This document shows positions 1 through 64,000 of a DNA stretch of 64,000 bases, piece by piece. The DNA comes from Candidatus Latescibacterota bacterium (GTDB lineage: Bacteria > Latescibacterota > UBA2968 > UBA8231): contig CBDCXV010000010.1 in assembly GCA_965223905.1 (NCBI GenBank), positions 608,001 to 672,000 on the forward strand, read 5' to 3'. Each line of letters starts with the position of its first letter. Position 1 is the stretch's first letter. Position numbers and translations under genes: made by a program. Below the pieces are notes generated by a model. That model was given only the letters and a program-made list of their open reading frames with translations. It was not told the origin of the DNA and did no database searches.

Positions 1-2210
1 GCCTCGGCGGCCTCGTCCAGCAGCTCCCCGGCGCCCTGGTGAAGGCGCTCGAGACTGCGGCTGCCGATCGAGTGTTCGCGGAGCTGCACGAGCCGCTGCT
101 CGTCGAGCTCCCACATGTCGCGAGCCGCTTTCTCCGTCAGCCGGGTCAGGGGTTCCTCGCCCAGGGAGTAGCCGATGCCGCGGGCCTCCTCCTCGCTGCC
201 GTGCCCCTGGCTGTTGAGCAGCATCAGGCGCTGATCCAGCAGCCCGCCGAACAGGAACCGCAGGCGGTTCTCCTCGCCCCCCAGGGCCGGCCCGAACAGG
301 ACTCCGGCTGGTTCTTCCGGGTACTTGCTGAGCAGGAACCCGAACTGCCGCGGCTCGGCGCCGCCCTGGTCCATAACGGTCGGGCCGCCGTACCCCAGCA
401 GCGACCGCGGACTTATGAGGGAGTAGATCTCACGGCCCCGGGTCTTGAACAGCACGATCGTGCGGATGTTGATCGACCGGGTCGCTGCGGCCCCGAGATA
501 GCCGTTGGGCAGCGGTTTCCCGTGGTGCTGGGAGGCGCGCTTGGCGAGGTCGGGCGCCGCGTGGATCGCCCCGGACCGCGGGTCGAGCTCGAAGGCGGCG
601 AGCTTCTCCACCGTGGAGGGAATCCCCCTGAAGACGGCGTTGCCGTCTCCGTCGGCGATTGCCACGCGCTGCCCGTGCACCCCGGTCTCCTGCTTGTCGT
701 AGGTGTTGACTACCACCAGTGCACCGGGCACGGGGCGGTCCGGAGTCTGACTGCGCCGGGGATACTGCCGCGCCTGGACGATGAGATCCCCATCCGGTCC
801 TTGACGACTCCGGCCAGGGCGGCGCGTCCGGACGACAGCTCCGGGTCGTTGAGGATCCCGACGAGCATCCGCTTCAGCAGCGCCACCTGGCGGTCGAGGT
901 TGCCGGTATCGACGCCGCGGTCGAGGGGGGTGGCCTCCGACTGCCGGCTGTCGTTGACCGTGGCCAGGGTGAGGGCAGGCACTCCCGCGGCGTGGGCCCA
1001 TGCGGCGTCCGGGTTGATTCCCCCAGGTGCGAGGGATTCCCAGCTCCTGCCGCGCACCGGACTGACGCCGTTGACGAGAGCGCGCTCGTCAGCTCTGCCC
1101 AGCTCCCCTGCGGCCGCTTCGCCGCGGGCCATGAAGATGCGGGAGTACGGGAGGAAGAAGCGCCGCAGCTCGTCGCCGGCCAGGTTGTTCCATACCCCCA
1201 GCTGGTCGCTGCCCCCGGAGAGGTCGAATCCGACGAAAAGGCCGATGTCGAGCGGCTCCCCGTAGCGGGCGGAGTACTCCGTGAGTGCGCGCGCGCCGGT
1301 TGACGAAGTCGATGATCCCCTGCTGCGCCTGGTAATGGGCGGAGGTGGCGAGAAAGAGGACGCTGTGCGCAGGACGGTGCTCGACGAGATGGCGCGCGGT
1401 TTCGAGCAGGGCGGCGATCCCACAGGCCGCGGTCCCACCCGGGGCCAGCGCCGGGACCACCGAGGCGGCGTCGTAGTATGCCTGCAGCACCACCGTCTCT
1501 TCGGAAAGCTTGGGGTCGGCGCCCTCCAGGACCGCGGTCAGGTTCCACGCCGGACGCATCTCCCAGTCCATGCGCCCGCGCAGGGTTACCTCCAACTCCC
1601 CTCCTTCATCGAGGCGCCGGCGCAGCCGCTGCCCGGAGCGGTCGTCGATCCAGAAGCGCGGAACATCGAGGGGTGCGACCGCGTACTTGCGCTGGGCCTG
1701 GCGGACCGTCGTCTCCCCCGGCTCGATGAAGAGAACGGCCGCGGCCCCGAGGGAGGCCGGCCGCAGCCAGTTGAGGCCGCTGTTGAACTCCATGAGAACG
1801 GCGCGGCCCTCGAGCTCGCGCCCGTTCAGCTCCGCCCACTCGCCGCTGCCGGCGTACACCAGCGGCAGGCGCAGGCCTGCGGGGGGAAGGGTGGGGGTGC
1901 GCACGAGGTTGGGCCACATGCACAGGAGGGGAATCGACAGGCCGGTCTCTTCGACCGCGAGGGAGGCGCCGCGGTCCACCGGCATGCCGACCGGGTACTC
2001 CTGTCGGCGCACGTCGGTCAGCCCGAGATCGCGGAAGCGGTCTTCGATCAGGCCGGCAGCCGCGGCGGCGCCCGGATAACCGACGGCGCGCGAGCCGTTC
2101 GAGGTCAGGAATTCAATGTCGGCGGTGAGCCGGGCGGCCTGGTCGGCGGCCGCGGCCGCGGCGAGCGAAAGGCAGAGGGCCGCGGCGAACAGGAGGCCGG
2201 CTGCCCCCAT
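1..2210 (-). CDS. Large secreted/membrane protein with N-terminal M28-peptidase-like and PA region (probably M28 + FtsX-like permease type); runs off the window start; two apparent frameshifts (~1280, ~790)
   Basis: Signal peptide MGAAGLLFAAALCLSLAAAAAA, then SRAVGYPG, PA-like LPLVYAGSGE, VVLQAYYD. Reading continues in ORF 710..1438 (FDLSGGS) and then in a third frame (DLIVQARQYP...) to the window edge. Confidence 0.6.
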
Positions 2211-2260
2211 GCCGCGGGATGATACGCCGCTCCCGGGCCCGAGGCCTCGGGACGGCTCCC

Positions 2261-3148
2261 TCACTTCGGGGCGGGCAGGCGCTCGAGCAGCTCCTCCATC
2301 CACTCGTCCGCTCCCATGTGGCCGGCGAACCCGGCCTCGATATCGGCCTCGGTGTGGGAATCGGAGCCGCCGGTCGACACCAGGCCGTGCTCGACGCAGT
2401 AGGCCCGGTAGAACGGTGTGAATTCCGGCGGGACCATGGGATGGGCGCACTCGATGCCGTCGAAGCCGATCTCCTCCCGCAGGGCGTCGATGCGGGTGCG
2501 GTCCCCCTGGTCGAAGCTGTCGTGGGGATGGGCGATCGACACCACCGCTCCCAGTCCCCTGACCGCGGGAACCACCTCGGCCACCGGGGGATACGGGGGC
2601 GCCTCCCCCAACTGCTTTGCCCTGGCCCGGAACCCGGCGAACTCGTCATCGCCACCGATCTTGCCGGTTTCCAGCAGGTATCGGCGCAGCGCATCCCCCT
2701 TTACCTGGGTGAGCCCGTGCCGGTCGACGATGTCGCCGGGTCGGTAGGTCCTGGCGATGTCCATGAGACCGTTCTCGTCGATGTCGCAACCCTGCTCGCG
2801 CAGGCCCCTGACGAGGGCCCGGCCCATCTCGGTCCGCCATTCCCTGTAGGTGTGCAGCAGTTCCCGCAGCTCCGGTGGTTGCGAAAGCGGGAAGCCGTAG
2901 CAAAGAAGATCGACCTCCCCGATCGAGGTCTCGACGGTCAGCTCCGCCGCGGGGATCGGGGTCACTTCCGGGTAGCCGGCCGCGGCTTCGAGTAGTTCCG
3001 CGAGCGAATCGAGGTGGTAATGCTCGGTGAGGGCCATCCAGCGAACCCCGAGCTTTCGGGCCTGGCGGAGGTGGCTCTCCGGAGCCGCGGAGGCGTCGTG
3101 GCTCCAGTAGCTGTGAAGGTGCAGATCGTAGGTCGCGCGGGTGTTCAT
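2261..3148 (-). CDS. PHP-domain metal-dependent phosphoesterase (TrpH/YciV-like)
   Basis: DLHLHS near the N-terminus, AAEL, IAHP and GGSDSH motifs; start taken at MNTRATY. Confidence 0.85.
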   Translation of the reverse strand: MNTRATYDLHLHSYWSHDASAAPESHLRQARKLGVRWMALTEHYHLDSLAELLEAAAGYPEVTPIPAAELTVETSIGEVDLLCYGFPLSQPPELRELLHTYREWRTEMGRALVRGLREQGCDIDENGLMDIARTYRPGDIVDRHGLTQVKGDALRRYLLETGKIGGDDEFAGFRARAKQLGEAPPYPPVAEVVPAVRGLGAVVSIAHPHDSFDQGDRTRIDALREEIGFDGIECAHPMVPPEFTPFYRAYCVEHGLVSTGGSDSHTEADIEAGFAGHMGADEWMEELLERLPAPK

Positions 3149-3294
3149 TTGCGGATGCCCGGCAGCTGAATCCCGTGCCCTGGAACGGCTGTCACTCCGC
3201 CGCCGTTCCGGCGGCCAACAGGTGGGGGCGAACTTTCGTTGCCACGGGTTTGGGGGGAGCCTTGATTTACGAAGAGCGGGCATCAACATACCCT

Positions 3295-5223
3295 ATGGGC
3301 GTCTGGCGATCAACCGATTTGAAACCTGTTCCGCCTCCCCTCGCCTCCCCTGTAATCGACATCTTCCGGGGCCTGTTTCCCGCTCTGGCGATGTTGCTTT
3401 GGGCGACCGACCCGGCGCCATGCCGGCCTCTGCAGGCATCCAACCATGAAATGGCGTCCCTGCTGGAACATATCGCGTCCGCGGCCGACCCGGCCGGGAA
3501 CGAGTACCTGAACGCCGAGCGGGCGCTACGGCTGCGGCAGCAGCTTGCCGACACGCTGACCGCCGGGACCGGGCTCGAAGCGGAGATCGCCGTTCGCCTG
3601 GCTCTGGGTGCGGAGTTGCTTCGCGCCGGTCTCACCGAAGAGGCAATCGCCGAGCTCGAGCAGCTCCGTGAACCCGCCGGGAGGGTGCGCGACGCCAGGT
3701 CGCGAAAGCTGTCACGCCGGATCCTCCTCGACATGCTGGGAGTATCGTACCTGAGACTCGGGGAGCAGCAGAACTGCCTTCTCGCGCACACCTCCGCCTC
3801 CTGCATTCTTCCGGTTTCCGCCGCGGGAGTGCACGTGAGGCCCCGGGGTTCACGCACCGCAATCTCCCACTACGGCAGTCTCCTCGCCGAGCACCCGGAC
3901 GATCTCGGTGCCTTCTGGCTCATCAACCTTGCCCACATGACCCTCGGGGAGCACCCGCAAGGAGTGCCTGCCGCCTGGCTGATTCCTCCGGAGACCTTCG
4001 CCTCCGACGGCGTCGTCGGCAGGTTCCGCGACGTCGCACCGCACAGTGGCCTGACCGCCACCGGCCTATCCGGGGGCAGCATCATGGAGGACTTCAACGG
4101 GGACGGTTTTCTCGACGTCATGGCCTCGTCCTGGGGACTCCGCGACCCGTTGCGCTATTTCCGCAGCAATGGAGACGGCAGCTTTTCCGAGCACACCGAG
4201 CGAGCCGGCCTGGTCGGACAGGTGGGCGGGCTCAACCTCACCCACGCCGACTTCGACAACGACGGGGACCGCGATGTCCTCGTGCTGCGCGGGGCGTGGC
4301 TGGACGAACACGGCCTCCACCCCAACAGCCTCCTGCAGAACGATTCCCACGGTTTCTTCACCGACGTGACCCGGGCCTCCGGCCTGCTCTCATTCCACCC
4401 CACCCACGCGGCCGCCTGGGGAGACTACGACAACGACGGCTGGCTCGATCTCTTCGCCGGCGCTTTCGAGTTCGAGAGCGCCGCGGACATCGTCGACCTC
4501 TATTTCGACAATCCGAGTGTCATCGATCGTCCGCGACTCTATCACAACGAGGGAGACAGGACCTTCACCGACGTTACCGAGGCGGCGGGGATGCACCGCA
4601 CCATCGCCGCCATGGGGGCCAACTTCGGCGACCTCGACAACGATGGATTCCTCGATTGCTACATCGGGACCGGTCACCCGCAGATGCGCGCCCTGCTGCC
4701 GAACCGCATGTTCCGCAACGCCGGGGGCGCTTTCTTTGAGGACGTCACCTCGTCGGGCGGTTTCGGCCATCTGCAGAAAGGCCACGCCGTTTCCTTCGGC
4801 GATATCGACAACGACGGAGACCAGGACATCTACCAGGTGATCGGCGGGGCTTACTCGGGGGACGTGTACCAGGACGTCCTGTTCGAGAATCCCGGACACG
4901 GAAACAGCTGGCTCGCCTTGCAACTCGAAGGGGTGCACTCCAATCGCGACGGCATCGGCGCGGTCATAACCGCGCACGTCCGCGAGCACGGGGAGCCGCG
5001 GCGCATCTACCTCACCGTGGGAACAGGTGGGAGCTTCGGCTCCTCCAGCCTGCAGCAGGAGATCGGGCTGGGATCGGCGGAAGTGGTCGAACGCCTGGAG
5101 ATCGCCTGGCCTGCGGGCACCCGGCAGAGCTTCTCGAAAGTAGAAGCGAACCAGTTCCTCAAGGTTGTCGAGGGTTCCCCCGAGCCGATCCGGCTCGAAA
5201 AAAGGAGGTTCACTTTTCGATGA
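3295..5223 (+). CDS. CRTAC1-family / FG-GAP repeat protein with C-terminal ASPIC/UnbV domain
   Basis: Repeated DFNGDG, DFDNDG, DYDNDG, DLDNDG and DIDNDG motifs; C-terminal SNRDGIGA...GGSFGSS...IGLG...WP. Start uncertain. Confidence 0.85.
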   Translation: MGVWRSTDLKPVPPPLASPVIDIFRGLFPALAMLLWATDPAPCRPLQASNHEMASLLEHIASAADPAGNEYLNAERALRLRQQLADTLTAGTGLEAEIAVRLALGAELLRAGLTEEAIAELEQLREPAGRVRDARSRKLSRRILLDMLGVSYLRLGEQQNCLLAHTSASCILPVSAAGVHVRPRGSRTAISHYGSLLAEHPDDLGAFWLINLAHMTLGEHPQGVPAAWLIPPETFASDGVVGRFRDVAPHSGLTATGLSGGSIMEDFNGDGFLDVMASSWGLRDPLRYFRSNGDGSFSEHTERAGLVGQVGGLNLTHADFDNDGDRDVLVLRGAWLDEHGLHPNSLLQNDSHGFFTDVTRASGLLSFHPTHAAAWGDYDNDGWLDLFAGAFEFESAADIVDLYFDNPSVIDRPRLYHNEGDRTFTDVTEAAGMHRTIAAMGANFGDLDNDGFLDCYIGTGHPQMRALLPNRMFRNAGGAFFEDVTSSGGFGHLQKGHAVSFGDIDNDGDQDIYQVIGGAYSGDVYQDVLFENPGHGNSWLALQLEGVHSNRDGIGAVITAHVREHGEPRRIYLTVGTGGSFGSSSLQQEIGLGSAEVVERLEIAWPAGTRQSFSKVEANQFLKVVEGSPEPIRLEKRRFTFR

Positions 5224-6002
5224 GATTGAAAGAAGACCAGCTGCGTCAGTTCGCAACCGAAGGCTGGGTGTTCCTTCCCGATCTCTTTACCCCCGAAGAG
5301 GTCGGGGTTCTGAAAGCGGAACTGCCGGTGATCTTCGCCATGAACCGGGAGGAGGTCTGGCGCGAGAAGGATGGCGAGGCAGTGCGCACGGCGTTCGCCG
5401 CCCATACCTACAACGAGGTCTTCGCCCGCCTGGGACGCCATCCGCGCCTGATCGGGCCGGTAATGCAACTCCTCGACGGACCAGTGTACATGCACCAGTA
5501 CAAAATCAACGGCAAGGCGGCCTTCAGCGGCGATGTCTGGCAGTGGCACCAGGACTACGGAACCTGGGCGCGGGACGACCAGATGCCGGAACCGAGGGCG
5601 ATGAACATAGCCGTCTTCCTCGACGAGGTGAGCGAATTCAACGGCCCCCTGTACATCATTCCGCGCAGCCACAGGCAGGGAGTGATCGAGGCGGGCCACG
5701 ATACCCTGACGACCTCGTATCCGCTTTGGACCCTCGACCAGCAAACGGTTGCCCGGCTGGCTGACGAAGGGGGGATCGAGGCGCCCAAAGGGAAGGCGGG
5801 CGCCGTCCTGATGTTCCACTCGAACATCGTGCACGCCTCGCCTGCGAACATAAGCCCCTGGGGGCGGGTGATCGTCTATCTCAGCCTGTGCCGCGTCGAC
5901 AACCACATCCGCCGGTTCAAACGACCGGAGTGGATCGCCCACCGCGACTTCAGGCCGATCGATCCGCTGAACGACGACTGCCTGCTGCGGCCAGGGCGGT
6001 GA
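5220..6002 (+). CDS. Phytanoyl-CoA dioxygenase (PhyH) family Fe(II)/2-oxoglutarate dioxygenase, ectoine/proline-hydroxylase-like
   Basis: WQWHQD (HxD), distal IVHAS, NISPWGR; ATGA overlap with the upstream gene. Confidence 0.9.
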   Translation: MRLKEDQLRQFATEGWVFLPDLFTPEEVGVLKAELPVIFAMNREEVWREKDGEAVRTAFAAHTYNEVFARLGRHPRLIGPVMQLLDGPVYMHQYKINGKAAFSGDVWQWHQDYGTWARDDQMPEPRAMNIAVFLDEVSEFNGPLYIIPRSHRQGVIEAGHDTLTTSYPLWTLDQQTVARLADEGGIEAPKGKAGAVLMFHSNIVHASPANISPWGRVIVYLSLCRVDNHIRRFKRPEWIAHRDFRPIDPLNDDCLLRPGR

Positions 6003-6224
6003 AACCTTCCAGTCGGCAGCATGGTCTCCGATTCGGTGCCCTTTTCTTCCGGGAGAAAGGAGCGGTCAGGCGGGGACGGATACTTCACTTTCTTATACTT
6101 CACCGGGAGCCTTCGACCCCAAGGCAACTTTAGTGGAACGGTTCGGAAATCGGGTTGCTCCCCATAAGTTTCTTGCAGGGCCCTGAGGAACTTCATACCG
6201 CCGCCGCCCTCAACGGCTTGCAAG

Positions 6225-6260
6225 AAAAAGGGTCCGGTCGCATGTCGCGACCGGACCCTT
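6225..6260 (-). terminator. Rho-independent terminator downstream of tRNA-Thr
   Basis: Inverted repeat aagggtccggtcg/cgaccggaccctt followed by a T-run on the minus strand. Confidence 0.8.
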
Positions 6261-6263
6261 ATC

Positions 6264-6339
<76 letters not shown>

Positions 6340-6402
6340 TGTATCTGGTCAGCTAGCCTACAGGGGCCCTGAAATACTGTCAAGGAACCCGGGGAACGCA
6401 GT

Positions 6403-6639
6403 TCAATTCATAGGGGTGCGGTACTGCAGCCCCGCGGTAGCCGACCGCGCCGCGTAAGCCAGCATCTCCTCCTGCAGCTCGATCGGAAGACCCGCAAGTT
6501 CGACCTGGGCGGCACTTCCCGGGATATCCCGGCGCGTGCAAACCCAGTGCCCCTCCTCCTGCCTCCAGCGCAGCGGCGGAGCGGTGCCGGGTCCCCGCGA
6601 GTAGAAATCCTCGCCTTCGGAATAAACTTCGAGGTTCAT
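6403..6639 (-). CDS. Small hypothetical protein (78 aa)
   Basis: MNLEVYSEGEDFY..., preceded by an AGGAG ribosome binding site, 10 nt after the upstream gene. Confidence 0.6.
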   Translation of the reverse strand: MNLEVYSEGEDFYSRGPGTAPPLRWRQEEGHWVCTRRDIPGSAAQVELAGLPIELQEEMLAYAARSATAGLQYRTPMN

Positions 6640-6649
6640 CTTCTCCTGC

Positions 6650-7243
6650 TCAGACGTGCGGCCCGCGTTCCCTGATGATGCGGGTCGCAAGCTCCGGGTC
6701 GATTTGCAGGATCATCTCCGGCTCGATGGTAATCCCGCCAGGCAGGTCGAAGCCGGCGACGGCGCTGCGCGTGTGCCAGCCCGACAGCGACGAATCCAGC
6801 CCGTCCGTAGCCGAGCTTGAAAGCGGTCCGCCGAAGACGTCGTGAAACAGGGTGGAGTAGCCGTCGACTACCCCCGGCGACTTGGTGAACACTCCCCCGC
6901 CCGGTGAGTTGACCATGCCGATGCACTTGACGCAGTACCAGACGTCGTTCAGCGTGCCCTCGGGATCCAGGGCCCAGTGCAGGCTCGTCAGATGGCTGAT
7001 CCCCGCCTCCCGGCCGGCCTCGTAGCCGCGCTCGATATCGGCGTCATCGTCGGCCATTGCTCCCTGCCCGCCCCCGGTTCCCGAAGTGAAAACCAGGCCG
7101 GAAGGAGTGAACGACACACTTGCGATCCTCCGGCCCTTCGGGTCGGAAACCACCTCGGCTTTGGAGCCGAGATCGATTCCCAGCTCCCTGATGCGGTCGT
7201 ACACATCGAAGTCGCGGTTCCAGTCGTCGTGCAGAGTGCTCAT
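6650..7243 (-). CDS. RidA/YjgF (endoribonuclease L-PSP)-like protein, divergent
   Basis: LVFTSG, VKCIGMVNS...F, VVDGYS.LF..VFG, HTRSAV, LPGGITIEPEMI; GAAGGAG ribosome binding site. Confidence 0.7.
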   Translation of the reverse strand: MSTLHDDWNRDFDVYDRIRELGIDLGSKAEVVSDPKGRRIASVSFTPSGLVFTSGTGGGQGAMADDDADIERGYEAGREAGISHLTSLHWALDPEGTLNDVWYCVKCIGMVNSPGGGVFTKSPGVVDGYSTLFHDVFGGPLSSSATDGLDSSLSGWHTRSAVAGFDLPGGITIEPEMILQIDPELATRIIRERGPHV

Positions 7244-7687
7244 TTTGTGGTTTCTCCTTCAGGTTGAGTTGATTGATCCGGTTTCAGGTGAAGATATACA
7301 GGCCTTTCCCTGCACCCGTTTCCTGCCTGTCTCTTCATTTCAACTGACTCTTAAAATTTGAGAGGCTGTTTTTTTTAGCGAAGTCCCGTGCATTCAGCTC
7401 CCGAATCGTTCACAGGCGGCAAAAAGGAGGGCCGGGCCGATTGAACGAAAAACCCCCTGCGAAGGGTTAAAGATCCGAATTTATTCCGCCCATCTTTTCC
7501 AGTCAAGAAACCGTCGGGAAATTGAAACCGGAATGCCTTGTCTGCCTCCATCCCCCACTTATCCCCTCGGAGGTTTGTCAACGCGGTAAAGGAGACCCGT
7601 TCGGCAGTTGAGGAAGTGGAGACGGCGAAGGTCTCGGCCTACCTTTTTCAATGCATTCGCCACCACCTGCTTCCGGAGCTTGTATAG

Positions 7688-9397
7688 TTGAACGGCATTT
7701 CGAGTTCTCACCTCGCCGGGCTTTCCGAGCCTGTGCGGGCGGCCCTGGTCCGCATGCGAGAGGATTCCGTTGTCGAACGGATGTGGAACAAGGACCACAC
7801 CCTCTGGTCACCCGATCCGGCCGGGATCGCCAACCGCATGGGCTGGATGGACAGCCCTGAAGCCATGGTGCCGAAGATCTGCGAAATCGACCCGGTGGTG
7901 GAGGCCGTCTGCGCCGCAGGCTACACCCACGCCCTTCTCCTCGGAATGGGGGGATCGAGCCTGGCGCCTGAAGTCATGCGCAGAATCTTCGGCTTCGCCC
8001 GCGGGCATCTCGACCTCGCCGTGCTCGACAGCACGGACCCGGCCGCGGTGCTCGCGCAGGCTCGCCGGCTCGACCCGTCGCGAACCCTCTTCATCGCCGC
8101 CACCAAGTCCGGCGGCACGGTCGAGACCATCTCCTTCCTCAACTACTTCTACAACCTTCTCTGCAATGCCCCCGGACCGGGGAGACCCGGAGACCATTTC
8201 ATCGCCATCACCGATCCCGGCAGCGGCCTTGAGGAGCTGGCCCGCGGTCTCGGCTTTCGTCACCTCTTCCTCAACGACCCCGACATCGGCGGCCGCTATT
8301 CGGCGCTTTCCTTCTTCGGGCTGGTGCCTGCCCGTCTCGCCGGCATCGACATCGAGCGCCTGTTGGACCGGGCACGGGAAGCGGTCGATCAGTGTCGTTC
8401 CACAGAGGACAACCCCGGCATTTTCCTCGGAGCCGCCATCGCCTGCGGGGCTCTCGCCGGGCGCGACAAGCTGACCCTGGCCGCCTCTCCCGCCATGGCG
8501 CCCCTTGGAACCTGGATCGAACAGCTGCTCGCCGAGAGCACCGGCAAGGAGGGCAAGGGGATCCTCCCTGTCGACGGCGAAGCCCTCTCCGGCCCGGAGC
8601 AGTACGCCGGGGACAGGCTGTTCGTCCGCCTGCGGCTCGCCGGCGACTCCGCCCTCGACGGCAGGCTGGAGGCCCTCGAAACCTCGGGCAACCCGGTGAT
8701 CACTCTGGACATCGACGATGCCTTCGGCATCGCCGGGCAGTTCGTCATCTGGGAGATCGCCACCGTCGTCGCCGGCCACCTGCTCGGGATCAACCCCTAC
8801 GACCAGCCGGACGTCGAGGCGGCCAAGAAGCTGGCCGGGGAGATGACGGAAACCTACCGCCGCGACCGCACTCTGCCTCCCGAGGAATCCGCCATGGTCG
8901 ACGGCGACCTGCGGATCTACGGGGCCGCGGCGGGAGCCTCCCGTCTTCCCGCGGCGCTGTCCGCCTTGTTCGCCGCGGCCTCGACCGCGGAGAAACGGCG
9001 AAGCTACTTCTGCCTGCAGGCCTGGCTCCCCCCGGAGGCAGCGACCGATGCCGCCCTCGAGCGCCTGCGGCTGGCGATCCGGGACCGCACCGGGATGGCG
9101 GTCACCGCCGGGTACGGGCCGCGCTTCCTGCACTCGACGGGCCAGCTGCACAAGGGGGACGCCGGGCACGGGCTGTTCCTGCAGCTCACCTGCGACGACC
9201 CCGAAGAAGCCGCCATACCGGACCGGACCGGAAGCCCGGAATCGGCCATGTCGTTCGGGGTGCTGAAGGCGGCGCAGGCCTGCGGCGACCGCCAGGCCCT
9301 GATCGACACCGGACGCCGGGTGCTGCGCCTTCACCTGGGCGCCGACGTTCCCGGCGCCCTCGACAGGATTACGGAGACCGTAACCCGGCAAGACTGA
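7688..9397 (+). CDS. pgi: Glucose-6-phosphate isomerase (type related to the Pgi half of Tal-Pgi fusions)
   Basis: GMGGSSL, TKSGGTVET, IGGRYSALS, EQLLAESTGKEGKG, NPYDQPDVEAAK, GPRFLHSTGQLHKG. Confidence 0.88.
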   Translation: MNGISSSHLAGLSEPVRAALVRMREDSVVERMWNKDHTLWSPDPAGIANRMGWMDSPEAMVPKICEIDPVVEAVCAAGYTHALLLGMGGSSLAPEVMRRIFGFARGHLDLAVLDSTDPAAVLAQARRLDPSRTLFIAATKSGGTVETISFLNYFYNLLCNAPGPGRPGDHFIAITDPGSGLEELARGLGFRHLFLNDPDIGGRYSALSFFGLVPARLAGIDIERLLDRAREAVDQCRSTEDNPGIFLGAAIACGALAGRDKLTLAASPAMAPLGTWIEQLLAESTGKEGKGILPVDGEALSGPEQYAGDRLFVRLRLAGDSALDGRLEALETSGNPVITLDIDDAFGIAGQFVIWEIATVVAGHLLGINPYDQPDVEAAKKLAGEMTETYRRDRTLPPEESAMVDGDLRIYGAAAGASRLPAALSALFAAASTAEKRRSYFCLQAWLPPEAATDAALERLRLAIRDRTGMAVTAGYGPRFLHSTGQLHKGDAGHGLFLQLTCDDPEEAAIPDRTGSPESAMSFGVLKAAQACGDRQALIDTGRRVLRLHLGADVPGALDRITETVTRQD

Positions 9398-9537
9398 CGG
9401 TTCTCAGCGCCCCGTTTCGGCGCCGGCGGTGGCGAGGGAGGGGCCCAGGCGGAAGACTTCCGTGGGAGCGCAGGGGAAGCTACCGATGCCGGTGCCAGCA
9501 GCTCCCCGAAGGATCCCCTTCCCGCCTTCCCCGGCCA

Positions 9538-10431
9538 TCACAGCTGCTTTCCCGAAAGCTGCGCCTGCAGCATCTCGACGAAGGCCGCGGCCGCGGGCGA
9601 ACGCCGCCTGCCCTTGTGCTCCACGAGGCCGATGTCGCGGGCCGGCAGCCCGGCCACAGGAACCGCGGCCAGCCTTCCCGCGGCGGTCTCCGCGGCGACC
9701 GCCACCTCGGGCACCAAGGCGAGCCCGAGCCCGATCTCGACGAATCTCTTGAGCACCTCGATGCTGCCGAGGTTCATCGCCACCTCGACGTCGAGGCCGG
9801 CGCGCAGGAACATCTCGTCCATCAGCTTGCGCGTCGTGCTCCCCTGCTCGAGCCCCAGCAGCGGCTGCGCCGCCACTGTTTTCAGGGTCGCCGAGCGCTT
9901 CCCCGCCAACTCGTGGTCGGGCCGGCAGATGAGGACGTCGCGGCGCGCGAACAGGACCTCGTTTACGAGGCTGCGATGGCGCACCGGAAGGGTCGCCAAC
10001 CCGAGGTCGACCTCGTCCCCGAGCACCATGCGCCCCACCTCGGACGACATCTTGTTGCGTATGTCGATCTCGACCTCGGGATAGCTGTCGCGGAAACACC
10101 GCAGCACCGGAGGCAGCACGTACGAGCAGTTGGTGTCGCTCGTGCCGATCACCAGCCGCCCCCGCAACACCTGCCGCAGACCCTCGATCTCGGCGCGGGC
10201 CGCGGCGAGCTCGTCGAACACCGCCTTGGCACGCCGGAACAGGATCTCCCCCGCCGGGGTCAGGCGGGCGTTGCGGCGGCGGCGCTCGAACAGCGTCTCC
10301 CCCAGCTCCTCCTCGAGCCCCTTGAGCTGCAGGCTGATCGCCGGCTGCGTCAGGTAGAGCTTGTCGGCGGCGCGGGTGAAGCTCCCCTCGCGCGCCACCT
10401 CGAAAAAACCCTGCAGTTGATGCAGCTCCAT
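9538..10431 (-). CDS. LysR-family transcriptional regulator
   Basis: N-terminal HTH SFTRAADKLYLTQPAISLQLKGLEEELG..LFER followed by a LysR substrate-binding domain. Confidence 0.95.
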   Translation of the reverse strand: MELHQLQGFFEVAREGSFTRAADKLYLTQPAISLQLKGLEEELGETLFERRRRNARLTPAGEILFRRAKAVFDELAAARAEIEGLRQVLRGRLVIGTSDTNCSYVLPPVLRCFRDSYPEVEIDIRNKMSSEVGRMVLGDEVDLGLATLPVRHRSLVNEVLFARRDVLICRPDHELAGKRSATLKTVAAQPLLGLEQGSTTRKLMDEMFLRAGLDVEVAMNLGSIEVLKRFVEIGLGLALVPEVAVAAETAAGRLAAVPVAGLPARDIGLVEHKGRRRSPAAAAFVEMLQAQLSGKQL

Positions 10432-10444
10432 GACGCCCTCCGCG

Positions 10445-10510
10445 ATATTGAAAAATTATGGTATTCATGAAATATATAAATTTTGATTATGCTCGCCGGA
10501 ACGGTATCCT
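10445..10510. promoter_or_regulatory. Divergent LysR control region: two ATA-N9-TAT boxes and a candidate sigma70 promoter for the purA-like gene
   Basis: ATA-ttgaaaaat-TAT at 10445-10459 and ATA-aattttgat-TAT at 10476-10490; TTGATT (10483)-16 nt-TATCCT (10505); AT-rich island in GC-rich DNA. Confidence 0.65.
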
Positions 10511-10574
10511 GGTTTGCGAACGGCGCGCGCCGCTCGACGAAGTCAACGGAGGATCCAATTCAGGAGTATGGGGA

Positions 10575-11600
10575 ATGAGCGCAATCATCGTCGTCGACGC
10601 CTTCTGGGGGGATTCGGGCAAGGGCAAGGTCTCGGCCTGGCTGGCCCTGAAGCACCGGGCCGCGTACTGCGTCCGCGCCGGCACCGGAACCAACGCCGGC
10701 CACAGCGTCCATTTCGAGGACGGCCGCGAAATCCGCACCCACCAGCTGCCCTGCGGGTTCCTCCATCCCGGCACCGCGCTGCGCGTCGGCAGCGGCGTCG
10801 CCGTCGACCCGCAACGGCTGACTTCCGAGATCGCCGGACACGATGCCGCCTTCCAGCTCTCCGGCCGCGTCCGCGTCGACTACCGCTGTCCCGTCATCCT
10901 GCCGGAATACCGCGAGCGCGAGGCCGCGGACCCGCACCTGACCGGCATCGGCACGGTCGCCAGCGGCACCGGGGTAGCCCGGGCGGAGTTCGTCATGCGC
11001 AGGGCGCGGCAGGCCCGGGACCTCGAGGAGCTGGGGCCGCTGACCGCGGACGTGGCGCGCGAGCTGAACACCGCCTGCGCCGCCGGGGAGACGGTGGTGA
11101 TCGAGGGCAGCCAGGGCACCCACCTGTCGCTCGCCCTGACTCCCGACTACCCGTTCTGCACCAGCGACAACTGCACCGCCGCAGCCCTTGCCGACGACGC
11201 CGGTCTCAGCTGGCGGCACATCGGCGAGGTCGTGCTCGTGGTCAAGGCGCTGCCGAGCCGGGTCGGGGCCGGCCCACTGCCGCTGCAGCTGCCGGAGGAC
11301 GCGGAGGAGGAACGGGGGATCGTCGAATACGGCGTCGCCAGCGGCAGGCGCCGGCGCAAGGCCTCCGGCATCTCGTGGGAGCACCTCGAGGAGGCGGTCA
11401 TGCTCAACGGCCCGACCGCGGTAGCGCTGACCTTCTGCGACCATTTCGACCGCGCCGTCGAGGGCGCGCGCTCCGCGGCCGGCCTGACCCCTCCGGTCCG
11501 CCGGCTGATCGCCGAGATCGAGCGGCGCTGCAACGTTCCGGTGACGTTGTGCGACTGCGGGCGCTACTTCGAGAACCTGTTCGAGCTGCCGGCTCAGTAG
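10575..11600 (+). CDS. purA: Adenylosuccinate-synthetase family protein, short archaeal-type (341 aa), divergent
   Basis: WGDSGKGK, GTNAGHS, DYRC, EGSQG, YPFCTS, RVGAGP, GRRRR. Confidence 0.8.
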   Translation: MSAIIVVDAFWGDSGKGKVSAWLALKHRAAYCVRAGTGTNAGHSVHFEDGREIRTHQLPCGFLHPGTALRVGSGVAVDPQRLTSEIAGHDAAFQLSGRVRVDYRCPVILPEYREREAADPHLTGIGTVASGTGVARAEFVMRRARQARDLEELGPLTADVARELNTACAAGETVVIEGSQGTHLSLALTPDYPFCTSDNCTAAALADDAGLSWRHIGEVVLVVKALPSRVGAGPLPLQLPEDAEEERGIVEYGVASGRRRRKASGISWEHLEEAVMLNGPTAVALTFCDHFDRAVEGARSAAGLTPPVRRLIAEIERRCNVPVTLCDCGRYFENLFELPAQ

Positions 11601-12208
11601 CTCAGGTATTCGATGCCGCCTGCGAACGGCCTGGAAATCCCCTGCAGGGGCGGGGTGCATCGGAGTCGGATCAACTATATACCGGGCGTTCAGGCCAGCC
11701 ATCGAAAAAGGGACCGGGGCCTGGACCAGGGATCCCTCTTCCGGATTCCTCGCCGGCCTTTGCCCCCTTTCCCGGAAGTACAGCCCAACTCGAACGCCTC
11801 CGCCCCTCGGGCCGCAGGCGGCTCGCCGGCGGCAGTCCGGACGCATCGGGGAGGCGATCAGCCGTTTACGGGACATGCGGCCTGCCATTCGGAAAGGGAT
11901 TCCCGCAAGGGCAGGTAGCCGCGATGCCACGCGGACCCGTCGCGGGGGTGGAAGATTGCTTGCCACTTCGTATCTGGCGACTGCGTCCCCTGGTCCCATA
12001 TGCGAAGGAGCTTCCCCAGGGGGGACCGCAGGGGCGCGACTCCTGCTGCGACCCTCCTCACTCCATCCCTGGCGAGGCGGTCCGGAAAGGACGGTGCTGC
12101 CGGGAACCGACCCGGCCGTTCACGACCGATACAGCAACTTCAACTCCTTGGACAGATCCGCCCGGTCCCCACGGTCTGTTGGCGATCCGTCGCCCAAGAA
12201 CCGCCCCG

Positions 12209-13087
12209 TTATGGAACGGTCTCGGGATCCTGGGCGGCAGTCCCGGTCGGGTGCTGCCCCCAGCGCGACAGGTATTCCGCCATCGCTTCCTGAAGGCCGG
12301 TATTGCCGCGCTTGACCGCGCCGTCGCGAACGATCGCGGCCTTGCGGACCAGGGTGTCGCGAGCCGCGGCCCGCTCTTCGGCCGTCAACGGCGCGGTCGC
12401 GTCGGCCAGCAGCCGGTCGAGGGCTTGGACGCGAAACCGGTCCATGGCCGGGTAGGCCCGCGACAGCTGGTCTGCGTGGCCGCCGTACTTGACGGTGAGC
12501 TTCTGTTCGAGGTAGAGCACCTCGTAGCGGCAGGTCAGCCTGAGAAACAGCTCGTAATCCTCGCAGGCCGGCAGCGACTCGTCGAACAGGCCGATGGCGT
12601 CGAAAACCGGGCGCCGCAGGAGGATGGAGGAGGGGGAGATTATGCACCGCGGCAGGGCGTGCAGGAAGATGCGGCCCCCCTGCTTGGCGTGGTGCTTGTG
12701 CGGGTTCACGCGCACGCCGTCGCGGATCCAGACCTCGTCGGTGTGGCAGACCGCCAGCCCGCTTTCCGCGAGGGCCGCCATCTGCCTTTCGAGCTTCTGC
12801 GGCTTCCACTCGTCGTCGGAATCGAGCAGGGCGATCCAGTCGCCGCGGGTCGCCTCGATACCGGTGTTGCGCGCCGCGGACACCCCCGAGTTGACCCGGT
12901 GCCGCAGCAGCTGCACCGGCGCCTCGTCCCATTCGGACCGGAGGTACTCCCAGGTGCCGTCCGTCGAGGCGTCGTCGACGACGATGAGCTCGTAGTCGGT
13001 GAAGGTCTGGGCCGACACCGACTCCAGGGCCCGGGCCACGAGCTCCCTGCGGTTGAACACCGGAACGACGACGGAAACGGAGGTCAC
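12209..13087 (-). CDS. Glycosyltransferase family 2
   Basis: VSVVVPVFNR, IVVDDASTD, GVSAARNTG, LDSDD, FDESLPACEDY; start uncertain (13087 or 13120). Confidence 0.9.
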   Translation of the reverse strand: MTSVSVVVPVFNRRELVARALESVSAQTFTDYELIVVDDASTDGTWEYLRSEWDEAPVQLLRHRVNSGVSAARNTGIEATRGDWIALLDSDDEWKPQKLERQMAALAESGLAVCHTDEVWIRDGVRVNPHKHHAKQGGRIFLHALPRCIISPSSILLRRPVFDAIGLFDESLPACEDYELFLRLTCRYEVLYLEQKLTVKYGGHADQLSRAYPAMDRFRVQALDRLLADATAPLTAEERAAARDTLVRKAAIVRDGAVKRGNTGLQEAMAEYLSRWGQHPTGTAAQDPETVP

Positions 13088-13141
13088 TTGCCGAAGCTGG
13101 TGCCTGCGCGCGCTGGGCACCGGCAGTCCCCGAGCGACCGC

Positions 13142-14131
13142 TCAGCTGCCGGCGAACGCATCCCGTCCGGCGACGAGGGCCTCGATCTTGCGGTCGGCCA
13201 CCGACCGCTTGAGCATCCACAGGCCGCAGTCCGGGTTGACGAAGGCGATGCGCTCCTCTCCAACGGCCCTGACGGCCTCCTCGATGCGGGAGGCGATGAG
13301 GTCGGCGCTCTCGACGACGGTCGACTTGATGTCGACGACGCCGAGGCCGAAGCGGATTTTCGGGTCGACCCGCCCGAGGTGGGGGAGGTCGCGATTGCCG
13401 CGGTGGGCGAGCTCGAGCAGCACGTGGTCGCAGTGCAGGTTGCTCAGGTAGTCGACGAGCCGCTCCCAGCTCCCCTTCTGGATCGACTGGCCGCCGTAGT
13501 TGCCGAAGCAGAGATGCACCGCCGGCGTCTTCGGCACCGCGTCGAGGATGCGGTTGATCCCTTCGAGAGCCCACTTCCACTCCCGCGGATGCCCCGGAAG
13601 GTTGGCCTCGTCCACCTGGACCACGTCGGCGTCGATCTCCGCAACCTGGCCGGCGAGGACGCCGGCCAGGGCCAGGCACAGCTCCGGGGTCGAGCCGTAA
13701 TGCCGGTCGAGAAGGGTTTTGGCCAGCATGTGGGGCCCGGTCAGGGTGAACTTCAGAGGGTGAGCGGTGAGAGCGCGGGCGAGACGGAAATCCCCCGGCA
13801 GGTCGAGGGTGCCCTCGGCCAGCGGGCCCTCGACGACGGCGCTGGGCCGGGCGCGAAAGGACATCCCTTCATTCCTGCGGAATTCCGCGGCGTCCGCCCG
13901 GGTGATCTCGCCGCGCACGTTTTCCAACGGCCGCACGAAGTACTCGATCATGCCGTTGGTTTCCGGGTGATTGACGTCGAAACGGGAGAGCTCGCCGTCG
14001 GCGACGACGTCGATGCCGGCGTTCTCCTGGGTCTTGAGCACGACCGCCATGGCGTCGGCGAGCCCCTGCCTCGACGGCATCGCCGCCAGCCAGTCCGGGA
14101 TCGGGTAACTTCCCACTACCGTCGTCTTCAT
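13142..14131 (-). CDS. Single-domain 'core' cobalamin-independent methionine synthase II family protein
   Basis: TTVVGSYP, DGE, KFTLTGP, QVDEA; Zn ligands HLC..., E and NPDCG; no N-terminal folate-binding half. Confidence 0.85.
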   Translation of the reverse strand: MKTTVVGSYPIPDWLAAMPSRQGLADAMAVVLKTQENAGIDVVADGELSRFDVNHPETNGMIEYFVRPLENVRGEITRADAAEFRRNEGMSFRARPSAVVEGPLAEGTLDLPGDFRLARALTAHPLKFTLTGPHMLAKTLLDRHYGSTPELCLALAGVLAGQVAEIDADVVQVDEANLPGHPREWKWALEGINRILDAVPKTPAVHLCFGNYGGQSIQKGSWERLVDYLSNLHCDHVLLELAHRGNRDLPHLGRVDPKIRFGLGVVDIKSTVVESADLIASRIEEAVRAVGEERIAFVNPDCGLWMLKRSVADRKIEALVAGRDAFAGS

Positions 14132-14164
14132 GGTCCGTTCTTTCTGCGCCATCAGCTTTCCGGC

Positions 14165-16342
14165 TCAGCCCTGGGTACGCCTTTTTTCCGCCTCCTCGAG
14201 GTTCTCGAAGAGGATTCCGGGGGTAATCACCTCGGGCAGCACCAGGGGGGCATCGATGCGGCCCCCGGGGAAGATCACGTAGAGCGGCACCCCGGAGCGC
14301 CCGAAGGCCCTCAACAGGCTGGTGATCTCCGGATTGCGGTTCGTCCAGTCGGCGCGCACGAGGGCGACGTCGAGCCGCGAGAACCGGTCGCGCACCTCCT
14401 CGGTGTCGAGCACCGCCCGTTTGTTGACCTTGCAGGTCCAGCACCACTCCGCGGTGAAATCGATGAAGACGTGGCGGCCCGCGGCGACCTGGCGCTCGAC
14501 CTCCTCCTGCGAAAACGCGATCCACCCGGCCGACTCCTCTGCGGGCCCCTCCGAAAGCTGCCGTTCCGCGGCCAGCAGGGGGTGCAGGAAGCCCCCGTAG
14601 GCGGCCAGGGTAATGGCGCCCGCGGCCACCCAGGCGCCGGCCCGCTGCCGGGACGAGCTGCGCAGGTCGATCCACTGCCCGGGGATCCACGCCGCCATCG
14701 CCAGGGCCAGCAGGAAGGCGGCCGTCCAGATCACCGCCTCGACCCCGAGCTGCTTGCCGAGCACCCACAGCAGCCACAGGGCCGTGGCCGTCAGCAGGAA
14801 GCCCATCAGCTGCTTGAAGCGCTCCATCCAGGGACCGGGCCGCGGCAGGAAGCGGAGCCAGCCCGGCTCCGCGGCGAGCAGGATGTAGGGAAGCGCCATC
14901 CCCAGTCCGGTCACCAGGAAGATCCCCACGGTCACTCCGGCGCTCTGGCTGAACGCGAACCCGAGGGCGGTGCCGAGGAAGGGGGCGGTGCAGGGGGTCG
15001 CCAGGATCGTCGCCAGCACGCCGTTGAAAAAGCTGCCGGCGAGCCCCTCCCCGTCTGCGAGCCCACCGAGATTCCCCTGCCCGACGGCGATGCGCACGGT
15101 TATCAGGCCGAACAGGCTCAGGCTCAACAGGAACACCAGGGCGCAGAGGAAGATGACGAACGCCGGCGACTGGAACTGGAACCCCCAGCCGATCTGCTCC
15201 CCTCCCGACTTCAGGAGAAGGACCGCGGCGGCGAGACCGAGGAACGTCGCCACCACTCCGGCCGAGAACGCCAGCCCGAGCTGCCGGGCGCGGGCGCGCG
15301 ACTCGCCGGCCTGCGACACGAACCCCAGCACCTTGAGCGAAATCACCGGAAAGACGCAGGGCATCAGGTTGAGGATGAGCCCGCCGATCAGGGCGAAGAG
15401 CAGGTACGCCGGCAGGGAGTCCGCCGCGGCAGGCTGGGCGCCGGTGAACACCAGTGCCGACAGGCCGGTTCGGCGGCCGGCGGCGAGATCGAGAGTGACG
15501 GTCTTGTATGAGGGCCGCGGATCCCCGGGCCTCTGGTACACGACCGTTCCCATCAACTCGCCAGGCTTCTGATCTCCCTCGAGGTACAGGTTCAGCTGCA
15601 GATGCACCCGGGAGGTGGTGGGATCGAGGCGGCGCGAAGGAGGATCGAGCCAGAAGCCCTCCCCCTCGATAGGGAAGAAGTCCGGGGTGGCGCCGTCGAC
15701 TACGACCTCCCCTCCCTTCGGGGTGATGGTCAGGGCCACCGTTTCCCCACCCTCCGGCCCGTCTTCGACCCGGTGCTGCAGGCGCAGCGGCTCGGCCGGG
15801 CCCTCCCAGGGCAAGGGAAGGAGCTGGCGGTGCCGTTCGAAGAGATCCTCGTTGGCGGGTGACCCGGTATCTGAAAGCGGCAGCGCCAGGGTCAGCAGGG
15901 TGTCGCCGGGGATGCAGACCTCGCGGCAGACAAGCCAGCCTACCTCGGCGGCGATGGCGAGGGAATCCGCGGCCTCCGGGACCCCCCTGACCTCGGCGCT
16001 AAGCAGGGTCTCGCCGGCGTACCCGTACACCACCAGGCCCTGCTCGTCGTACTTCTGCGGCGCCTCCCAGCGCAGCTCCCCCGCCTGCAGTCCCGGCGGC
16101 AGCCTCCAGTCGACACGGCTGGCCTGTCCCGCGGCGCCGGCGTAGCGCCAGTAGGTGTGCCACCCCTCGTCGATCTCGAGTCTCACCCCGAGCTCGAACG
16201 ACTCCCCCGCCCGTACCGATGCGCGGCTGGCGACCAGCTCCGCCCGCACCGGATGGCTGTCGGGTTCGATCCCCTCGGCGGGGCTGAAAGACAGGCCGGT
16301 CAGCGCGGCGACCGCGGCGACCGTGACGGCGGGATGTCTCAC
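14165..16342 (-). CDS. dsbD: DsbD-like thiol:disulfide interchange protein (DsbD-N + transmembrane + thioredoxin domains)
   Basis: GWHTYW, WLVCREVC, LNLMPCVFP, ATPCTAPFLG, PRPGPWM, FTAEWCWTCK. Confidence 0.9.
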   Translation of the reverse strand: MRHPAVTVAAVAALTGLSFSPAEGIEPDSHPVRAELVASRASVRAGESFELGVRLEIDEGWHTYWRYAGAAGQASRVDWRLPPGLQAGELRWEAPQKYDEQGLVVYGYAGETLLSAEVRGVPEAADSLAIAAEVGWLVCREVCIPGDTLLTLALPLSDTGSPANEDLFERHRQLLPLPWEGPAEPLRLQHRVEDGPEGGETVALTITPKGGEVVVDGATPDFFPIEGEGFWLDPPSRRLDPTTSRVHLQLNLYLEGDQKPGELMGTVVYQRPGDPRPSYKTVTLDLAAGRRTGLSALVFTGAQPAAADSLPAYLLFALIGGLILNLMPCVFPVISLKVLGFVSQAGESRARARQLGLAFSAGVVATFLGLAAAVLLLKSGGEQIGWGFQFQSPAFVIFLCALVFLLSLSLFGLITVRIAVGQGNLGGLADGEGLAGSFFNGVLATILATPCTAPFLGTALGFAFSQSAGVTVGIFLVTGLGMALPYILLAAEPGWLRFLPRPGPWMERFKQLMGFLLTATALWLLWVLGKQLGVEAVIWTAAFLLALAMAAWIPGQWIDLRSSSRQRAGAWVAAGAITLAAYGGFLHPLLAAERQLSEGPAEESAGWIAFSQEEVERQVAAGRHVFIDFTAEWCWTCKVNKRAVLDTEEVRDRFSRLDVALVRADWTNRNPEITSLLRAFGRSGVPLYVIFPGGRIDAPLVLPEVITPGILFENLEEAEKRRTQG

Positions 16343-17472
16343 GAGATTCCCTCCCATGCCAGGTGCTCCTGAACGATCTCCTGATTGAGCTCCACCCCCA
16401 GGCCGGGGCCCTCCGGCAGGGGCATGAAACCGCCCTCGACCCGCTCCGGAGGCGAAATCAGCTGCTCGCGCCACGGCACCTCGCCGAAGGCGTACTCCAG
16501 GATGAGGAAGTTCCGGATCGACGCCGCCAGGTGGACCCCGGCGATCGTCGACACCGGTCCGGCCGGACTGTGCGGGGCCACCGGAATGTTCCGCGTCTCC
16601 GCCAGGGCGGGGATGCGCCGGCACTCGCTGATGCCGCCGGCATGCTTGACGTCCGGCATTATGACGTCGACGGCTCCCTGGCTGAGGTACTCCCAGAACC
16701 CCTCGCGCCCGAAGAACCCCTCCCCTCCGGCGAGGGTCAGCCCGGAGGACTCGCGCAGCGAGCGCATCTCCCCGACTTGGTCTCGCGGCAGCGGTTCCTC
16801 GAACCAGTAGAGGTCGAGCCCCCGCACCTTTTCGGCGGCCTTTCGGGCCAGCGCGAGGTTGAAGCGGCAATGGCAGTCGACGAGCAGATCGACCCCGGGA
16901 CCGACCGCTTCCCGGGAGGCGGCTATGCGGGCGACGCCGAGATCGAGGTCCTCCTCCACTCCGTCGCGGTCGAGCCGGTCGTGCCTTATCTCGTCGAACG
17001 GGGTGCACTTGACGGCGCGGAAGCCGGCCTCGACTGCGGCCCGGGCCGCGCGCGCGAACCCCTCGACCGAGCGGTCGCGGGTGCCGCGGTTGAGGTTGGC
17101 GTAGAGCCGCACCCGCTCGCGCCGCCTGCCCCCCAACAGGCGCCAGACCGGCACCTCGAGCGCCTTCCCGGCGATATCCCAGAGCGCCTGGTCGACGGCG
17201 CTCACCGCGGTCGCCGCCACCCGACCTGCCCCGTCCGCGAAAATGTCGCTCGAGCGCGTCAGCCGTTCCCAGATCACTTCGGGCTGGGTCGGGTCGGCGC
17301 CGGCGAGCCGTTCCCCGAGCTGCAGGAGGCTCTCCCTCACGAGGCGATCGTTGCCGCTCTGGCTAGCCTCGCCGATTCCCGTCAACCCGGAGTCGGTCCG
17401 CACCTCGACAAGTATCCAGCTGCCGCGGCGGGAGGCCTCGATCTCGAGAACACGGACTCCAGTAATCTTCAT
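16339..17472 (-). CDS. Mandelate racemase/muconate lactonizing enzyme family (galactonate dehydratase-like)
   Basis: GLTGIGE, SAVDQALWDIAGK, VKCTP, VDCH, WFEEP, AGGE, PDVKHAGG, LPEGPGLG. Confidence 0.88.
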   Translation of the reverse strand: MKITGVRVLEIEASRRGSWILVEVRTDSGLTGIGEASQSGNDRLVRESLLQLGERLAGADPTQPEVIWERLTRSSDIFADGAGRVAATAVSAVDQALWDIAGKALEVPVWRLLGGRRRERVRLYANLNRGTRDRSVEGFARAARAAVEAGFRAVKCTPFDEIRHDRLDRDGVEEDLDLGVARIAASREAVGPGVDLLVDCHCRFNLALARKAAEKVRGLDLYWFEEPLPRDQVGEMRSLRESSGLTLAGGEGFFGREGFWEYLSQGAVDVIMPDVKHAGGISECRRIPALAETRNIPVAPHSPAGPVSTIAGVHLAASIRNFLILEYAFGEVPWREQLISPPERVEGGFMPLPEGPGLGVELNQEIVQEHLAWEGIS

Positions 17473-17473
17473 G

Positions 17474-18775
17474 TCAGCGGAGTTCGATGCGGGCCCCGAG
17501 GGCGATCAGGTCGTCGAAGAAGGCCGGGTAGGACTTGCCGACGGTCTCGGCGTCGGCGAGGGTCAACCCCCTGCGGCAGCGCAGGCCCAGCACCGCCAGC
17601 ATCTGGGCGACGCGGTGATCCTCGTGGGTGTCTACCTCGAGCCCCCCTTCGTAGCCGCCGGGGTTCCCCCTGACGACGATCTCCGAGGCCCCCTCTTCGC
17701 AGTCGACGCCGATCCGCTGCAGCTCCCGCACCGGAACGGAGATGCGGTCGCACTCCTTGAGGCGCAGGTTGCCGATGCCGAACACGCGGGTCTCCCCCGA
17801 CGCCAGCGCCGCCATCGGCAGCATCGCCAGGACCATGTCGGTGGCGGTGTCGCCGTCGAACTCGATTCCGCGCAGGCCCCGGTGCTTCCCGGTCCTTACG
17901 GTGAGGCCGTCGTACTGCACGCCGACCCCGAAATCGCGCAGAACCTCGATGATGGCGCGCTCCCCCTGCCGGTCTTCGAAGAGGCGCTCGACGGTGATCT
18001 CGCTGCTAGTGACGGCGCCGGCGGCCAGCACCGCCGCGGCCGAGGGATAATCCCCGTTCACGGAGTACTCTCCCGGCCGGTACTGCTGCCCGCCGGGAAT
18101 CTCGACGCGCATGAGGTCCTCCTGCGCGTCGACTTGGATGCCGGCGGCCGCCAACACCTCCAGCGTGGTCCGCACCAGGGGCTTCGAAACCAGCTTGTCG
18201 ACGACCTCGATCACGACATCCTCGCCGACCAACGGCGCCAGGAACAGCAGGGCGCTCAGGAACTGAGAGCTCAGGGCTCCGCTGACCTGCACCCTGCCGC
18301 CGTGCAGGCGGCCGCCCCGAATCGCGACCGGCAGCCTTCCCCGGTTCGACTGCGACCGCGCCCCGAGCTGCGCGAGCGCTGCCAGCAGGTCGCCGTGCGG
18401 CCGCTGGCCGAGCGATCCTGCGTAGTCGGTTTCGAAGCGGACCTCGGGGAGCAGGGCCCCGATCGCCATCAGGAAGCGGGTGACGGCACCGGCGTTGCCG
18501 GCATTGAGGGTGCCGGCTTGGCGGGGGTGCCTGCCGAATCCGCGGATGCGCAGGTGGCGGCCCCCTTCGCCGTCCGCCTCTTCCTCGATTCCCGCGCCGA
18601 GGGCCCGCAGGCATCTCAGCAGCGCCTCGGAGTCCTCGCTGCGGGCCGGGAAATGGACGCGGCTCTCCCCTTCGGCCAGGGCCGCGGCCAGCAGGTAGCG
18701 GGTCGTGTAGTTCTTCGACGACGGGGGATTCAGTGTTCCCCTCAGGGCTTCCGTGTAGCGGACGTGCGCCTCCAT
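17474..18775 (-). CDS. aroA: 3-phosphoshikimate 1-carboxyvinyltransferase (EPSP synthase)
   Basis: PSSKNYTTR, GNAGAVTRF, SSQFLSALL, RLKECDRI, DHRVAQ, KSYPAF. Confidence 0.93.
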   Translation of the reverse strand: MEAHVRYTEALRGTLNPPSSKNYTTRYLLAAALAEGESRVHFPARSEDSEALLRCLRALGAGIEEEADGEGGRHLRIRGFGRHPRQAGTLNAGNAGAVTRFLMAIGALLPEVRFETDYAGSLGQRPHGDLLAALAQLGARSQSNRGRLPVAIRGGRLHGGRVQVSGALSSQFLSALLFLAPLVGEDVVIEVVDKLVSKPLVRTTLEVLAAAGIQVDAQEDLMRVEIPGGQQYRPGEYSVNGDYPSAAAVLAAGAVTSSEITVERLFEDRQGERAIIEVLRDFGVGVQYDGLTVRTGKHRGLRGIEFDGDTATDMVLAMLPMAALASGETRVFGIGNLRLKECDRISVPVRELQRIGVDCEEGASEIVVRGNPGGYEGGLEVDTHEDHRVAQMLAVLGLRCRRGLTLADAETVGKSYPAFFDDLIALGARIELR

Positions 18776-18798
18776 CCTGCCGGTTCCCTCGCGCCTCT

Positions 18799-19821
18799 TC
18801 AGAACGGCCCGGAGAGCACTTCGTATTTCGTCGGCTTTCCGAGGCTGCGCCCGCCCCGGGCGACCCAGAGGGCCGTCCACCGGACCATCGTTTCCACCGG
18901 GATCTCCGGGGGGCCCAGCCGCTCGATCAGCCTGCCGGCATTGCCGAGAAGGGAGGTTTCGGCTTCCATGCCGGCGAACACCGGCTGTCGCCCCATCTCC
19001 GCCCCTGCCGCGGCCGCGAGGGCGCGCACCGACAGCACCTCCGGTCCGGTCATGTTGATGACCTCCGGCGGGTTGGAGCAGAGCGGAAAGGAGCGCGCCA
19101 GCCAGGCGTTGGCGTCCCCCTGCCAGATCTGGTTGACGTACCCCGTCGTCAGGTCGACCGGCTCGCCGGCGTGCACGCGCTCGGTTATGTCGCGGATTAT
19201 GCCGTAGCGCAGCTCGGTCGCGTAGAAGAGACGCACCGTGAGCAGCGCGGTGCCGTATTTCAATGCCGCGTACTCGGCGAGGCGCTCGCCCCCCAGGCGC
19301 GACTGGGCGTACTCCCCGACCGGCCCCACTGGGTCTGATTCACTGGAGCCGCCGTCCGCGGCCCCGGAATACGGGTACACGTTGCCGCTGCTCAGGTAGA
19401 TGACGCGGGCGTCGCGATAGCGCGAGACCACGCGGCCCGGAAGCTCGGCGTTGACCGCCCAGGTCGCCGCGGGATTTCCCGAGGAGCCGAACTTGTGGCC
19501 GGCGAGCAGGAGCACCTGCCCGGCGTCGGGCAGCGACTGCAGGGGCCCCTCCTCCATCAGGTCCGCGGCAATCGTCCCGGCTCCGACGCCCCCGAGATAT
19601 TCCCGCAGGCCCTGCTGGGAAAAGCGGGACACGGCGATCACTTTCGCCCCGGCCCTGACGAGCAGCTCCGCCAGGGTCGGCCCCATCTTGCCGCCGGCGC
19701 CGAGAATCATTACCGGCCCGTCGAGGGCAGCCGCCGCCCGGACCACCGCCGGGGTCGGTGCCGTCAGCTGCGCAATCAGCTGCTCTTCCGTTTCGATCCC
19801 GGTCTGCTCGATGGACAGCAT
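18799..19821 (-). CDS. NAD-dependent epimerase/dehydratase family protein
   Basis: LGAGGKMGP Rossmann motif, SSGNVY, GEYAQS, RLFYA, VNQIWQGDA. Confidence 0.85.
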   Translation of the reverse strand: MLSIEQTGIETEEQLIAQLTAPTPAVVRAAAALDGPVMILGAGGKMGPTLAELLVRAGAKVIAVSRFSQQGLREYLGGVGAGTIAADLMEEGPLQSLPDAGQVLLLAGHKFGSSGNPAATWAVNAELPGRVVSRYRDARVIYLSSGNVYPYSGAADGGSSESDPVGPVGEYAQSRLGGERLAEYAALKYGTALLTVRLFYATELRYGIIRDITERVHAGEPVDLTTGYVNQIWQGDANAWLARSFPLCSNPPEVINMTGPEVLSVRALAAAAGAEMGRQPVFAGMEAETSLLGNAGRLIERLGPPEIPVETMVRWTALWVARGGRSLGKPTKYEVLSGPF

Positions 19822-19891
19822 TGCCTCTTCCGATTGTTGGGCCTTCCCCGCGCCGTTACCTTCGTCTCGAATAAGGTACAGCCTTTGCCCG

Positions 19892-22172
19892 ATGCCGGAA
19901 TCCATGCCGGAACAGCGACCCAGACGGAGCTCCCCCGACCTCGACTTGTTCGCCGCGGGCCGCCGCGACCAGCTCGAGCGGGAGCAGCCGTTGGCGGCGC
20001 GCCTGCGGCCCGCGGCGCTCGACGACTTCGTCGGCCAGGAGCACATCCTCGGGCCCGGACGGCTGCTGCGCCGCGCCATCCAGGCCGACCAGCTCTCCTC
20101 CCTCATCTTCTACGGCCCTCCGGGAACCGGCAAGACCACCCTCGCCCACGTCATCGCCAACACGACGAGTTCCCATTTCATCACCATCAACGCCGTGCTC
20201 GCCGGGGTCGCCGACATCCGGCAGGCGATCGACGAGGCCAAGGAGCGCCGCCACCTGCACGGCCAGCGCACCATCCTCTTCATCGACGAGGTCCACCGCT
20301 TCAACAAGGCCCAGCAGGACGCGCTCCTGCCCTGGGTCGAGAACGGCACCGTCATCCTGATCGGCGCCACCACCGAAAACCCCTACTTCGCCGTCAACAG
20401 GCCGCTGGTCTCCCGCAGCCGCCTGTTCCAGCTCAAATCGCTGACCGAGAGCGACCTGGAGGCGGTCGCCCGCAATGCCCTTTCCGACCCGCGCGGATAC
20501 GGGAGCCTCGACGGCCTGACCGTCGATGACAATGCCCTCGCCCATCTCGTCGACGTCGCCAACGGCGACGCCCGGGCGCTGCTGAACGCCCTCGAGCTCG
20601 CCGTCGAGACGACCGCCTCGAGCAACGGTCGCGTGCACGTCGATCTCGCCGTCGCGGAAGAATCGATCCAGAGGCGGGCCGTTCTCTACGACAAGGAAGG
20701 GGACTACCACTTCGACTCGATCAGCGCCTTCATCAAGTCGATGAGAGGTTCCGACCCGGACGCCACCCTGTACTGGCTCGCCCGCATGGTCTACGCCGGT
20801 GAAGATCCGCGGTTCATCTTTCGCCGCATGATCATCTTCGCCAGCGAGGACGTCGGCATCGCCGATCCCGGGCGCCCTGCCGCTGGTCGTCGCCGCGGCC
20901 GAGGCCTTCGACCGGGTCGGCCTGCCGGAAGGCCGCTTTTCCCTGGCGCAGGCGGCGCTGCACTTGGCGACGGCTCCCAAGAGCAACTCCTCCATGGCCT
21001 TCTTCGACGCCCTCGCCGCGGTCGAGAAGGAACGCGAAGACGAGGTCCCCAACCATCTCAAGGACGCCAATCGCGACAGCGAGGGATTCGGCCACGGGGA
21101 GGGCTACCTCTACCCGCACGCCTACCGCGACCACTGGGTCGCCCAGCAGTACCTGCCCGCCAATCTCCAGGGACGCGTCTTCTACCAGCCCTCCGACCAG
21201 GGGCACGAGGCGGCAATCCGCACCGAGGTTGCCCGGCGCCGCGAGCTGCAGCTCGCCGCGGTTATGGAAAGCGGCAGTCCCGACCTGCCGGCGCCCGAAC
21301 ACCTGTCCCATTCCCCCGCGGACAGCGCCCGCGACCAGTGGCTGGAGCGCGCCGGCGGCGAGACCGGCGCCCTCAACGGCCATCTCCGGGAAGCGGTCTT
21401 CCTCGCCCTCGGACTCGAGCGTCACCACCGGGTCCTCGATCTGGCGGCCGGCTCCGGCCTGCTGACCTGGGAGGCGCTGCGCCGGGTCCCCGAGGGAACG
21501 GTATGGTCGGTCTGCACCGACGCCCCTTCGGCGGTGGGCCTGCGAGAGCTGGCCGCGGCCCACATGGAAGAGCTGGATCGCCCACATGTTCTCGAGACCG
21601 CCATCGAGGACCTCGGCCCTGCCCTCGAGGCCGCGGATCCCGGCATCCGCTTCGAGGCGATCATCGGCCGCAACGCCATAGGTTTCTCGGGGGAAACGGA
21701 GAAGATCGCCCGCCAGCTTCGCGGCCTCGCCGCGCCGGGGTGCCGGCTGCGGCTGTGGGAGGTGGTGCAGCGGCGGGCCCAGCGCCTCTGTCGGCTCGTC
21801 GACCTCGGCGAGCTGGAGGAGGGGTTGAGGGAGCGCGTGATCAGCGCCGAAGAGGCGATTTACGAAGATCCCGACAACCCGCGGGTCAACTGGGAGGAGG
21901 GCGACCTGAAACGGCTGTTGCAGGAGGCGGGGTTCGAGACGGTGGAGTGGACGACCGAGGAGCGGACGACGGTGCGCAGGATCACAATGCAGCAACTCGG
22001 CCACTGGTTCAACCCGGGCGGGGAGAAACACCCGACCTTTGCACGCTACCTGCACCGGCAGCTCGACAACGCCTCGTTGCGGCTGGTGCGGGGCCTGTTC
22101 GAGCGCCAGCTCAACGGGCACAAGGTGCGCTGGACTACGGCCTACACGCTGTTTTCCGCGGTCGCCCCGTAA
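19892..22172 (+). CDS. rarA: Replication-associated recombination ATPase RarA/MgsA fused to a C-terminal class I methyltransferase-like domain; +1 frameshift near 20871
   Basis: [48 protein letters not shown]. Continues in ORF 20964..22172 with APKSNS, YLYPH and VLDLAAGSG. Confidence 0.88.
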
Positions 22173-22181
22173 CGGGGGACC

Positions 22182-22697
22182 TCAGATCAGGTCGCCGAAG
22201 CGCTGTTCGAAAAACAGGGTGAACTGTTGCGGCAGCAGCGGCAGCAGGCGGGCGATGATCGCGAACATCCCCGGGGCCACCGCGCTTTCCTGCAGCCAGC
22301 CGATCCCCTCCGGCAGGTAGCGGCCGATCAGCAGCACCGCCGCGAGCAGAACCTGCAGCCCGACCAGCACTCCGAAAACCCCTCCGAGCAGGCGGTCGAT
22401 CCATCCCAGAAACAGGGCATGCACCGCCTTGCGCAGCAGCCGGGAAACGACCTTCACGCTGAGGGCGATCGAGGCGAACACGAGGGCGAAGCTGGCCGCG
22501 AACCGGAGTCTGGGCATTTCGAAGTCCGGTAGCAGCGGCAGGGCGGCGTCCTGGAGATAGAGCCCGCCGAGAAGACCCAGGCCTATGGCCAGGAACGTCG
22601 CCAGCTGGAGTATCAGCCCCTGCCGGTAGCCGCGGAAGCCGAGGAGGGCGACGAGCCCCAGGGCGGTCCAGTCCAGCCAGTGAATGCCGCTCAACAC
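22182..22697 (-). CDS. cvpA: CvpA (colicin V production) family membrane protein
   Basis: WLDW...GFRGYRQG, LGWIDRLLGGVFG; hydrophobic segments. Confidence 0.85.
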   Translation of the reverse strand: MLSGIHWLDWTALGLVALLGFRGYRQGLILQLATFLAIGLGLLGGLYLQDAALPLLPDFEMPRLRFAASFALVFASIALSVKVVSRLLRKAVHALFLGWIDRLLGGVFGVLVGLQVLLAAVLLIGRYLPEGIGWLQESAVAPGMFAIIARLLPLLPQQFTLFFEQRFGDLI

Positions 22698-22892
22698 GGT
22701 ATCCGGTTGCTCCTGCCCTGGGAGCGATTTAGATTACGACCCTTCATTCCGGAGCTTGTTCGGGATGGATATTGTATATCGGTATCAAGCCGGCCAGGAA
22801 GCCGGTGGCAGAGCAGATTCCCGTGCTCGAGCCCTTGCCCGCAAAGCTACTTTCACACTTCCCGCCCGACAACGTCGAGTGATTTCGAGCCC

Positions 22893-24138
22893 ATGATCAG
22901 GACACGGATTTTGTTCGCCCTGGCCTCGATGGCCCTGGGGATCGGCTGCACGACAACCGAGCAGGAGGTCGCCGAACAGATCGAGGTTCTCGCCGCCAAC
23001 CAGATCGATTCGGAACGCTGGAACCATGCGGTCGACGAGCTGGTGGCCATCGGGCGCCCCGCGGCGCGCCAGTTGATAGTCCTTCTCGACCCCGCGAAAT
23101 ACAAGGGCAAGGACTACCGGGAATTCCGCGCCGAGATCGAGCAGACGCGAACCGGCGCCACGGTCGTGTTGGGGCGCATCAAGCACAAGGCCGCGTCGGC
23201 ACAGATTCACCCCCCGGACCGCAGCGGGGACCTACACCTTCGCCGAGCGGGTCGCCAGTCTCAGGGCGGTCGGTGAACTGGGGTACAACCAGCCGGCGGT
23301 CACGGCCCTGAAGGCGCTCTTCGAGGCCGAAGAGAGATCCGGTCATCCGCCTCTACACGGCGATGGCCCTGGTCAAGATTGAACGAGGTTTCTGGCGTCG
23401 GCGAAGTGCACGCGGCGCTTTCTGCCGACGGACGCCGATCCCGCCCTCGCCGAAGATCGCCGTCGAGGAGCTGCGCCGGACCAACTATTTCGGGGTTCCC
23501 CTGCTCGTAGAGCTGCTCGCCTCGGACACTCCGGACCGGGAGAAGATCTCCTCTGCCTTGAGCGACGTGGAGGAGCGCCTGCAGCAGCAGCTGGAATCCG
23601 ACGATCCGGAAATCCGCATGCGCTCGGCGCTGGCCCTCGGCAACGTGGGCAACCCCCAGGCCATAGGTGCCCTTTCCAGACTTCTCGACGATTCGAGCAA
23701 CCTCGTCCGCTTCAACGCCGCGGGCCTCGATGTCCCGGCTCGGCGACGAGGGCGGAACCGATTTTCTCTTTTCTTCCATGGGCAGCGACGATCCCATCCT
23801 GCGCGTCAACGCGGTGAAGTCGCTGATTGAGGTGCAACGCAGTTCCGGGGCGGTCGAAGAGCGCCTGATCGCAGCCTTGTCGGACGAAGAACGGCTCGCC
23901 CGCTCCGGGGCGGCCCAGGTTCTCGGCCAGGCCCGGGTCATCGCCGCGGTCCCACACCTTCGCGAATGCCGTTTCCGACAGCGCCTCCTGAAGTGCGTTA
24001 CAATGCCGTAATCGCTCTCGGAAAGATCGCGGCGCCGTCGAGGCTCGGGAGCTGCTCGCCTCCCTGGTCGACGACGACGACGCTACTGTCGCCTATTATG
24101 CCGAATGGGCCCTCAGGCAGCTCGGAGGTTCCTCGTGA
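22893..24138 (+). CDS. HEAT-repeat lipoprotein, broken by several frameshifts
   Basis: Lipobox LGIGC; HEAT-like segments IRMRSALALGNVG, LRVNAVKSL, ARSGAAQVLG and VRYNAVIALG distributed over alternating frames. Confidence 0.65.
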
Positions 24139-25068
24139 TCTACACCACCACTCTGGCGAACTGCCGCCTTCTTCTTTCTGATCGCCATCTGCGTTCCCGC
24201 AACCGCCTTCGCCGATGCCGCGGCGACCTTGTTGATCCACCAGGCCCTGGGCAAGGAGCTTTCCGGCCGCCGCCGGGGAAACATCGAGCTGATGGCGTCG
24301 GCGTACGACGAAAAGCGGTTCGTCGTCTACGATGGCGGGTGGACGGGTCGATCCTGTCGGCTGGAAGGTCGTGCACGAATCCGCTTCCGAGTACGTTCGG
24401 GCGCTGGAGGAAGATCTGCGCGCCGGCAAGTACGACATCCAGCGCACCTACCTGCTGGTCAACGTCCTCGAGGGCAGAGCCTTCGTCGCCGTCGTCGACT
24501 CGGGCTCCGTCATCGACCCCGCTACCGGGGCGGCCAGTCAGTACTGGGTCAACGACCTGTGGTTTTTCGAGAAGCGGGACGAGGAGTGGTTTGCCACCGG
24601 TTTCATACACGACATCGGCGACAGCACCGCGGGCCGCTTCGCCGGCGACGTTGCGGTGGACACGGAACTGGCTGAGTTCCTTGAGGAAGAGGCCCAGGAG
24701 TTGGCGCAACGGCAGCGCCGGATCCCTGTCGGGATTTTACGACGACAGGATCACCGTCGTCGACGCCTATGGCCTGGTCACCCCGGCTTCCTGGATCATC
24801 GTGTTCAGCGGCGAGAAGGTCTGGAAGGAGTGGCTCGACAACCGGCTCGAGTTGACGACCTACGACATCGAGCGCAAGGTCGTCCACACCAGCATGGGCG
24901 CTTCCGGCACCGAGGCCCTCGCCGTCGCCCACGAGAAGGTCACCGTGGGTCACACGCTGGGGGATGCGAACCACTCGGCCGACCGCCACGTTATGTGGAC
25001 CCTCAGCAAACAGCGGCGGCAGCTGGCGGGTGACCAACCTGTTCTGGCACCTGCGCCGCCCCAACTAG
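24135..25068 (+). CDS. Secreted hypothetical protein with two tandem NTF2/SnoaL-like domains; frameshifted
   Basis: Pieces in three frames join into a signal peptide plus two similar halves (YDEKRFVVYD...YDIQR...LWFFEK..EEW and YDDRITVVD...YDIER...MWTLSK..GSW). Confidence 0.5.
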
Positions 25069-25396
25069 ATGCTACTCTGCACAATTGCTTGCCCCTGAGA
25101 GCAATCCCTCCTGCCGAGCAGCGCGGGTCCGTGCTCCAGCGAGTTTTCACCGCGTGCCTTCCTCCTTCTGAGAACCCCTCCTCGAAGAAATCTGTGGCCT
25201 CGGGAAAGTCACTGCCATGGGAACAGCTGCCCTGTGCCTGTACAGGGCAGCGCCCTCCCTTCCGGGGCAGGCTTCGGAAACGAAACCGAGCTGAAATAAA
25301 CTGAAATAACAGAAGAACGGCGGCATGCCCATCGCCACCACCCTCACGACCACCGACCGCGCCGCTGCCGCAACCCGGCGCCCAAGCTGCTGACCC

Positions 25397-27288
25397 GTGG
25401 AAAAACTCGGCTGGCTGCTGCTCTTCATTCTCGGCTACTGGGCCTACTGCATCTTTGGGGCTGGAAGGGCGCCCGCCAGACCCGCACCGCCAGCGACTAC
25501 TTCTTAGCCGGCCGCAGCATCGGGCTGTGGGTTTTCGTCCTCGCCGCCACGGCCACCTCCTTCAGCGGCTGGACCTTCGTCGGCCATCCCGGCACGATCT
25601 ACGGCGTCGGGCTTCCCTACGCCTTCGCCTCCTTCTACGCGATAACGATCCCGCTCACCGGCGTGATCTTCCTCAAGCGCCAGTGGCTGCTCGGCAAACG
25701 CTACGGGTACATCACCCCCGGGGAGATGTTCAGCGACTACTACCGCAGCGACTGGATGCGGGTGCTCACCGTCGTCGTCGCCATGGTCTTCTCGGTGCCG
25801 TACCTGGGAATCCAGCTGCGGGCTTCCGGAATCCTGTTCAAGCGCCTCGTCGAGGGCACCGCCCTCGAAACCACAGTGATCGGCGATATCGAGGGGGGAG
25901 CGATCCTGCTGTCGATCGTCGTCTTCCTCTACGTCGCTTCCGGAGGCCTGCGCTCGGTCGCCTACGTCGACTGCGCCCAGTGCATCCTCCTCGCCCTCGG
26001 CATCGTCATCCTCGGCTTCGTAGCCCTCGACCTCGTCGGCGGCTGGGCGAACTTCCAGCACGGCCTTGCAGGTCTGGCCAGCCAGAGCCACGACATGGTC
26101 GCCATTCCGACGCGGCCGGAGTCCGATTCCTTTCTCGAACGGGCAGGCACCATGTTCTGGGACCTGTCGGGCGGTCCCTGGACCGGGCTGATGATCATGA
26201 CCTACATGTTCGCCCTGATGGGCATTCAGTCCGCCCCTGCCTTTTCGATGTGGGCCTTTTCCAACCGCGATCCCCGGCCCTTTCCGTGGCAGCAGGTTTT
26301 CGCCTCCTCCGTCGTGATCGGCGCCATCCTCTTCTTCTTCACCGCCTTCCAGGGACTCGGCGGCGCCATCCTCGACCGCGGCCTTCTGCCGGGGGTCGAA
26401 AGGCTCGGGATCCCGGTAAACGAGGCCGGCAAACCGATCTCCGACTACCTCGTCCCGTACCTGATATCGACCCTGTCCGATGGCTTTCCATGGCTCGTCG
26501 GGCTGCTCGCCGTCTGCGCCCTCGCCGCCATGCAGTCGACGGGGGCGGCCTACATGTCGACGGCGAGCGGCATCGTCACCCGGGATCTCTACCGCCATTT
26601 CCTCAACCGGGAGGCCTCGCACCGAGCCCAGGTCTTGGTCGGCCGAATAACCGTCGCCGTCGTCATCAGCCTCGCCCTGATTGTAGGGCTCGCCAGCGGC
26701 GACCTGCTCGTGCTTCTGGGGGGAGCCGCGGTCTCTTACGGTTTCCAGATGTGGCCGGCGCTTCTCGGCATCTGCTACATCCGCTTCTTCACCCCCGCCG
26801 GCGTGATTTGCGGCCTGATCGGGGGGCTTCTCGCCGTCACCTTCACCTACGTTACCGAGCTGGGAGGCCTGATCGGCATCGGGCGCTACCCGCTGACGAT
26901 CCACAGCGCCGGTTGGGGTATCCTCGTGAACATGCTGTTGACGGTCGCGGTCAGTGCCTTCACGCAACCGAAAACCGCGGCCGAAGCAGAGCACCGGGAC
27001 CGCTATCACCGCTTCATCGCGCAGCATACGGCGCTGCCGCCCGAAAAGCGGAAGTGGAGACTTCCGGTCTGGGGCCTGGTGGTCGTCTGGTTCCTGTTCG
27101 CCATCGGGCCCTTCGCCGTACTCGGCAACCAGACCGACCCCGCCCAGTGGTCTTTCGGCATCCCCACCCTCTGGGTCTGGCAGATCGCATGGTGGATCTG
27201 CGGCTGCGTGATGATCTACCTCCTCGCCTTCAAGCTCGAGATGTCCACGGTGCCGGAGGCTGAGGTAGAATCCCTGTCCTCCGACTGA
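25397..27288 (+). CDS. Sodium:solute symporter family protein; -1 frameshift near 25455
   Basis: SDYFLAGRSIG, ATSFSGWTF, YVASGGLRSVAYVD, AAMQST; many transmembrane helices. Adding one T to ttt restores the frame from GTG 25397. Confidence 0.88.
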
Positions 27289-27480
27289 TCACCACCAGTC
27301 ACCGGATCGGCCTGTCTCGGGTGTATGGCCATTAAACGGGACGAGCCCAATGGGTTGTCTGCGTCATATAGCCCTACGGTCGATACCCACGGGTTGGTTG
27401 GGAAACTGGAGGATCCCGGGGGGATTCCGCCGGGATCGACGTCGCGCTAGCCGGTGAACGGCACTATCTCCAGGAACACC

Positions 27481-29169
27481 ATGGGACTGGTTCGTTATAC
27501 CGCCGCCCTGCTCGCCGGCATCGCGGTAGCAGCGGCGCTGCCGGCAGCCGGGGAACAGGACGGCTGGAGTCTGTTTCCACCGCTGATCGCCATTCTCACA
27601 GCGGTCGCCACCGGCAGGCTGGCCCTGGGTCTGGCGACCGCCATCGTCGCCGCGGCCGCCATCAGCATGCCGGAAGCCGGGGGGTGGACCTTTCCCTTCG
27701 CCGTTCTCCAGCGCGCCGCCGTCGACTTCGTATGGGCGCCGTTGAGGGAGTCGTTCCAGCTCTACATACTCGCCTTTACCGCCTCACTGGTCGGAATGGT
27801 CCGGGTGGTCGTTCTGGCGGGGGGTACCCAGGGAATCGCCGAACTGCTTGCCCGGCGGGCGCAAGGGGCCCGCTCGGCGCGGCTGGCGGCTTTCCTGATG
27901 GGTATGGCCATCTTCTTCGACGACTACGCCAACACCCTCGTGGTGGGTACTACCATGCGCCCGATCTGCGACGGCTTCCGCGTGTCGCGCGAGAAACTCG
28001 CCTACATCGTCGATTCCACCGCGGCCCCGGTGGCCGGCCTGGCGCTGATCAGCACCTGGATCGGGTACGAGGTCGGGCTGTTCGAAGAGGTGATGCAGGA
28101 GCTGAACACCGGGGTGTCGGGGTACGAGCTGTTCTTCCTCGCCCTGCCGTCGCGGTTCTACTGCTTCCTGTCCCTGGTCCTGGTCGCCTGTACCGTGCTG
28201 ATGCGCCGCGACTACGGCCCCATGCTGACGGCCGAGCGCCGCGCCGCGGCCACGGGTGCCGTCCTGCGGCCGGGAGCGCGGCCGATGACCGGCGAGAAGA
28301 GCGACTCCCTGAAGCCGCCCGCAGGAGTGCAGCCTCACTGGTGGACCGCGGCCCTGCCCGTCGGTCTGGTGATTTTCGGGATCCTCGGCGGCATGCAGTG
28401 GGATGCGTGGGGCTCCCCTGCCGTCCAGGCAGCCCGAGGCGGGTTCTTTCTCGCGGACGGCGGCTACTGGATCGCCGTCTTCAGCAATGCCGCCGGGGCC
28501 CGGGTGATGTTCCTCGCCTCGATGGCCGGCACGGCCGCGGCCTGCGCGATCGCCCTCGCCCGCCGCTCGCCGGGCGGCGGGCGCCCCCTGGGCGCCGCCC
28601 GCGTCGCCGCGGCCTGGCTCGGAGGCATCGCCAGCTTCCGGCACGCCCTCGTCGTCCTCCTGCTGGCCTGGGCGATAAAGGAGGCCTGCCAGGCGGTCGG
28701 TACCGACTCCTACCTGGTCTCGGCGCTGGGAAGCTCTCTGTCCCCCGGACTCGTCCCTGTGGCGACCTTCCTGCTGGCCGCGCTCGTGGCCTTTGCGATC
28801 GGGACCTCGTGGACGACGATGGCGATCCTGCTGCCCTCGGTGCTTCCGCTCGCCTACGAGCTCGGGGGCATGCCGGTCGCCGTGCTCACCGCCGCGGCCG
28901 TGCTCGATGGCGCCATTTTCGGCGACCACTGCTCTCCCATCAGCGACACCACCCTGCTTTCGAGCATAGCGGCCGCCTGCGACCACATGGATCACGTGCG
29001 CACGCAGATCCTCTACGCCCTGACCGCGATGGTCGCCGCCGCGGCCCTGGGGTACGCGGGAAGCGCGTACCTGTATTCTTCGTGGGTCGGTCTGCTGTTG
29101 GGCGGGTTGGTTGTCGGGGCGCTGGTGCGCCTGGCCGGCAGGGATCCGGAGGTTACCAGCTCGCCGTAG
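27481..29169 (+). CDS. Na+/H+ antiporter NhaC family protein
   Basis: FFDDYAN, SREKLAYIVDSTAAP, GTSWTT, GAIFGDHCSPISDTT, DHMDHVRTQ. Confidence 0.9.
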   Translation: MGLVRYTAALLAGIAVAAALPAAGEQDGWSLFPPLIAILTAVATGRLALGLATAIVAAAAISMPEAGGWTFPFAVLQRAAVDFVWAPLRESFQLYILAFTASLVGMVRVVVLAGGTQGIAELLARRAQGARSARLAAFLMGMAIFFDDYANTLVVGTTMRPICDGFRVSREKLAYIVDSTAAPVAGLALISTWIGYEVGLFEEVMQELNTGVSGYELFFLALPSRFYCFLSLVLVACTVLMRRDYGPMLTAERRAAATGAVLRPGARPMTGEKSDSLKPPAGVQPHWWTAALPVGLVIFGILGGMQWDAWGSPAVQAARGGFFLADGGYWIAVFSNAAGARVMFLASMAGTAAACAIALARRSPGGGRPLGAARVAAAWLGGIASFRHALVVLLLAWAIKEACQAVGTDSYLVSALGSSLSPGLVPVATFLLAALVAFAIGTSWTTMAILLPSVLPLAYELGGMPVAVLTAAAVLDGAIFGDHCSPISDTTLLSSIAAACDHMDHVRTQILYALTAMVAAAALGYAGSAYLYSSWVGLLLGGLVVGALVRLAGRDPEVTSSP

Positions 29170-29665
29170 TGCGGTCGACGATCTCCTCGATCACCATGTC
29201 GAGCCCGGCTTCGACGGCGAGATCCCGACCCTTCTCGTCGGGAAGCGCCGCGTCGTACGTCCCCCACCCCTCCAGACTCTCGAGGTCGAGAAGCTGACTC
29301 TCGTCGCCGGTGCGCACCAGCTCGGCTTCGATCCAGACGCGAAACCGGTACTGCTCGGTCACTTCCTCGGCGGTGAAGGTGAACAACGGGCTGTCCTCCA
29401 GCGCCACCAGCCGCAGAAGCAGGAGAGCATCGGCGCTCTCCTCGTCGACGACACGCAGGCGGCCGTCGACGGTGAAGGCGTCGCTGATGCGCTCGCTGAG
29501 AGTCTCGGCGATCCGCTCCTCCGCGGTATCGTTTTCAGCTATCGGGATGGCGACGCTGCGGATGCCGCCCACGAGCCCCGAGCTGGTCGAGTAGTGGGCG
29601 CAGGCGCCGAGTGAGGCGAGGGCGAAGCAGCAGGGGAGGACGGAGCTCGAGAAGCCGAGCCTCAG
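29153..29665 (-). CDS. lptE: LPS assembly lipoprotein LptE family
   Basis: Lipobox LGAC then HYS, IRSVAIP..ENDT, ADALL, EQYR...EAEL, C-terminal W. No ATG/GTG at the expected position; a CTG start is inferred. Confidence 0.7.
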   Translation of the reverse strand: MRLGFSSSVLPCCFALASLGACAHYSTSSGLVGGIRSVAIPIAENDTAEERIAETLSERISDAFTVDGRLRVVDEESADALLLLRLVALEDSPLFTFTAEEVTEQYRFRVWIEAELVRTGDESQLLDLESLEGWGTYDAALPDEKGRDLAVEAGLDMVIEEIVDRTTASW

Positions 29666-30270
29666 GCTCCAGGTGATGATTGGGACTTCTCCGAGTCCGG
29701 GGCGGTTTCTTCCGGCGCCCGGGACTCGCCTTGCACCGGTTCGGCCGGAGCTTGATCGGCGGCCTCGGCGGTCGCCGCAGTCGCATAGGTCTTGGAGGGC
29801 AGATCCGGGGCCACAGGCTGCTCGGGGGCAGGGGACGCTGGCGGCTGCGGTCCCTGCTCCTCCCTGACCAGGCGGGCCCGGTCTCCGACTTCGATCGGAC
29901 GAACCTTCGGGCGTCCCGCGAGACCGGTGGCGCGCACCTGCATAATGGCGCGGTCCCCCGCCGCGGAGCCGTAGACTCCAAAGGAATGGCGCACCATCAT
30001 GGTGCTGAGCGTGCCGGAGGTGTCGGTCTCCTGTCTCAGCGGAGAGCGCACCGTACACATTCGCTCCTGCACGTGCTCTACCACCACCCGCGCCTTCACG
30101 ACCTCCCAGTTTCCGAGGCTCTCCCCGGAGTCCGGATCGGTGATCTCCTGCTGCTCGGCGACGATGGCGAACACCATCCCCTCGCTGACTCCCTGTTCCG
30201 CACCGACGTTGAGAACCAGGGTAGTTTCGTCGGCGACGGCGGCGACTTTTGCTGAGATATTTTCCGGCAT
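29662..30270 (-). CDS. Hypothetical protein (FlgT-C-like beta domain plus Pro/Ala-rich tail)
   Basis: LVLNVGAEQGVSEGMVF, ITDPDSGESLG, VEHVQER, IEVGD. Confidence 0.6.
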   Translation of the reverse strand: MPENISAKVAAVADETTLVLNVGAEQGVSEGMVFAIVAEQQEITDPDSGESLGNWEVVKARVVVEHVQERMCTVRSPLRQETDTSGTLSTMMVRHSFGVYGSAAGDRAIMQVRATGLAGRPKVRPIEVGDRARLVREEQGPQPPASPAPEQPVAPDLPSKTYATAATAEAADQAPAEPVQGESRAPEETAPDSEKSQSSPGA

Positions 30271-30363
30271 GACCGATTCAGACTGCTCAAACGGGTTTCA
30301 CAGGTACATAAAAAAACCCGGTCTGCTCGGGCGCAAGCCGGGTTCTCGACCGCCTGTTCGTGC

Positions 30364-31401
30364 TCATCCGCCTGCCGCGGCCGAGAGCCAGCCGGCCACG
30401 CGGTTGTCCTCGGGCCAGTCGAGGATGAAATCTTCCGGATCCAGATACCCGTTCCTTCCCCCCGCCTTGCTGTTCTGGTAACGCACCGCGTAATGCAGGT
30501 GCGGTCCCGTCGAGCGCCCCGTGTTGCCCATGGTGCCGATGGTCTGGCCCCTCTCAACCCAGTCCCCCTTCTTGACAAACATCTTGGCGAGATGGCCGTA
30601 CTCGGTGCGAAAGGTTCCCGGAAGGGTGTAGACCTCACCGGAGTTGGTCGTCATTCTCAGGTCGTGCTTGATGACGATCACGTTTCCTAGGCGATTGTTG
30701 TGGTAGGAGTGGATCACTTCCCCGTCCGCGGTGGCGATGACCTTCGTACCCCTGCGTCCGGCAAGGTCCAGACCGAAGTGGCGAGCCTTGCGCCCCGTAA
30801 AGGGATCGATACGGGGACCGAACTTGGACGACTTCCACGCCAGATCTCTCGGCACCGGGGAGATCGTCGGCAAGGCGCGGCGCCCCTCCTCGCTCAGCCG
30901 GTAGTTCCTGGCGATCTGGTCGTAACTGACTTCCTGAAAGCTCGCCTCCATCCACAGCCGGAAGACGCGGGCTTTGATATCCTCGACAAGGGATCGTTTG
31001 CGGGCCGGCAGAAAGGCGAACTCCTCGGGCAGCTCCTCCACGCCGAACTCGCTGAAGCCGCCAATGCCACCCAGTCTCGCGTCCTCGGTGTCGAGCTCCA
31101 TGTTGTGCAGGGCGCGAAGCCGGTAGTCGCTCTGAGCCAACTCGGTCATCACCTCTTCGAGACCGGTGACATCCCTGCGCGTCTGCTGCAGCGCGTTGGC
31201 AAGCTGCAAGTTCTCGTAGCGCAGGTCGGCAATGGTCGAGGACTGGTCGGCGCGCAGGTGATATCCCGACCCGTAATAACCGAGAGCGCAGCAGATCAGC
31301 ATCAGCCCCGCGGCTCCGAAAAGAGGCGACGAAATCCTGAACTCCTTCACATGCCCGTCGTTGGGGGGAATTACGATGAAGGTGTATTGCTTGCGGGGCA
31401 T
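30364..31401 (-). CDS. M23-family metalloendopeptidase with N-terminal transmembrane segment and coiled coil
   Basis: FGPRIDPFTG, HFGLD, YGHL, GNTGRSTGPHLHY. Confidence 0.92.
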   Translation of the reverse strand: MPRKQYTFIVIPPNDGHVKEFRISSPLFGAAGLMLICCALGYYGSGYHLRADQSSTIADLRYENLQLANALQQTRRDVTGLEEVMTELAQSDYRLRALHNMELDTEDARLGGIGGFSEFGVEELPEEFAFLPARKRSLVEDIKARVFRLWMEASFQEVSYDQIARNYRLSEEGRRALPTISPVPRDLAWKSSKFGPRIDPFTGRKARHFGLDLAGRRGTKVIATADGEVIHSYHNNRLGNVIVIKHDLRMTTNSGEVYTLPGTFRTEYGHLAKMFVKKGDWVERGQTIGTMGNTGRSTGPHLHYAVRYQNSKAGGRNGYLDPEDFILDWPEDNRVAGWLSAAAGG

Positions 31402-32001
31402 ACCTCGCTCAGGATTCTGGGACACTCTCTACTGAATCGGTGGGCTGAGAAAAAGTGGATGGAGTGTGGGAACGAGGTGGGCAGTGCGTCCAGACGACAT
31501 CAAGGTTCAATTCGATACTCGACTGAGGAACCAATCAACGCGTCAACGCGGGATCGGAAGAATCATCTGCGCGCCGTTGAAAAAACAGCGCTGTTTCGCA
31601 CTGTCACCTGCTCGTGACAGGGTTTCCAAGGTAGCCACGGTATCCCTGAATGTCAATCGAGGGGCCAACTCTCGGCCCTCCTGCGGGGCAGGAATCCGCG
31701 GCTATTCTCCTGCCCCGAATAGTTCCTGGTCTACGAGACGAATTCCCTCCCGCGGCTGCATTGCGGCCCACAAGCCCCCTGTATACCTTTGTGGAAGGTG
31801 TTGTAAGTATCGGTATAATCTGAACTAATGTCCTGTCCCCTCAATACCTTGCCATTCGGTCGTCGATCCATCAAGGCTCGCGGTGTTGCCTTCGCCCGCC
31901 GTACACCCTCGGTACGACTCGCTCAGGCGCTTTGCGAGCCGGGTGCCTCGGCGGCCGAATTTTGGCCATCTATTTCCCGGACAGGACACTGAGGATACGG
32001 C

Positions 32002-33930
32002 ATGGCATTCCGAGCCGGGGTCGCCGCGGCGTTCGCAACTCACCTGCTACTGGCTGGTTACGCCTTAGCGGAGGGGGGGGGGACCAAGGTGGAGGACCAG
32101 GTGCGGGATTATCTGCTCCCCGTGGTGAGGTACCTCAAGCAGGCCTACATCGACGAGGTTCCACCCGACTCGCTGATGCGCGTGGGAGTCGACGGCCTCT
32201 TTCGCGCCCTCGATCCCGGGTCCGACTTCACCTGGTCCGGAGAGGGCGGCAGTTGGCGCGACAACTTCACCCTGCTCGAGAGGATCGTGCACCACCTCGA
32301 CCGCAAGGCCTACTACTCCGTCGGCGCCGACACCCTGGTCCGCTTCGGCATCGCCGGAATGATGTCGATGCTCGATCCGGACACGGTCTTCATGGAAAAG
32401 ATGAACCTCGACAACTTCCGCATCGATGTTCAGGGTGAATACGGAGGGGTCGGGTTCCGCATTCAGGTGATACGCCCGGACAGCGCCATCGCCATCGCAT
32501 CGCTGCTGCACGAGAAGACGCCCGCGGCCCTCGCCGGGGTCAAGTCGGGCGACATTATCATCGCCATCGACGACAGTGCCACCACGCACATGTCGGCGAG
32601 CGACGCGGCGAGCCTCATGCGCGGCAAGGCCGATACCCCGGTAACCCTGACTCTGCTCCGGGCAGGGGTCGAAGATCCTGTGGAGGTCACCATCATCCGC
32701 AAGAAAGTCCACATCGACGGGGTGTCCTACTCCACGATGTTTCCCGACTCCACCGGATACATACGGCTGCTCAAGTTCCAGCAACACTCCGCCAGCGAGA
32801 TCGACTCGGCCCTGGCAGACCTCATCGGCCGGGGGATGAAGCGGCTGATACTCGACCTGCGCAGCAACAGCGGCGGCTACCTCCACGAAGCGGTGCGCGT
32901 CGCGGATCTGTTTCTGCCGAAGGACCACCTCGTGGTCTACACCGCTGGTCGCGCCTTCGAGGACACGACGAAGTACTTCACCAGAAAGGATCCCAGTTTC
33001 GGAGAAGGGCCCCTGCTGCTGATGGTCGACCGCGGCTCCGCCAGCGCTTCCGAGATCGTCTCGGGAGCCATGCAGGACTGGGACCGCGCCCTCGTCCTGG
33101 GCCAGCCATCGGTCGGCAAGGGCTCGGTGCAGAAAACCGTCTCCATCGGGGAAAAAGCGGAGCTCAAGCTGACCGTGGCGGCCTATTTCATCCCCAGCGG
33201 GCGCTCGATCGATAAACGCATGCGCAAGGACTCCACACTGGTCGCGCTTTCTGACCAGGAGTTCAGAACCAGGCGCCGGGGACGCATCGTGCACGGGGCG
33301 GGAGGGATCACTCCCGACATTCCGGCGCCTGGTCGCAAACGCACTCCGCTTTTCGCCCAGCTGGAGGGCTGGCTGACCGCGGACAGCAAGTTCTTTCGAT
33401 TCGCCCGCGAGTACCCCGTACACAACTCGGGGCTGACCCACGAGTTCGTCGCCGGAGATTCGGTCCTCGAGGAGTTCCGGGAGTACCTCGAAGCACAGGA
33501 GTTCTCTTACGTCAGCGAACTCGAGAACCGGCTGCTGAACCTCGAGGAGAAGGTCGAGGAAGAGGAAGAACAGGACAGCCTGGACAAGCCAATGGGCAGG
33601 CTGAAGAAGGAGATCGACAAGATCGAGGAGAAGCACTGGGAAGCCGACGCCGAGTTGATCAAGTGGAAGCTGACTTTCGACATCCTCGAAAAGACGTTCG
33701 GAATGAAGGCTGCCTATGCATACGACGTAGCCGTCGATCCCCAGGTTCGGTTGGCCAGGGAAATCATCGCCGATCCGGAGCGCTACGAAAGCTACTTTCG
33801 CCTTATCGAGATCGGCCTGACCGACGAGGAGACCATCGCCGCAGCCACGAATACCCCCGCACTCGAGGAGAGGCCGGCGGGCCTCGGGGTGCTCGAAGAT
33901 CCGGTTACCGAATCGGTTACCGAATTCTGA
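32002..33930 (+). CDS. S41-family carboxy-terminal processing protease with PDZ domain (CtpA-like)
   Basis: GEYGGVG, PDZ domain, ILDLRSNSGG, SASASEIV, GKGSVQ, GGITPD. Confidence 0.93.
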   Translation: MAFRAGVAAAFATHLLLAGYALAEGGGTKVEDQVRDYLLPVVRYLKQAYIDEVPPDSLMRVGVDGLFRALDPGSDFTWSGEGGSWRDNFTLLERIVHHLDRKAYYSVGADTLVRFGIAGMMSMLDPDTVFMEKMNLDNFRIDVQGEYGGVGFRIQVIRPDSAIAIASLLHEKTPAALAGVKSGDIIIAIDDSATTHMSASDAASLMRGKADTPVTLTLLRAGVEDPVEVTIIRKKVHIDGVSYSTMFPDSTGYIRLLKFQQHSASEIDSALADLIGRGMKRLILDLRSNSGGYLHEAVRVADLFLPKDHLVVYTAGRAFEDTTKYFTRKDPSFGEGPLLLMVDRGSASASEIVSGAMQDWDRALVLGQPSVGKGSVQKTVSIGEKAELKLTVAAYFIPSGRSIDKRMRKDSTLVALSDQEFRTRRRGRIVHGAGGITPDIPAPGRKRTPLFAQLEGWLTADSKFFRFAREYPVHNSGLTHEFVAGDSVLEEFREYLEAQEFSYVSELENRLLNLEEKVEEEEEQDSLDKPMGRLKKEIDKIEEKHWEADAELIKWKLTFDILEKTFGMKAAYAYDVAVDPQVRLAREIIADPERYESYFRLIEIGLTDEETIAAATNTPALEERPAGLGVLEDPVTESVTEF

Positions 33931-33967
33931 TTCGTATATTCTGGTTTGCCTTCGGCTGCTCCGACCG

Positions 33968-34005
33968 GGCCCGCTTCCTCGCTGGAAGTCGGGCCTTTGT
34001 TTTTT
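33968..34005 (+). terminator. Rho-independent terminator after the S41 protease gene
   Basis: Hairpin ggcccgcttcc/ggaagtcgggcc followed by tttgtttttt. Confidence 0.7.
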
Positions 34006-34216
34006 CATGCCTGGAAACTACACAATTGAGCACCTATCCATAAACTCCTGGACAAATATTGCATATCTATATTTCACAACAAGTTACGCATACAATCATG
34101 CATGCGCCGACTTGCTGCCACATCTGTCGGGTCACTATATTTAATTGATTTTCGGACCCCGGAGACTGCCGGAAGCATCCGCCAAACGGACGCAACCAAC
34201 TGTTTTTGATGATGAT

Positions 34217-35161
34217 ATGAAGAGCAAAGGCCGTTTGCCTCCCTGGCTCAGGGTCAGAGCCCCGGGCAGCCCCAACTACCTCGATCTCAAGAGGCTGGTA
34301 AAGGAGCTCAGGCTCAACACGGTGTGCGAAAGCGCCCAGTGCCCCAACATCGGGGAATGCTGGGGGAGCCGCACCGCGACCTTCATGATCCTGGGAGACA
34401 TCTGCACGCGCAGCTGCGGCTTTTGCGCCATCCGCACCGGGCGCCCGCAAGGTCTCGACGAAGGGGAACCGCTGAGGGTTGCCCGCGCCATCGCAACCCT
34501 GGGGCTGAGGCACGCGGTTATCACTTCTGTCAACAGGGACGAGCTTTCCGATGGCGGCGCACGTATCTTCGCCCGGACCCTCGACGAGGTCCACCGACTC
34601 TGCCCCGGTACCACGGTCGAGGTGCTGATACCGGATTTCCAGGGGAATCTCGAAGCGCTGCAGACCGTGCTCGACTCCGGTCCCGACATACTCAACCACA
34701 ACGTCGAAACCGCCCCACGGCTGTACGGCTCCATGCGGCCGCAGGCGAAATACCGCCGCTCGCTCGAGCTGCTCGACCGCGCCCGCCGGCTCGGCCCGGC
34801 GCCTACGAAATCGGGGATGATGCTCGGCGCCGGGGAGACCCGGCTGGAGACAGAGGAAGTCATCGCCGATCTCGCCGCGGTCGGCTGCAGCATCCTCACC
34901 CTCGGACAGTACCTGAGCCCCTCGAAGCGCCACCATCCCGTCGCCCGTTTCGTGCCTCCGCACGAATTCGTGGAACTCCGCGACTACGCGCTGAAGCTCG
35001 GCTTCCGCCACGTCGAATCCGGCCCCCTGGTGCGCAGCTCGTACCACGCCGAACGGCAGGTGAGCGGCTTCGAAATGGCCGCGGTCCACCCCTTCTCCCC
35101 ACAACCCGAAGATGCGGCGGGCCCAGCAGTCGTTTCCCCACCGCGGCCATCAACCGGATGA
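34217..35161 (+). CDS. lipA: Lipoyl synthase
   Basis: CESAQCPNIGEC, CTRSCGFC, NHNVET, LVRSSYHA. Confidence 0.97.
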   Translation: MKSKGRLPPWLRVRAPGSPNYLDLKRLVKELRLNTVCESAQCPNIGECWGSRTATFMILGDICTRSCGFCAIRTGRPQGLDEGEPLRVARAIATLGLRHAVITSVNRDELSDGGARIFARTLDEVHRLCPGTTVEVLIPDFQGNLEALQTVLDSGPDILNHNVETAPRLYGSMRPQAKYRRSLELLDRARRLGPAPTKSGMMLGAGETRLETEEVIADLAAVGCSILTLGQYLSPSKRHHPVARFVPPHEFVELRDYALKLGFRHVESGPLVRSSYHAERQVSGFEMAAVHPFSPQPEDAAGPAVVSPPRPSTG

Positions 35162-35171
35162 CAACCGAGTA

Positions 35172-36185
35172 ATGCCCATCCTCAACCTCGACAAGAAATC
35201 GCTCCCGCCGTACCTGCGCCGCAAGAAGATCGTCGTTCAGGGGGAATCGATCCGGGAGATCGACCCGGTGGGAGACGGCAGGAAGAACACCATCTACGCG
35301 GTCGTCACCTCGCGGCAGCGGCTGATCGTCAAGCAGGCGCACTCGCGGATCCAGCAGACCAAGGAGCGCATCTATCTCGACCGCAAGCGGATCTTCCATG
35401 AGAACGCCTGTATCGGCGTGCTCGCCGAGATCGTTCCCCCCGACTTCGTTCCCACCCCCCTTCTCCTCGACCGCAGCAATTTCATCCTCGTCACCACCGG
35501 GCCCGCTCGCGAGGCCCTGCTCTGGGAAAACGAGCTCCTGCGCGGGCGCGTCGACCTGCAGCTCGCCGCCCAGTGCGGCGAGCTGCTCGCCACGGTTCAC
35601 AACGACACGGTAAACTCGCGCGACCTGAGGGAGATGTTACAGAACACCAAGCCTTTCGAGCAGCTGCGCATCGCCCCTGCGTACGGCCGTGTCGCCGAAG
35701 CTTTTCCCGAGTACAAGAAGGTCATCGAGGATCAGTCCAAGGAGCTGCTGAAGGGCCGCAGGGTCATGGTTTTGGGCGACCTCCGTCCGCGCAACGTCTG
35801 GGTCAACAAGGGCTCGATCTTCCTCATCGATTTCGCCACCGCACATTACGGGAGCCCGGCGTTCGACCTCGCCTTCTACTGCAGCGACCTGTGTCTCAAG
35901 GCGATCATCAACAGCCCGCAGAAGGCCGCCTACCTCGAGGCCATCAACGTCTTCTGGTTGTCCTATTTCGGCGTCGCCCGGTATGCCCGGCAGCCGAAGG
36001 TCGAGCGCTCCGCGGTGAGGAGCTTCGGCTGTCTGCTGCTCGCCAGGGTCCAGTCCCCGCCACCGGACATGGACCCGGCGACCTGCGACCTCACCCGGCG
36101 GATCGCGCAGAGCCTGCTGACCACCGAACTCGAAAAGATTGAGGACATCACCGAGTTCATCAATCGCACCCTTATTGATGGATAG
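35172..36185 (+). CDS. Aminoglycoside-phosphotransferase-fold kinase, methylthioribose-kinase-like, divergent
   Basis: GDGRKN, LIVKQA, GDLRPRN, IDF.TAHYGSPAFD. Confidence 0.7.
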   Translation: MPILNLDKKSLPPYLRRKKIVVQGESIREIDPVGDGRKNTIYAVVTSRQRLIVKQAHSRIQQTKERIYLDRKRIFHENACIGVLAEIVPPDFVPTPLLLDRSNFILVTTGPAREALLWENELLRGRVDLQLAAQCGELLATVHNDTVNSRDLREMLQNTKPFEQLRIAPAYGRVAEAFPEYKKVIEDQSKELLKGRRVMVLGDLRPRNVWVNKGSIFLIDFATAHYGSPAFDLAFYCSDLCLKAIINSPQKAAYLEAINVFWLSYFGVARYARQPKVERSAVRSFGCLLLARVQSPPPDMDPATCDLTRRIAQSLLTTELEKIEDITEFINRTLIDG

Positions 36186-37782
36186 GAGCCTGCCCCGCGT
36201 CCGGCGCTTCGGCGCGGCGCTCGCGGCCGGGTTCCTCCTTACCTGCTCACTTCCCTCCCCGCGGCCCCACTACCGCCCCGACCTGCCGAAGCCGGCCCGG
36301 GAGTTCCGGGGCGTATGGGTGGCGACGGTCGCCAACATCGACTGGCCGTCTGCGCCCGGCATTCCGAGCCGAACCCAGCAGGCCGAAGCGCTCGCCATCC
36401 TCGAGCGCTGCCGCGCCCTCAACTTCAATGCCGTGATCCTTCAGGTCAGGCCGCAGTGCGACGTCATCTACCCCTCCGCCCTCGAGCCGTGGTCCTTCTT
36501 TCTCAGCGGCGAGCAGGGGCTCCCGCCGCAGCCGATCTACGATCCGCTGAGCTTCTGGGTCGACGAGGCCCACGCCCGCGGCCTCGAGCTCCATGCCTGG
36601 GTCAATCCGTTTCGCGCCAACCACCCCGGGCACAGGGGCAAGCTGTCTCCCCGGTCGATCGTCTCGCGGCGCCCCGACCTCGCGCTCCGGCTAGGCGGCA
36701 AGGGCTACTACTGGCTCGACCCCGGGCGGCCCGAGGCGCGGGCGCACACCATGGGGGTCATCCTCGAGGTCGTCGAACACTACGACGTCGACGGCATCCA
36801 CCTCGACGACTACTTCTACCCGTACCCCTCCTACAACGACGGCGCCGATTTTCCCGATGGGGACAGCTGGGCGGCCTACCGCGATTCCGGGGGCTCCCTG
36901 TCTCGGTCCGACTGGCGCCGCGGCAACGTCGACGATTTCGTCCGCGATCTCTATCGGGAGGTCAAGCAGCGGCGGCCCGAGGTAAAGGTCGGCATCAGTC
37001 CGTTCGGCATCTGGCGGCCGGGGCATCCCCCCGGCACGGAAGTGGGAGTGGACCAGTACGAAACCCTCTTCGCCGACCCCCGCCTGTGGCTGCGGCAGGG
37101 ATGGCTGGACTACTGCGCCCCGCAGCTGTACTGGCGCGTCGCCTCCGAGACCCGGAGCTTCCCGGCCCTGCTGTCCTGGTGGCTGGAGAACAACCTCCAG
37201 AGCCGCCACATATGGCCGGGCCTGTACACCAGCAGAGTCAGCCAGGGCAAATGGCCGGCCAGGGAGGTGGTCGATCAGATTGCGCTTGCCCGCGACATCC
37301 TCGATAGCGACGGGCATCTGCACTTCAGCATGCGCGCCATCCAGGCCGGGAATGGCCCCTCGCGGCAGCTGACCACCTCGATCGGGGCCCGGATATACGC
37401 CCAGCCGGCGCTCGTTCCCCGCTCGTCGTGGCTCGACTCCACGCCGCCGCCCCCGCCGGAGGTTGCCCCGATGGTACGGAACGGAAGCCGGGTCGAACTC
37501 TCCTGGAAGCAGCCGGCCGGGGAAGACCCGTTTCTCTACGTGGTGTACTCGAAGGCGGGAACGAGCTGGACCTACGACATCCTTCCCGGCACCCGGACAG
37601 GCCACGAGCTCGATTCCCGGGGGCTGTCGTGGTCGGGACCCGGGCGCGCAGAGCGCCGGGAGTTTGCGGTAAGCGCCGTCGACCGCCTGGGGAACGAGAG
37701 CAATCCGGTGATGGTCGCCTGCCCGTCGCAGGCAATCCGCAGGGCGGTTGGAGCCCCGGCGCCTCAACGCAGGTGGGACTGA
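36178..37782 (+). CDS. Glycoside hydrolase-like family 10 (DUF187/YddW-type) protein with FN3-like tail
   Basis: REFRGVWVATVANIDWPS, ELHAWVNP, YDVDGIHLDDYFYPY, GISPFGIW, PQLYW, VSAVDRLGNES. Confidence 0.92.
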   Translation: MDRSLPRVRRFGAALAAGFLLTCSLPSPRPHYRPDLPKPAREFRGVWVATVANIDWPSAPGIPSRTQQAEALAILERCRALNFNAVILQVRPQCDVIYPSALEPWSFFLSGEQGLPPQPIYDPLSFWVDEAHARGLELHAWVNPFRANHPGHRGKLSPRSIVSRRPDLALRLGGKGYYWLDPGRPEARAHTMGVILEVVEHYDVDGIHLDDYFYPYPSYNDGADFPDGDSWAAYRDSGGSLSRSDWRRGNVDDFVRDLYREVKQRRPEVKVGISPFGIWRPGHPPGTEVGVDQYETLFADPRLWLRQGWLDYCAPQLYWRVASETRSFPALLSWWLENNLQSRHIWPGLYTSRVSQGKWPAREVVDQIALARDILDSDGHLHFSMRAIQAGNGPSRQLTTSIGARIYAQPALVPRSSWLDSTPPPPPEVAPMVRNGSRVELSWKQPAGEDPFLYVVYSKAGTSWTYDILPGTRTGHELDSRGLSWSGPGRAERREFAVSAVDRLGNESNPVMVACPSQAIRRAVGAPAPQRRWD

Positions 37783-38522
37783 AAGTCTTTACTGCTCGAC
37801 AGGATGTGGGCGCGCATGCGCTCGCGCGCGGCCTTGGAGTCCTTGCCGGCGAGGGCGTCGAACACCTCGTGATGCTGCGCCACCGAAAGGCGGGCACGGT
37901 TCGCGGCCCGGGATGACGAGGTTTCCAGGCTCCCCTTGATCCACTCCTGCAGGTAGCCGCGGGTGGTGCGCACCAGGTTGTAGAGGATCGAGTTGTGGGC
38001 GGCGCGGGCGACCTCGAGGTGGAAGGCGACGTCGAACTCGAGGAACTCCCCCGGCCGTTCGATCTCCTTCTCCATTCCGCGCAGCGTCGCCGCGATCGCC
38101 GCGAGGTTCTCCCCGGTGGCGCGCTCCGCCGCCCACGATGCCGTGTTGGACTCGAGCATGAGCCGCGTTTCGATGAGGTCGCCGACCTGCTTCGGGTCGA
38201 GGGCGAAGCCCCACTCGTAGGCGCGCCCGAGGTAGCTCTCGTTGTCCGCCACGAAGGTGCCGTCCCCGACGCGGCCGGTGAGGATGCCCATCACCGAGAG
38301 CGACCGCAGGGCCTCGCGGACCGAGGTTCTCCCGACCGCGAAGCGGCGGCACAGCTCCCGCTCGGACGGCAGCCGGTCCCCCGGTTTCAGCACGTTGCGC
38401 GAGATCAGGTCGATGATCTGGTCGACGATGGCGTCGCTGACCGAGCTTTTCGGGACCGGCCGCAGGAGTTCGGCTCCTTCGGCGGCTCCCGTCCGTCCCC
38501 GGCTCGTTTCACCAGAACTCAT
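37764..38522 (-). CDS. FadR/GntR-family transcriptional regulator
   Basis: LPSERELC..F.VGRTSVREALR HTH; FCD domain (D..FH...A..AHN). Confidence 0.93.
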   Translation of the reverse strand: MSSGETSRGRTGAAEGAELLRPVPKSSVSDAIVDQIIDLISRNVLKPGDRLPSERELCRRFAVGRTSVREALRSLSVMGILTGRVGDGTFVADNESYLGRAYEWGFALDPKQVGDLIETRLMLESNTASWAAERATGENLAAIAATLRGMEKEIERPGEFLEFDVAFHLEVARAAHNSILYNLVRTTRGYLQEWIKGSLETSSSRAANRARLSVAQHHEVFDALAGKDSKAARERMRAHILSSSKDFQSHLR

Positions 38523-38562
38523 GATTGCTTTTATCGGCCGCCTTTGTACTTTCCTGTTGCCA

Positions 38563-38575
38563 ATGGTCTGACCAT
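38563..38575. promoter_or_regulatory. FadR-subfamily operator palindrome
   Basis: ATGGTC-T-GACCAT in the 108-bp divergent intergenic region; matches the TGGTCnGACCA type of FadR/PdhR/LldR site. Confidence 0.75.
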
Positions 38576-38630
38576 CAGGCAGATTTTCTATTGATACTCA
38601 GCCGGCAGCGCGCTGTCAAGGAAGGTTGCC

Positions 38631-39278
38631 ATGCCCCGGATCCTCGACCTCGGCTCCCGCATCGAGCTCGTGCCGATGGACTTGCACTGCGAGGAGATCT
38701 CCATAGCCCTGTACCGCCAGGAGGAATCCGGCGGACCCGAGTTTCTCGTCCACACCTACAGCGGCAGGGAAGGCGCCAGCGAACGGGTCCGCTTCATATC
38801 CGCGGCGATGAAGGTGATGGGAAACGTCGAGGACTCCCCGGCGAACCCGGGCTGCCTGCGCTTCCCCTGCGGCCGCGGCCATGACCTGGCCTGCCGGCGG
38901 CTGTTCCTCGAGGCCTGCAAGCTCCCCAACGGCAGCGACCTCGCCCCCAGACCATTGTCCGTTTTCGACAAGAAGGCCGGCAAGGAGATGGTTGCCGTCA
39001 GCGAGGGGGAAGGCCTGTACAGGGTCAGCGCGGACGACCCGGGCGAAAGCATGACCTTGCGGCGCGTCGCCGCCACGGCAGGCGGCCTCGCCAAGCTCGG
39101 GGAAATGGAGCCGGCCGGCGACCGCCGGGACCAGATTCGCTTCGAGTGCGGCCAGGCGCACGACAACCTCGTCGCCGTGCTGCTGCCCCGGGCCCTCAAC
39201 GTGCGCACCGCCATGCGCGAGGCCGAGGCCGCGGCGGCGCGGGGAGTGCTCTCCGCTCCGAGCGCGCAGGACCGGTAG
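38631..39278 (+). CDS. Hypothetical protein with an internally duplicated RFxCGxxHD motif
   Basis: LRFPCGRGHD and IRFECGQAHD; AAGGAAGG ribosome binding site; first gene of the operon. Confidence 0.7.
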   Translation: MPRILDLGSRIELVPMDLHCEEISIALYRQEESGGPEFLVHTYSGREGASERVRFISAAMKVMGNVEDSPANPGCLRFPCGRGHDLACRRLFLEACKLPNGSDLAPRPLSVFDKKAGKEMVAVSEGEGLYRVSADDPGESMTLRRVAATAGGLAKLGEMEPAGDRRDQIRFECGQAHDNLVAVLLPRALNVRTAMREAEAAAARGVLSAPSAQDR

Positions 39279-39349
39279 CTCGAGGACATGAGGGGATCTG
39301 TAACCGGGACAGAATGAAGAAGCCAGGCAACTGAAAAGGAGAACGTCTC

Positions 39350-40411
39350 ATGGCAGACACCAAACCGATGACTGGCCGCGAGCGCGTGCTCGCGGCGCTG
39401 CGCCGGGAGCCGGTCGACCGCACGCCCGTGTGCAATCCGACCTCGGTGGCGACCGTCGAGCTGATGGACCTCGTCGCCGCCCCCTTTCCCGAGGCCAACC
39501 GCAAGCCCGAGCTCATGGCCCGCCTCGCCGCCACCGGGTACACCGAGCTCGGCTTCGACACCATCATGCCGGTATTCACGATCATCCAGGAGTCCTCCGC
39601 CCTCGGCTGCAAGATCCAGTGGGAGCAGAAGGACAACTGGCCGACGGTGCGCATGCGCGAGCCGATCTACGAGAAGCTGGAGGACATCGTCATCCCGGAC
39701 GATCTCTGCACCCACCCCGACACCCGATGTGTCCTCAAGGCAATCTCCATCCTCAAGCGGGAGTACGGCGACGAGGTCGCGGTGATCGGCAAGACCATGG
39801 GGCCCTGGTCGCTCGCCTACCACTGCTTCGGCGTCGAGCCCTTCCTGTTGCTGTCGCTCGACGATCCGGATGCCACGCGCGCCATCCTCGACAAGCTGAA
39901 GAAGGTGACCGTCGACTTCGGCGTCGCCCAGATCGAGGCCGGCGCCGACGCCCTGACCCTGCCCGACCACGCCACCGGCGACCTGGTCAGCGGCGAGTAC
40001 TACGAACGCTATCTGCGCGACATGCACATCGAGTTCAGCGAGAGCATCCCGATTCCGCTGATTCTCCACATCTGCGGGCGCACCGTCGACCGCATGGAGT
40101 ACATCGCCCAGACCGGGATGGCCGCCTTCCACTACGACTCGAAGAACAAGCCGCAGGAGTCCGTCGACATCATGCGGCAGCGGATCTCGCTGGTCGGCAA
40201 CATCAACAACCCGGAAACGCTGTTCTCCAAGGGTCCCGGGGAGGTGCGGGCGGAAGTCTACAGGAACCTCGACGCCGGCGTGCAGCTGGTCGGCCCGGAA
40301 TGCGCCATACCGCTGCAGACCTCGATCGAAAACCTGCTGGAAATCCCCAAGGCGGTGCAGGACTGGCACCGGGAGCGCGCCTCTTCGGCAACCAACGCGA
40401 CGCTGAATTGA
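39350..40411 (+). CDS. MtaA/CmuA-family (UroD-fold) methylcobamide methyltransferase
   Basis: RERVLAAL...VDRTPV, TVELMD..AAPFPEA...PELMARLA, GPWSLA, QIEAGAD; Zn motif LHICG and GPECAI. Confidence 0.88.
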   Translation: MADTKPMTGRERVLAALRREPVDRTPVCNPTSVATVELMDLVAAPFPEANRKPELMARLAATGYTELGFDTIMPVFTIIQESSALGCKIQWEQKDNWPTVRMREPIYEKLEDIVIPDDLCTHPDTRCVLKAISILKREYGDEVAVIGKTMGPWSLAYHCFGVEPFLLLSLDDPDATRAILDKLKKVTVDFGVAQIEAGADALTLPDHATGDLVSGEYYERYLRDMHIEFSESIPIPLILHICGRTVDRMEYIAQTGMAAFHYDSKNKPQESVDIMRQRISLVGNINNPETLFSKGPGEVRAEVYRNLDAGVQLVGPECAIPLQTSIENLLEIPKAVQDWHRERASSATNATLN

Positions 40412-40413
40412 CG

Positions 40414-41163
40414 ATGGCTGAACTGTCCGACATTCAGAACGAAACGATCCGCTTCGAAATCGAGGAATACGTAGAGCGGCCCGAGGAAATCGAGCGCACC
40501 GTCGAGCTGTTCGCCGGGGCCCGGCCGCTGATGCAGGAGATCGCCGCGGCCCTGATCGAGGGCGATCACGGGACCGTCGATCGGCTTTCGAGACAGGCCC
40601 TGGACGAGGGCATCGAGGCGCTCGAAGTCATGGACGATGGCCTCATCGCCGGCATGGGCATCGTCGGCATCAAGTTCCGCGAGAACTTCATCTTCGTGCC
40701 CGAGGTGCTCTCCTGCGCCCGCGCAATGAAAGCCGGCATGGCCCACATCGAGCCGATCCTGTCGGCCTCGGGCGTGAAGAAGGCCGGCACCGTGATCATG
40801 GGGACCGTCAAGGGGGACCTCCACGACATCGGCAAGAACCTCTGCATCATGATGCTTCGGGGATCGGGCTTCGAGGTCATCGACCTCGGCGTCGACACCT
40901 CCGAGGACGAGTTCATCGACGCCGTCGAGGAGCACGGGGCGCCGCTGATCGGGATGTCGGCGCTGCTGACCACGACGATGCCGAACATGGGCAAGACCAT
41001 CGAGGCGTTCATCGACGCCGACCTGCGGGACGACGTGCAGATCATGGTCGGCGGAGCGCCGGTGACCCAGGAGTTCGCCGACGACATGGGGGCCGACGGT
41101 TACGGCAAGGACGCCCTGGCCTGCGTCGCTCTCGCCAAGGAGCTGGGCGGCTCGAAGACGTGA
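40414..41163 (+). CDS. Corrinoid (B12-binding) protein
   Basis: Cap domain FVPEVL, GTVKGDLHDIGKN, DLGVD, SALLTTTM, MVGGAP. Confidence 0.95.
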   Translation: MAELSDIQNETIRFEIEEYVERPEEIERTVELFAGARPLMQEIAAALIEGDHGTVDRLSRQALDEGIEALEVMDDGLIAGMGIVGIKFRENFIFVPEVLSCARAMKAGMAHIEPILSASGVKKAGTVIMGTVKGDLHDIGKNLCIMMLRGSGFEVIDLGVDTSEDEFIDAVEEHGAPLIGMSALLTTTMPNMGKTIEAFIDADLRDDVQIMVGGAPVTQEFADDMGADGYGKDALACVALAKELGGSKT

Positions 41164-41174
41164 CCTGACACGAG

Positions 41175-41492
41175 ATGCGCAAGATCACCCAGGAGGAGTA
41201 CCAGGAGCGCCTCGACCGCATCACCGGGCTGTTCGCCGACATGGTCTCCCACGCCGACGAGCAGTCGCGCTACCGCTGCCCGTACCGCAACCGCCACGAC
41301 GAGTGCACGGCCAAGATCCGCTGCCGCAACCAGCTGCCGGCGCGCTCCGAGGGGTCTCCGCTCATCTGTGGCCACGACGGCAGCTTCGACTACCGCGACG
41401 CCTGGGACTCCGACCCCGGGGCCGTCGAGAAGGCCCGCGACAAGATGTCCCGCATCAGGGACAAGGCCGGAGACCGTCGCCGGAGCGGGTGA
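41175..41492 (+). CDS. Small Cys-rich hypothetical protein
   Basis: RCPYRNRHDECTAKIRCRNQ...ICGHD; abuts both neighbouring genes. Confidence 0.7.
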   Translation: MRKITQEEYQERLDRITGLFADMVSHADEQSRYRCPYRNRHDECTAKIRCRNQLPARSEGSPLICGHDGSFDYRDAWDSDPGAVEKARDKMSRIRDKAGDRRRSG

Positions 41493-41493
41493 C

Positions 41494-43149
41494 ATGGCCG
41501 CGGTGATCCACGACCAGGTGCGGACCGAGCTCTCCCCCGGCCGGACGATCTTCGACTACGCCGATGAGCTCGCCGTGCAGGTGCCCACCTCCTGCTACCG
41601 GACCGGCCACTGCCACGAGTGCGTGGTCGAGATCAGGAGCGGCATCGAGGCCCTGACGCCGCCGACGGAGGCGGAATCCTTCCTGCGCGACAACTACCGC
41701 CTCGCCTGCCAGGCCGAGATTCTCCGCGACGACGTCGACGTCGAGTTCGCACCGCTGCGGCGGACCCCGAAGATCCTGACCGCGGGCGTCGAAAAGGAGA
41801 TCCCCCTCGACCCGGTAGTGACGCGCCGGGGCGGCGGCGTGCTCTACGACGGCGAGCCGGTCGACGCCTACCGCGGGCACCTCTACGGGCTGGCGATCGA
41901 CCTCGGCACCACCACGGTGGTGATGCAGCTGATCGACCTGGAGTCGGGAGCGCCGGTCTCGGTCAGCTCCTTCGAGAATCCCCAGCGCTTCGGCGGCAGC
42001 GACATCATGCACCGCATTTCCTACGACGGCGGCGAATTCCGGGGAGAGCTGCAGCGGTCCCTGGCCAACGCTGTCAGCCACGAGATCCTCGAGCTGGGAA
42101 GGCGCTTCGGGTTCGCCCGGCAGGAGATCTACGAGATCGTCGTCGCCGGCAACTCGACCATGCGCGACCTGCTGTTCAAGCTCGACGTGCAGAGCATCGG
42201 GCAGAAGCCGTACAAATCGCTGATCGAGCACGAGTACCTCGAGGGCAACAGGCCGACCACCGCCCTGGTCGAGGACGCCCGCCGCCTCGGACTGCGCGCC
42301 AACCTGCGCACCAAGGTCTACAGCATGCCGCTGATCGCCAGCCACGTCGGCGCCGATACGGCCGCGGCCATCGCCGCCTGCGGCCTCGACCGCGACGCCG
42401 ACGAGGCCGCCATGATCGTCGATGTCGGCACCAACACCGAGGTCGTCGTCGCCGGGAGGGGCCGCATGCTGACCGCCTCCTGCCCGGCCGGCCCCGCCTT
42501 CGAGGGGGGCCTCGTGAAGTTCGGCATGCCGGGGTACGAGGGGGCGATCGAATCGCTGCGCCTCGCCCCGAACGGCAGCCGGGAGTTCGAGTACTCGACG
42601 ATCGGCGGGCTGCCGCCGCAGGGGATCTGCGGCTCCGGCCTGGTCGATCTCCTCGCCGAGCTGCGGCGCCGCGGACGGATGACGGAAATGGGGGTCTTCG
42701 GGGACAGGAAGCAGCGGCAGATGACCCTGATTCCCGAGCACGGCATCACCTTCTCGCGCGACGACGCCAGCAACCTCGCGCAGGCCAAGGCGGCCAACTA
42801 CTGCGGGCAGTTCATCACCCTGCGCGCTTTCGGAGTCGATCCCGGCGACGTCTCCAGGCTCTACCTCGCCGGAGGTTTCGCCAACTACATCGACGTCGGC
42901 AACGCCATCGACATCGGCTTCCTCGCCCCGGTGCCGCGGGAGCGCATCGTCAAGGTCGGCAACGCCGCGGTCCAGGGGGCCCGGGAGGTGCTGCTCAACC
43001 GGCGGCGGCGCGCCGAAATCGAAGCGCTCGTGCACGACATCGAGCACCTCGAGCTGGAGACGACGCCCGACTTCTTCGAGGTCTTCGTCGAGGGCTGCCA
43101 GTTCAAACCGATGCCGGCCCGCCTGGCCCCGGCCGCGGCGGGAGCGTGA
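41494..43149 (+). CDS. RACo/RamA-like ASKHA reductive activator of corrinoid proteins with N-terminal 2Fe-2S domain
   Basis: C-x5-C-x2-C...RLACQ, AIDLGTTT, NPQ.FG.D, GNSTM, DVGTNTE, GPAFEGG, GICGSG, LAGGF, GNAA. Confidence 0.93.
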   Translation: MAAVIHDQVRTELSPGRTIFDYADELAVQVPTSCYRTGHCHECVVEIRSGIEALTPPTEAESFLRDNYRLACQAEILRDDVDVEFAPLRRTPKILTAGVEKEIPLDPVVTRRGGGVLYDGEPVDAYRGHLYGLAIDLGTTTVVMQLIDLESGAPVSVSSFENPQRFGGSDIMHRISYDGGEFRGELQRSLANAVSHEILELGRRFGFARQEIYEIVVAGNSTMRDLLFKLDVQSIGQKPYKSLIEHEYLEGNRPTTALVEDARRLGLRANLRTKVYSMPLIASHVGADTAAAIAACGLDRDADEAAMIVDVGTNTEVVVAGRGRMLTASCPAGPAFEGGLVKFGMPGYEGAIESLRLAPNGSREFEYSTIGGLPPQGICGSGLVDLLAELRRRGRMTEMGVFGDRKQRQMTLIPEHGITFSRDDASNLAQAKAANYCGQFITLRAFGVDPGDVSRLYLAGGFANYIDVGNAIDIGFLAPVPRERIVKVGNAAVQGAREVLLNRRRRAEIEALVHDIEHLELETTPDFFEVFVEGCQFKPMPARLAPAAAGA

Positions 43150-44762
43150 GGCCGGTGAGCACCGCGACGTCAGCCGCCGGTCCCTGGAACAAGCGCTCGC
43201 TGCGCCACCTGCTCGAACGCACCTGCGAGTTCGCCACCGTCGTCGAGCTGGTCAACTCGCGCGGCGTCATCACCGAGCGCGGTGGCAGCAAGGTGATGCA
43301 GCTGGCCCGCGGCCTCGCCGACCTGCCCGGGATCCACGCCCTGAGCATCACCGACAACCCGGGCGGCAACGCCGTTCTCAGCGCCGACACCCTCGGCTTC
43401 GACCTGCTCTCGCGGGGGCAGGACGTCATCATCCACCTCTCCTGCAAGGACTGGAACCGCAACGGCCTGCAGAGCCACGCCTGGCAGCTGGCCAGCGAGG
43501 GGTTCGAGAGCATTCTCGCCCTCTCAGGCGACTACCCCGCCGACGGCTACCGCGGCCGCGCCAGCGGCGTCTTCGACATCGACTCGGTCGGCCTCCTGAA
43601 AATGCTCTCCGACATGAATCAGGGGCTGGAAACGCGGACCCCAAAGGGCCGCCGGGCGCGCATGAAACGGACCGACTTCTTCCTCGGCGCCGTGGTGAAC
43701 AACTACAAGCGTCACGAGCGCGAGGTCATGCCGCAGTACTTCAAGCTCGCCGCCAAAGTCGCGGCCGGGGCCGCCTTCGTCATCAACCAGATCGGCTACA
43801 ACGCCCGCAAGATGGACGAGCTGGTCAAATACATGGCGCTCAAGGGAATGAACGTTCCGGTCCTCGCCAACGTCTACGTCCTCAGCGGACCCGCGGCGCG
43901 CTACTTCAACGCCGGCCGCATTCCCGGAGTGGTGGTGTCGGACGAGCTGCTCGCCGAAGTCGAGAGGTACGCCCGCGGCCGGGACAAGGGCAAGGGATTC
44001 CTTCTCGAGTTCGCCGCCAGGCAGTGCGCCGTCGCCCGCGGCCTCGGCTACCGCGGCGCCTACCTCGGCGGCCACCTCAAACAGGATGATTACGCGCGCA
44101 TTCTCGAGCTGACGGCCTCCTACGGCGACGGCGACTGGCGGGATTTCGCCGCGGATTTCCGCTACGGTTTCCCGGACGAGTTCCACTTCTTCGAGGCCGA
44201 CCCGGAGACCGGACTCTCCTCCACCGAGATCAACCGCGAGTACGAGGCTTCGCGAACCCCCGAGGCCCGCCGCGCCCTGCGCCGCCAGGTGCCGCTGGCC
44301 TACAAGCTCAACCGGGCCGCCCACGAGGTTCTGTTCGAGCCGGACCGCCCGGCATTCAAGGCCGGCGAAAAACTGTTCGCCGCGGCCGATAACAGCGAGG
44401 GGCCGCGCAGGCTCCTTCACGCCGTCGAGCAGGCGGTCAAGGTGCCGGCCTTCGACTGCCGCGACTGCGGCGACTGCTCCCTGCCGGACATCGCCTTCCT
44501 CTGCCCGGAGTCGCAGTGCGTCAAGAACCAGCGCAACGGTCCCTGCGGCGGCACCCGCGACGGCAAGTGCGAGGTCGGGGAGAAGGACTGCATCTGGGCG
44601 CGGGCGTACGACCGCCTCAAAGCCTACGGGGAGGAGGAAGGGATGCTGGAGCGGCCGGTCGTCTACCGCGACGGCACTCTCGAAGGGACCAGCGCCTGGG
44701 GCAACACCTTCCTCGGACGCGACCACCACGCCGCGAACCATTCCGGGGCGCAGGCGGAATGA
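43146..44762 (+). CDS. metF: Methylenetetrahydrofolate reductase (MetF) fused to a C-terminal Cys-rich MetV-like domain
   Basis: ITDNPGG, HLSCKDWNR, LSGD, FDIDSV; C-terminal CRDCGDC...CPESQC.KNQRNGPCGG...C...CIW. Confidence 0.88.
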   Translation: MRPVSTATSAAGPWNKRSLRHLLERTCEFATVVELVNSRGVITERGGSKVMQLARGLADLPGIHALSITDNPGGNAVLSADTLGFDLLSRGQDVIIHLSCKDWNRNGLQSHAWQLASEGFESILALSGDYPADGYRGRASGVFDIDSVGLLKMLSDMNQGLETRTPKGRRARMKRTDFFLGAVVNNYKRHEREVMPQYFKLAAKVAAGAAFVINQIGYNARKMDELVKYMALKGMNVPVLANVYVLSGPAARYFNAGRIPGVVVSDELLAEVERYARGRDKGKGFLLEFAARQCAVARGLGYRGAYLGGHLKQDDYARILELTASYGDGDWRDFAADFRYGFPDEFHFFEADPETGLSSTEINREYEASRTPEARRALRRQVPLAYKLNRAAHEVLFEPDRPAFKAGEKLFAAADNSEGPRRLLHAVEQAVKVPAFDCRDCGDCSLPDIAFLCPESQCVKNQRNGPCGGTRDGKCEVGEKDCIWARAYDRLKAYGEEEGMLERPVVYRDGTLEGTSAWGNTFLGRDHHAANHSGAQAE

Positions 44763-44784
44763 ACCATTTTTCCTGGAAAAGCGA

Positions 44785-45861
44785 ATGAAGCTGCAGGACC
44801 CCGATCTCGACTTCGTCATCGTCGGCGAGAATATCCACACCACGCGGGTGGTGATGCGCCGCGGCAAGCTGGTGACCGCGGACGCCGACGGCCGCGAAGC
44901 GGTGCGCTACACCTCGGCCGCGGGCGAACGCCGCCACCTGGCTATCCCCGAGGCGGTGAAGCGCACCCAGGATTACGAGGAGGGGCGCGTCAAGCACGTC
45001 AAGATCGCCCTGCAGGGGGCGATGTCCGGGGAGGGCGAACCCGCGGCAGAGGGAATGCAGTACCTCGAACGGCTGGTTCAGCGCCAGGAACAGGCTGGGG
45101 CCGACTTCCTCGACCTCAACGTCGACGAGATCTCGCTGAAACTCGAAGAGCAGAAGGCGGCGATGGCCTGGCTCGTGCGCACTGTGCAAGGCATGTCGGA
45201 AATCCCGGTGTCCGTCGATTCCTCCAATGTCGAGACCATCGCCACCGGCCTGGAGGCGTGCGACAAGTCCAAGGGGCGGCCGCTGCTCAACTCCGCCTCG
45301 CTCGAGCGCCTCGAAGCTCTCGATCTCGCCGTCGAGAACGACGCCGGCGTCATCGTCACCGCGGCCGGCGATTCCGGGATGCCGGAGAGCGCCGAGGAGC
45401 GCATCGGCAATGCCTCGCGCATGGTCGATGCGGCTTTCGACAGGGGGATTGCCGACAGCGACATCTACATCGACCCGCTGATATTCCCGATCTCGGTGGA
45501 CGGCCGCTTCGGCCTTCACAGCTTCGAGGCGATCCGCGGCCTGCGCGAGAAATACGGCCCCCGCATTCACATAACCGGGGGCATGAGCAACGTTTCATTC
45601 GGCATCCCGAGCCGCAAGTGGATCAACGACGTCTTCATGATGCTCGCGGTCGAGGCCGGGGCCGACAGCGGCATCATCGATCCGGTGACCAGCCGGCCGG
45701 ACAAGGTGTTCGCCCTCGACCGCAGCTCACGTCCCTACCAGCTGGCCGAGGACGTGCTGATGGGCAGGGACGAGCACTGCGCCGGGTACATCCGGGCTTG
45801 GCGAAAGGGGGAGCTCGGAGACGGCGGCCCCGCGCGCCGCAGGCCGCGGCCGAGGAGATGA
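44785..45861 (+). CDS. Pterin-binding (DHPS-fold) methyltetrahydrofolate:corrinoid methyltransferase (AcsE / MetH folate module)
   Basis: IVGENI, GADFLDLN, SVDSS, LLNS, IDPL, GMSNVSFG, GIIDP. Confidence 0.88.
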   Translation: MKLQDPDLDFVIVGENIHTTRVVMRRGKLVTADADGREAVRYTSAAGERRHLAIPEAVKRTQDYEEGRVKHVKIALQGAMSGEGEPAAEGMQYLERLVQRQEQAGADFLDLNVDEISLKLEEQKAAMAWLVRTVQGMSEIPVSVDSSNVETIATGLEACDKSKGRPLLNSASLERLEALDLAVENDAGVIVTAAGDSGMPESAEERIGNASRMVDAAFDRGIADSDIYIDPLIFPISVDGRFGLHSFEAIRGLREKYGPRIHITGGMSNVSFGIPSRKWINDVFMMLAVEAGADSGIIDPVTSRPDKVFALDRSSRPYQLAEDVLMGRDEHCAGYIRAWRKGELGDGGPARRRPRPRR

Positions 45862-46871
45862 AACCGCTTCTCGAGCGCCTGGAGGAAGGCCCACTCCTCT
45901 ACGACGGCGCCTTCGGCACCGAGCTGTTCGCCCGCGGCATCGAGCTGCCGAACAGCGCCATGGCCAACCAGCTGCATCCCGACGCCGTCCTCGACATCCA
46001 TCGCCGCTACATCGAGGCGGGCTCCGAGATGATCCACGTCAACACCTTCGTCGGCTCTCCGCTTCACCTCGAGATGGCCGACCCCGAAGCCGATGCCGGC
46101 CGCATCGCCGCCCTGGCCGTCGCCCACGCCCGCCGGGCGGCCGCGGAAGCAGGGCGCGATATCTATGTCGCAGGCAGCCTCGGCCCTTCCCCCGGCGCCA
46201 TCGAAGCGGATGCCGGCGGCACCGATTTCGGCATCCCGGACGCCAAGGTCCGCGACGCCCACCAGCGGGTCGCCGCGGCCCTGGCAGAGGGAGGGGTCGA
46301 CCTCTTCGTCATCGAAACGATGTTTTCCGCCAACGAAGCGGCGATCGCCGTCGACGTCGCGCGCCGTTTCGGGCTTCCCGTCGCCCTCTGCCTCACCTAC
46401 AAGTACACGCGGGACCGCCATACCCGGGGGATCGTCTACAGGACCGACTGGGGCCACTCCGCAGGGGACCTGCTCGAAGTCCTCGCCTCGGGGAAGCACT
46501 CCAACGGCGACGACCTCTTGGAATCGGTCGACCTGCTCGGGCTGAACTGCGGCGCCGAGCAGCGCCGCCGCGAGCACACCGGCATGCCGTACGCCCTGCT
46601 CGGCATCGAGCAGCTCAATGAGGCGATGGATGCCCGCGGCATGGCCCGCAAGAAGACGATCGCCTTCCCGAACGCGGGCATGCCCCGTCTCGACGAGCGC
46701 CAGCGCACCGTGTATTCGCAGACCCCGGAAGAGATGGCGGCCGAGGTCCCCGCCCTGCTCGCCGCCGGCGCCGCGGTCGTCGGGGGATGCTGCGGAACCG
46801 ACCCCGACCATATCCGTGGATTCGCCGCAGCCATGGCCGCGGCCGGTTGGCCGCGGCAGCAGGAGCAATAG
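45858..46871 (+). CDS. Homocysteine S-methyltransferase domain protein (stand-alone MetH homocysteine module)
   Basis: [42 protein letters not shown]. Confidence 0.9.
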
Positions 46872-46874
46872 CAG

Positions 46875-47141
46875 ATGGCCCAATACCAGATCCTCTTCTG
46901 GCAGGACATCCCCGCCCAGGTCCGCGTCTTCGACGGGCGCCGGCCGCTTTCGCAAAAAATGCCCGACCGCTTCCAGGAGGCGATCGACCAGTCGGCGATG
47001 GAGCAGGGGCTCGAGGGCACCGACGACTACCTCGAGCAGTGGAGCTGGACCGCCAGGCAGGAGCGGCCCGGCAGCCCGCAGGAGGTGCTCGAAGCGCTCC
47101 TGACCGAGCTCGAAGTGGAGTTCGACCGCAGGGACTCATGA
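46875..47141 (+). CDS. 'Virulence factor' (Virulence_fact) family small protein, typical of split-MetH/corrinoid clusters
   Basis: [27 protein letters not shown]. Confidence 0.8.
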
Positions 47142-49036
47142 GCACCTACCCCAAGACCTACGACGTCGTCGTCGTCGGGGGCGGTCACGCCGGCACCGAG
47201 GCGGCCCTCGCCGCCGCCCGCATGGGGGCCGAAACCCTGCTGCTGACCATGAACCTCGACACCGTGGCGCAGATGTCGTGCAACCCCGCCATCGGCGGTA
47301 TCGGCAAGGGCCACATGGTCGTGGAGATCGACGCCCTCGGGGGCGCCATGGCCGCCAACACCGACCGCTCCGGGATCCAGTTCCGCCGCCTCAACACCAG
47401 CCGCGGTCCCGCGGTGCGCGCCTGCCGCGCCCAGTGCGACAAGAAGGTGTACCAGCTCGAAATGAAGTACACCTGCGAAGCCCAGGACCGCCTCGACCTG
47501 CGCCAGGGAATGATGGAGAGCCTGATCGTCGAAGGCGGCCGCGTCACTGGGGTCGGGGTCAAGGGGGGGATCCTCTACCGGGGGCGCACCGTCATCCTGA
47601 CCACGGGAACCTTCCTCAAGGGCAGGATCCACGTCGGCGACTTCAGCTACAACTCCGGCCGCGCCGGGGAGGCGGCCGCCGACAGGGCCTCGGAGGGTCT
47701 CGCCTCCCTCGGGTTCGAGATCGGGCGCCTGAAGACCGGCACCCCGCCCCGCGTCAACGGCCGCAGCATCGACTTCGACGCCCTCGAGAGGCAGCCGGGC
47801 GACGACCCGCCGCGAATGTTCTCGTACGAAAGCGAGGGCCCGGTGCTGCCGCAGCTCCCCTGCTGGATCGCCTACACCAACAGCGAAACCCATGACCTCA
47901 TCCGCGGCAACCTCGGCCGCTCTGCCATGTACAGCGGCCGCATCGAGGGGGTGGGACCGCGCTACTGCCCCTCGATCGAGGACAAGATCGTCAAGTTCGC
48001 CGACCGCGAGCGCCACCAGGTCTTCGTCGAGCCGGAGGGAGTCCGCACCCTCGAGTTCTACATCAACGGCCTGTCGATGAGCCTGCCCGAAGAGCTCCAG
48101 CACGACATCCTGCGCACCGTTCCCGGTCTCGAGCGCGCCGAGATCATGCGCCCCGCCTACGCCGTCGAGTACGACTACGCGCCGCCGACGCAGCTGTACG
48201 CGTGGCTGGAAACCAAGCTCGTCGACTCGCTCTTCTTCGCCGGGCAGATCAACGGCACCACCGGGTACGAGGAAGCCGCGGCCCAGGGCCAGCTCGCCGG
48301 CATCAACGCCGTGCTCAAGGGGCGCGGCGAGGAGCCGTTCGTGCTGAAGCGCTCCGAGGCTTACATGGGGGTGCTGGTCGACGACCTGGTGACCAAGGGA
48401 ACGCCGGAGCCGTACCGGATGTTCACCTCGCGCGCCGAGTACCGCCTGCTGCTGCGCGAGGACAACGCCGACTACCGGCTGATGGAACACGGGCGCCGCT
48501 TCGGAATGGTGGGAGACAGTGCCTGGAACCGGTTCCGGCGCAAGCAGCGGGACGTCGCCGAGGAGCTGGCGCGGCTGCGCAGCGTGCGCATCCGGCCCGG
48601 GGAAGGAGTGAACGAGGTGCTGGAAAGACAGGGCACGGCGAAGATCTCCGAGGCGGCCCTGCTCGCCGACCTGCTGCGGAGGCCGCAGCTCGGGTACGAC
48701 GACGTCTGCGAGCTGTCGCCCCCGCCGCGGCCCCTGCCAGCCGACGCCGCCGAGCACGTCGAGGCGGAGATCAAGTATGAAGGGTACATCGACCGGCAGC
48801 AGCAGGAGGTCGCCAAGGTACGGCGCCTCGAGGAGCTCGTCATACCGGCCGATTTCGACTTCGAGGCGGAGGCCGACAAGCTGTCGACGGAGGCGCGCCA
48901 GAAGCTCTCCGCGGTGCGGCCCCGCACCCTGGGACAGGCCTCCCGGATCTCGGGTGTCTCCCCCGCGGACGTATCCTCCCTGATGGTCATCCTGCACGCC
49001 CGCCGGGCAAATGCGGATACGGTTCCACCCCGGTGA
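47138..49036 (+). CDS. mnmG: tRNA uridine-5-carboxymethylaminomethyl modification enzyme MnmG
   Basis: [68 protein letters not shown]. Confidence 0.98.
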
Positions 49037-49393
49037 AAAATCGATGCCCTGCGTCCCCATCGGATTTGCCCCCGCTTCCGGTCCCGCGAGCCGGCCGGTC
49101 GCACCCCTTCCTTCAGCCAGGCCTGGTAGCTTCCACCGGGGTGATCCATCCGCCTGCGGGCATGTCCGAGTCCTCCGCAGCCGGCGTTCCCCTTCGACAG
49201 CGACTCGAACCGCTCGCTTTCCCCGCAAATCTGCCGGTGGAGCGGGCGCTTGCGGAACCCTGAATGATTGGTTAGATACAGTGTTTCGTTTTTCTTCCGC
49301 CCGCATGGGTTTCACTGCTTGCATGATGCGGCGCTTCTTGCAGGGACCTCGCCGAAATCCGCTACCCCGCGTCATCACAGGAGAACAGTTTTT

Positions 49394-50107
49394 TTGCGTT
49401 TGATCCTTTTGGGTGCCCCTGGCTCCGGTAAGGGGACGCAGGCCAAGAGGCTTGTCGAGCACTTCGGCATCCTTCAGGTATGCACTGGCGACATGCTCCG
49501 GGAAGCCGTTGCCTCGCAAAGCGATCTCGGGGTCCTCGTGGAACACTACATGAGGGTCGGGCACCTCGTGCCCGACCCTCATGTCAATCAACTAGTCGCC
49601 GAGCGCCTTGCCCAGGAGGACGCCGGCGATGGCTTCGTCATGGACGGGTACCCCCGGACCCTCCCCCAGGTCGACTCGTTCCAGGAGCTGCTCGACCGCC
49701 GCGGCCTGCAGCTCGACGGCGTCCTCTTCATCGACGTCCCGGACGAGGCGGTAATCCACCGCATGACCGGACGCCGAGTCGACCCGCTGACAGGGGCGAT
49801 CTACAACCTCCACCTCGACGGCGCCCCGCCCGCGGCCGAGGTCGCCGGGCGCCTCGAGCAGCGCCCGGACGACACCGAGGAGGTGATCCGCGAACGCATG
49901 GAGACCTTTCACCGCGAGACCGGCCCCGTGATCGCCCGTTACCGGTGTCTGGGGAGGCTGATCACCGTCGACGGAAACGCCGATTCCGACACTGTCTTCA
50001 AGGATGTAGCTGCTTCATTTTCCTCCGGCGACCCGACTCTGTCCAGGCCTTCTCTGGACAAGATCCGGCAGCAGTTCCCGGCGCCGGCCCCGGAACCCAG
50101 GCAATGA
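49394..50107 (+). CDS. adk: Adenylate kinase
   Basis: LLGAPGSGKGTQA, TGDMLRE, DGYPRT, RPDD; TTG start after AGGAG. Confidence 0.93.
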   Translation: MRLILLGAPGSGKGTQAKRLVEHFGILQVCTGDMLREAVASQSDLGVLVEHYMRVGHLVPDPHVNQLVAERLAQEDAGDGFVMDGYPRTLPQVDSFQELLDRRGLQLDGVLFIDVPDEAVIHRMTGRRVDPLTGAIYNLHLDGAPPAAEVAGRLEQRPDDTEEVIRERMETFHRETGPVIARYRCLGRLITVDGNADSDTVFKDVAASFSSGDPTLSRPSLDKIRQQFPAPAPEPRQ

Positions 50108-50433
50108 CCGAAGCCGACAAACTGTCCCTCTACAAGACCGGCCTGGACCACTACGCCCGGCAGGAGTTCGAGGCCGCGGCCGACGCCTTTCGCCGGGCTC
50201 TCGAGATCGATCCCGAATTTGCCGATGTCCACCAGGCCCTGGCACACGTCCGGGAAAAGCTCGGGGATTTCGACGCTGCCCTGGAATCGGCGAAGCGCGC
50301 CGCGGAGATCAATCCCGACGACTTCCTCGTCCACACCAGCCTGTCGATGTTCTACCAGCGCAAGGGCATGATCGCCGAAGCCGAGGCGTCGAAAGCCAGG
50401 GCCGCGGAGCTGCTGCTGCAACAAGGGGGCTGA
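50104..50433 (+). CDS. Tetratricopeptide repeat protein
   Basis: AFRRALEIDPEFAD..., AAEINPDD..HTSLS.FYQRKG. Confidence 0.85.
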   Translation: MTEADKLSLYKTGLDHYARQEFEAAADAFRRALEIDPEFADVHQALAHVREKLGDFDAALESAKRAAEINPDDFLVHTSLSMFYQRKGMIAEAEASKARAAELLLQQGG

Positions 50434-50482
50434 TCCGCTTTCCCAGGCCTCCCGGGACGCTCGGGCGCCACCGGCAGCAACC

Positions 50483-51601
50483 ATGTCCTCCTCCCCTCTC
50501 GCCACAGCACCGGCGCCAACCCATCCCGGACCGTCCCAAAACGAGCCGGAGCCCGGCTTTCGGATCGGGCCCCATCGGGTTCGTCCCCTGCGCCCGGACA
50601 TGCCGGTGCTCTCCCTCGCCCCGATGGCGGGGGTGGGGAACTGGGTGTTCCGCCTGATCTGCGCCCGCCTGGGGGCGCGCACCGTCGGGGTGGAGTTCAT
50701 CAACTGCCGGGTGATCGGGGAAAACTCGGCGCGCACCCGCAGACTGCTCGACTTCTCCGACGCCGCGGTCTACGACCGCACCGGAATGTCCCTTCTCGCC
50801 GCCCAGATCTACGGCAACGACATCGAGCTCATCGCCGCGGGGGCGCGCGAGTTCGAAAGGCGCGGATGCCACCTCGTCGACATCAATTTCGGCTGCAGCG
50901 TGCCCCAGATCCTGCGCAAGGGATGCGGCGCCGCGTACCTGCGTGACCTCGACCGCCTGTACCGCGCCGTGCGCGCCGCGGTCGAGGCGGTTTCCATCCC
51001 CGTCATCGTCAAGACCCGCATCGGTTGGGACGCCGATTCGGTCAACATCGTCGAGGTGATAAAACGCTGCGAGGAGGCCGGCGCCCGGGCGATCGCCGTT
51101 CACGCCCGCACCGTGGAACAGAAATACAAGGGCAGGGCGGACTGGGGCTGGATAGCCGCGGCAGTGGAGGCGGCAAGCGTGCCGGTGTTCGGCAACGGCG
51201 ACGTGCACACCTACGAGGACGCCGTCGCCATGAGCGAGCAGACCGGCTGCGCCGGCGTCATGGTCGGGCGCGCCGCCATCGCCAACCCGTGGATCTTCGC
51301 CGGCAGGAGGAACGTCGGACTGCCGGAGCGCATCGACCTCGCCATCGAGCAGTTGAAGCTGATGGCGCGCCACAAGGGGGACCGGGTCGGGGTGCTCGAA
51401 ACCCGCAAGCACCTCGCCCTCTACTTCAAGGACCTCGACAGGAACTCGGCGACGCGGCGCAGTATTCTGACCACGGGGTCGCTGCCGGAGCTGATCGAGG
51501 TGCTGTGCGCCTGGCGGGAACGCGGCGGCGCCGAGCCTGAGGCCGACCTGGGACTGACCGACGCCGAGGCCGGGTCCCTCGCCTGGGGCGGCAACGGCTG
51601 A
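50483..51601 (+). CDS. dusB: tRNA-dihydrouridine synthase
   Basis: LAPMAG, QIYG, DINFGC, VKTRIGWD, VHART, GNGDV, MVGRAA..NPW; start uncertain. Confidence 0.88.
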   Translation: MSSSPLATAPAPTHPGPSQNEPEPGFRIGPHRVRPLRPDMPVLSLAPMAGVGNWVFRLICARLGARTVGVEFINCRVIGENSARTRRLLDFSDAAVYDRTGMSLLAAQIYGNDIELIAAGAREFERRGCHLVDINFGCSVPQILRKGCGAAYLRDLDRLYRAVRAAVEAVSIPVIVKTRIGWDADSVNIVEVIKRCEEAGARAIAVHARTVEQKYKGRADWGWIAAAVEAASVPVFGNGDVHTYEDAVAMSEQTGCAGVMVGRAAIANPWIFAGRRNVGLPERIDLAIEQLKLMARHKGDRVGVLETRKHLALYFKDLDRNSATRRSILTTGSLPELIEVLCAWRERGGAEPEADLGLTDAEAGSLAWGGNG

Positions 51602-51698
51602 TACGGACCCGCGCCGCGGCCGCTTCCCCGATTGACCCCTCCGGTTCTCAGGCTGATATTGGCGGGCTTCCCCCCAGCGCGCAGCGCGGAAAGAACAG

Positions 51699-52547
51699 GT
51701 GAGCAAGAGTTTCTGGGATTCCACCCCACGCCATTTCCCCACCCAGGAGGAGTTGGCGGCCCTCGACAGGGACCTGCGGTTTCACCCCGCGCCGGCTACC
51801 GCCGGGGAGAAGCTGAGCCCCGGGCAGCTGGAGTCCTACAACCGCGAGGGGTACCTGCTGCCGTTCCGGGTGTTCCCGGAGGGCGAGATCGGACAGTTCC
51901 GCGCCCATGTCGACGGCTGGCTCGAGGAGACGCAGCGCCAGGGGGCCGACAGCTACTCGATCGTTTCGGCGCACATGAAGCACGGCATCGTCTGGGACCT
52001 CCTCAGGGACCGGCGCATCACCGCCTTTGTCGGCGACATCCTCGGCGGGGACTTCATCTGCTGGGGCGCCCACTTCTTCTGCAAGATGCCGGGCGACGGC
52101 AAGCGCGTCTCCTGGCACCAGGACGCCAGCTACTGGCCCCTGAGCCCCTCGAAGACGGTCTCCGTCTGGCTCGCCGTGGACAGGGCCGACCGCGAAAACG
52201 CCTGCATGCAGTTCGTCGCCGGCTCCCATCTTCACGGCCACCTCGATTTCATCCGCAGCGCCGAGTCGGAGGCCAACATCCTCAACCAGACCGTCCCGGA
52301 GGCGGAACGCTTCGGGCACGGGGTCGTCGACGTCGAGCTCGAAGCGGGAGAGATATCCCTGCACTCCGACCTGCTGCTGCACGGCTCGGCGCCGAACCTG
52401 TCCGACCGCCGCCGCTGCGGCCTCACCCTGCGCTACGCCGCCACCGAGGTGCGCGCCGAGTACAACTGGAACTCCGAGGGAGTCGTCGTCAGCGGCAGCG
52501 ACCCGAGCGGACACTGGGCCGATCCGCCGCGCCCCGAGATCGACTGA
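51699..52547 (+). CDS. PhyH-family Fe(II)/2-oxoglutarate dioxygenase
   Basis: WHQDASYW, VWLA.D, GSH, LLHGS.PN.S.RRR.GLTLRY. Confidence 0.92.
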   Translation: MSKSFWDSTPRHFPTQEELAALDRDLRFHPAPATAGEKLSPGQLESYNREGYLLPFRVFPEGEIGQFRAHVDGWLEETQRQGADSYSIVSAHMKHGIVWDLLRDRRITAFVGDILGGDFICWGAHFFCKMPGDGKRVSWHQDASYWPLSPSKTVSVWLAVDRADRENACMQFVAGSHLHGHLDFIRSAESEANILNQTVPEAERFGHGVVDVELEAGEISLHSDLLLHGSAPNLSDRRRCGLTLRYAATEVRAEYNWNSEGVVVSGSDPSGHWADPPRPEID

Positions 52548-52554
52548 GACACCC

Positions 52555-54037
52555 GTGAAACGTGTCCTCATCGCCGGCCTCTACGAGGAGGTCGGCAGCT
52601 TCAACCCCCTGCTGACGCGCTACGAGGATTTCCAGATCCGCCGCGGCCGGGAGATCCTCGACCAGCTGCGCGGCACCGACAGCGCCACCGCCGGCGGCAT
52701 CGCCGTGCTCCAAGCCCGCGACGACATCGAGCTGGTGCCGACCGTCCACGCCTTTCGCGACGCAACCGGGGGGCCGGTCGCCGCGGACGACCTCGAGCGC
52801 CTGCTCGGGGAGATCCTCGCTTCCGTGCGCGACCATGCCGACGCCGACGGCGCCTTCCTCTTCCTGCACGGAGCCATGGCCGGGGTCGGCGAGGACGATC
52901 CGGAGGGCTGGTTGGCCGCGGGAGTTCGCGAGATCCTCGGCCCCGGAAAGCCGATCACGGCGCCGATGGACCTGCACGCCATCCTCACCCCGCGGCTGCT
53001 CGACAGCATCGACGTCGTCAACCTGCTGCTGACCTACCCCCACACCGACATGGTCTCCACGGGGGAGCGGGCGGCGCGCAACCTCCTGCGCCTCCTCGAC
53101 GGCGAGGTGAAACCGGCAACCGCATGCATTCAGCTGCCGATGCTGGTGCGCGGCGACGAGCTCATCACCGCGACCGGCCTCTTCGGAGAAGCGATCCGGC
53201 ACTGCGAGATGCTGGAGAAAACCGGGGCCTGCCTGGCCGCGGGGGTCAACATCGGCAACCCGTTCACGGACGTTCCCGACCTGCGCTCCAACGTGCTCGT
53301 CACCACGGACAACCACCCGCAGCGGGCGCGGCGGGAGGCGCTGCGGCTCGCCCGCTTCATGTGGCGCCACCGCGGCGACATGCAGGCCGCCTTGACCCCT
53401 CTGCCGGAGGCGATCCGCCTCGCCGAAGGGACCGGAGGGCTCACCGTGTTCTCCGACGCCGCCGACTCGACCGCTTCAGGGGCGCCCGGGGACAGCAACG
53501 CCGTCCTCCGGGGGCTGTTCGAGCACCGCTTATTCGAAGCGCGCCCTGGTTCCCATCGTCGACGCCCCGGCCGTCGCCATGGCCGCGGAAGCCGGTGTCG
53601 GCGCTGCCCTGACGCTGCCGCTCGGGGGGACGATCGACAGCGAGCGCCACACCCCGTTCGAGGTCGAAGCGAGGGTGGTGAGCCTCGGCGACGGCAACTT
53701 CACCTACGAAGGGGGAATCCCGGGGGAGGCCGGCCTCACCGCGGTTCTCGCCGCGGGCAGGCACCGCGTCATGGTCACCGAAAGAGCGGTGATGTGGGTG
53801 GGCCGCCGCGTCTTCCAGGCCCAGGGACTGGAGCCGCTCGATTTCGACCTGGTGGTTTGCAAGTCCCCGAACGGCTTCCGCGTCCACTACGAGTCCATCG
53901 CTTCCCGCATCGTCGCCGTCGACCTGCCGGGAGGCACCAGCGCCAACCTCAAGTCGCTCCCCTACCGGCGCATCTCGCGGCCTATGTACCCCCTCGACGA
54001 GGATGCAGATCCGCCGCCCGAGCTCGGCGGCGACTGA
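52555..54037 (+). CDS. M81-family metallopeptidase (MlrC-like); +1 frameshift near 53531
   Basis: E..SFNP, LHGAM, DLHA, YPHTD, D.ADS...GA.GD; C-terminal VVCKS...F in ORF 53579..54037. Confidence 0.88.
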
Positions 54038-54115
54038 CTTTCCCCGAGCCGTATTCGACGACACCGGGCGATTGCCCCCGGCCTCCCTTGAATGCGGCTG
54101 GGGCCGCCCCACATG

Positions 54116-54150
54116 AAAAAGGCGCGTCCCGAAGATGAGACGCGCCTTTT
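54116..54150. terminator. Bidirectional rho-independent terminator between convergent genes
   Basis: aaaaaggcgcgtc-loop-gacgcgcctttt. Confidence 0.8.
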
Positions 54151-54256
54151 CCGCGTTTACCTGTCCCGTCCCGCTGTGTGAAAACCGCTGCCCGCCTCGG
54201 GCGCCTGCCGCTCGAGGCGGCGCCTTGCCGGCGACAGGGTCTTCCGGTGGTGCCGG

Positions 54257-55165
54257 CTACGATTTGGCCGGCACTACCTCCCAGCGGTGATGCCTGGCGC
54301 CCCTGGCCGCCTCAGCTGCCAGGGCCTCTGCCCACATCCGCGCCCACTCGCCGTGATCGGTCAGCACCGAGTCCGGGTTCGAGCGGCTGCGCACCACGAA
54401 GTCCGGGTAGAACGGGCGCCCGGTCGGGGTGCCGGTCTTCTGGTATCGCAGGTCCATGCTCCAGCGCACCGTGTCGGTGTTGTTCGGGGTCGAGCGATGG
54501 GGGATCTCCTTGCTCATCAACAGCAGGTCCCCCTTCTCCATCGGCAGGGTCAGCGGTTCGACGTCGGGCATCGCCTCTTCGGCGATCACCGTCCCCCTGC
54601 CCTGGATGGTCTCGTGTTTCCACAGCCCGGTCTTGTGCACCCTGGGGATGATCTGGAGACAGCCGTTTTCCGGCGTCGCCGGGACCATCGGCAGCCATAC
54701 CGTCAGGATGAAGTGGGGATCCGCCTCTTCCCAGGTGACGCCGGCGTCCTGGTGCCAGGGCGCCACGTGGCCGTCCCCCATCTTGGTGGTGCCGTGCGGC
54801 AGCTTGCCGCGGATGTGCTGGATCGGGCTGCAAGTGATCTCCGGCCCGACGATGGGTTCGACGAGACCCAGCAGGTTGTCGTTGAGCAGAAATTCGAACG
54901 ACGCCTTCCCCCGCAGCCGGTATATGTCGAGGTCGTCGTAGATCTCCGCGCACTGGTCGTTGATCAGGGCGAGCCGCTTGTCGAACGGGGCATCGGCGTG
55001 CGGATCCCCGATCTTCCCCTCTGCCAGCAGCTCGTTCGCCCGCCGGTCGATGTGCGCCTCGTACTCCTCGATCACGGGGTCGATGTCGCTGTCCGAGAGG
55101 GCGCCCCGCAGCAGCAGGAAGCCGTCGTTGTCGAACATCTTCAGTTGTTCTTCGGTCAGTCCCAT
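54257..55165 (-). CDS. PhyH-family Fe(II)/2-oxoglutarate dioxygenase
   Basis: PWHQDAG, VWLP, NGCL, PHRSTPN, RWSMDLRY. Confidence 0.92.
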   Translation of the reverse strand: MGLTEEQLKMFDNDGFLLLRGALSDSDIDPVIEEYEAHIDRRANELLAEGKIGDPHADAPFDKRLALINDQCAEIYDDLDIYRLRGKASFEFLLNDNLLGLVEPIVGPEITCSPIQHIRGKLPHGTTKMGDGHVAPWHQDAGVTWEEADPHFILTVWLPMVPATPENGCLQIIPRVHKTGLWKHETIQGRGTVIAEEAMPDVEPLTLPMEKGDLLLMSKEIPHRSTPNNTDTVRWSMDLRYQKTGTPTGRPFYPDFVVRSRSNPDSVLTDHGEWARMWAEALAAEAARGARHHRWEVVPAKS

Positions 55166-55406
55166 GTCAGCGCTCCGATTTTGTGAAGGGTGCTTTCTCA
55201 AAGGTGCCACTTGGAGGGGAAGTCATCAAGAATTCGCGTCGATACTCGCGATTCCTGTTCCTATTCAATTTCCTGATTATGTCATATTTTCCGGCGCCTT
55301 ATACCCACCAGGGCAACATACGACCGATGACCGGCACCCGACTTATGGGCCGTGCAACAGGCGGGCGGAGTCGGATTCCCCAATTAGTTCAGTTAGAGCG
55401 AAAACA

Positions 55407-58406
55407 ATGACCACCCCTACGATATTCGAAACATGCCGGCCGCGCGCGGATGTTCTCGAGGGAGCGATTTCCGAGGACTTCGCTGCGGATCTCGCCCAAG
55501 TTATCACCGGCTCGGGAAATGTCGAATACCTCGACCCGGCACGTTTCTTCTCCACCACCTATCCCACAAGGGGCCTCAGAAACCTGCTCGCCAACGTGTG
55601 CCGGAGGCTGACCGGTGCCGGCGGTGAGGTGGCATCGATCTTCCGGCTGGACACTTCCTACGGGGGTGGCAAAACCCACGGACTGATAGCGTTGTGCCAT
55701 GCCGCCCGGGGCATGCAGGGTGTGTCGAATGTTCCTGAGTTCGTCGACCCTTCCCTGCTTCCGGGGGGAAACGTCCGCATCGCCGCATTCGATGGGGAAA
55801 ACGCGGACCCGGCCAACGGCAGGGCCATGGGCGACGGCATTTTGGCCCACACACCCTGGGGTGAGATCGCGTACGCGCTGGCCGGCAAGGATGGGTACGA
55901 GAGGGTGCGCAATAGCGATGAAAGCCGCATTTCCCCGGGAGCCGAGACCTTGCGCGAGCTGTTCGGCGGCGAGCCGACACTGATTTTGCTCGACGAGCTT
56001 TCGGTTTACCTGCGCAAGGTGAGAAACCTCGCGGACGCCCGTGATCAGTTGACGGCCTTCCTGACCTCGTTGTTCAAGGCCGTCGAAAGCGCGCCAAAGG
56101 CCGCCCTCGTCTATACACTTGCCATCGGAAAAGACGGACGGGCTACCGATGCCTACAGCGATGAAAATCAGTTCATCGCCGATCACATGGCGGAAGCAGA
56201 AAGCGTCTCCGCGCGCAAGGCGACCCTGTTGAATCCTACCGAGGAAGACGAGACGGTTCAGGTGCTCCGCCGCCGACTGTTCGAATCGGTTGATGACACC
56301 AGGATTTCGGCGGTCACGGATGCCTACCGGGATCTCTGGGCGGCCAACAGGGAATCTCTGGCGGATGATGCCGCACGGCCCGGGACCATCGAGACCTTTC
56401 TTTCGAGTTACCCACTGCATCCGGAAGTTCTGGAGACCCTGAGAGGCAAGACCGCAACGCTCGGCAATTTCCAGCGAGTGCGCGGCATGCTGCGACTACT
56501 TGCCCGCACGATCTCCCATCTTTGGGAAGAGAAGCCCGGGGACGCGACCGCCATTCATCTTCACCATATTGATCCGGGCTACGAGCCGATCCGCCAGGAG
56601 ATCGTGACCCGCCTCGGACAGTCCGCCTATGTGCCGGCCATTTTGAACGACGTAGCCTCCGGGGGCGAGAAGAAGGCGTTGGCGCAGGAGATCGACAGTG
56701 CACATCACAGCGGCCTGCCGCCCTACGCGGTCTATGTCGCCCGCACCATCTTCATGCACACGCTCGCCTTCAACGAGCCGCTGAAGGGGATCCCGCCGAA
56801 ACAGTTGCTCTATTCTGTTTTGGGTCCAACCACGGACGTCAGCTTTATCGACGAGGCGCGGAAAAAGTTCATCGCCGAATCCGCATATCTCGACGACCGC
56901 CCCGGCGCTCCGATGCGTTTTCTGGCCGAGGCCAATCTGGTTCAGATCATCCGCCGCGAGGAGCGCCACGTCGACGCCGCGGAAGCGCGCGCTCAGCAAA
57001 ATGACCGCATCCGTGAGATATTCGGCGGAAAGACGTTCGAGACCGTGTCATTCCCGGGAGGGCCGTTCGACATCCCAGACGAGGTTGCCGATGGCCGGCC
57101 GAAACTCGTGGTCCTGGCCTATGACGCGGTGACTATCGGCAGTTCGGTCGAGAACGTACCCGAGTTGATCGAGCGGATTTTCGCGCGGAAAGGCTCGGAG
57201 GGTTCAGCCTTGAGAGCGCTTCGAAACAGCCTGGTGTTCGTGGTCGCCGACGACGCACGCAAGGAGGAGATGCGCCGCAAGACCCATCATCGTTTGGCGC
57301 TGCGGGAACTGAAAAAGCCGGACCGCCTCATCGATCTGGCGGAGCACCAGCAGGACCGGGTGCGCGAGATGGAAGCCCGATCCGAGCAGGAACTTGCGAT
57401 CGCCATTCAGCAGTGCTACCGGCACGTTTTCTATCCTTCCCGAAACCGGGTAGGCACCAGTGACGTCGATCTGGCCCACTCCGCTATCGACGTCCATTCC
57501 GCCTCCGATAAGCCCGGCGCAGGCCAGCAACAGATAGTTAGGGCATTGCGAGACCTGGGGAAGCTGCGCCTCCCCGAGGACGAGCCGGACTCCCCAGCCT
57601 ATGTGCGGGACCGAACCCCACTCAAGAAAGGGCAAATCACCACGCTGTCGCTGCGCGATGAGTTCCGGCGCGATCCGGCACTGCCCATCCTGATCGGTGA
57701 CGATATCTTCATCCGCGGCGTCCGGCTAGGAATCGACCAGGGGGAATACGTCTATCAAAGGGGAGAATTGCTTTTCGGCCCGGCAGATCCATCGGCCAGC
57801 ATTCTGATCGACGAGCAGTCCCTGATCTTTACCATGGCGTACGCCAGGAATGCGGGCTTCTGGCCGCGCAAGCCCGAGCCGGCGACCAAACCTCCGGAAC
57901 CACCTGAGCCCCCCGAGCCGCCGGAGCCACCCTCCCTACCTGAGCCACCGACCTCAGAAATCGGATCCTATACGGCCGAGGGTATCCTCAGAGAGGCATT
58001 GGTCCGACTGTGGGAGCAGGCCCGGGCCGACGATGTCGACCGGATCGGGGTCCTGACCATCCGCATGTTCGAAGCCGGCGACGCCTTCCGTCTTCTCGGC
58101 GCCGTGGGGGCCGTATCCGGCGCCGACAAGATCGTCACCTTCACGGGCGGCTACGAAACTAGGCACGGGGCCTCCTTCGTACTCGACCAGTTCCGAGGCC
58201 CGGTGACGGATGCTCAGCCCGTGAGGGAATTCCTGGAGCCGCAGTTGCGCGACGCCGCTTCCAACGACCTTCAAGCGGGGTTCGAGTTGACCTTCGCCGA
58301 CGGTCTCTCCATGAAGGGAGACGCGGCAGAGAAGCTCACCGAGCGGCTCTCGCGCTACGCGAGCGGGGCCGCGTACGTGTCCGCCGCGGCCGAGGCACGG
58401 ACCTGA
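55407..58406 (+). CDS. DUF499 P-loop ATPase (BrxC-related) of a restriction-like defence system
   Basis: PRADVL, FAADL, FF..TYPT.GL, Walker A TSYGGGKTH, Walker B LLDEL, RRRLF, YPLHP, FQRVRG.LRLLA. Confidence 0.9.
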   Translation: MTTPTIFETCRPRADVLEGAISEDFAADLAQVITGSGNVEYLDPARFFSTTYPTRGLRNLLANVCRRLTGAGGEVASIFRLDTSYGGGKTHGLIALCHAARGMQGVSNVPEFVDPSLLPGGNVRIAAFDGENADPANGRAMGDGILAHTPWGEIAYALAGKDGYERVRNSDESRISPGAETLRELFGGEPTLILLDELSVYLRKVRNLADARDQLTAFLTSLFKAVESAPKAALVYTLAIGKDGRATDAYSDENQFIADHMAEAESVSARKATLLNPTEEDETVQVLRRRLFESVDDTRISAVTDAYRDLWAANRESLADDAARPGTIETFLSSYPLHPEVLETLRGKTATLGNFQRVRGMLRLLARTISHLWEEKPGDATAIHLHHIDPGYEPIRQEIVTRLGQSAYVPAILNDVASGGEKKALAQEIDSAHHSGLPPYAVYVARTIFMHTLAFNEPLKGIPPKQLLYSVLGPTTDVSFIDEARKKFIAESAYLDDRPGAPMRFLAEANLVQIIRREERHVDAAEARAQQNDRIREIFGGKTFETVSFPGGPFDIPDEVADGRPKLVVLAYDAVTIGSSVENVPELIERIFARKGSEGSALRALRNSLVFVVADDARKEEMRRKTHHRLALRELKKPDRLIDLAEHQQDRVREMEARSEQELAIAIQQCYRHVFYPSRNRVGTSDVDLAHSAIDVHSASDKPGAGQQQIVRALRDLGKLRLPEDEPDSPAYVRDRTPLKKGQITTLSLRDEFRRDPALPILIGDDIFIRGVRLGIDQGEYVYQRGELLFGPADPSASILIDEQSLIFTMAYARNAGFWPRKPEPATKPPEPPEPPEPPEPPSLPEPPTSEIGSYTAEGILREALVRLWEQARADDVDRIGVLTIRMFEAGDAFRLLGAVGAVSGADKIVTFTGGYETRHGASFVLDQFRGPVTDAQPVREFLEPQLRDAASNDLQAGFELTFADGLSMKGDAAEKLTERLSRYASGAAYVSAAAEART
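57873..57950 (+). repeat. Pro-Glu (PEP) low-complexity linker repeat inside the DUF499 gene
   Basis: Encodes PEPATKPPEPPEPPEPPEPPSLPEPP. Confidence 0.8.
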
Positions 58407-58409
58407 GAG

Positions 58410-58904
58410 ATGGCACGGCTCAAGAGATTTGTCCAGATCGACAGGCCGGCCTCCGCGCCCCGGTACGAACTGCGCGTGCGCAGTACCGGCCTGACCGAGG
58501 CCGAATACGAGATCTGGCAGATGCCTTCCCAAGCTACCCCTCAGGTGACCTGTCCCCTGCGGGTGGCGGGGCTTCGCGGGCGCAACCTCGAGCTGGTCGA
58601 GCACCGGGTGCTGAAGCGGCTTTCCCGGTCCGGCGTCAAGCTCTCCGGCGGGGCTGGCGCCAGCAAAAACGGCTACGCCCTCAGCGAAGACCTGGCGCTG
58701 ACCCTGGGGCTGTTGTTCCGAACCCTGGCGCCCATGCGAAGCCGCGACAACATGCGGGCAGTGGCAGAAGGGATCGAGGCAATGGAACACGAGGAGGCCG
58801 CGTACTGGCTCGGCATGGCAATGCATCGGAAGCAACCGCGCCGGGTGCTGACCGCCTTGCGCTTCCTTCTGACCGAGCCCAGGCGAGCAGAAGGGCGATC
58901 ATGA
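58410..58904 (+). CDS. Small accessory protein of the DUF499/DUF1156 system (occupies the DUF3780-type position)
   Basis: Starts 3 nt after the DUF499 gene; helical C-terminus EEAAYWLG..MHR...RRVL.ALR.LL. Confidence 0.65.
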   Translation: MARLKRFVQIDRPASAPRYELRVRSTGLTEAEYEIWQMPSQATPQVTCPLRVAGLRGRNLELVEHRVLKRLSRSGVKLSGGAGASKNGYALSEDLALTLGLLFRTLAPMRSRDNMRAVAEGIEAMEHEEAAYWLGMAMHRKQPRRVLTALRFLLTEPRRAEGRS

Positions 58905-60010
58905 TGAATACAGAAGCTGCTGAGCAGTCCATCGAGATCGAAGAACCTGAGGGCTTGGAGGAAGGCGCGTCGTGGGGAGACTACCCGCTCGACGAAATGC
59001 TGATACGCAACGACCACCGGACCGTTCGCGACGTCCTGCACCGCATCGATCAGGGTCGCTACGTGATGAACCCCGACTTCCAGCGCGGTTTCATCTGGCC
59101 CGAGGACAAGCAGAGCAAGCTGGTTGAATCGGTGGTCATGCGCATTCCGTTGCCGGTCTTTTACATGGCGGAGGATTCCGAGGGCCGGATGGTGGTGGTA
59201 GACGGCCTGCAGCGCCTGTCCACGTTCAAACGCTTCGTCGGCGGCGAGCTCAAGCTCCGACTGCCGGACCGCCCCGAGCTGAACGGCCAACGCTTTGCCG
59301 ACTTGCCGCCGAAGTTTCAGAATCGCGTCGAGGACTGCAACCTGATCTTCTACATCATCGACTCGAAGGCGCCTGAGCGTGCCCGGCTGGACATCTTCGA
59401 GCGCGTCAACGGCGGTCTCCAATTGACGCGGCAGCAAATGCGCAACTGCCTCTACATGGGAAAGGCGACGCAATTCCTCAGAGACGAGGCGCAGGCCGAG
59501 ATGTTCCGCACGGCGACGGGCGCCAGCCTGAATCCGTCGACCATGCGGGATCGCGAGTTCGTGAACCGCTTCTGCGCATTTCAGGTACTTGGCGCCGACC
59601 AATACCAACGCGGCGACATGGACGTTTTTCTTGCCCGCTGCCTGATACGCATGAACGAGATGAACGACACGGAATTGTCCGAACTCTCCGCGACATTCCA
59701 TCGCGGCCTCGCCAACAATTTTCAGCTCTTCGAACGTAACGCCTTTCGCAAGCGCAAGCCCGAGCAGGAAAAGAGAAGCGTGCTCAACGCATCCCTTTGG
59801 GATGTGATGAGCACGGGGCTGTCGCACCACTCGGAGTCGCAGGTCGAAGCACAGGCCGATGAACTGCGCGAGGCCGTGTACGGCTTGTTGCGGAACGAGG
59901 AGTTCAACACCGCCATCACCTATGGCCCGAACGATCCGAAAAAGGTGAAGACGCGATTCGACATGGCCCGGACGGCGCTGCGGGAGGTGCTCGGTGATCA
60001 CGCGGATTGA
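58901..60010 (+). CDS. DUF262 (GmrS/ParB-like) protein, Menshen NsnA-like
   Basis: PDFQRGFIW, SKLVES..MRIPLP, VDGLQRL, IFERVN.G, RN. Confidence 0.9.
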   Translation: MMNTEAAEQSIEIEEPEGLEEGASWGDYPLDEMLIRNDHRTVRDVLHRIDQGRYVMNPDFQRGFIWPEDKQSKLVESVVMRIPLPVFYMAEDSEGRMVVVDGLQRLSTFKRFVGGELKLRLPDRPELNGQRFADLPPKFQNRVEDCNLIFYIIDSKAPERARLDIFERVNGGLQLTRQQMRNCLYMGKATQFLRDEAQAEMFRTATGASLNPSTMRDREFVNRFCAFQVLGADQYQRGDMDVFLARCLIRMNEMNDTELSELSATFHRGLANNFQLFERNAFRKRKPEQEKRSVLNASLWDVMSTGLSHHSESQVEAQADELREAVYGLLRNEEFNTAITYGPNDPKKVKTRFDMARTALREVLGDHAD

Positions 60011-61154
60011 CCTGCGTCACTTCAAGTGCTTCGAGACACTCAGGCTGCCGTTGCGCCGACTCACGTTGCTGTCGGGCCTCAACGCCTCCGGCAAGTCGTC
60101 GGTGATGCAGGCGCTGGTTCTGCTGCATCAGACCATGCGCGAGCATGAGTGGTCGCGGCGGCTCATGCTCAATGGCGCCGCCCTTCGTCTGGGCGCCGTC
60201 AGGGATGTGATCGATCAGATCAGTGGAGGGCGCGGGTGCTCCCTGGCCCTCGAGGACGATGATGCAGGCTTGGTTGAATGGGAGTTCAGCGGCGAACAAG
60301 GCGCCATGTCGATGGCCGTTGTCCTCGTGCGGGCAACAGCGGAATGGCGGAGGGCCGATCCACAACCCTTGCAGTACCTGCTCCCCGAGGCTGTGGCGAA
60401 TTCGCCCGAGGGGGGTTCGCTGGCCAGGCGCCTGCAAGGTCTGACCTGGCTGGCCGCCGAACGCCTGGGACCGAGAGATCTGTATGCGCTGGACGATCCC
60501 GAGTTGACGCCCGTGGTCGGGCAGGCAGGCGAACACACAGCCAGCGTTCTCTACTCGGGCGCGGACGAGAGGATTGCCATCCCCCTGCTTGTGCAAGAGG
60601 TCGCGCCCACACTTCTTCGGCAGGTCGAAGCGCGAATGGGCGAGTTCTTTCCATGCTTCGGTATGGATCTGTCGCCGGTGGCGGGCGCCAATGCCGTCAC
60701 CCTGGGCGTGCGAACGTCGCGGGATACGGAGTTCCATCGGCCGGGCCATACCGGATTCGGCGTCACGCAGGTACTGCCGATCGTCGTCGCGGTTCTGGCC
60801 GCGAAACCCGACGACCTGCTGCTCATCGAGAACCCCGAGGTGCATCTGCATCCGGCCGGGCAGTCCAGGATGGGTGAATTCCTGGCCGCGGCCGCGAACG
60901 CCGGCCTGCAGGTGCTCATCGAGTCCCACAGCGACCATGTCCTCAATGGCATCCGGCGCGCTGTCAGAAACGGGATCCTCGATCCAGGCGACACCGCGCT
61001 GTACTTCTTCCGACCCCGCCACGAAGCCCAGACTTCGGGCGCGGCCCAGGTCGAGAGCCCGTCCATCGATGCCGACGGAAACATCGACACTTGGCCGGCC
61101 GGGTTCTTCGATCAGTTCGATCATGACATGAACGTCCTGGCCGGCTGGGACTGA
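59994..61154 (+). CDS. ABC-type AAA ATPase with C-terminal DUF3696, Menshen NsnB-like
   Basis: FKCF, GLNASGKSS, AERLGPR, GFGVTQVLP, IENPEVHLHP, IESHSDH, WPAGFFDQ. Confidence 0.9.
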   Translation: MITRIDLRHFKCFETLRLPLRRLTLLSGLNASGKSSVMQALVLLHQTMREHEWSRRLMLNGAALRLGAVRDVIDQISGGRGCSLALEDDDAGLVEWEFSGEQGAMSMAVVLVRATAEWRRADPQPLQYLLPEAVANSPEGGSLARRLQGLTWLAAERLGPRDLYALDDPELTPVVGQAGEHTASVLYSGADERIAIPLLVQEVAPTLLRQVEARMGEFFPCFGMDLSPVAGANAVTLGVRTSRDTEFHRPGHTGFGVTQVLPIVVAVLAAKPDDLLLIENPEVHLHPAGQSRMGEFLAAAANAGLQVLIESHSDHVLNGIRRAVRNGILDPGDTALYFFRPRHEAQTSGAAQVESPSIDADGNIDTWPAGFFDQFDHDMNVLAGWD

Positions 61155-61155
61155 C

Positions 61156-62115
61156 ATGGACCTGCTGGCCAACGACCTGTCGGTTCATGAGCAGTTCCAC
61201 GACCTGGCCGGATTCCGGGAGGCCCTGTCGCAACTGATGGCCATGCGTCGAGCGGCCAGACGCTTCGGCCGCGAAGTCCATTGCCACAGGACATTGCTCA
61301 ACAGGGCGCCGATTGCGGGCATGCCAATGCAGCAGGCGGTCGGCAAACTGGGTGTGGAGAGCCAGCGCCGCGCCGTCATGGTCTGGATGACGCGATCCGG
61401 TCCGTTCTGGGACGATGTGCGGCGGCACGGCGGGGATGACTGGCTGGAGTGCCAAGGCGAAGTCGCCACGGATACCGCCGTCGGGGAGGCAGCATTCAGA
61501 ACCATGCACGGGGCGGAATGCGGCCTGGTCAGTCTCGCGCCGTCCGATTGGTGCGAGTCCCCTCTTGAGGTGACCTGGCTTCGAGAAGGCGAGGGATTGC
61601 GCAACCGGGAAGGGGCGGTCGAGAACTGGTGGCGCACGGAAGCGCTGGAGGCGGCGCTGCGAGATCAAGCGCCGCCCCTTCGCTCGTGGAATGGTTTGCG
61701 GGAGGCTTCGAGCCGGTTCGGGCGCCTCACCTTCGCCGAGGATTGCTTTTCGCCGCTGGCAAGGGTTCCCTTCTCCAAGAACGCGGCCGACCGCCTTCTT
61801 TTCTTGCTCGACATTCTGGACCGTTTCGCGCGCGCCTTCGACGACCGCGGGGCACGCAATCCCGAAGGCCACCGCCTCCAGGCGGATTACTTCACGGGCG
61901 AGCGGGCCCTGTTTTCCGACTCATCGGATACCGAAAAACGGCAGTTCGAGAGTGGGTTGACCTTTGCCCATCCGGCCGACCCGGGGAAAACCCTGCCTTG
62001 CCCATGGCACGGCAAGGTTTCGCATCTGACGCTCCGCCTGCACTTTTCGTGGCCCGTCGAGGCAAACAAACCTGTTTATGTGGTGTACGCCGGCTCCAAG
62101 ATCACGAAGCGGTGA
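61156..62115 (+). CDS. Putative effector, Menshen NsnC-like; C-terminus resembles a RelE/ParE-type nuclease fold
   Basis: Starts 1 nt after the ATPase gene; N.LS N-terminus; C-terminal S.SS..E...F...CPWHGK.....RLHF.W....VYVVY.G.K. Confidence 0.6.
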   Translation: MDLLANDLSVHEQFHDLAGFREALSQLMAMRRAARRFGREVHCHRTLLNRAPIAGMPMQQAVGKLGVESQRRAVMVWMTRSGPFWDDVRRHGGDDWLECQGEVATDTAVGEAAFRTMHGAECGLVSLAPSDWCESPLEVTWLREGEGLRNREGAVENWWRTEALEAALRDQAPPLRSWNGLREASSRFGRLTFAEDCFSPLARVPFSKNAADRLLFLLDILDRFARAFDDRGARNPEGHRLQADYFTGERALFSDSSDTEKRQFESGLTFAHPADPGKTLPCPWHGKVSHLTLRLHFSWPVEANKPVYVVYAGSKITKR

Positions 62116-62510
62116 CGGCGCCGCCTGACATACGGGAGGTGGACGGGTTGCATGTATTGCAGGAGTGGGAGGGCTATGTGGTCAGTATCGAAGACGATGC
62201 CTTCGTGGCTCGGCTCGTCGATGTGACTGCTGGCAAGACATACGCAGACGAAGAAGCCATCATTCCTCTAGACCAAGTCTCCGAGCATGACGCCGCCAAC
62301 ATGGAGATAGGAAGTATCTTTCGCTGGGTGATCGGATACGAATTTTCGCCTGGGCAAACCCGCAAGTCGGTGTCGCGGATCGTTTTTCTCGACCTGGGCA
62401 GGATGACCGAAGACGACCTGCGGGCTGGCCGTGAGTGGGCGGACAAGATCGCGCGGGGAGCTCAATCCATGACGAGTACGGACCGCACCCTGCGTAATAT
62501 GCTGCCCTGA
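62112..62510 (+). CDS. Hypothetical small beta-rich protein (possible OB-like fold)
   Basis: GTGA overlap with the previous gene; LQEWEGYVVSI..DAFVARLVD...GSIFRWVIGY...RIVF. Confidence 0.6.
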   Translation: MTAPPDIREVDGLHVLQEWEGYVVSIEDDAFVARLVDVTAGKTYADEEAIIPLDQVSEHDAANMEIGSIFRWVIGYEFSPGQTRKSVSRIVFLDLGRMTEDDLRAGREWADKIARGAQSMTSTDRTLRNMLP

Positions 62511-62650
62511 CCGCACCGAGGCATTTTGCACGACGACGACATGCGCGGGGCCACGCGCCCGGCGTACTCCTCTTGCATCCGGGATGGATTGTCCGTCGAG
62601 CCGCTGGGGGACGCCTGCCGCCCCGCTCGGGAATACGGTGGAACGAGACA

Positions 62651-64000
62651 ATGACCGACAGACGCCTGATCGAGGACTGGCTGCCGATCGCGGAACTCGG
62701 CATCGAGAGCACTCGCGAGCGGACCCCGATGACGCCGTTCCCGGCCCCGAACCGCCTGCACGTCTGGTGGGCGCGGCGGCCGCTGGTGGCGTCTCGGGCA
62801 GCCGTGCTCGCATCCCTGCTGCCGGCGGATGCGGACCACGAGAAGTTCCTGCACGTGCTGGGGATCCATGGGGATCCGGTGGCCACCCGGGAGAAGATCA
62901 ATTCCGCACGTCGACGAGGCGAGCGGTTCGAAGGTCAAGCGTACAGCTATCCCCGGGCCTTCGGTCATGTGCCCCAAGAGGCCGATGTTGAGTGGATATC
63001 CGCCGCTCTGGGTGCATCTCCAAGAAACTTCGCGGCTCTCGACCCGACCGCTGGCGGAGGGAGCATCCCCTTCGAAGCCCTCCGCCTCGGAGCGAAGGCT
63101 GTCGCGAACGACTTGAATCCGGTCTCGGCCCTGATCATGCGCGCGACGGTGGAGTGGCCGTCAAGGCACGGCCGTGACCTTGGGCCTGAATTCGCTGCAT
63201 TGTCGCGACGGTTCGTTCTCGAGAGGGAGGAGCGGCTCGCGCCGCATTTTCCCCAGGAATCCGAGCCGGACGCCATATCGACCAATTTCCTCTGGGCCCG
63301 CACCATCACCTGCCCGTACTGCGCCGGCCTTGTCCCGCTCTCCCCGAACTGGCGTCTGACGCCGGGCGGAACCGGGGTGCGGCTGAAGCCGGAGCTGGCT
63401 TCAGGACCGGGTTCCGAAGGCCGCGTCTGCTCGTTCGAAATCGTGGAGAACGCGCGGGACCAGTCGCCGGGCACGGTGTCGCGAGGCGATGGCGCGTGCC
63501 CGTATTCGGACTGCATCCGCGTCGTCGACGGCGGCGAGATCAAGAGCCAGGCCCAGGCCGGAGACATGGGCGAGCAGCTCTACGCGGTCGTGTACAAGAA
63601 GCGCGTGCCGGGCAAGCTGCTGAAGTCCGGCAAGCGCGGCAAGGACCGATGGGTCCGGGGCTACCGTGCGCCGGCGTCCGAGGACGACAACGGCGCGGAG
63701 ATCGCGGCGAGGCTCGCCGAGAAGCTGCCGGAGTGGGAGGCCCTCGACTTGGTGCCGGGCGAGAGGATTCCGGACGGCAACAAGACGACGGAACCCCACC
63801 GTTACGGGATGCAGGTCTGGCGCGACCTGTTCTCGCCGCGCCAGCTTCTCTGTCACGCCACCGGCGTCGAGGTCTTCCGGGAGATGCTGGAGGCGGACCG
63901 GGCAAACGGGGAGTTGACCGACGTTCGGAAAGCGGCGTATGGCTACTTGGCGTTGTCGCTCGACAAGCTGCTGAACTACAACTCTCGCATGTCGATTTGG
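62651..64000 (+). CDS. DUF1156-domain adenine-specific DNA methyltransferase with zinc ribbon (truncated by the window end)
   Basis: Translated by hand, absent from the ORF track: MTDRRLIEDWLP...LHVWWARRPLVASRAA, SAM motif DPTAGGGSIPFEA, CPYC...CPYSDC, WRDLFSPRQL. Confidence 0.92.
   Translation, partial: MTDRRLIEDWLPIAELGIESTRERTPMTPFPAPNRLHVWWARRPLVASRAAVLASLLPADADHEKFLHVLGIHGDPVATREKINSARRRGERFEGQAYSYPRAFGHVPQEADVEWISAALGASPRNFAALDPTAGGGSIPFEALRLGAKAVANDLNPVSALIMRATVEWPSRHGRDLGPEFAALSRRFVLEREERLAPHFPQESEPDAISTNFLWARTITCPYCAGLVPLSPNWRLTPGGTGVRLKPELASGPGSEGRVCSFEIVENARDQSPGTVSRGDGACPYSDCIRVVDGGEIKSQAQAGDMGEQLYAVVYKKRVPGKLLKSGKRGKDRWVRGYRAPASEDDNGAEIAARLAEKLPEWEALDLVPGERIPDGNKTTEPHRYGMQVWRDLFSPRQLLCHATGVEVFREMLEADRANGELTDVRKAAYGYLALSLDKLLNYNSRMSIW

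Follow-up and report, generated by a model that had tools for sequence, protein, structure and literature searches.

A predicted operon of a sponge-associated Candidatus Latescibacterota bacterium joins a methanogen-like methyltransferase and a small partner protein to a split methionine synthase

The presence of a methanogen-like corrinoid methyltransferase gene in the metagenome-assembled genome of an uncultured, sponge-associated Candidatus Latescibacterota bacterium raises the question of whether its product brings methyl groups into the surrounding operon or passes them on to another acceptor. The window analysed is a stretch of 64,000 nt, in which genes were modelled by GC3 frame plots and stop-to-stop ORFs, followed by Pfam and NCBIfam scans; the Pfam scan covered 60 frames (11 + 32 + 17 gap frames). 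The nine co-oriented genes and the divergent GntR/FadR regulator described in a first-pass annotation were all found (Table 1), with successive gaps of 71, 2, 11, 1, -4, 22, -4 and 3 nt from G1 to G9, but a tenth gene, mnmG, had been overlooked. This gene shares its first 4 bp with G9, to which it is translationally coupled, and reads in the same direction, so that the co-oriented genes number ten. In the survey of related loci, here and below the best 80 of 487 G2 matches, each with an identity of 80% or more, mnmG follows the operon in only two (L001 and L011), and its attachment is, judged by gene order, lineage-specific. In L011, the sole comparison available, mnmG is 77% identical vs 85% for G2 and 89% for the corrinoid protein (CP). 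The O2-dependent dioxygenases attributed earlier to the host correspond to three PhyH genes in the window, where a core-MetE homologue is also present.

Table 1. Features of the operon and of its divergent regulator (window coordinates).
Feature	Position	Strand	Basis or remark
GntR/FadR-subfamily transcriptional regulator, 252 aa	37764..38522	-	GntR HTH + FCD; divergent from operon
Palindromic operator candidate ATGGTCTGACCAT, core GGTCTGACC	38563..38575		66 nt upstream of G1 start codon
G1, 215-aa soluble protein, unnamed family	38631..39278	+	no family match
G2, MtaA/CmuA-family (UroD-superfamily) corrinoid methyltransferase	39350..40411	+	PF01208 (URO-D), E 2e-64
G3, stand-alone corrinoid protein, B12 cap + Rossmann domain	40414..41163	+	PF02607 + PF02310
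G4, Cys4 module, 105 aa, 4 Cys	41175..41492	+	RACo N-terminal domain in other genomes
G5, RACo/RamA-type ATP-dependent reductive activase of corrinoid proteins	41494..43149	+	PF00111, PF17651, PF14574
G6, methylene-THF reductase + MetV-like Cys-rich C-terminal domain	43146..44762	+	PF02219 + PF12225 (MTHFR + DUF5981/MTHFR_C)
G7, pterin-binding methyltransferase (methyl-THF / corrinoid protein)	44785..45861	+	PF00809
G8, homocysteine S-methyltransferase module	45858..46871	+	PF02574 (S-methyl_trans), E 5e-51
G9, small Virulence_fact protein	46875..47141	+	PF13769, 68 bits
G10, mnmG, tRNA U34 cmnm modification, uses methylene-THF	47138..49036	+	TIGR00136, 857 bits

The domains found with Pfam and NCBIfam agree with the earlier description of a corrinoid methyl-transfer system that is built around a split methionine synthase and includes an ATP-dependent activase. 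The DxHxxG motif of G3 is DLHDIG at residue 135, and its nearest NCBIfam models are MtgC and pyl_corrinoid. The activase G5 consists of an N-terminal 2Fe-2S ferredoxin domain (Fer2), a RACo middle and a RACo C-terminal domain, with Cys34, 40, 43 and 72 present, and it matched the AcsV and RamA models under their cut-offs. The GTG start of G6, whose N-terminus was confirmed by homologue P0123, overlaps the stop of G5 by 4 nt, and eight Cys lie within residues 438-482. G7 scored 208 bits against PRK07535, under the cut-off of 259, and was also matched by the MetH pterin module. The zinc motif of G8 is formed by Cys231, Cys311 and Cys312, and this protein matches MetH residues 43-183 and the 'BHMT'/PRK07534 model. 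Among the same 80 best matches, G9 accompanies the MetF, pterin and homocysteine modules in 18 of 39 CP-containing loci, including two with the homocysteine (Hcy) module only.

The Cys-rich G4 had been taken for a bystander. No match was obtained for it in Pfam, NCBIfam or PDB sequences, and its AF2 model was poor (pLDDT 74, pTM 0.38), but it shows the pattern R-C-P-Y-x-N...C-T-A-x-F-G-C...C...D-Y-R-x-A-W, with C35, C44, C50 and C65 invariant among 36 sequences. The module occurs in 37 loci (best 80 of 487), fused in frame to RACo in 19 and separate in 18. By this distribution, G4 is a detachable N-terminal module of RACo.

G2 passes the cut-offs of TIGR01463 'MtaA/CmuA family' (248.8 bits, cut-off 235.4) and PRK06252 (252.6, cut-off 244), but remains under those of the MtaA (232 vs 400) and MtbA (192 vs 600) equivalogs. 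Methanosarcina mazei MtaA (4ay7) matched at E 2.9e-52, with LHICG and P-x-C aligned, and the zinc triad is that of MtaA, His240-x-Cys242...Cys318, the three residues being invariant among 32 sequences. In the UroD superfamily His-Cys-Cys marks S/Se-methyltransferases, whereas O-methyltransferases replace a Cys (Kountz & Balskus, PMC10418091, excerpt), and the site therefore fits the thioether or halide substrates suggested earlier. That no MttB, MtaB or MtvB is visible holds for the window (60 frames, Pfam), in which no methyl-donor-type methyltransferase other than G2 was matched and no PF06253 (MttB family) gene was found. The locus had been described as having 'no recognisable MT1', a mis-framed statement, since UroD-superfamily proteins are established MT1 enzymes (OdmB/VdmB/MtoB/CdmB/CmuA; PMC13222342) and MtpA is an MtaA-family MT1 with a thioether carboxylate as substrate (10.1101/548461, excerpt).

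In 79 of the 80 surveyed loci (best 80 of 487 matches, five phyla), the first gene, previously regarded as another bystander, directly precedes G2, with a median gap of 30 nt. G1 is a tandem duplication of a unit of about 100 aa (N-half vs C-half by hhalign: probability 97.7%, E 1.4e-12), with an F-x-C-G-x2-H motif in each copy; C80, H84, C173 and H177 are kept in 165-172 of 177 family members, and G1 probably holds a Cys2His2 metal site. Searches of Pfam, NCBIfam and PDB sequences gave no relatives, and every named member of the family encountered is annotated 'hypothetical protein'. An assignment to DUF1638 was rejected, as no such Pfam match exists. The AF2 model (pLDDT 94.1, pTM 0.88) had no match in the PDB by Foldseek at E<=0.001, the best TM being 0.24. 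Its neighbourhood marks G1 as the obligate partner of G2, and the two proteins may bind each other.

The way in which the modules combine was followed across the survey (best 80 of 487 G2 matches). The order G1-G2-G3-G4-G5 is contiguous in 39 of 80 loci, a recurrence that places this arrangement beyond chance. Full flanks with FadR plus the THF branch are found in 22 loci, whereas eight contain only G1-G2-CP-RACo and a homocysteine methyltransferase and lack both a pterin methyltransferase and MetF within 10 kb. These eight Hcy-only loci would be a complete donor-CP-activase-acceptor set only if G1-G2 were the donor, which favours a donor-side G2 and the earlier proposal of the MtaA-like protein as entry enzyme. 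In the 41 loci outside those 39, the G1-G2 pair has housekeeping genes as neighbours, and no corrinoid protein is encoded within 10 kb. Because this pair-only form is confined to two Poribacteria clades in the G1+G2 tree (38 rows, support 100; 3 rows, support 97), it reflects few events. Separation of the MtaA-like gene from the cluster, which the first-pass annotation had named as evidence against its reading, is limited to those two clades, G2 being kept with the corrinoid module in all other sampled lineages. No conserved transporter or substrate-related gene was found beside the cluster in the related loci. Across the five phyla G2 is 80-86% identical (best 80 of 487), and the median identities to orthologues of G2 (83%) and G3 (81%) are above those of the other cluster genes. 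For a substrate-specific MT1 such conservation is unusual, although CmuA, too, reaches 64-84% identity across phyla (PMC4197683, excerpt).

The regulator scored 69 bits for GntR and 85 bits for FCD in Pfam, and its nearest NCBIfam models, LldR, NanR and PdhR, were all under cut-off. Among the best 80 of 487 matches, orthologues (54-65% identity) occupy the same divergent position in 25 loci; MetFV is present in 22/22 full-flank loci with FadR, and FadR in none of the eight Hcy-only loci. The operator attributed to this gene in the earlier reading has a candidate, ATGGTCTGACCAT, that is conserved across related loci. Its palindrome GGTC[A/T]GACC (GGTCwGACC) occurs 30 times in 1,487,902 nt of these loci, 24 times within 300 nt upstream of G1, and it precedes G1 in 22/25 FadR-bearing loci vs 0/54 others (0/13 CP loci without FadR and 0/41 pair-only loci). 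The regulator and candidate operator thus distributed appear restricted to the MetFV-containing form, a pattern typical of an inducible catabolic operon.

Judged from its genes, the operon is a methanogen-like methyltransferase with a small partner, attached to a split methionine synthase. We infer a direction of transfer, a substrate class and a mode of regulation by the FadR-type protein as follows. With moderate confidence, we favour G1-G2 as the methyltransferase on the donor side, acting on a methyl-sulfur compound, a sulfonium or a methyl halide and feeding THF and methionine; the probable purpose of the operon is to harvest methyl from a sulfur or halogen compound of marine origin. The system would be an inducible three-component corrinoid methyltransferase joined to the split methionine synthase, in which G1-G2 would form MT1 and G2, whose MtaA/CmuA-type TIM barrel carries the His-Cys-Cys zinc site, would draw methyl from a soft leaving atom (methyl thioether or thiol, sulfonium such as DMSP, or methyl halide) and transfer it to Co(I) of G3. 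The pseudo-dimeric G1 would be required either to bind or activate the substrate or to make G2 functional, and G4 plus G5 would carry out the ATP-driven re-reduction of Co(II) to Co(I). From G3, the methyl group would pass to homocysteine via G8, giving methionine, or alternatively to THF via G7, and G6 would oxidise methyl-THF to methylene-THF for the C1 pool; the G3-G7-G8 trio could also run as an ordinary methionine synthase. A FadR-type repressor at GGTCTGACC would free the operon in response to a small ligand, probably a carboxylate.

Thermodynamics disfavour a simple thioether as methyl donor to Co(I) (10.1101/548461, excerpt), and a thioether donor feeding THF would run uphill, which favours activated donors or the reverse direction. 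These energetics were weighed against a donor-side role, as were the 41/80 pair-only loci without CP, the lack of a conserved transporter and the high conservation. The reverse direction, which we consider rather unlikely, would make G2 an acceptor-side enzyme (MT2), as MtaA is in methanogens: methyl-THF made by G6 would load G3 via G7, G8 would methylate homocysteine, and G1-G2 would pass methyl to another thiol or selenol (sulfide, selenide, mercaptopropionate or a thiol carried by G1), for detoxification or for making a methylthio compound. Methylcobamide:CoM methyltransferases are the nearest relatives of G2, His-Cys-Cys zinc sites activate thiol nucleophiles (PMC10418091, excerpt), methyl transfer is favourable when it runs from methylcobalamin to a thiol (10.1101/548461, excerpt), MetF would keep its usual reductive direction, and G1 has invariant Cys residues. 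However, the eight Hcy-only loci would then hold two acceptors and zero donors, the inducible FadR-type regulator is tied to the THF-branch form, and no CoM biosynthesis genes were found within the window.

It seems more doubtful still that the operon amounts to no more than MetF and a split methionine synthase reactivated by RACo, with G1-G2 as an accessory that dealkylates or repairs methyl-cobalamin or the corrinoid protein, or acts as a regulatory or chaperone pair, instead of an entry for external methyl. G3, G7, G8 and G5 do correspond to the split MetH and RamA-like protein of Phaeobacter inhibens, which likewise needs an unexplained accessory protein of about 200 aa, DUF1638 (PMC5764234, excerpt), and the extreme conservation of G2 and G3 and the housekeeping surroundings of the 41 pair-only loci (best 80 of 487) point the same way. 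Nevertheless, G1 is not DUF1638 by Pfam and tracks G2, neither RACo nor CP, and the known split methionine synthases have no need of an MtaA-like protein (PMC5764234 and PMC12478193, excerpts). A dedicated FadR repressor with a candidate operator is not expected for constitutive methionine synthesis, and the core-MetE homologue in the window also counts against this explanation. A highly improbable role for G1-G2 is that of an O-demethylase or methanol-type MT1 whose substrate would be a methoxylated aromatic, methanol or a methylated amine; in its favour, sponges are rich in methoxylated metabolites. [quoted passage not shown] Moreover, G2 matched MtaA at E 3e-52, its 19 PDB sequence matches included neither O-demethylase nor CdmB chains, and Mlp-type SCMT relatives are only about 17% identical to OdmB and VdmB (PMC10418091, excerpt).

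Compared with known systems, the donor-side G2 favoured here has its best sequence match, and the same fold, in the soluble CoM methyltransferases of methanogens (MtaA, MtbA, MtsA, MtpA), of which MtsA and MtpA demonstrate that thioethers, too, can serve the family as methyl sources (10.1101/548461, excerpt). Unlike them, G2 falls below the MtaA/MtbA equivalog cut-offs, has G1 as its obligate partner, and sits in a bacterial host with dioxygenases, where the acceptors would be THF and homocysteine instead of CoM. Type 1 mlp clusters, with a proposed role in methyl-sulfur/methyl-selenium metabolism and methionine recycling, share an SCMT-like UroD protein with His-Cys-Cys, a corrinoid protein and RACE/RACo outside methanogens; as described in the excerpt of PMC10418091, they have at least Mlp2 and Mlp3 (several UroD genes), no THF methyltransferase and obligate anaerobes only as hosts, whereas this operon has a single UroD gene, THF and homocysteine methyltransferases, O2-dependent neighbours and G1. 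The O-demethylase/Cdm systems of anaerobes (OdmB/VdmB/MtoB/CdmB) also combine a UroD-superfamily MT1 with CP, THF methyltransferase and activating enzyme, but they form a distant branch, in which CdmB is without zinc and O-demethylases without Cys-Cys ligands, and have no methionine synthase link (PMC13222342).

The demethylation route had been called undescribed in a non-methanogen, but two aerobic systems share its architecture (PMC4197683 and PMC12478193, excerpts). The cmu pathway for chloromethane of Methylobacterium extorquens CM4 (CmuA, CmuB, CmuC, MetF2, FolD, PurU) likewise runs in an aerobe: its MT1 belongs to the MtaA/CmuA family and has a corrinoid partner, a pterin-type methyltransferase hands the methyl group on to THF, and a MetF paralogue carries out the oxidation. 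This MT1 is very conserved across phyla, next to a poorly conserved accessory protein of unknown function (PMC4197683, excerpt). CmuA, compared here by description, is a methyltransferase-corrinoid fusion (PMC4197683, excerpt), whereas two genes are present in this operon, which adds a homocysteine methyltransferase, RACo and G1, with no CmuC, FolD or PurU within the window. MtgBCDE, MetF2 and RamA of Ruegeria pomeroyi and the split methionine synthase of P. inhibens, both from aerobic bacteria, also have one stand-alone corrinoid protein that serves catabolic demethylation as well as the making of methionine, together with a homocysteine methyltransferase as a separate protein, a pterin-binding methyltransferase that works in both directions and a MetF paralogue oxidising methyl-THF; a RamA/RACo-type activase replaces the reactivation domain of MetH (PMC12478193 and PMC5764234, excerpts). 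The Mtg MT1 is MtgB (PF06253, MttB family), with glycine betaine as substrate (PMC12478193, excerpt), whereas the candidate here is an MtaA/CmuA-type protein plus G1; the cluster is without DUF1638, and its RACo has an extra Cys4 module. By analogy, the operon design has precedents of the same logic in the aerobic MtgBCDE/MetF2/RamA and cmu pathways; unlike in the Mtg and P. inhibens systems, all its parts are in one operon under a FadR-type regulator, in another phylum.

Because the window is GC-rich (60-71%), its genes were delimited with plots of third-position GC by frame and with stop-to-stop open reading frames, and were then scanned with Pfam and NCBIfam. The FadR regulator and the nine genes G1 to G9 listed by the first-pass annotation were all found, although the operon had been drawn one gene short, as mnmG (G10) overlaps G9 by 4 nt. 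The spacing from G1 through G9 was, gene to gene, 71, 2, 11, 1, -4, 22, -4 and 3 nt, and the expected cysteines were present, namely C231/C311/C312 in G8, four in the G5 ferredoxin domain and eight in the G6 tail. No riboswitch was detected in the window with Rfam at the gathering threshold, the sole match being a tRNA gene, and the promoter scan returned no promoter, with seven terminator-like sites against 5.0 expected.

Features of the window and of related loci from the G2-based survey (positions in related loci are preceded by the locus handle), with median identity to the window proteins among the best 80 of 487 loci
Feature	Position	Strand	Assignment or remark	Median identity
GntR+FCD (FadR-subfamily) regulator	37764-38522	-	Pfam domains	58%
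Candidate operator	38563-38575			
G1	divergent from regulator, 1st	+	215 aa, no family	51%
G2	divergent from regulator, 2nd	+	URO-D	83%
G3	divergent from regulator, 3rd	+	corrinoid protein (CP)	81%
G4	divergent from regulator, 4th	+	105 aa, 4-Cys	51%
G5	divergent from regulator, 5th	+	RACo+2Fe-2S	69%
G6	divergent from regulator, 6th	+	MTHFR+MetV-like DUF5981 (MetFV)	66%
G7	divergent from regulator, 7th	+	pterin-binding	64%
G8	divergent from regulator, 8th	+	homocysteine (Hcy) S-methyltransferase	61%
G9	divergent from regulator, 9th	+	Virulence_fact	62%
mnmG	47138-49036	+	4-nt overlap with G9	77% (sole available comparison, L011)
mnmG of L011	L011 17962-19839			
tRNA gene	6267-6339	-	Rfam	
Core MetE	13142-14152	-	PF01717	
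PhyH dioxygenase	5220-6002	+	nearest ectoine hydroxylase model, below cut-off	
PhyH dioxygenase	51699-52547	+	nearest 'chlorinating enzyme' model, below cut-off	
PhyH dioxygenase	54257-55222	-		
Defence island	54960-64000	+		
HmaC-like DUF499 ATPase	54960-58406	+	defence island	
DUF7680	58410-58904	+	defence island	
NsnA/NsnB/NsnC	58901-62115	+	defence island	
HmaB/DUF1156 methylase	from 62573	+	defence island, running off window end	
PhyH between RACo and MetFV	L009, L012, L013, L015, L017, L018, L024, L031 (about 13.8-16.6 kb)		Poribacteria	
PhyH between RACo and MetFV	L014 17501-18523; L040 14647-15885		Latescibacterota, unrelated subfamily	
Mobile/restriction-type inserts	L009 13895-15031; L012 16024-17034, 17451-18992; L013 11543-11953, 17276-18844		Poribacteria	

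The downstream part of the operon is built from methionine synthase modules. G3 is a separate corrinoid protein with PF02607 (B12 cap), PF02310 (B12 domain) and the DxHxxG motif, as DLHDIG at residue 135. G7 (PF00809) and G8 (PF02574) are separate pterin- and homocysteine-binding modules, each matching the corresponding MetH segment, and G5 carries RACo domains in place of the MetH reactivation domain PF02965, for which no match was obtained across the 60 window frames scanned with Pfam. The accessory protein DUF1638 (PF07796) had no match in any window frame, G1 having no Pfam match at E<=0.01, and MtgB (PF06253, MttB superfamily) was absent from the window in the same type of scan.

A second methionine synthase homologue, of the cobalamin-independent type, lies about 25 kb from the operon. 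This 336-aa 'core MetE' consists of the catalytic domain alone, and its best NCBIfam model is PRK04326 (160 bits against a cut-off of 406). Some short MetE proteins reportedly accept methyl groups from corrinoid proteins. Core-MetE in marine bacteria is discussed by Mausz et al. 2025 (PMC12478193).

In G2, the URO-D TIM barrel (PF01208) extends across residues 9-338 (E 2e-64). The protein scored above the subfamily cut-offs of TIGR01463 (248.8 vs 235.4) and PRK06252 (252.6 vs 244), and below the equivalog cut-offs of MtaA (NF040654, 232.1 vs 400) and MtbA (NF041608, 192 vs 600). Its nearest PDB relative was the M. mazei MtaA 4ay7 (E 2.9e-52, residues 1-335), all remaining PDB sequence matches being uroporphyrinogen decarboxylases at E>=8e-14. 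LHICG aligned on LHICG and P-E-C on P-G-C of 4ay7, and the zinc triad H240-x-C242...C318 was invariant in 32/32 G2 orthologues. By these NCBIfam scores and the 4ay7 alignment, G2 is a member of the MtaA/CmuA family (TIGR01463; SCMT branch of the UroD superfamily) with predicted His-Cys-Cys zinc ligands. Such ligands are described as the mark of S-/Se-methyltransferases in this superfamily, the O-methyltransferases replacing one or both cysteines (Kountz & Balskus, PMC10418091).

When relatives of G2 were searched, 3565 of 7999 scored candidates were found at E<=0.001. The best 120 of these 3565 were all at least 80% identical, had MtaA/CmuA-type labels as source names and bore titles naming Acidobacteriota, Latescibacteria, Gemmatimonadetes, Poribacteria and Bryobacteraceae; as none was longer than 374 aa, no methyltransferase-corrinoid fusion is among them. 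No plasmid-borne CmuA was found by tblastn of PLSDB, which returned just hemE-like matches of 24-29% identity in 27 records.

In a genome scan with G2, 487 of 503 matching stretches were confirmed; since the best 80 loci were kept, the survey is confined to close relatives. The nearest genome was a Candidatus Latescibacterota MAG chromosome (L001, OZ242214.1), with a G2 98% identical. Synteny was established by tblastn of eleven window proteins against these best 80 of 487 loci. G1 was located upstream of G2 in 79/80, with a median gap of 30 nt and a gap of more than 200 nt in seven loci, and the continuation G2-G3(-G4-G5) was present in 39/80, with G4 in 37 and G5 in 36 of those. Among the loci of this set with full flanks, 22 had a divergent FadR and the MetFV branch, and 12 of these also carried the pterin methyltransferase, the Hcy methyltransferase and Virulence_fact, with mnmG in 2 of the 12. 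Two more had the whole branch without FadR, eight were Hcy-only loci (G1-G2-CP-RACo plus an Hcy methyltransferase, with neither pterin methyltransferase nor MetF within 10 kb), which lacked FadR and had Virulence_fact in two cases, and 31 had G1-G2 alone. Contig ends cut ten more of these pair-only loci and several CP loci.

For 79 loci, a rapid maximum-likelihood tree was computed from G1+G2 (by record title 51 Poribacteria, 20 Latescibacterota, 4 Acidobacteriota, 1 Gemmatimonadota, 1 Lentisphaerota and 2 unassigned), L055 (Lentisphaeria) being excluded as it had no room 5' of G2. The pair-only loci formed two Poribacteria clades (38 rows with support 100 and 3 rows with support 97), and therefore the 41 pair-only loci represent few events. 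The Hcy-only loci formed one Latescibacterota clade (support 100), and the arrangement required at least six changes on the tree. Thus, the synteny survey proposed in the first-pass annotation placed G2, together with G1, beside the corrinoid module in every lineage sampled by the best 80 of 487 loci except the two pair-only Poribacteria clades. Recent horizontal transfer was rejected as the main cause of the 80-86% identity of G2, since the neighbours in the same loci were 51-69% identical, and thus diverged normally, and the tree largely tracks the phyla; constraint is therefore taken as the reason why G2 and G3 are so similar among loci.

Some peculiarities of single loci were also recorded. 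The sole interruption of the G1-G2 pair among the best 80 of 487 loci was a ruvC gene in five Poribacteria loci (L052, L058, L059, L066 and L078), all of them among the seven in which the gap is longer than 200 nt. The mnmG reaction uses methylene-THF, and translational coupling of this gene to the operon end was seen only in L001 and L011 (2/80, best of 487), which belong to the Latescibacterota lineage of the window. Acidobacteriota contig CBDFLD010000014.1 carries two cluster copies about 60 kb apart (L008 and L010), in which the G1+G2 sequences and the coordinates of every match are the same, corresponding to a recent duplication or an assembly repeat.

Sequence searches with G1 gave no match in Pfam or NCBIfam and no relative in the PDB (best E 0.076). 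The family is compact: a profile search of 1.84 billion representatives gave 276 clusters at E<=0.001, made up of ~210-aa proteins and fragments, and a word-indexed search gave 961 clusters at 90% identity, 120 of which, when listed, had no Pfam domain and no given name other than 'hypothetical protein'. The protein is computed to be soluble and acidic. The N- and C-terminal halves of the protein align as homologues (hhalign probability 97.7%, E 1.4e-12, 60 columns), with F-x-C-G-x2-H at a helix start in both. C80, H84, C173 and H177 were retained in 165-172 and C96 in 156 of 177 full-length members, and the C-terminal tail R-G-V-L-x-A-P-S-x-Q was nearly invariant. An AlphaFold2 model from 62 sequences (pLDDT 94.1, pTM 0.88) consists of a repeated beta-beta-beta-alpha-(beta)-alpha unit. 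G1 may have a Cys2His2 metal site at the pseudo-dyad. A Foldseek search of the model against 350,542 PDB chains returned nothing at E<=0.001 (best E 0.14, TM <=0.24). With a confident model and no PDB neighbour, the G1 family is, as far as its predicted structure goes, a new part.

Four longer 'fused' G1 proteins were discarded as Rosetta-stone evidence. Two look like G1 read through a frameshift into G2 and one like MetFV read into G1, the fourth having what looks like a spurious N-terminus; they add nothing beyond the adjacency of the genes. A divergent subfamily of G1 homologues (P0215, P0220, P0236, P0252 and P0255), 22-27% identical, ends in R-G-Q-M-T-T-x-T-L-G-F-S, and two of its members lack both Cys-x3-His motifs.

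G4 had been annotated as a Cys-rich unknown, a status that it did not keep. Among the 37 loci with G4 in the best 80 of 487 surveyed, it was fused to RACo in 19, as the N-terminal ~100 residues of a 630-650-aa protein, and was a separate gene just 5' of RACo in 18, the window included. Its four invariant cysteines lie within R-C-P-Y-x-N...C-T-A-x-F-G-C...C...D-Y-R-x-A-W, and its structure model was poor (pLDDT 74, pTM 0.38). The fusion or adjacency to RACo, together with the invariant cysteines, makes it a detachable module of the activase that is predicted to bind metal, and this RACo Cys4 module is the second new part of the operon.

Pfam assigned an N-terminal GntR wHTH and a C-terminal FCD domain to the regulator. 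A candidate operator, ATGGTCTGACCAT, was located inside the 108-nt divergent region. The palindrome GGTC[A/T]GACC occurred 30 times in the 1.49 Mb of loci (best 80 of 487), and 24 of the occurrences lay within 300 nt 5' of G1, distributed over 22/25 FadR loci, 0/13 CP loci without FadR and 0/41 pair-only loci; two further copies were found farther up the same intergenic region, and L004 had none. The palindrome is a clear phylogenetic footprint of the predicted FadR operator. The nearest named regulators, LldR, NanR, PdhR and GlcC, all far below the NCBIfam cut-off, sense small carboxylates, which may give only a hint of the ligand.

The first-pass annotation had taken the MtaA-like protein itself as the entry enzyme, demethylating an inducing substrate; what it had observed was confirmed, and this interpretation was partly supported. 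The modular pattern, above all the eight Hcy-only loci, together with an inducible regulator tied to the THF/MetF form, suggests the methyl donor side as the likeliest place of G1-G2. The zinc ligands of G2 suggest that the methyl group leaves a sulfur, selenium or halide atom. Where THF accepts it, thermodynamics favours an activated donor (sulfonium or halide); for methionine synthesis, a plain thioether could still suffice. Set beside this pattern, the reverse direction, in which G2 would be a thiol methylase fed by methyl-THF, appears rather unlikely. A purely accessory role of G1-G2 to methionine synthase would agree with the housekeeping genes around the pair-only loci and with the lack of a transporter conserved beside the cluster in the surveyed loci (best 80 of 487), but we consider it quite improbable.

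Returning to the donor side, we propose tentatively, as a possibility still short of probable, that G1-G2 may be an unrecognised two-subunit methyl-donor enzyme, formed by a new-fold Cys2His2 metalloprotein and a methanogen-type zinc methyltransferase, in aerobic sponge symbionts belonging to five or more phyla. It would demethylate an abundant sulfur or halogen compound of the sea (DMSP, MMPA, DMS, methanethiol or methyl halides) and deliver the methyl group, directly via the shared B12 protein, into methionine or the folate C1 pool. If so, a corrinoid-based route would run alongside DmdA, methanethiol oxidase and cmu.

The flanking genes were rejected as substrate clues. PQQ-like, beta-lactamase-like, RuvC, IMPDH, Mur and MraW genes flanked the pair-only Poribacteria loci, GFO/IDH/MocA and HAD genes flanked the Hcy-only loci, the other loci were inconsistent, and no conserved sulfur or halogen gene was found beside the cluster in the flanks of the surveyed loci (best 80 of 487). 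The genes inserted between RACo and MetFV were mostly mobile elements, plus PhyH. The latter, in eight Poribacteria and two Latescibacterota loci, embeds an O2-dependent enzyme in a corrinoid operon; it was discarded as a mechanism clue because the two subfamilies are unrelated and lineage-specific. The mobile or restriction-type inserts of Poribacteria (an IS605 OrfB/TnpB-like gene, a DDE transposase, an Eco57I-type methylase and an HNH nuclease) split the operon by 1-5 kb and removed no genes. The window itself encodes three PhyH-family Fe(II)/2-oxoglutarate dioxygenases and ends in a defence island.

B12-dependent methyl shuttles have long been regarded as a speciality of anaerobes. The 2025 MtgBCDE work describes aerobic marine bacteria that run such a shuttle on a split methionine synthase (PMC12478193). 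The same chassis is now found in uncultured sponge-associated phyla (Latescibacterota, Poribacteria, Acidobacteriota, Gemmatimonadota and Lentisphaerota) with a different entry module, an MtaA/CmuA-like enzyme genetically tied to a nameless family without a PDB fold match. Should the donor be a methyl-sulfur, sulfonium or methyl-halide compound, the operon would add to the sinks of climate-relevant marine trace compounds and to the B12 demand of sponge holobionts, and would open a direct path from such compounds to methionine. G1 and the RACo Cys4 module are concrete new targets for structure and biochemistry, and the predicted FadR operator is a handle for finding the inducer.

Several precedents exist. 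A three-part methionine synthase accompanied by a RamA-like protein and DUF1638 is described in P. inhibens (Price et al. 2018, PMC5764234). For aerobic R. pomeroyi, Mausz et al. 2025 (PMC12478193) describe a second use of these corrinoid and pterin modules, in the demethylation of glycine betaine by MtgB, with methyl-THF oxidised by MetF2, and they suggest that other MT1 enzymes (donor-side methyltransferases) supply this core as well. In the cmu pathway of an aerobe, the MT1 is of the MtaA/CmuA type, has a corrinoid domain and works with CmuB and MetF2; CmuA is reported as 64-84% identical across phyla, against 34-39% for the accessory CmuC (PMC4197683). UroD-superfamily MT1 enzymes are established for methoxy-aromatics and haloalkanes (PMC13222342), and MtpA is an MtaA-family MMPA:cob(I)alamin methyltransferase whose forward reaction is given as thermodynamically unfavourable (10.1101/548461). 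Therefore, the operon architecture is already known. No account of an MtaA-like gene paired with G1 in these phyla was found in the literature searched. Relative to that literature, the entry module, its obligate partner G1 and the occurrence in these phyla are new.

The operon shares with the split methionine synthase and MtgCDE chassis the separate CP, pterin and Hcy modules and a RamA/RACo-type activase, and differs from the former in that no DUF1638 was found in the window and from the glycine betaine demethylase MtgBCD in that no MtgB was found there as MT1. Whereas CmuA is a fused methyltransferase-corrinoid protein, the two functions are here encoded by genes 2 nt apart, in a window with one URO-D gene and one pterin methyltransferase. 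Finally, type 1 mlp clusters combine Mlp2 and Mlp3 (at least two UroD genes) with a CP and RACE, and have no THF methyltransferase, in contrast to the single PF01208 gene and the pterin methyltransferase present here.
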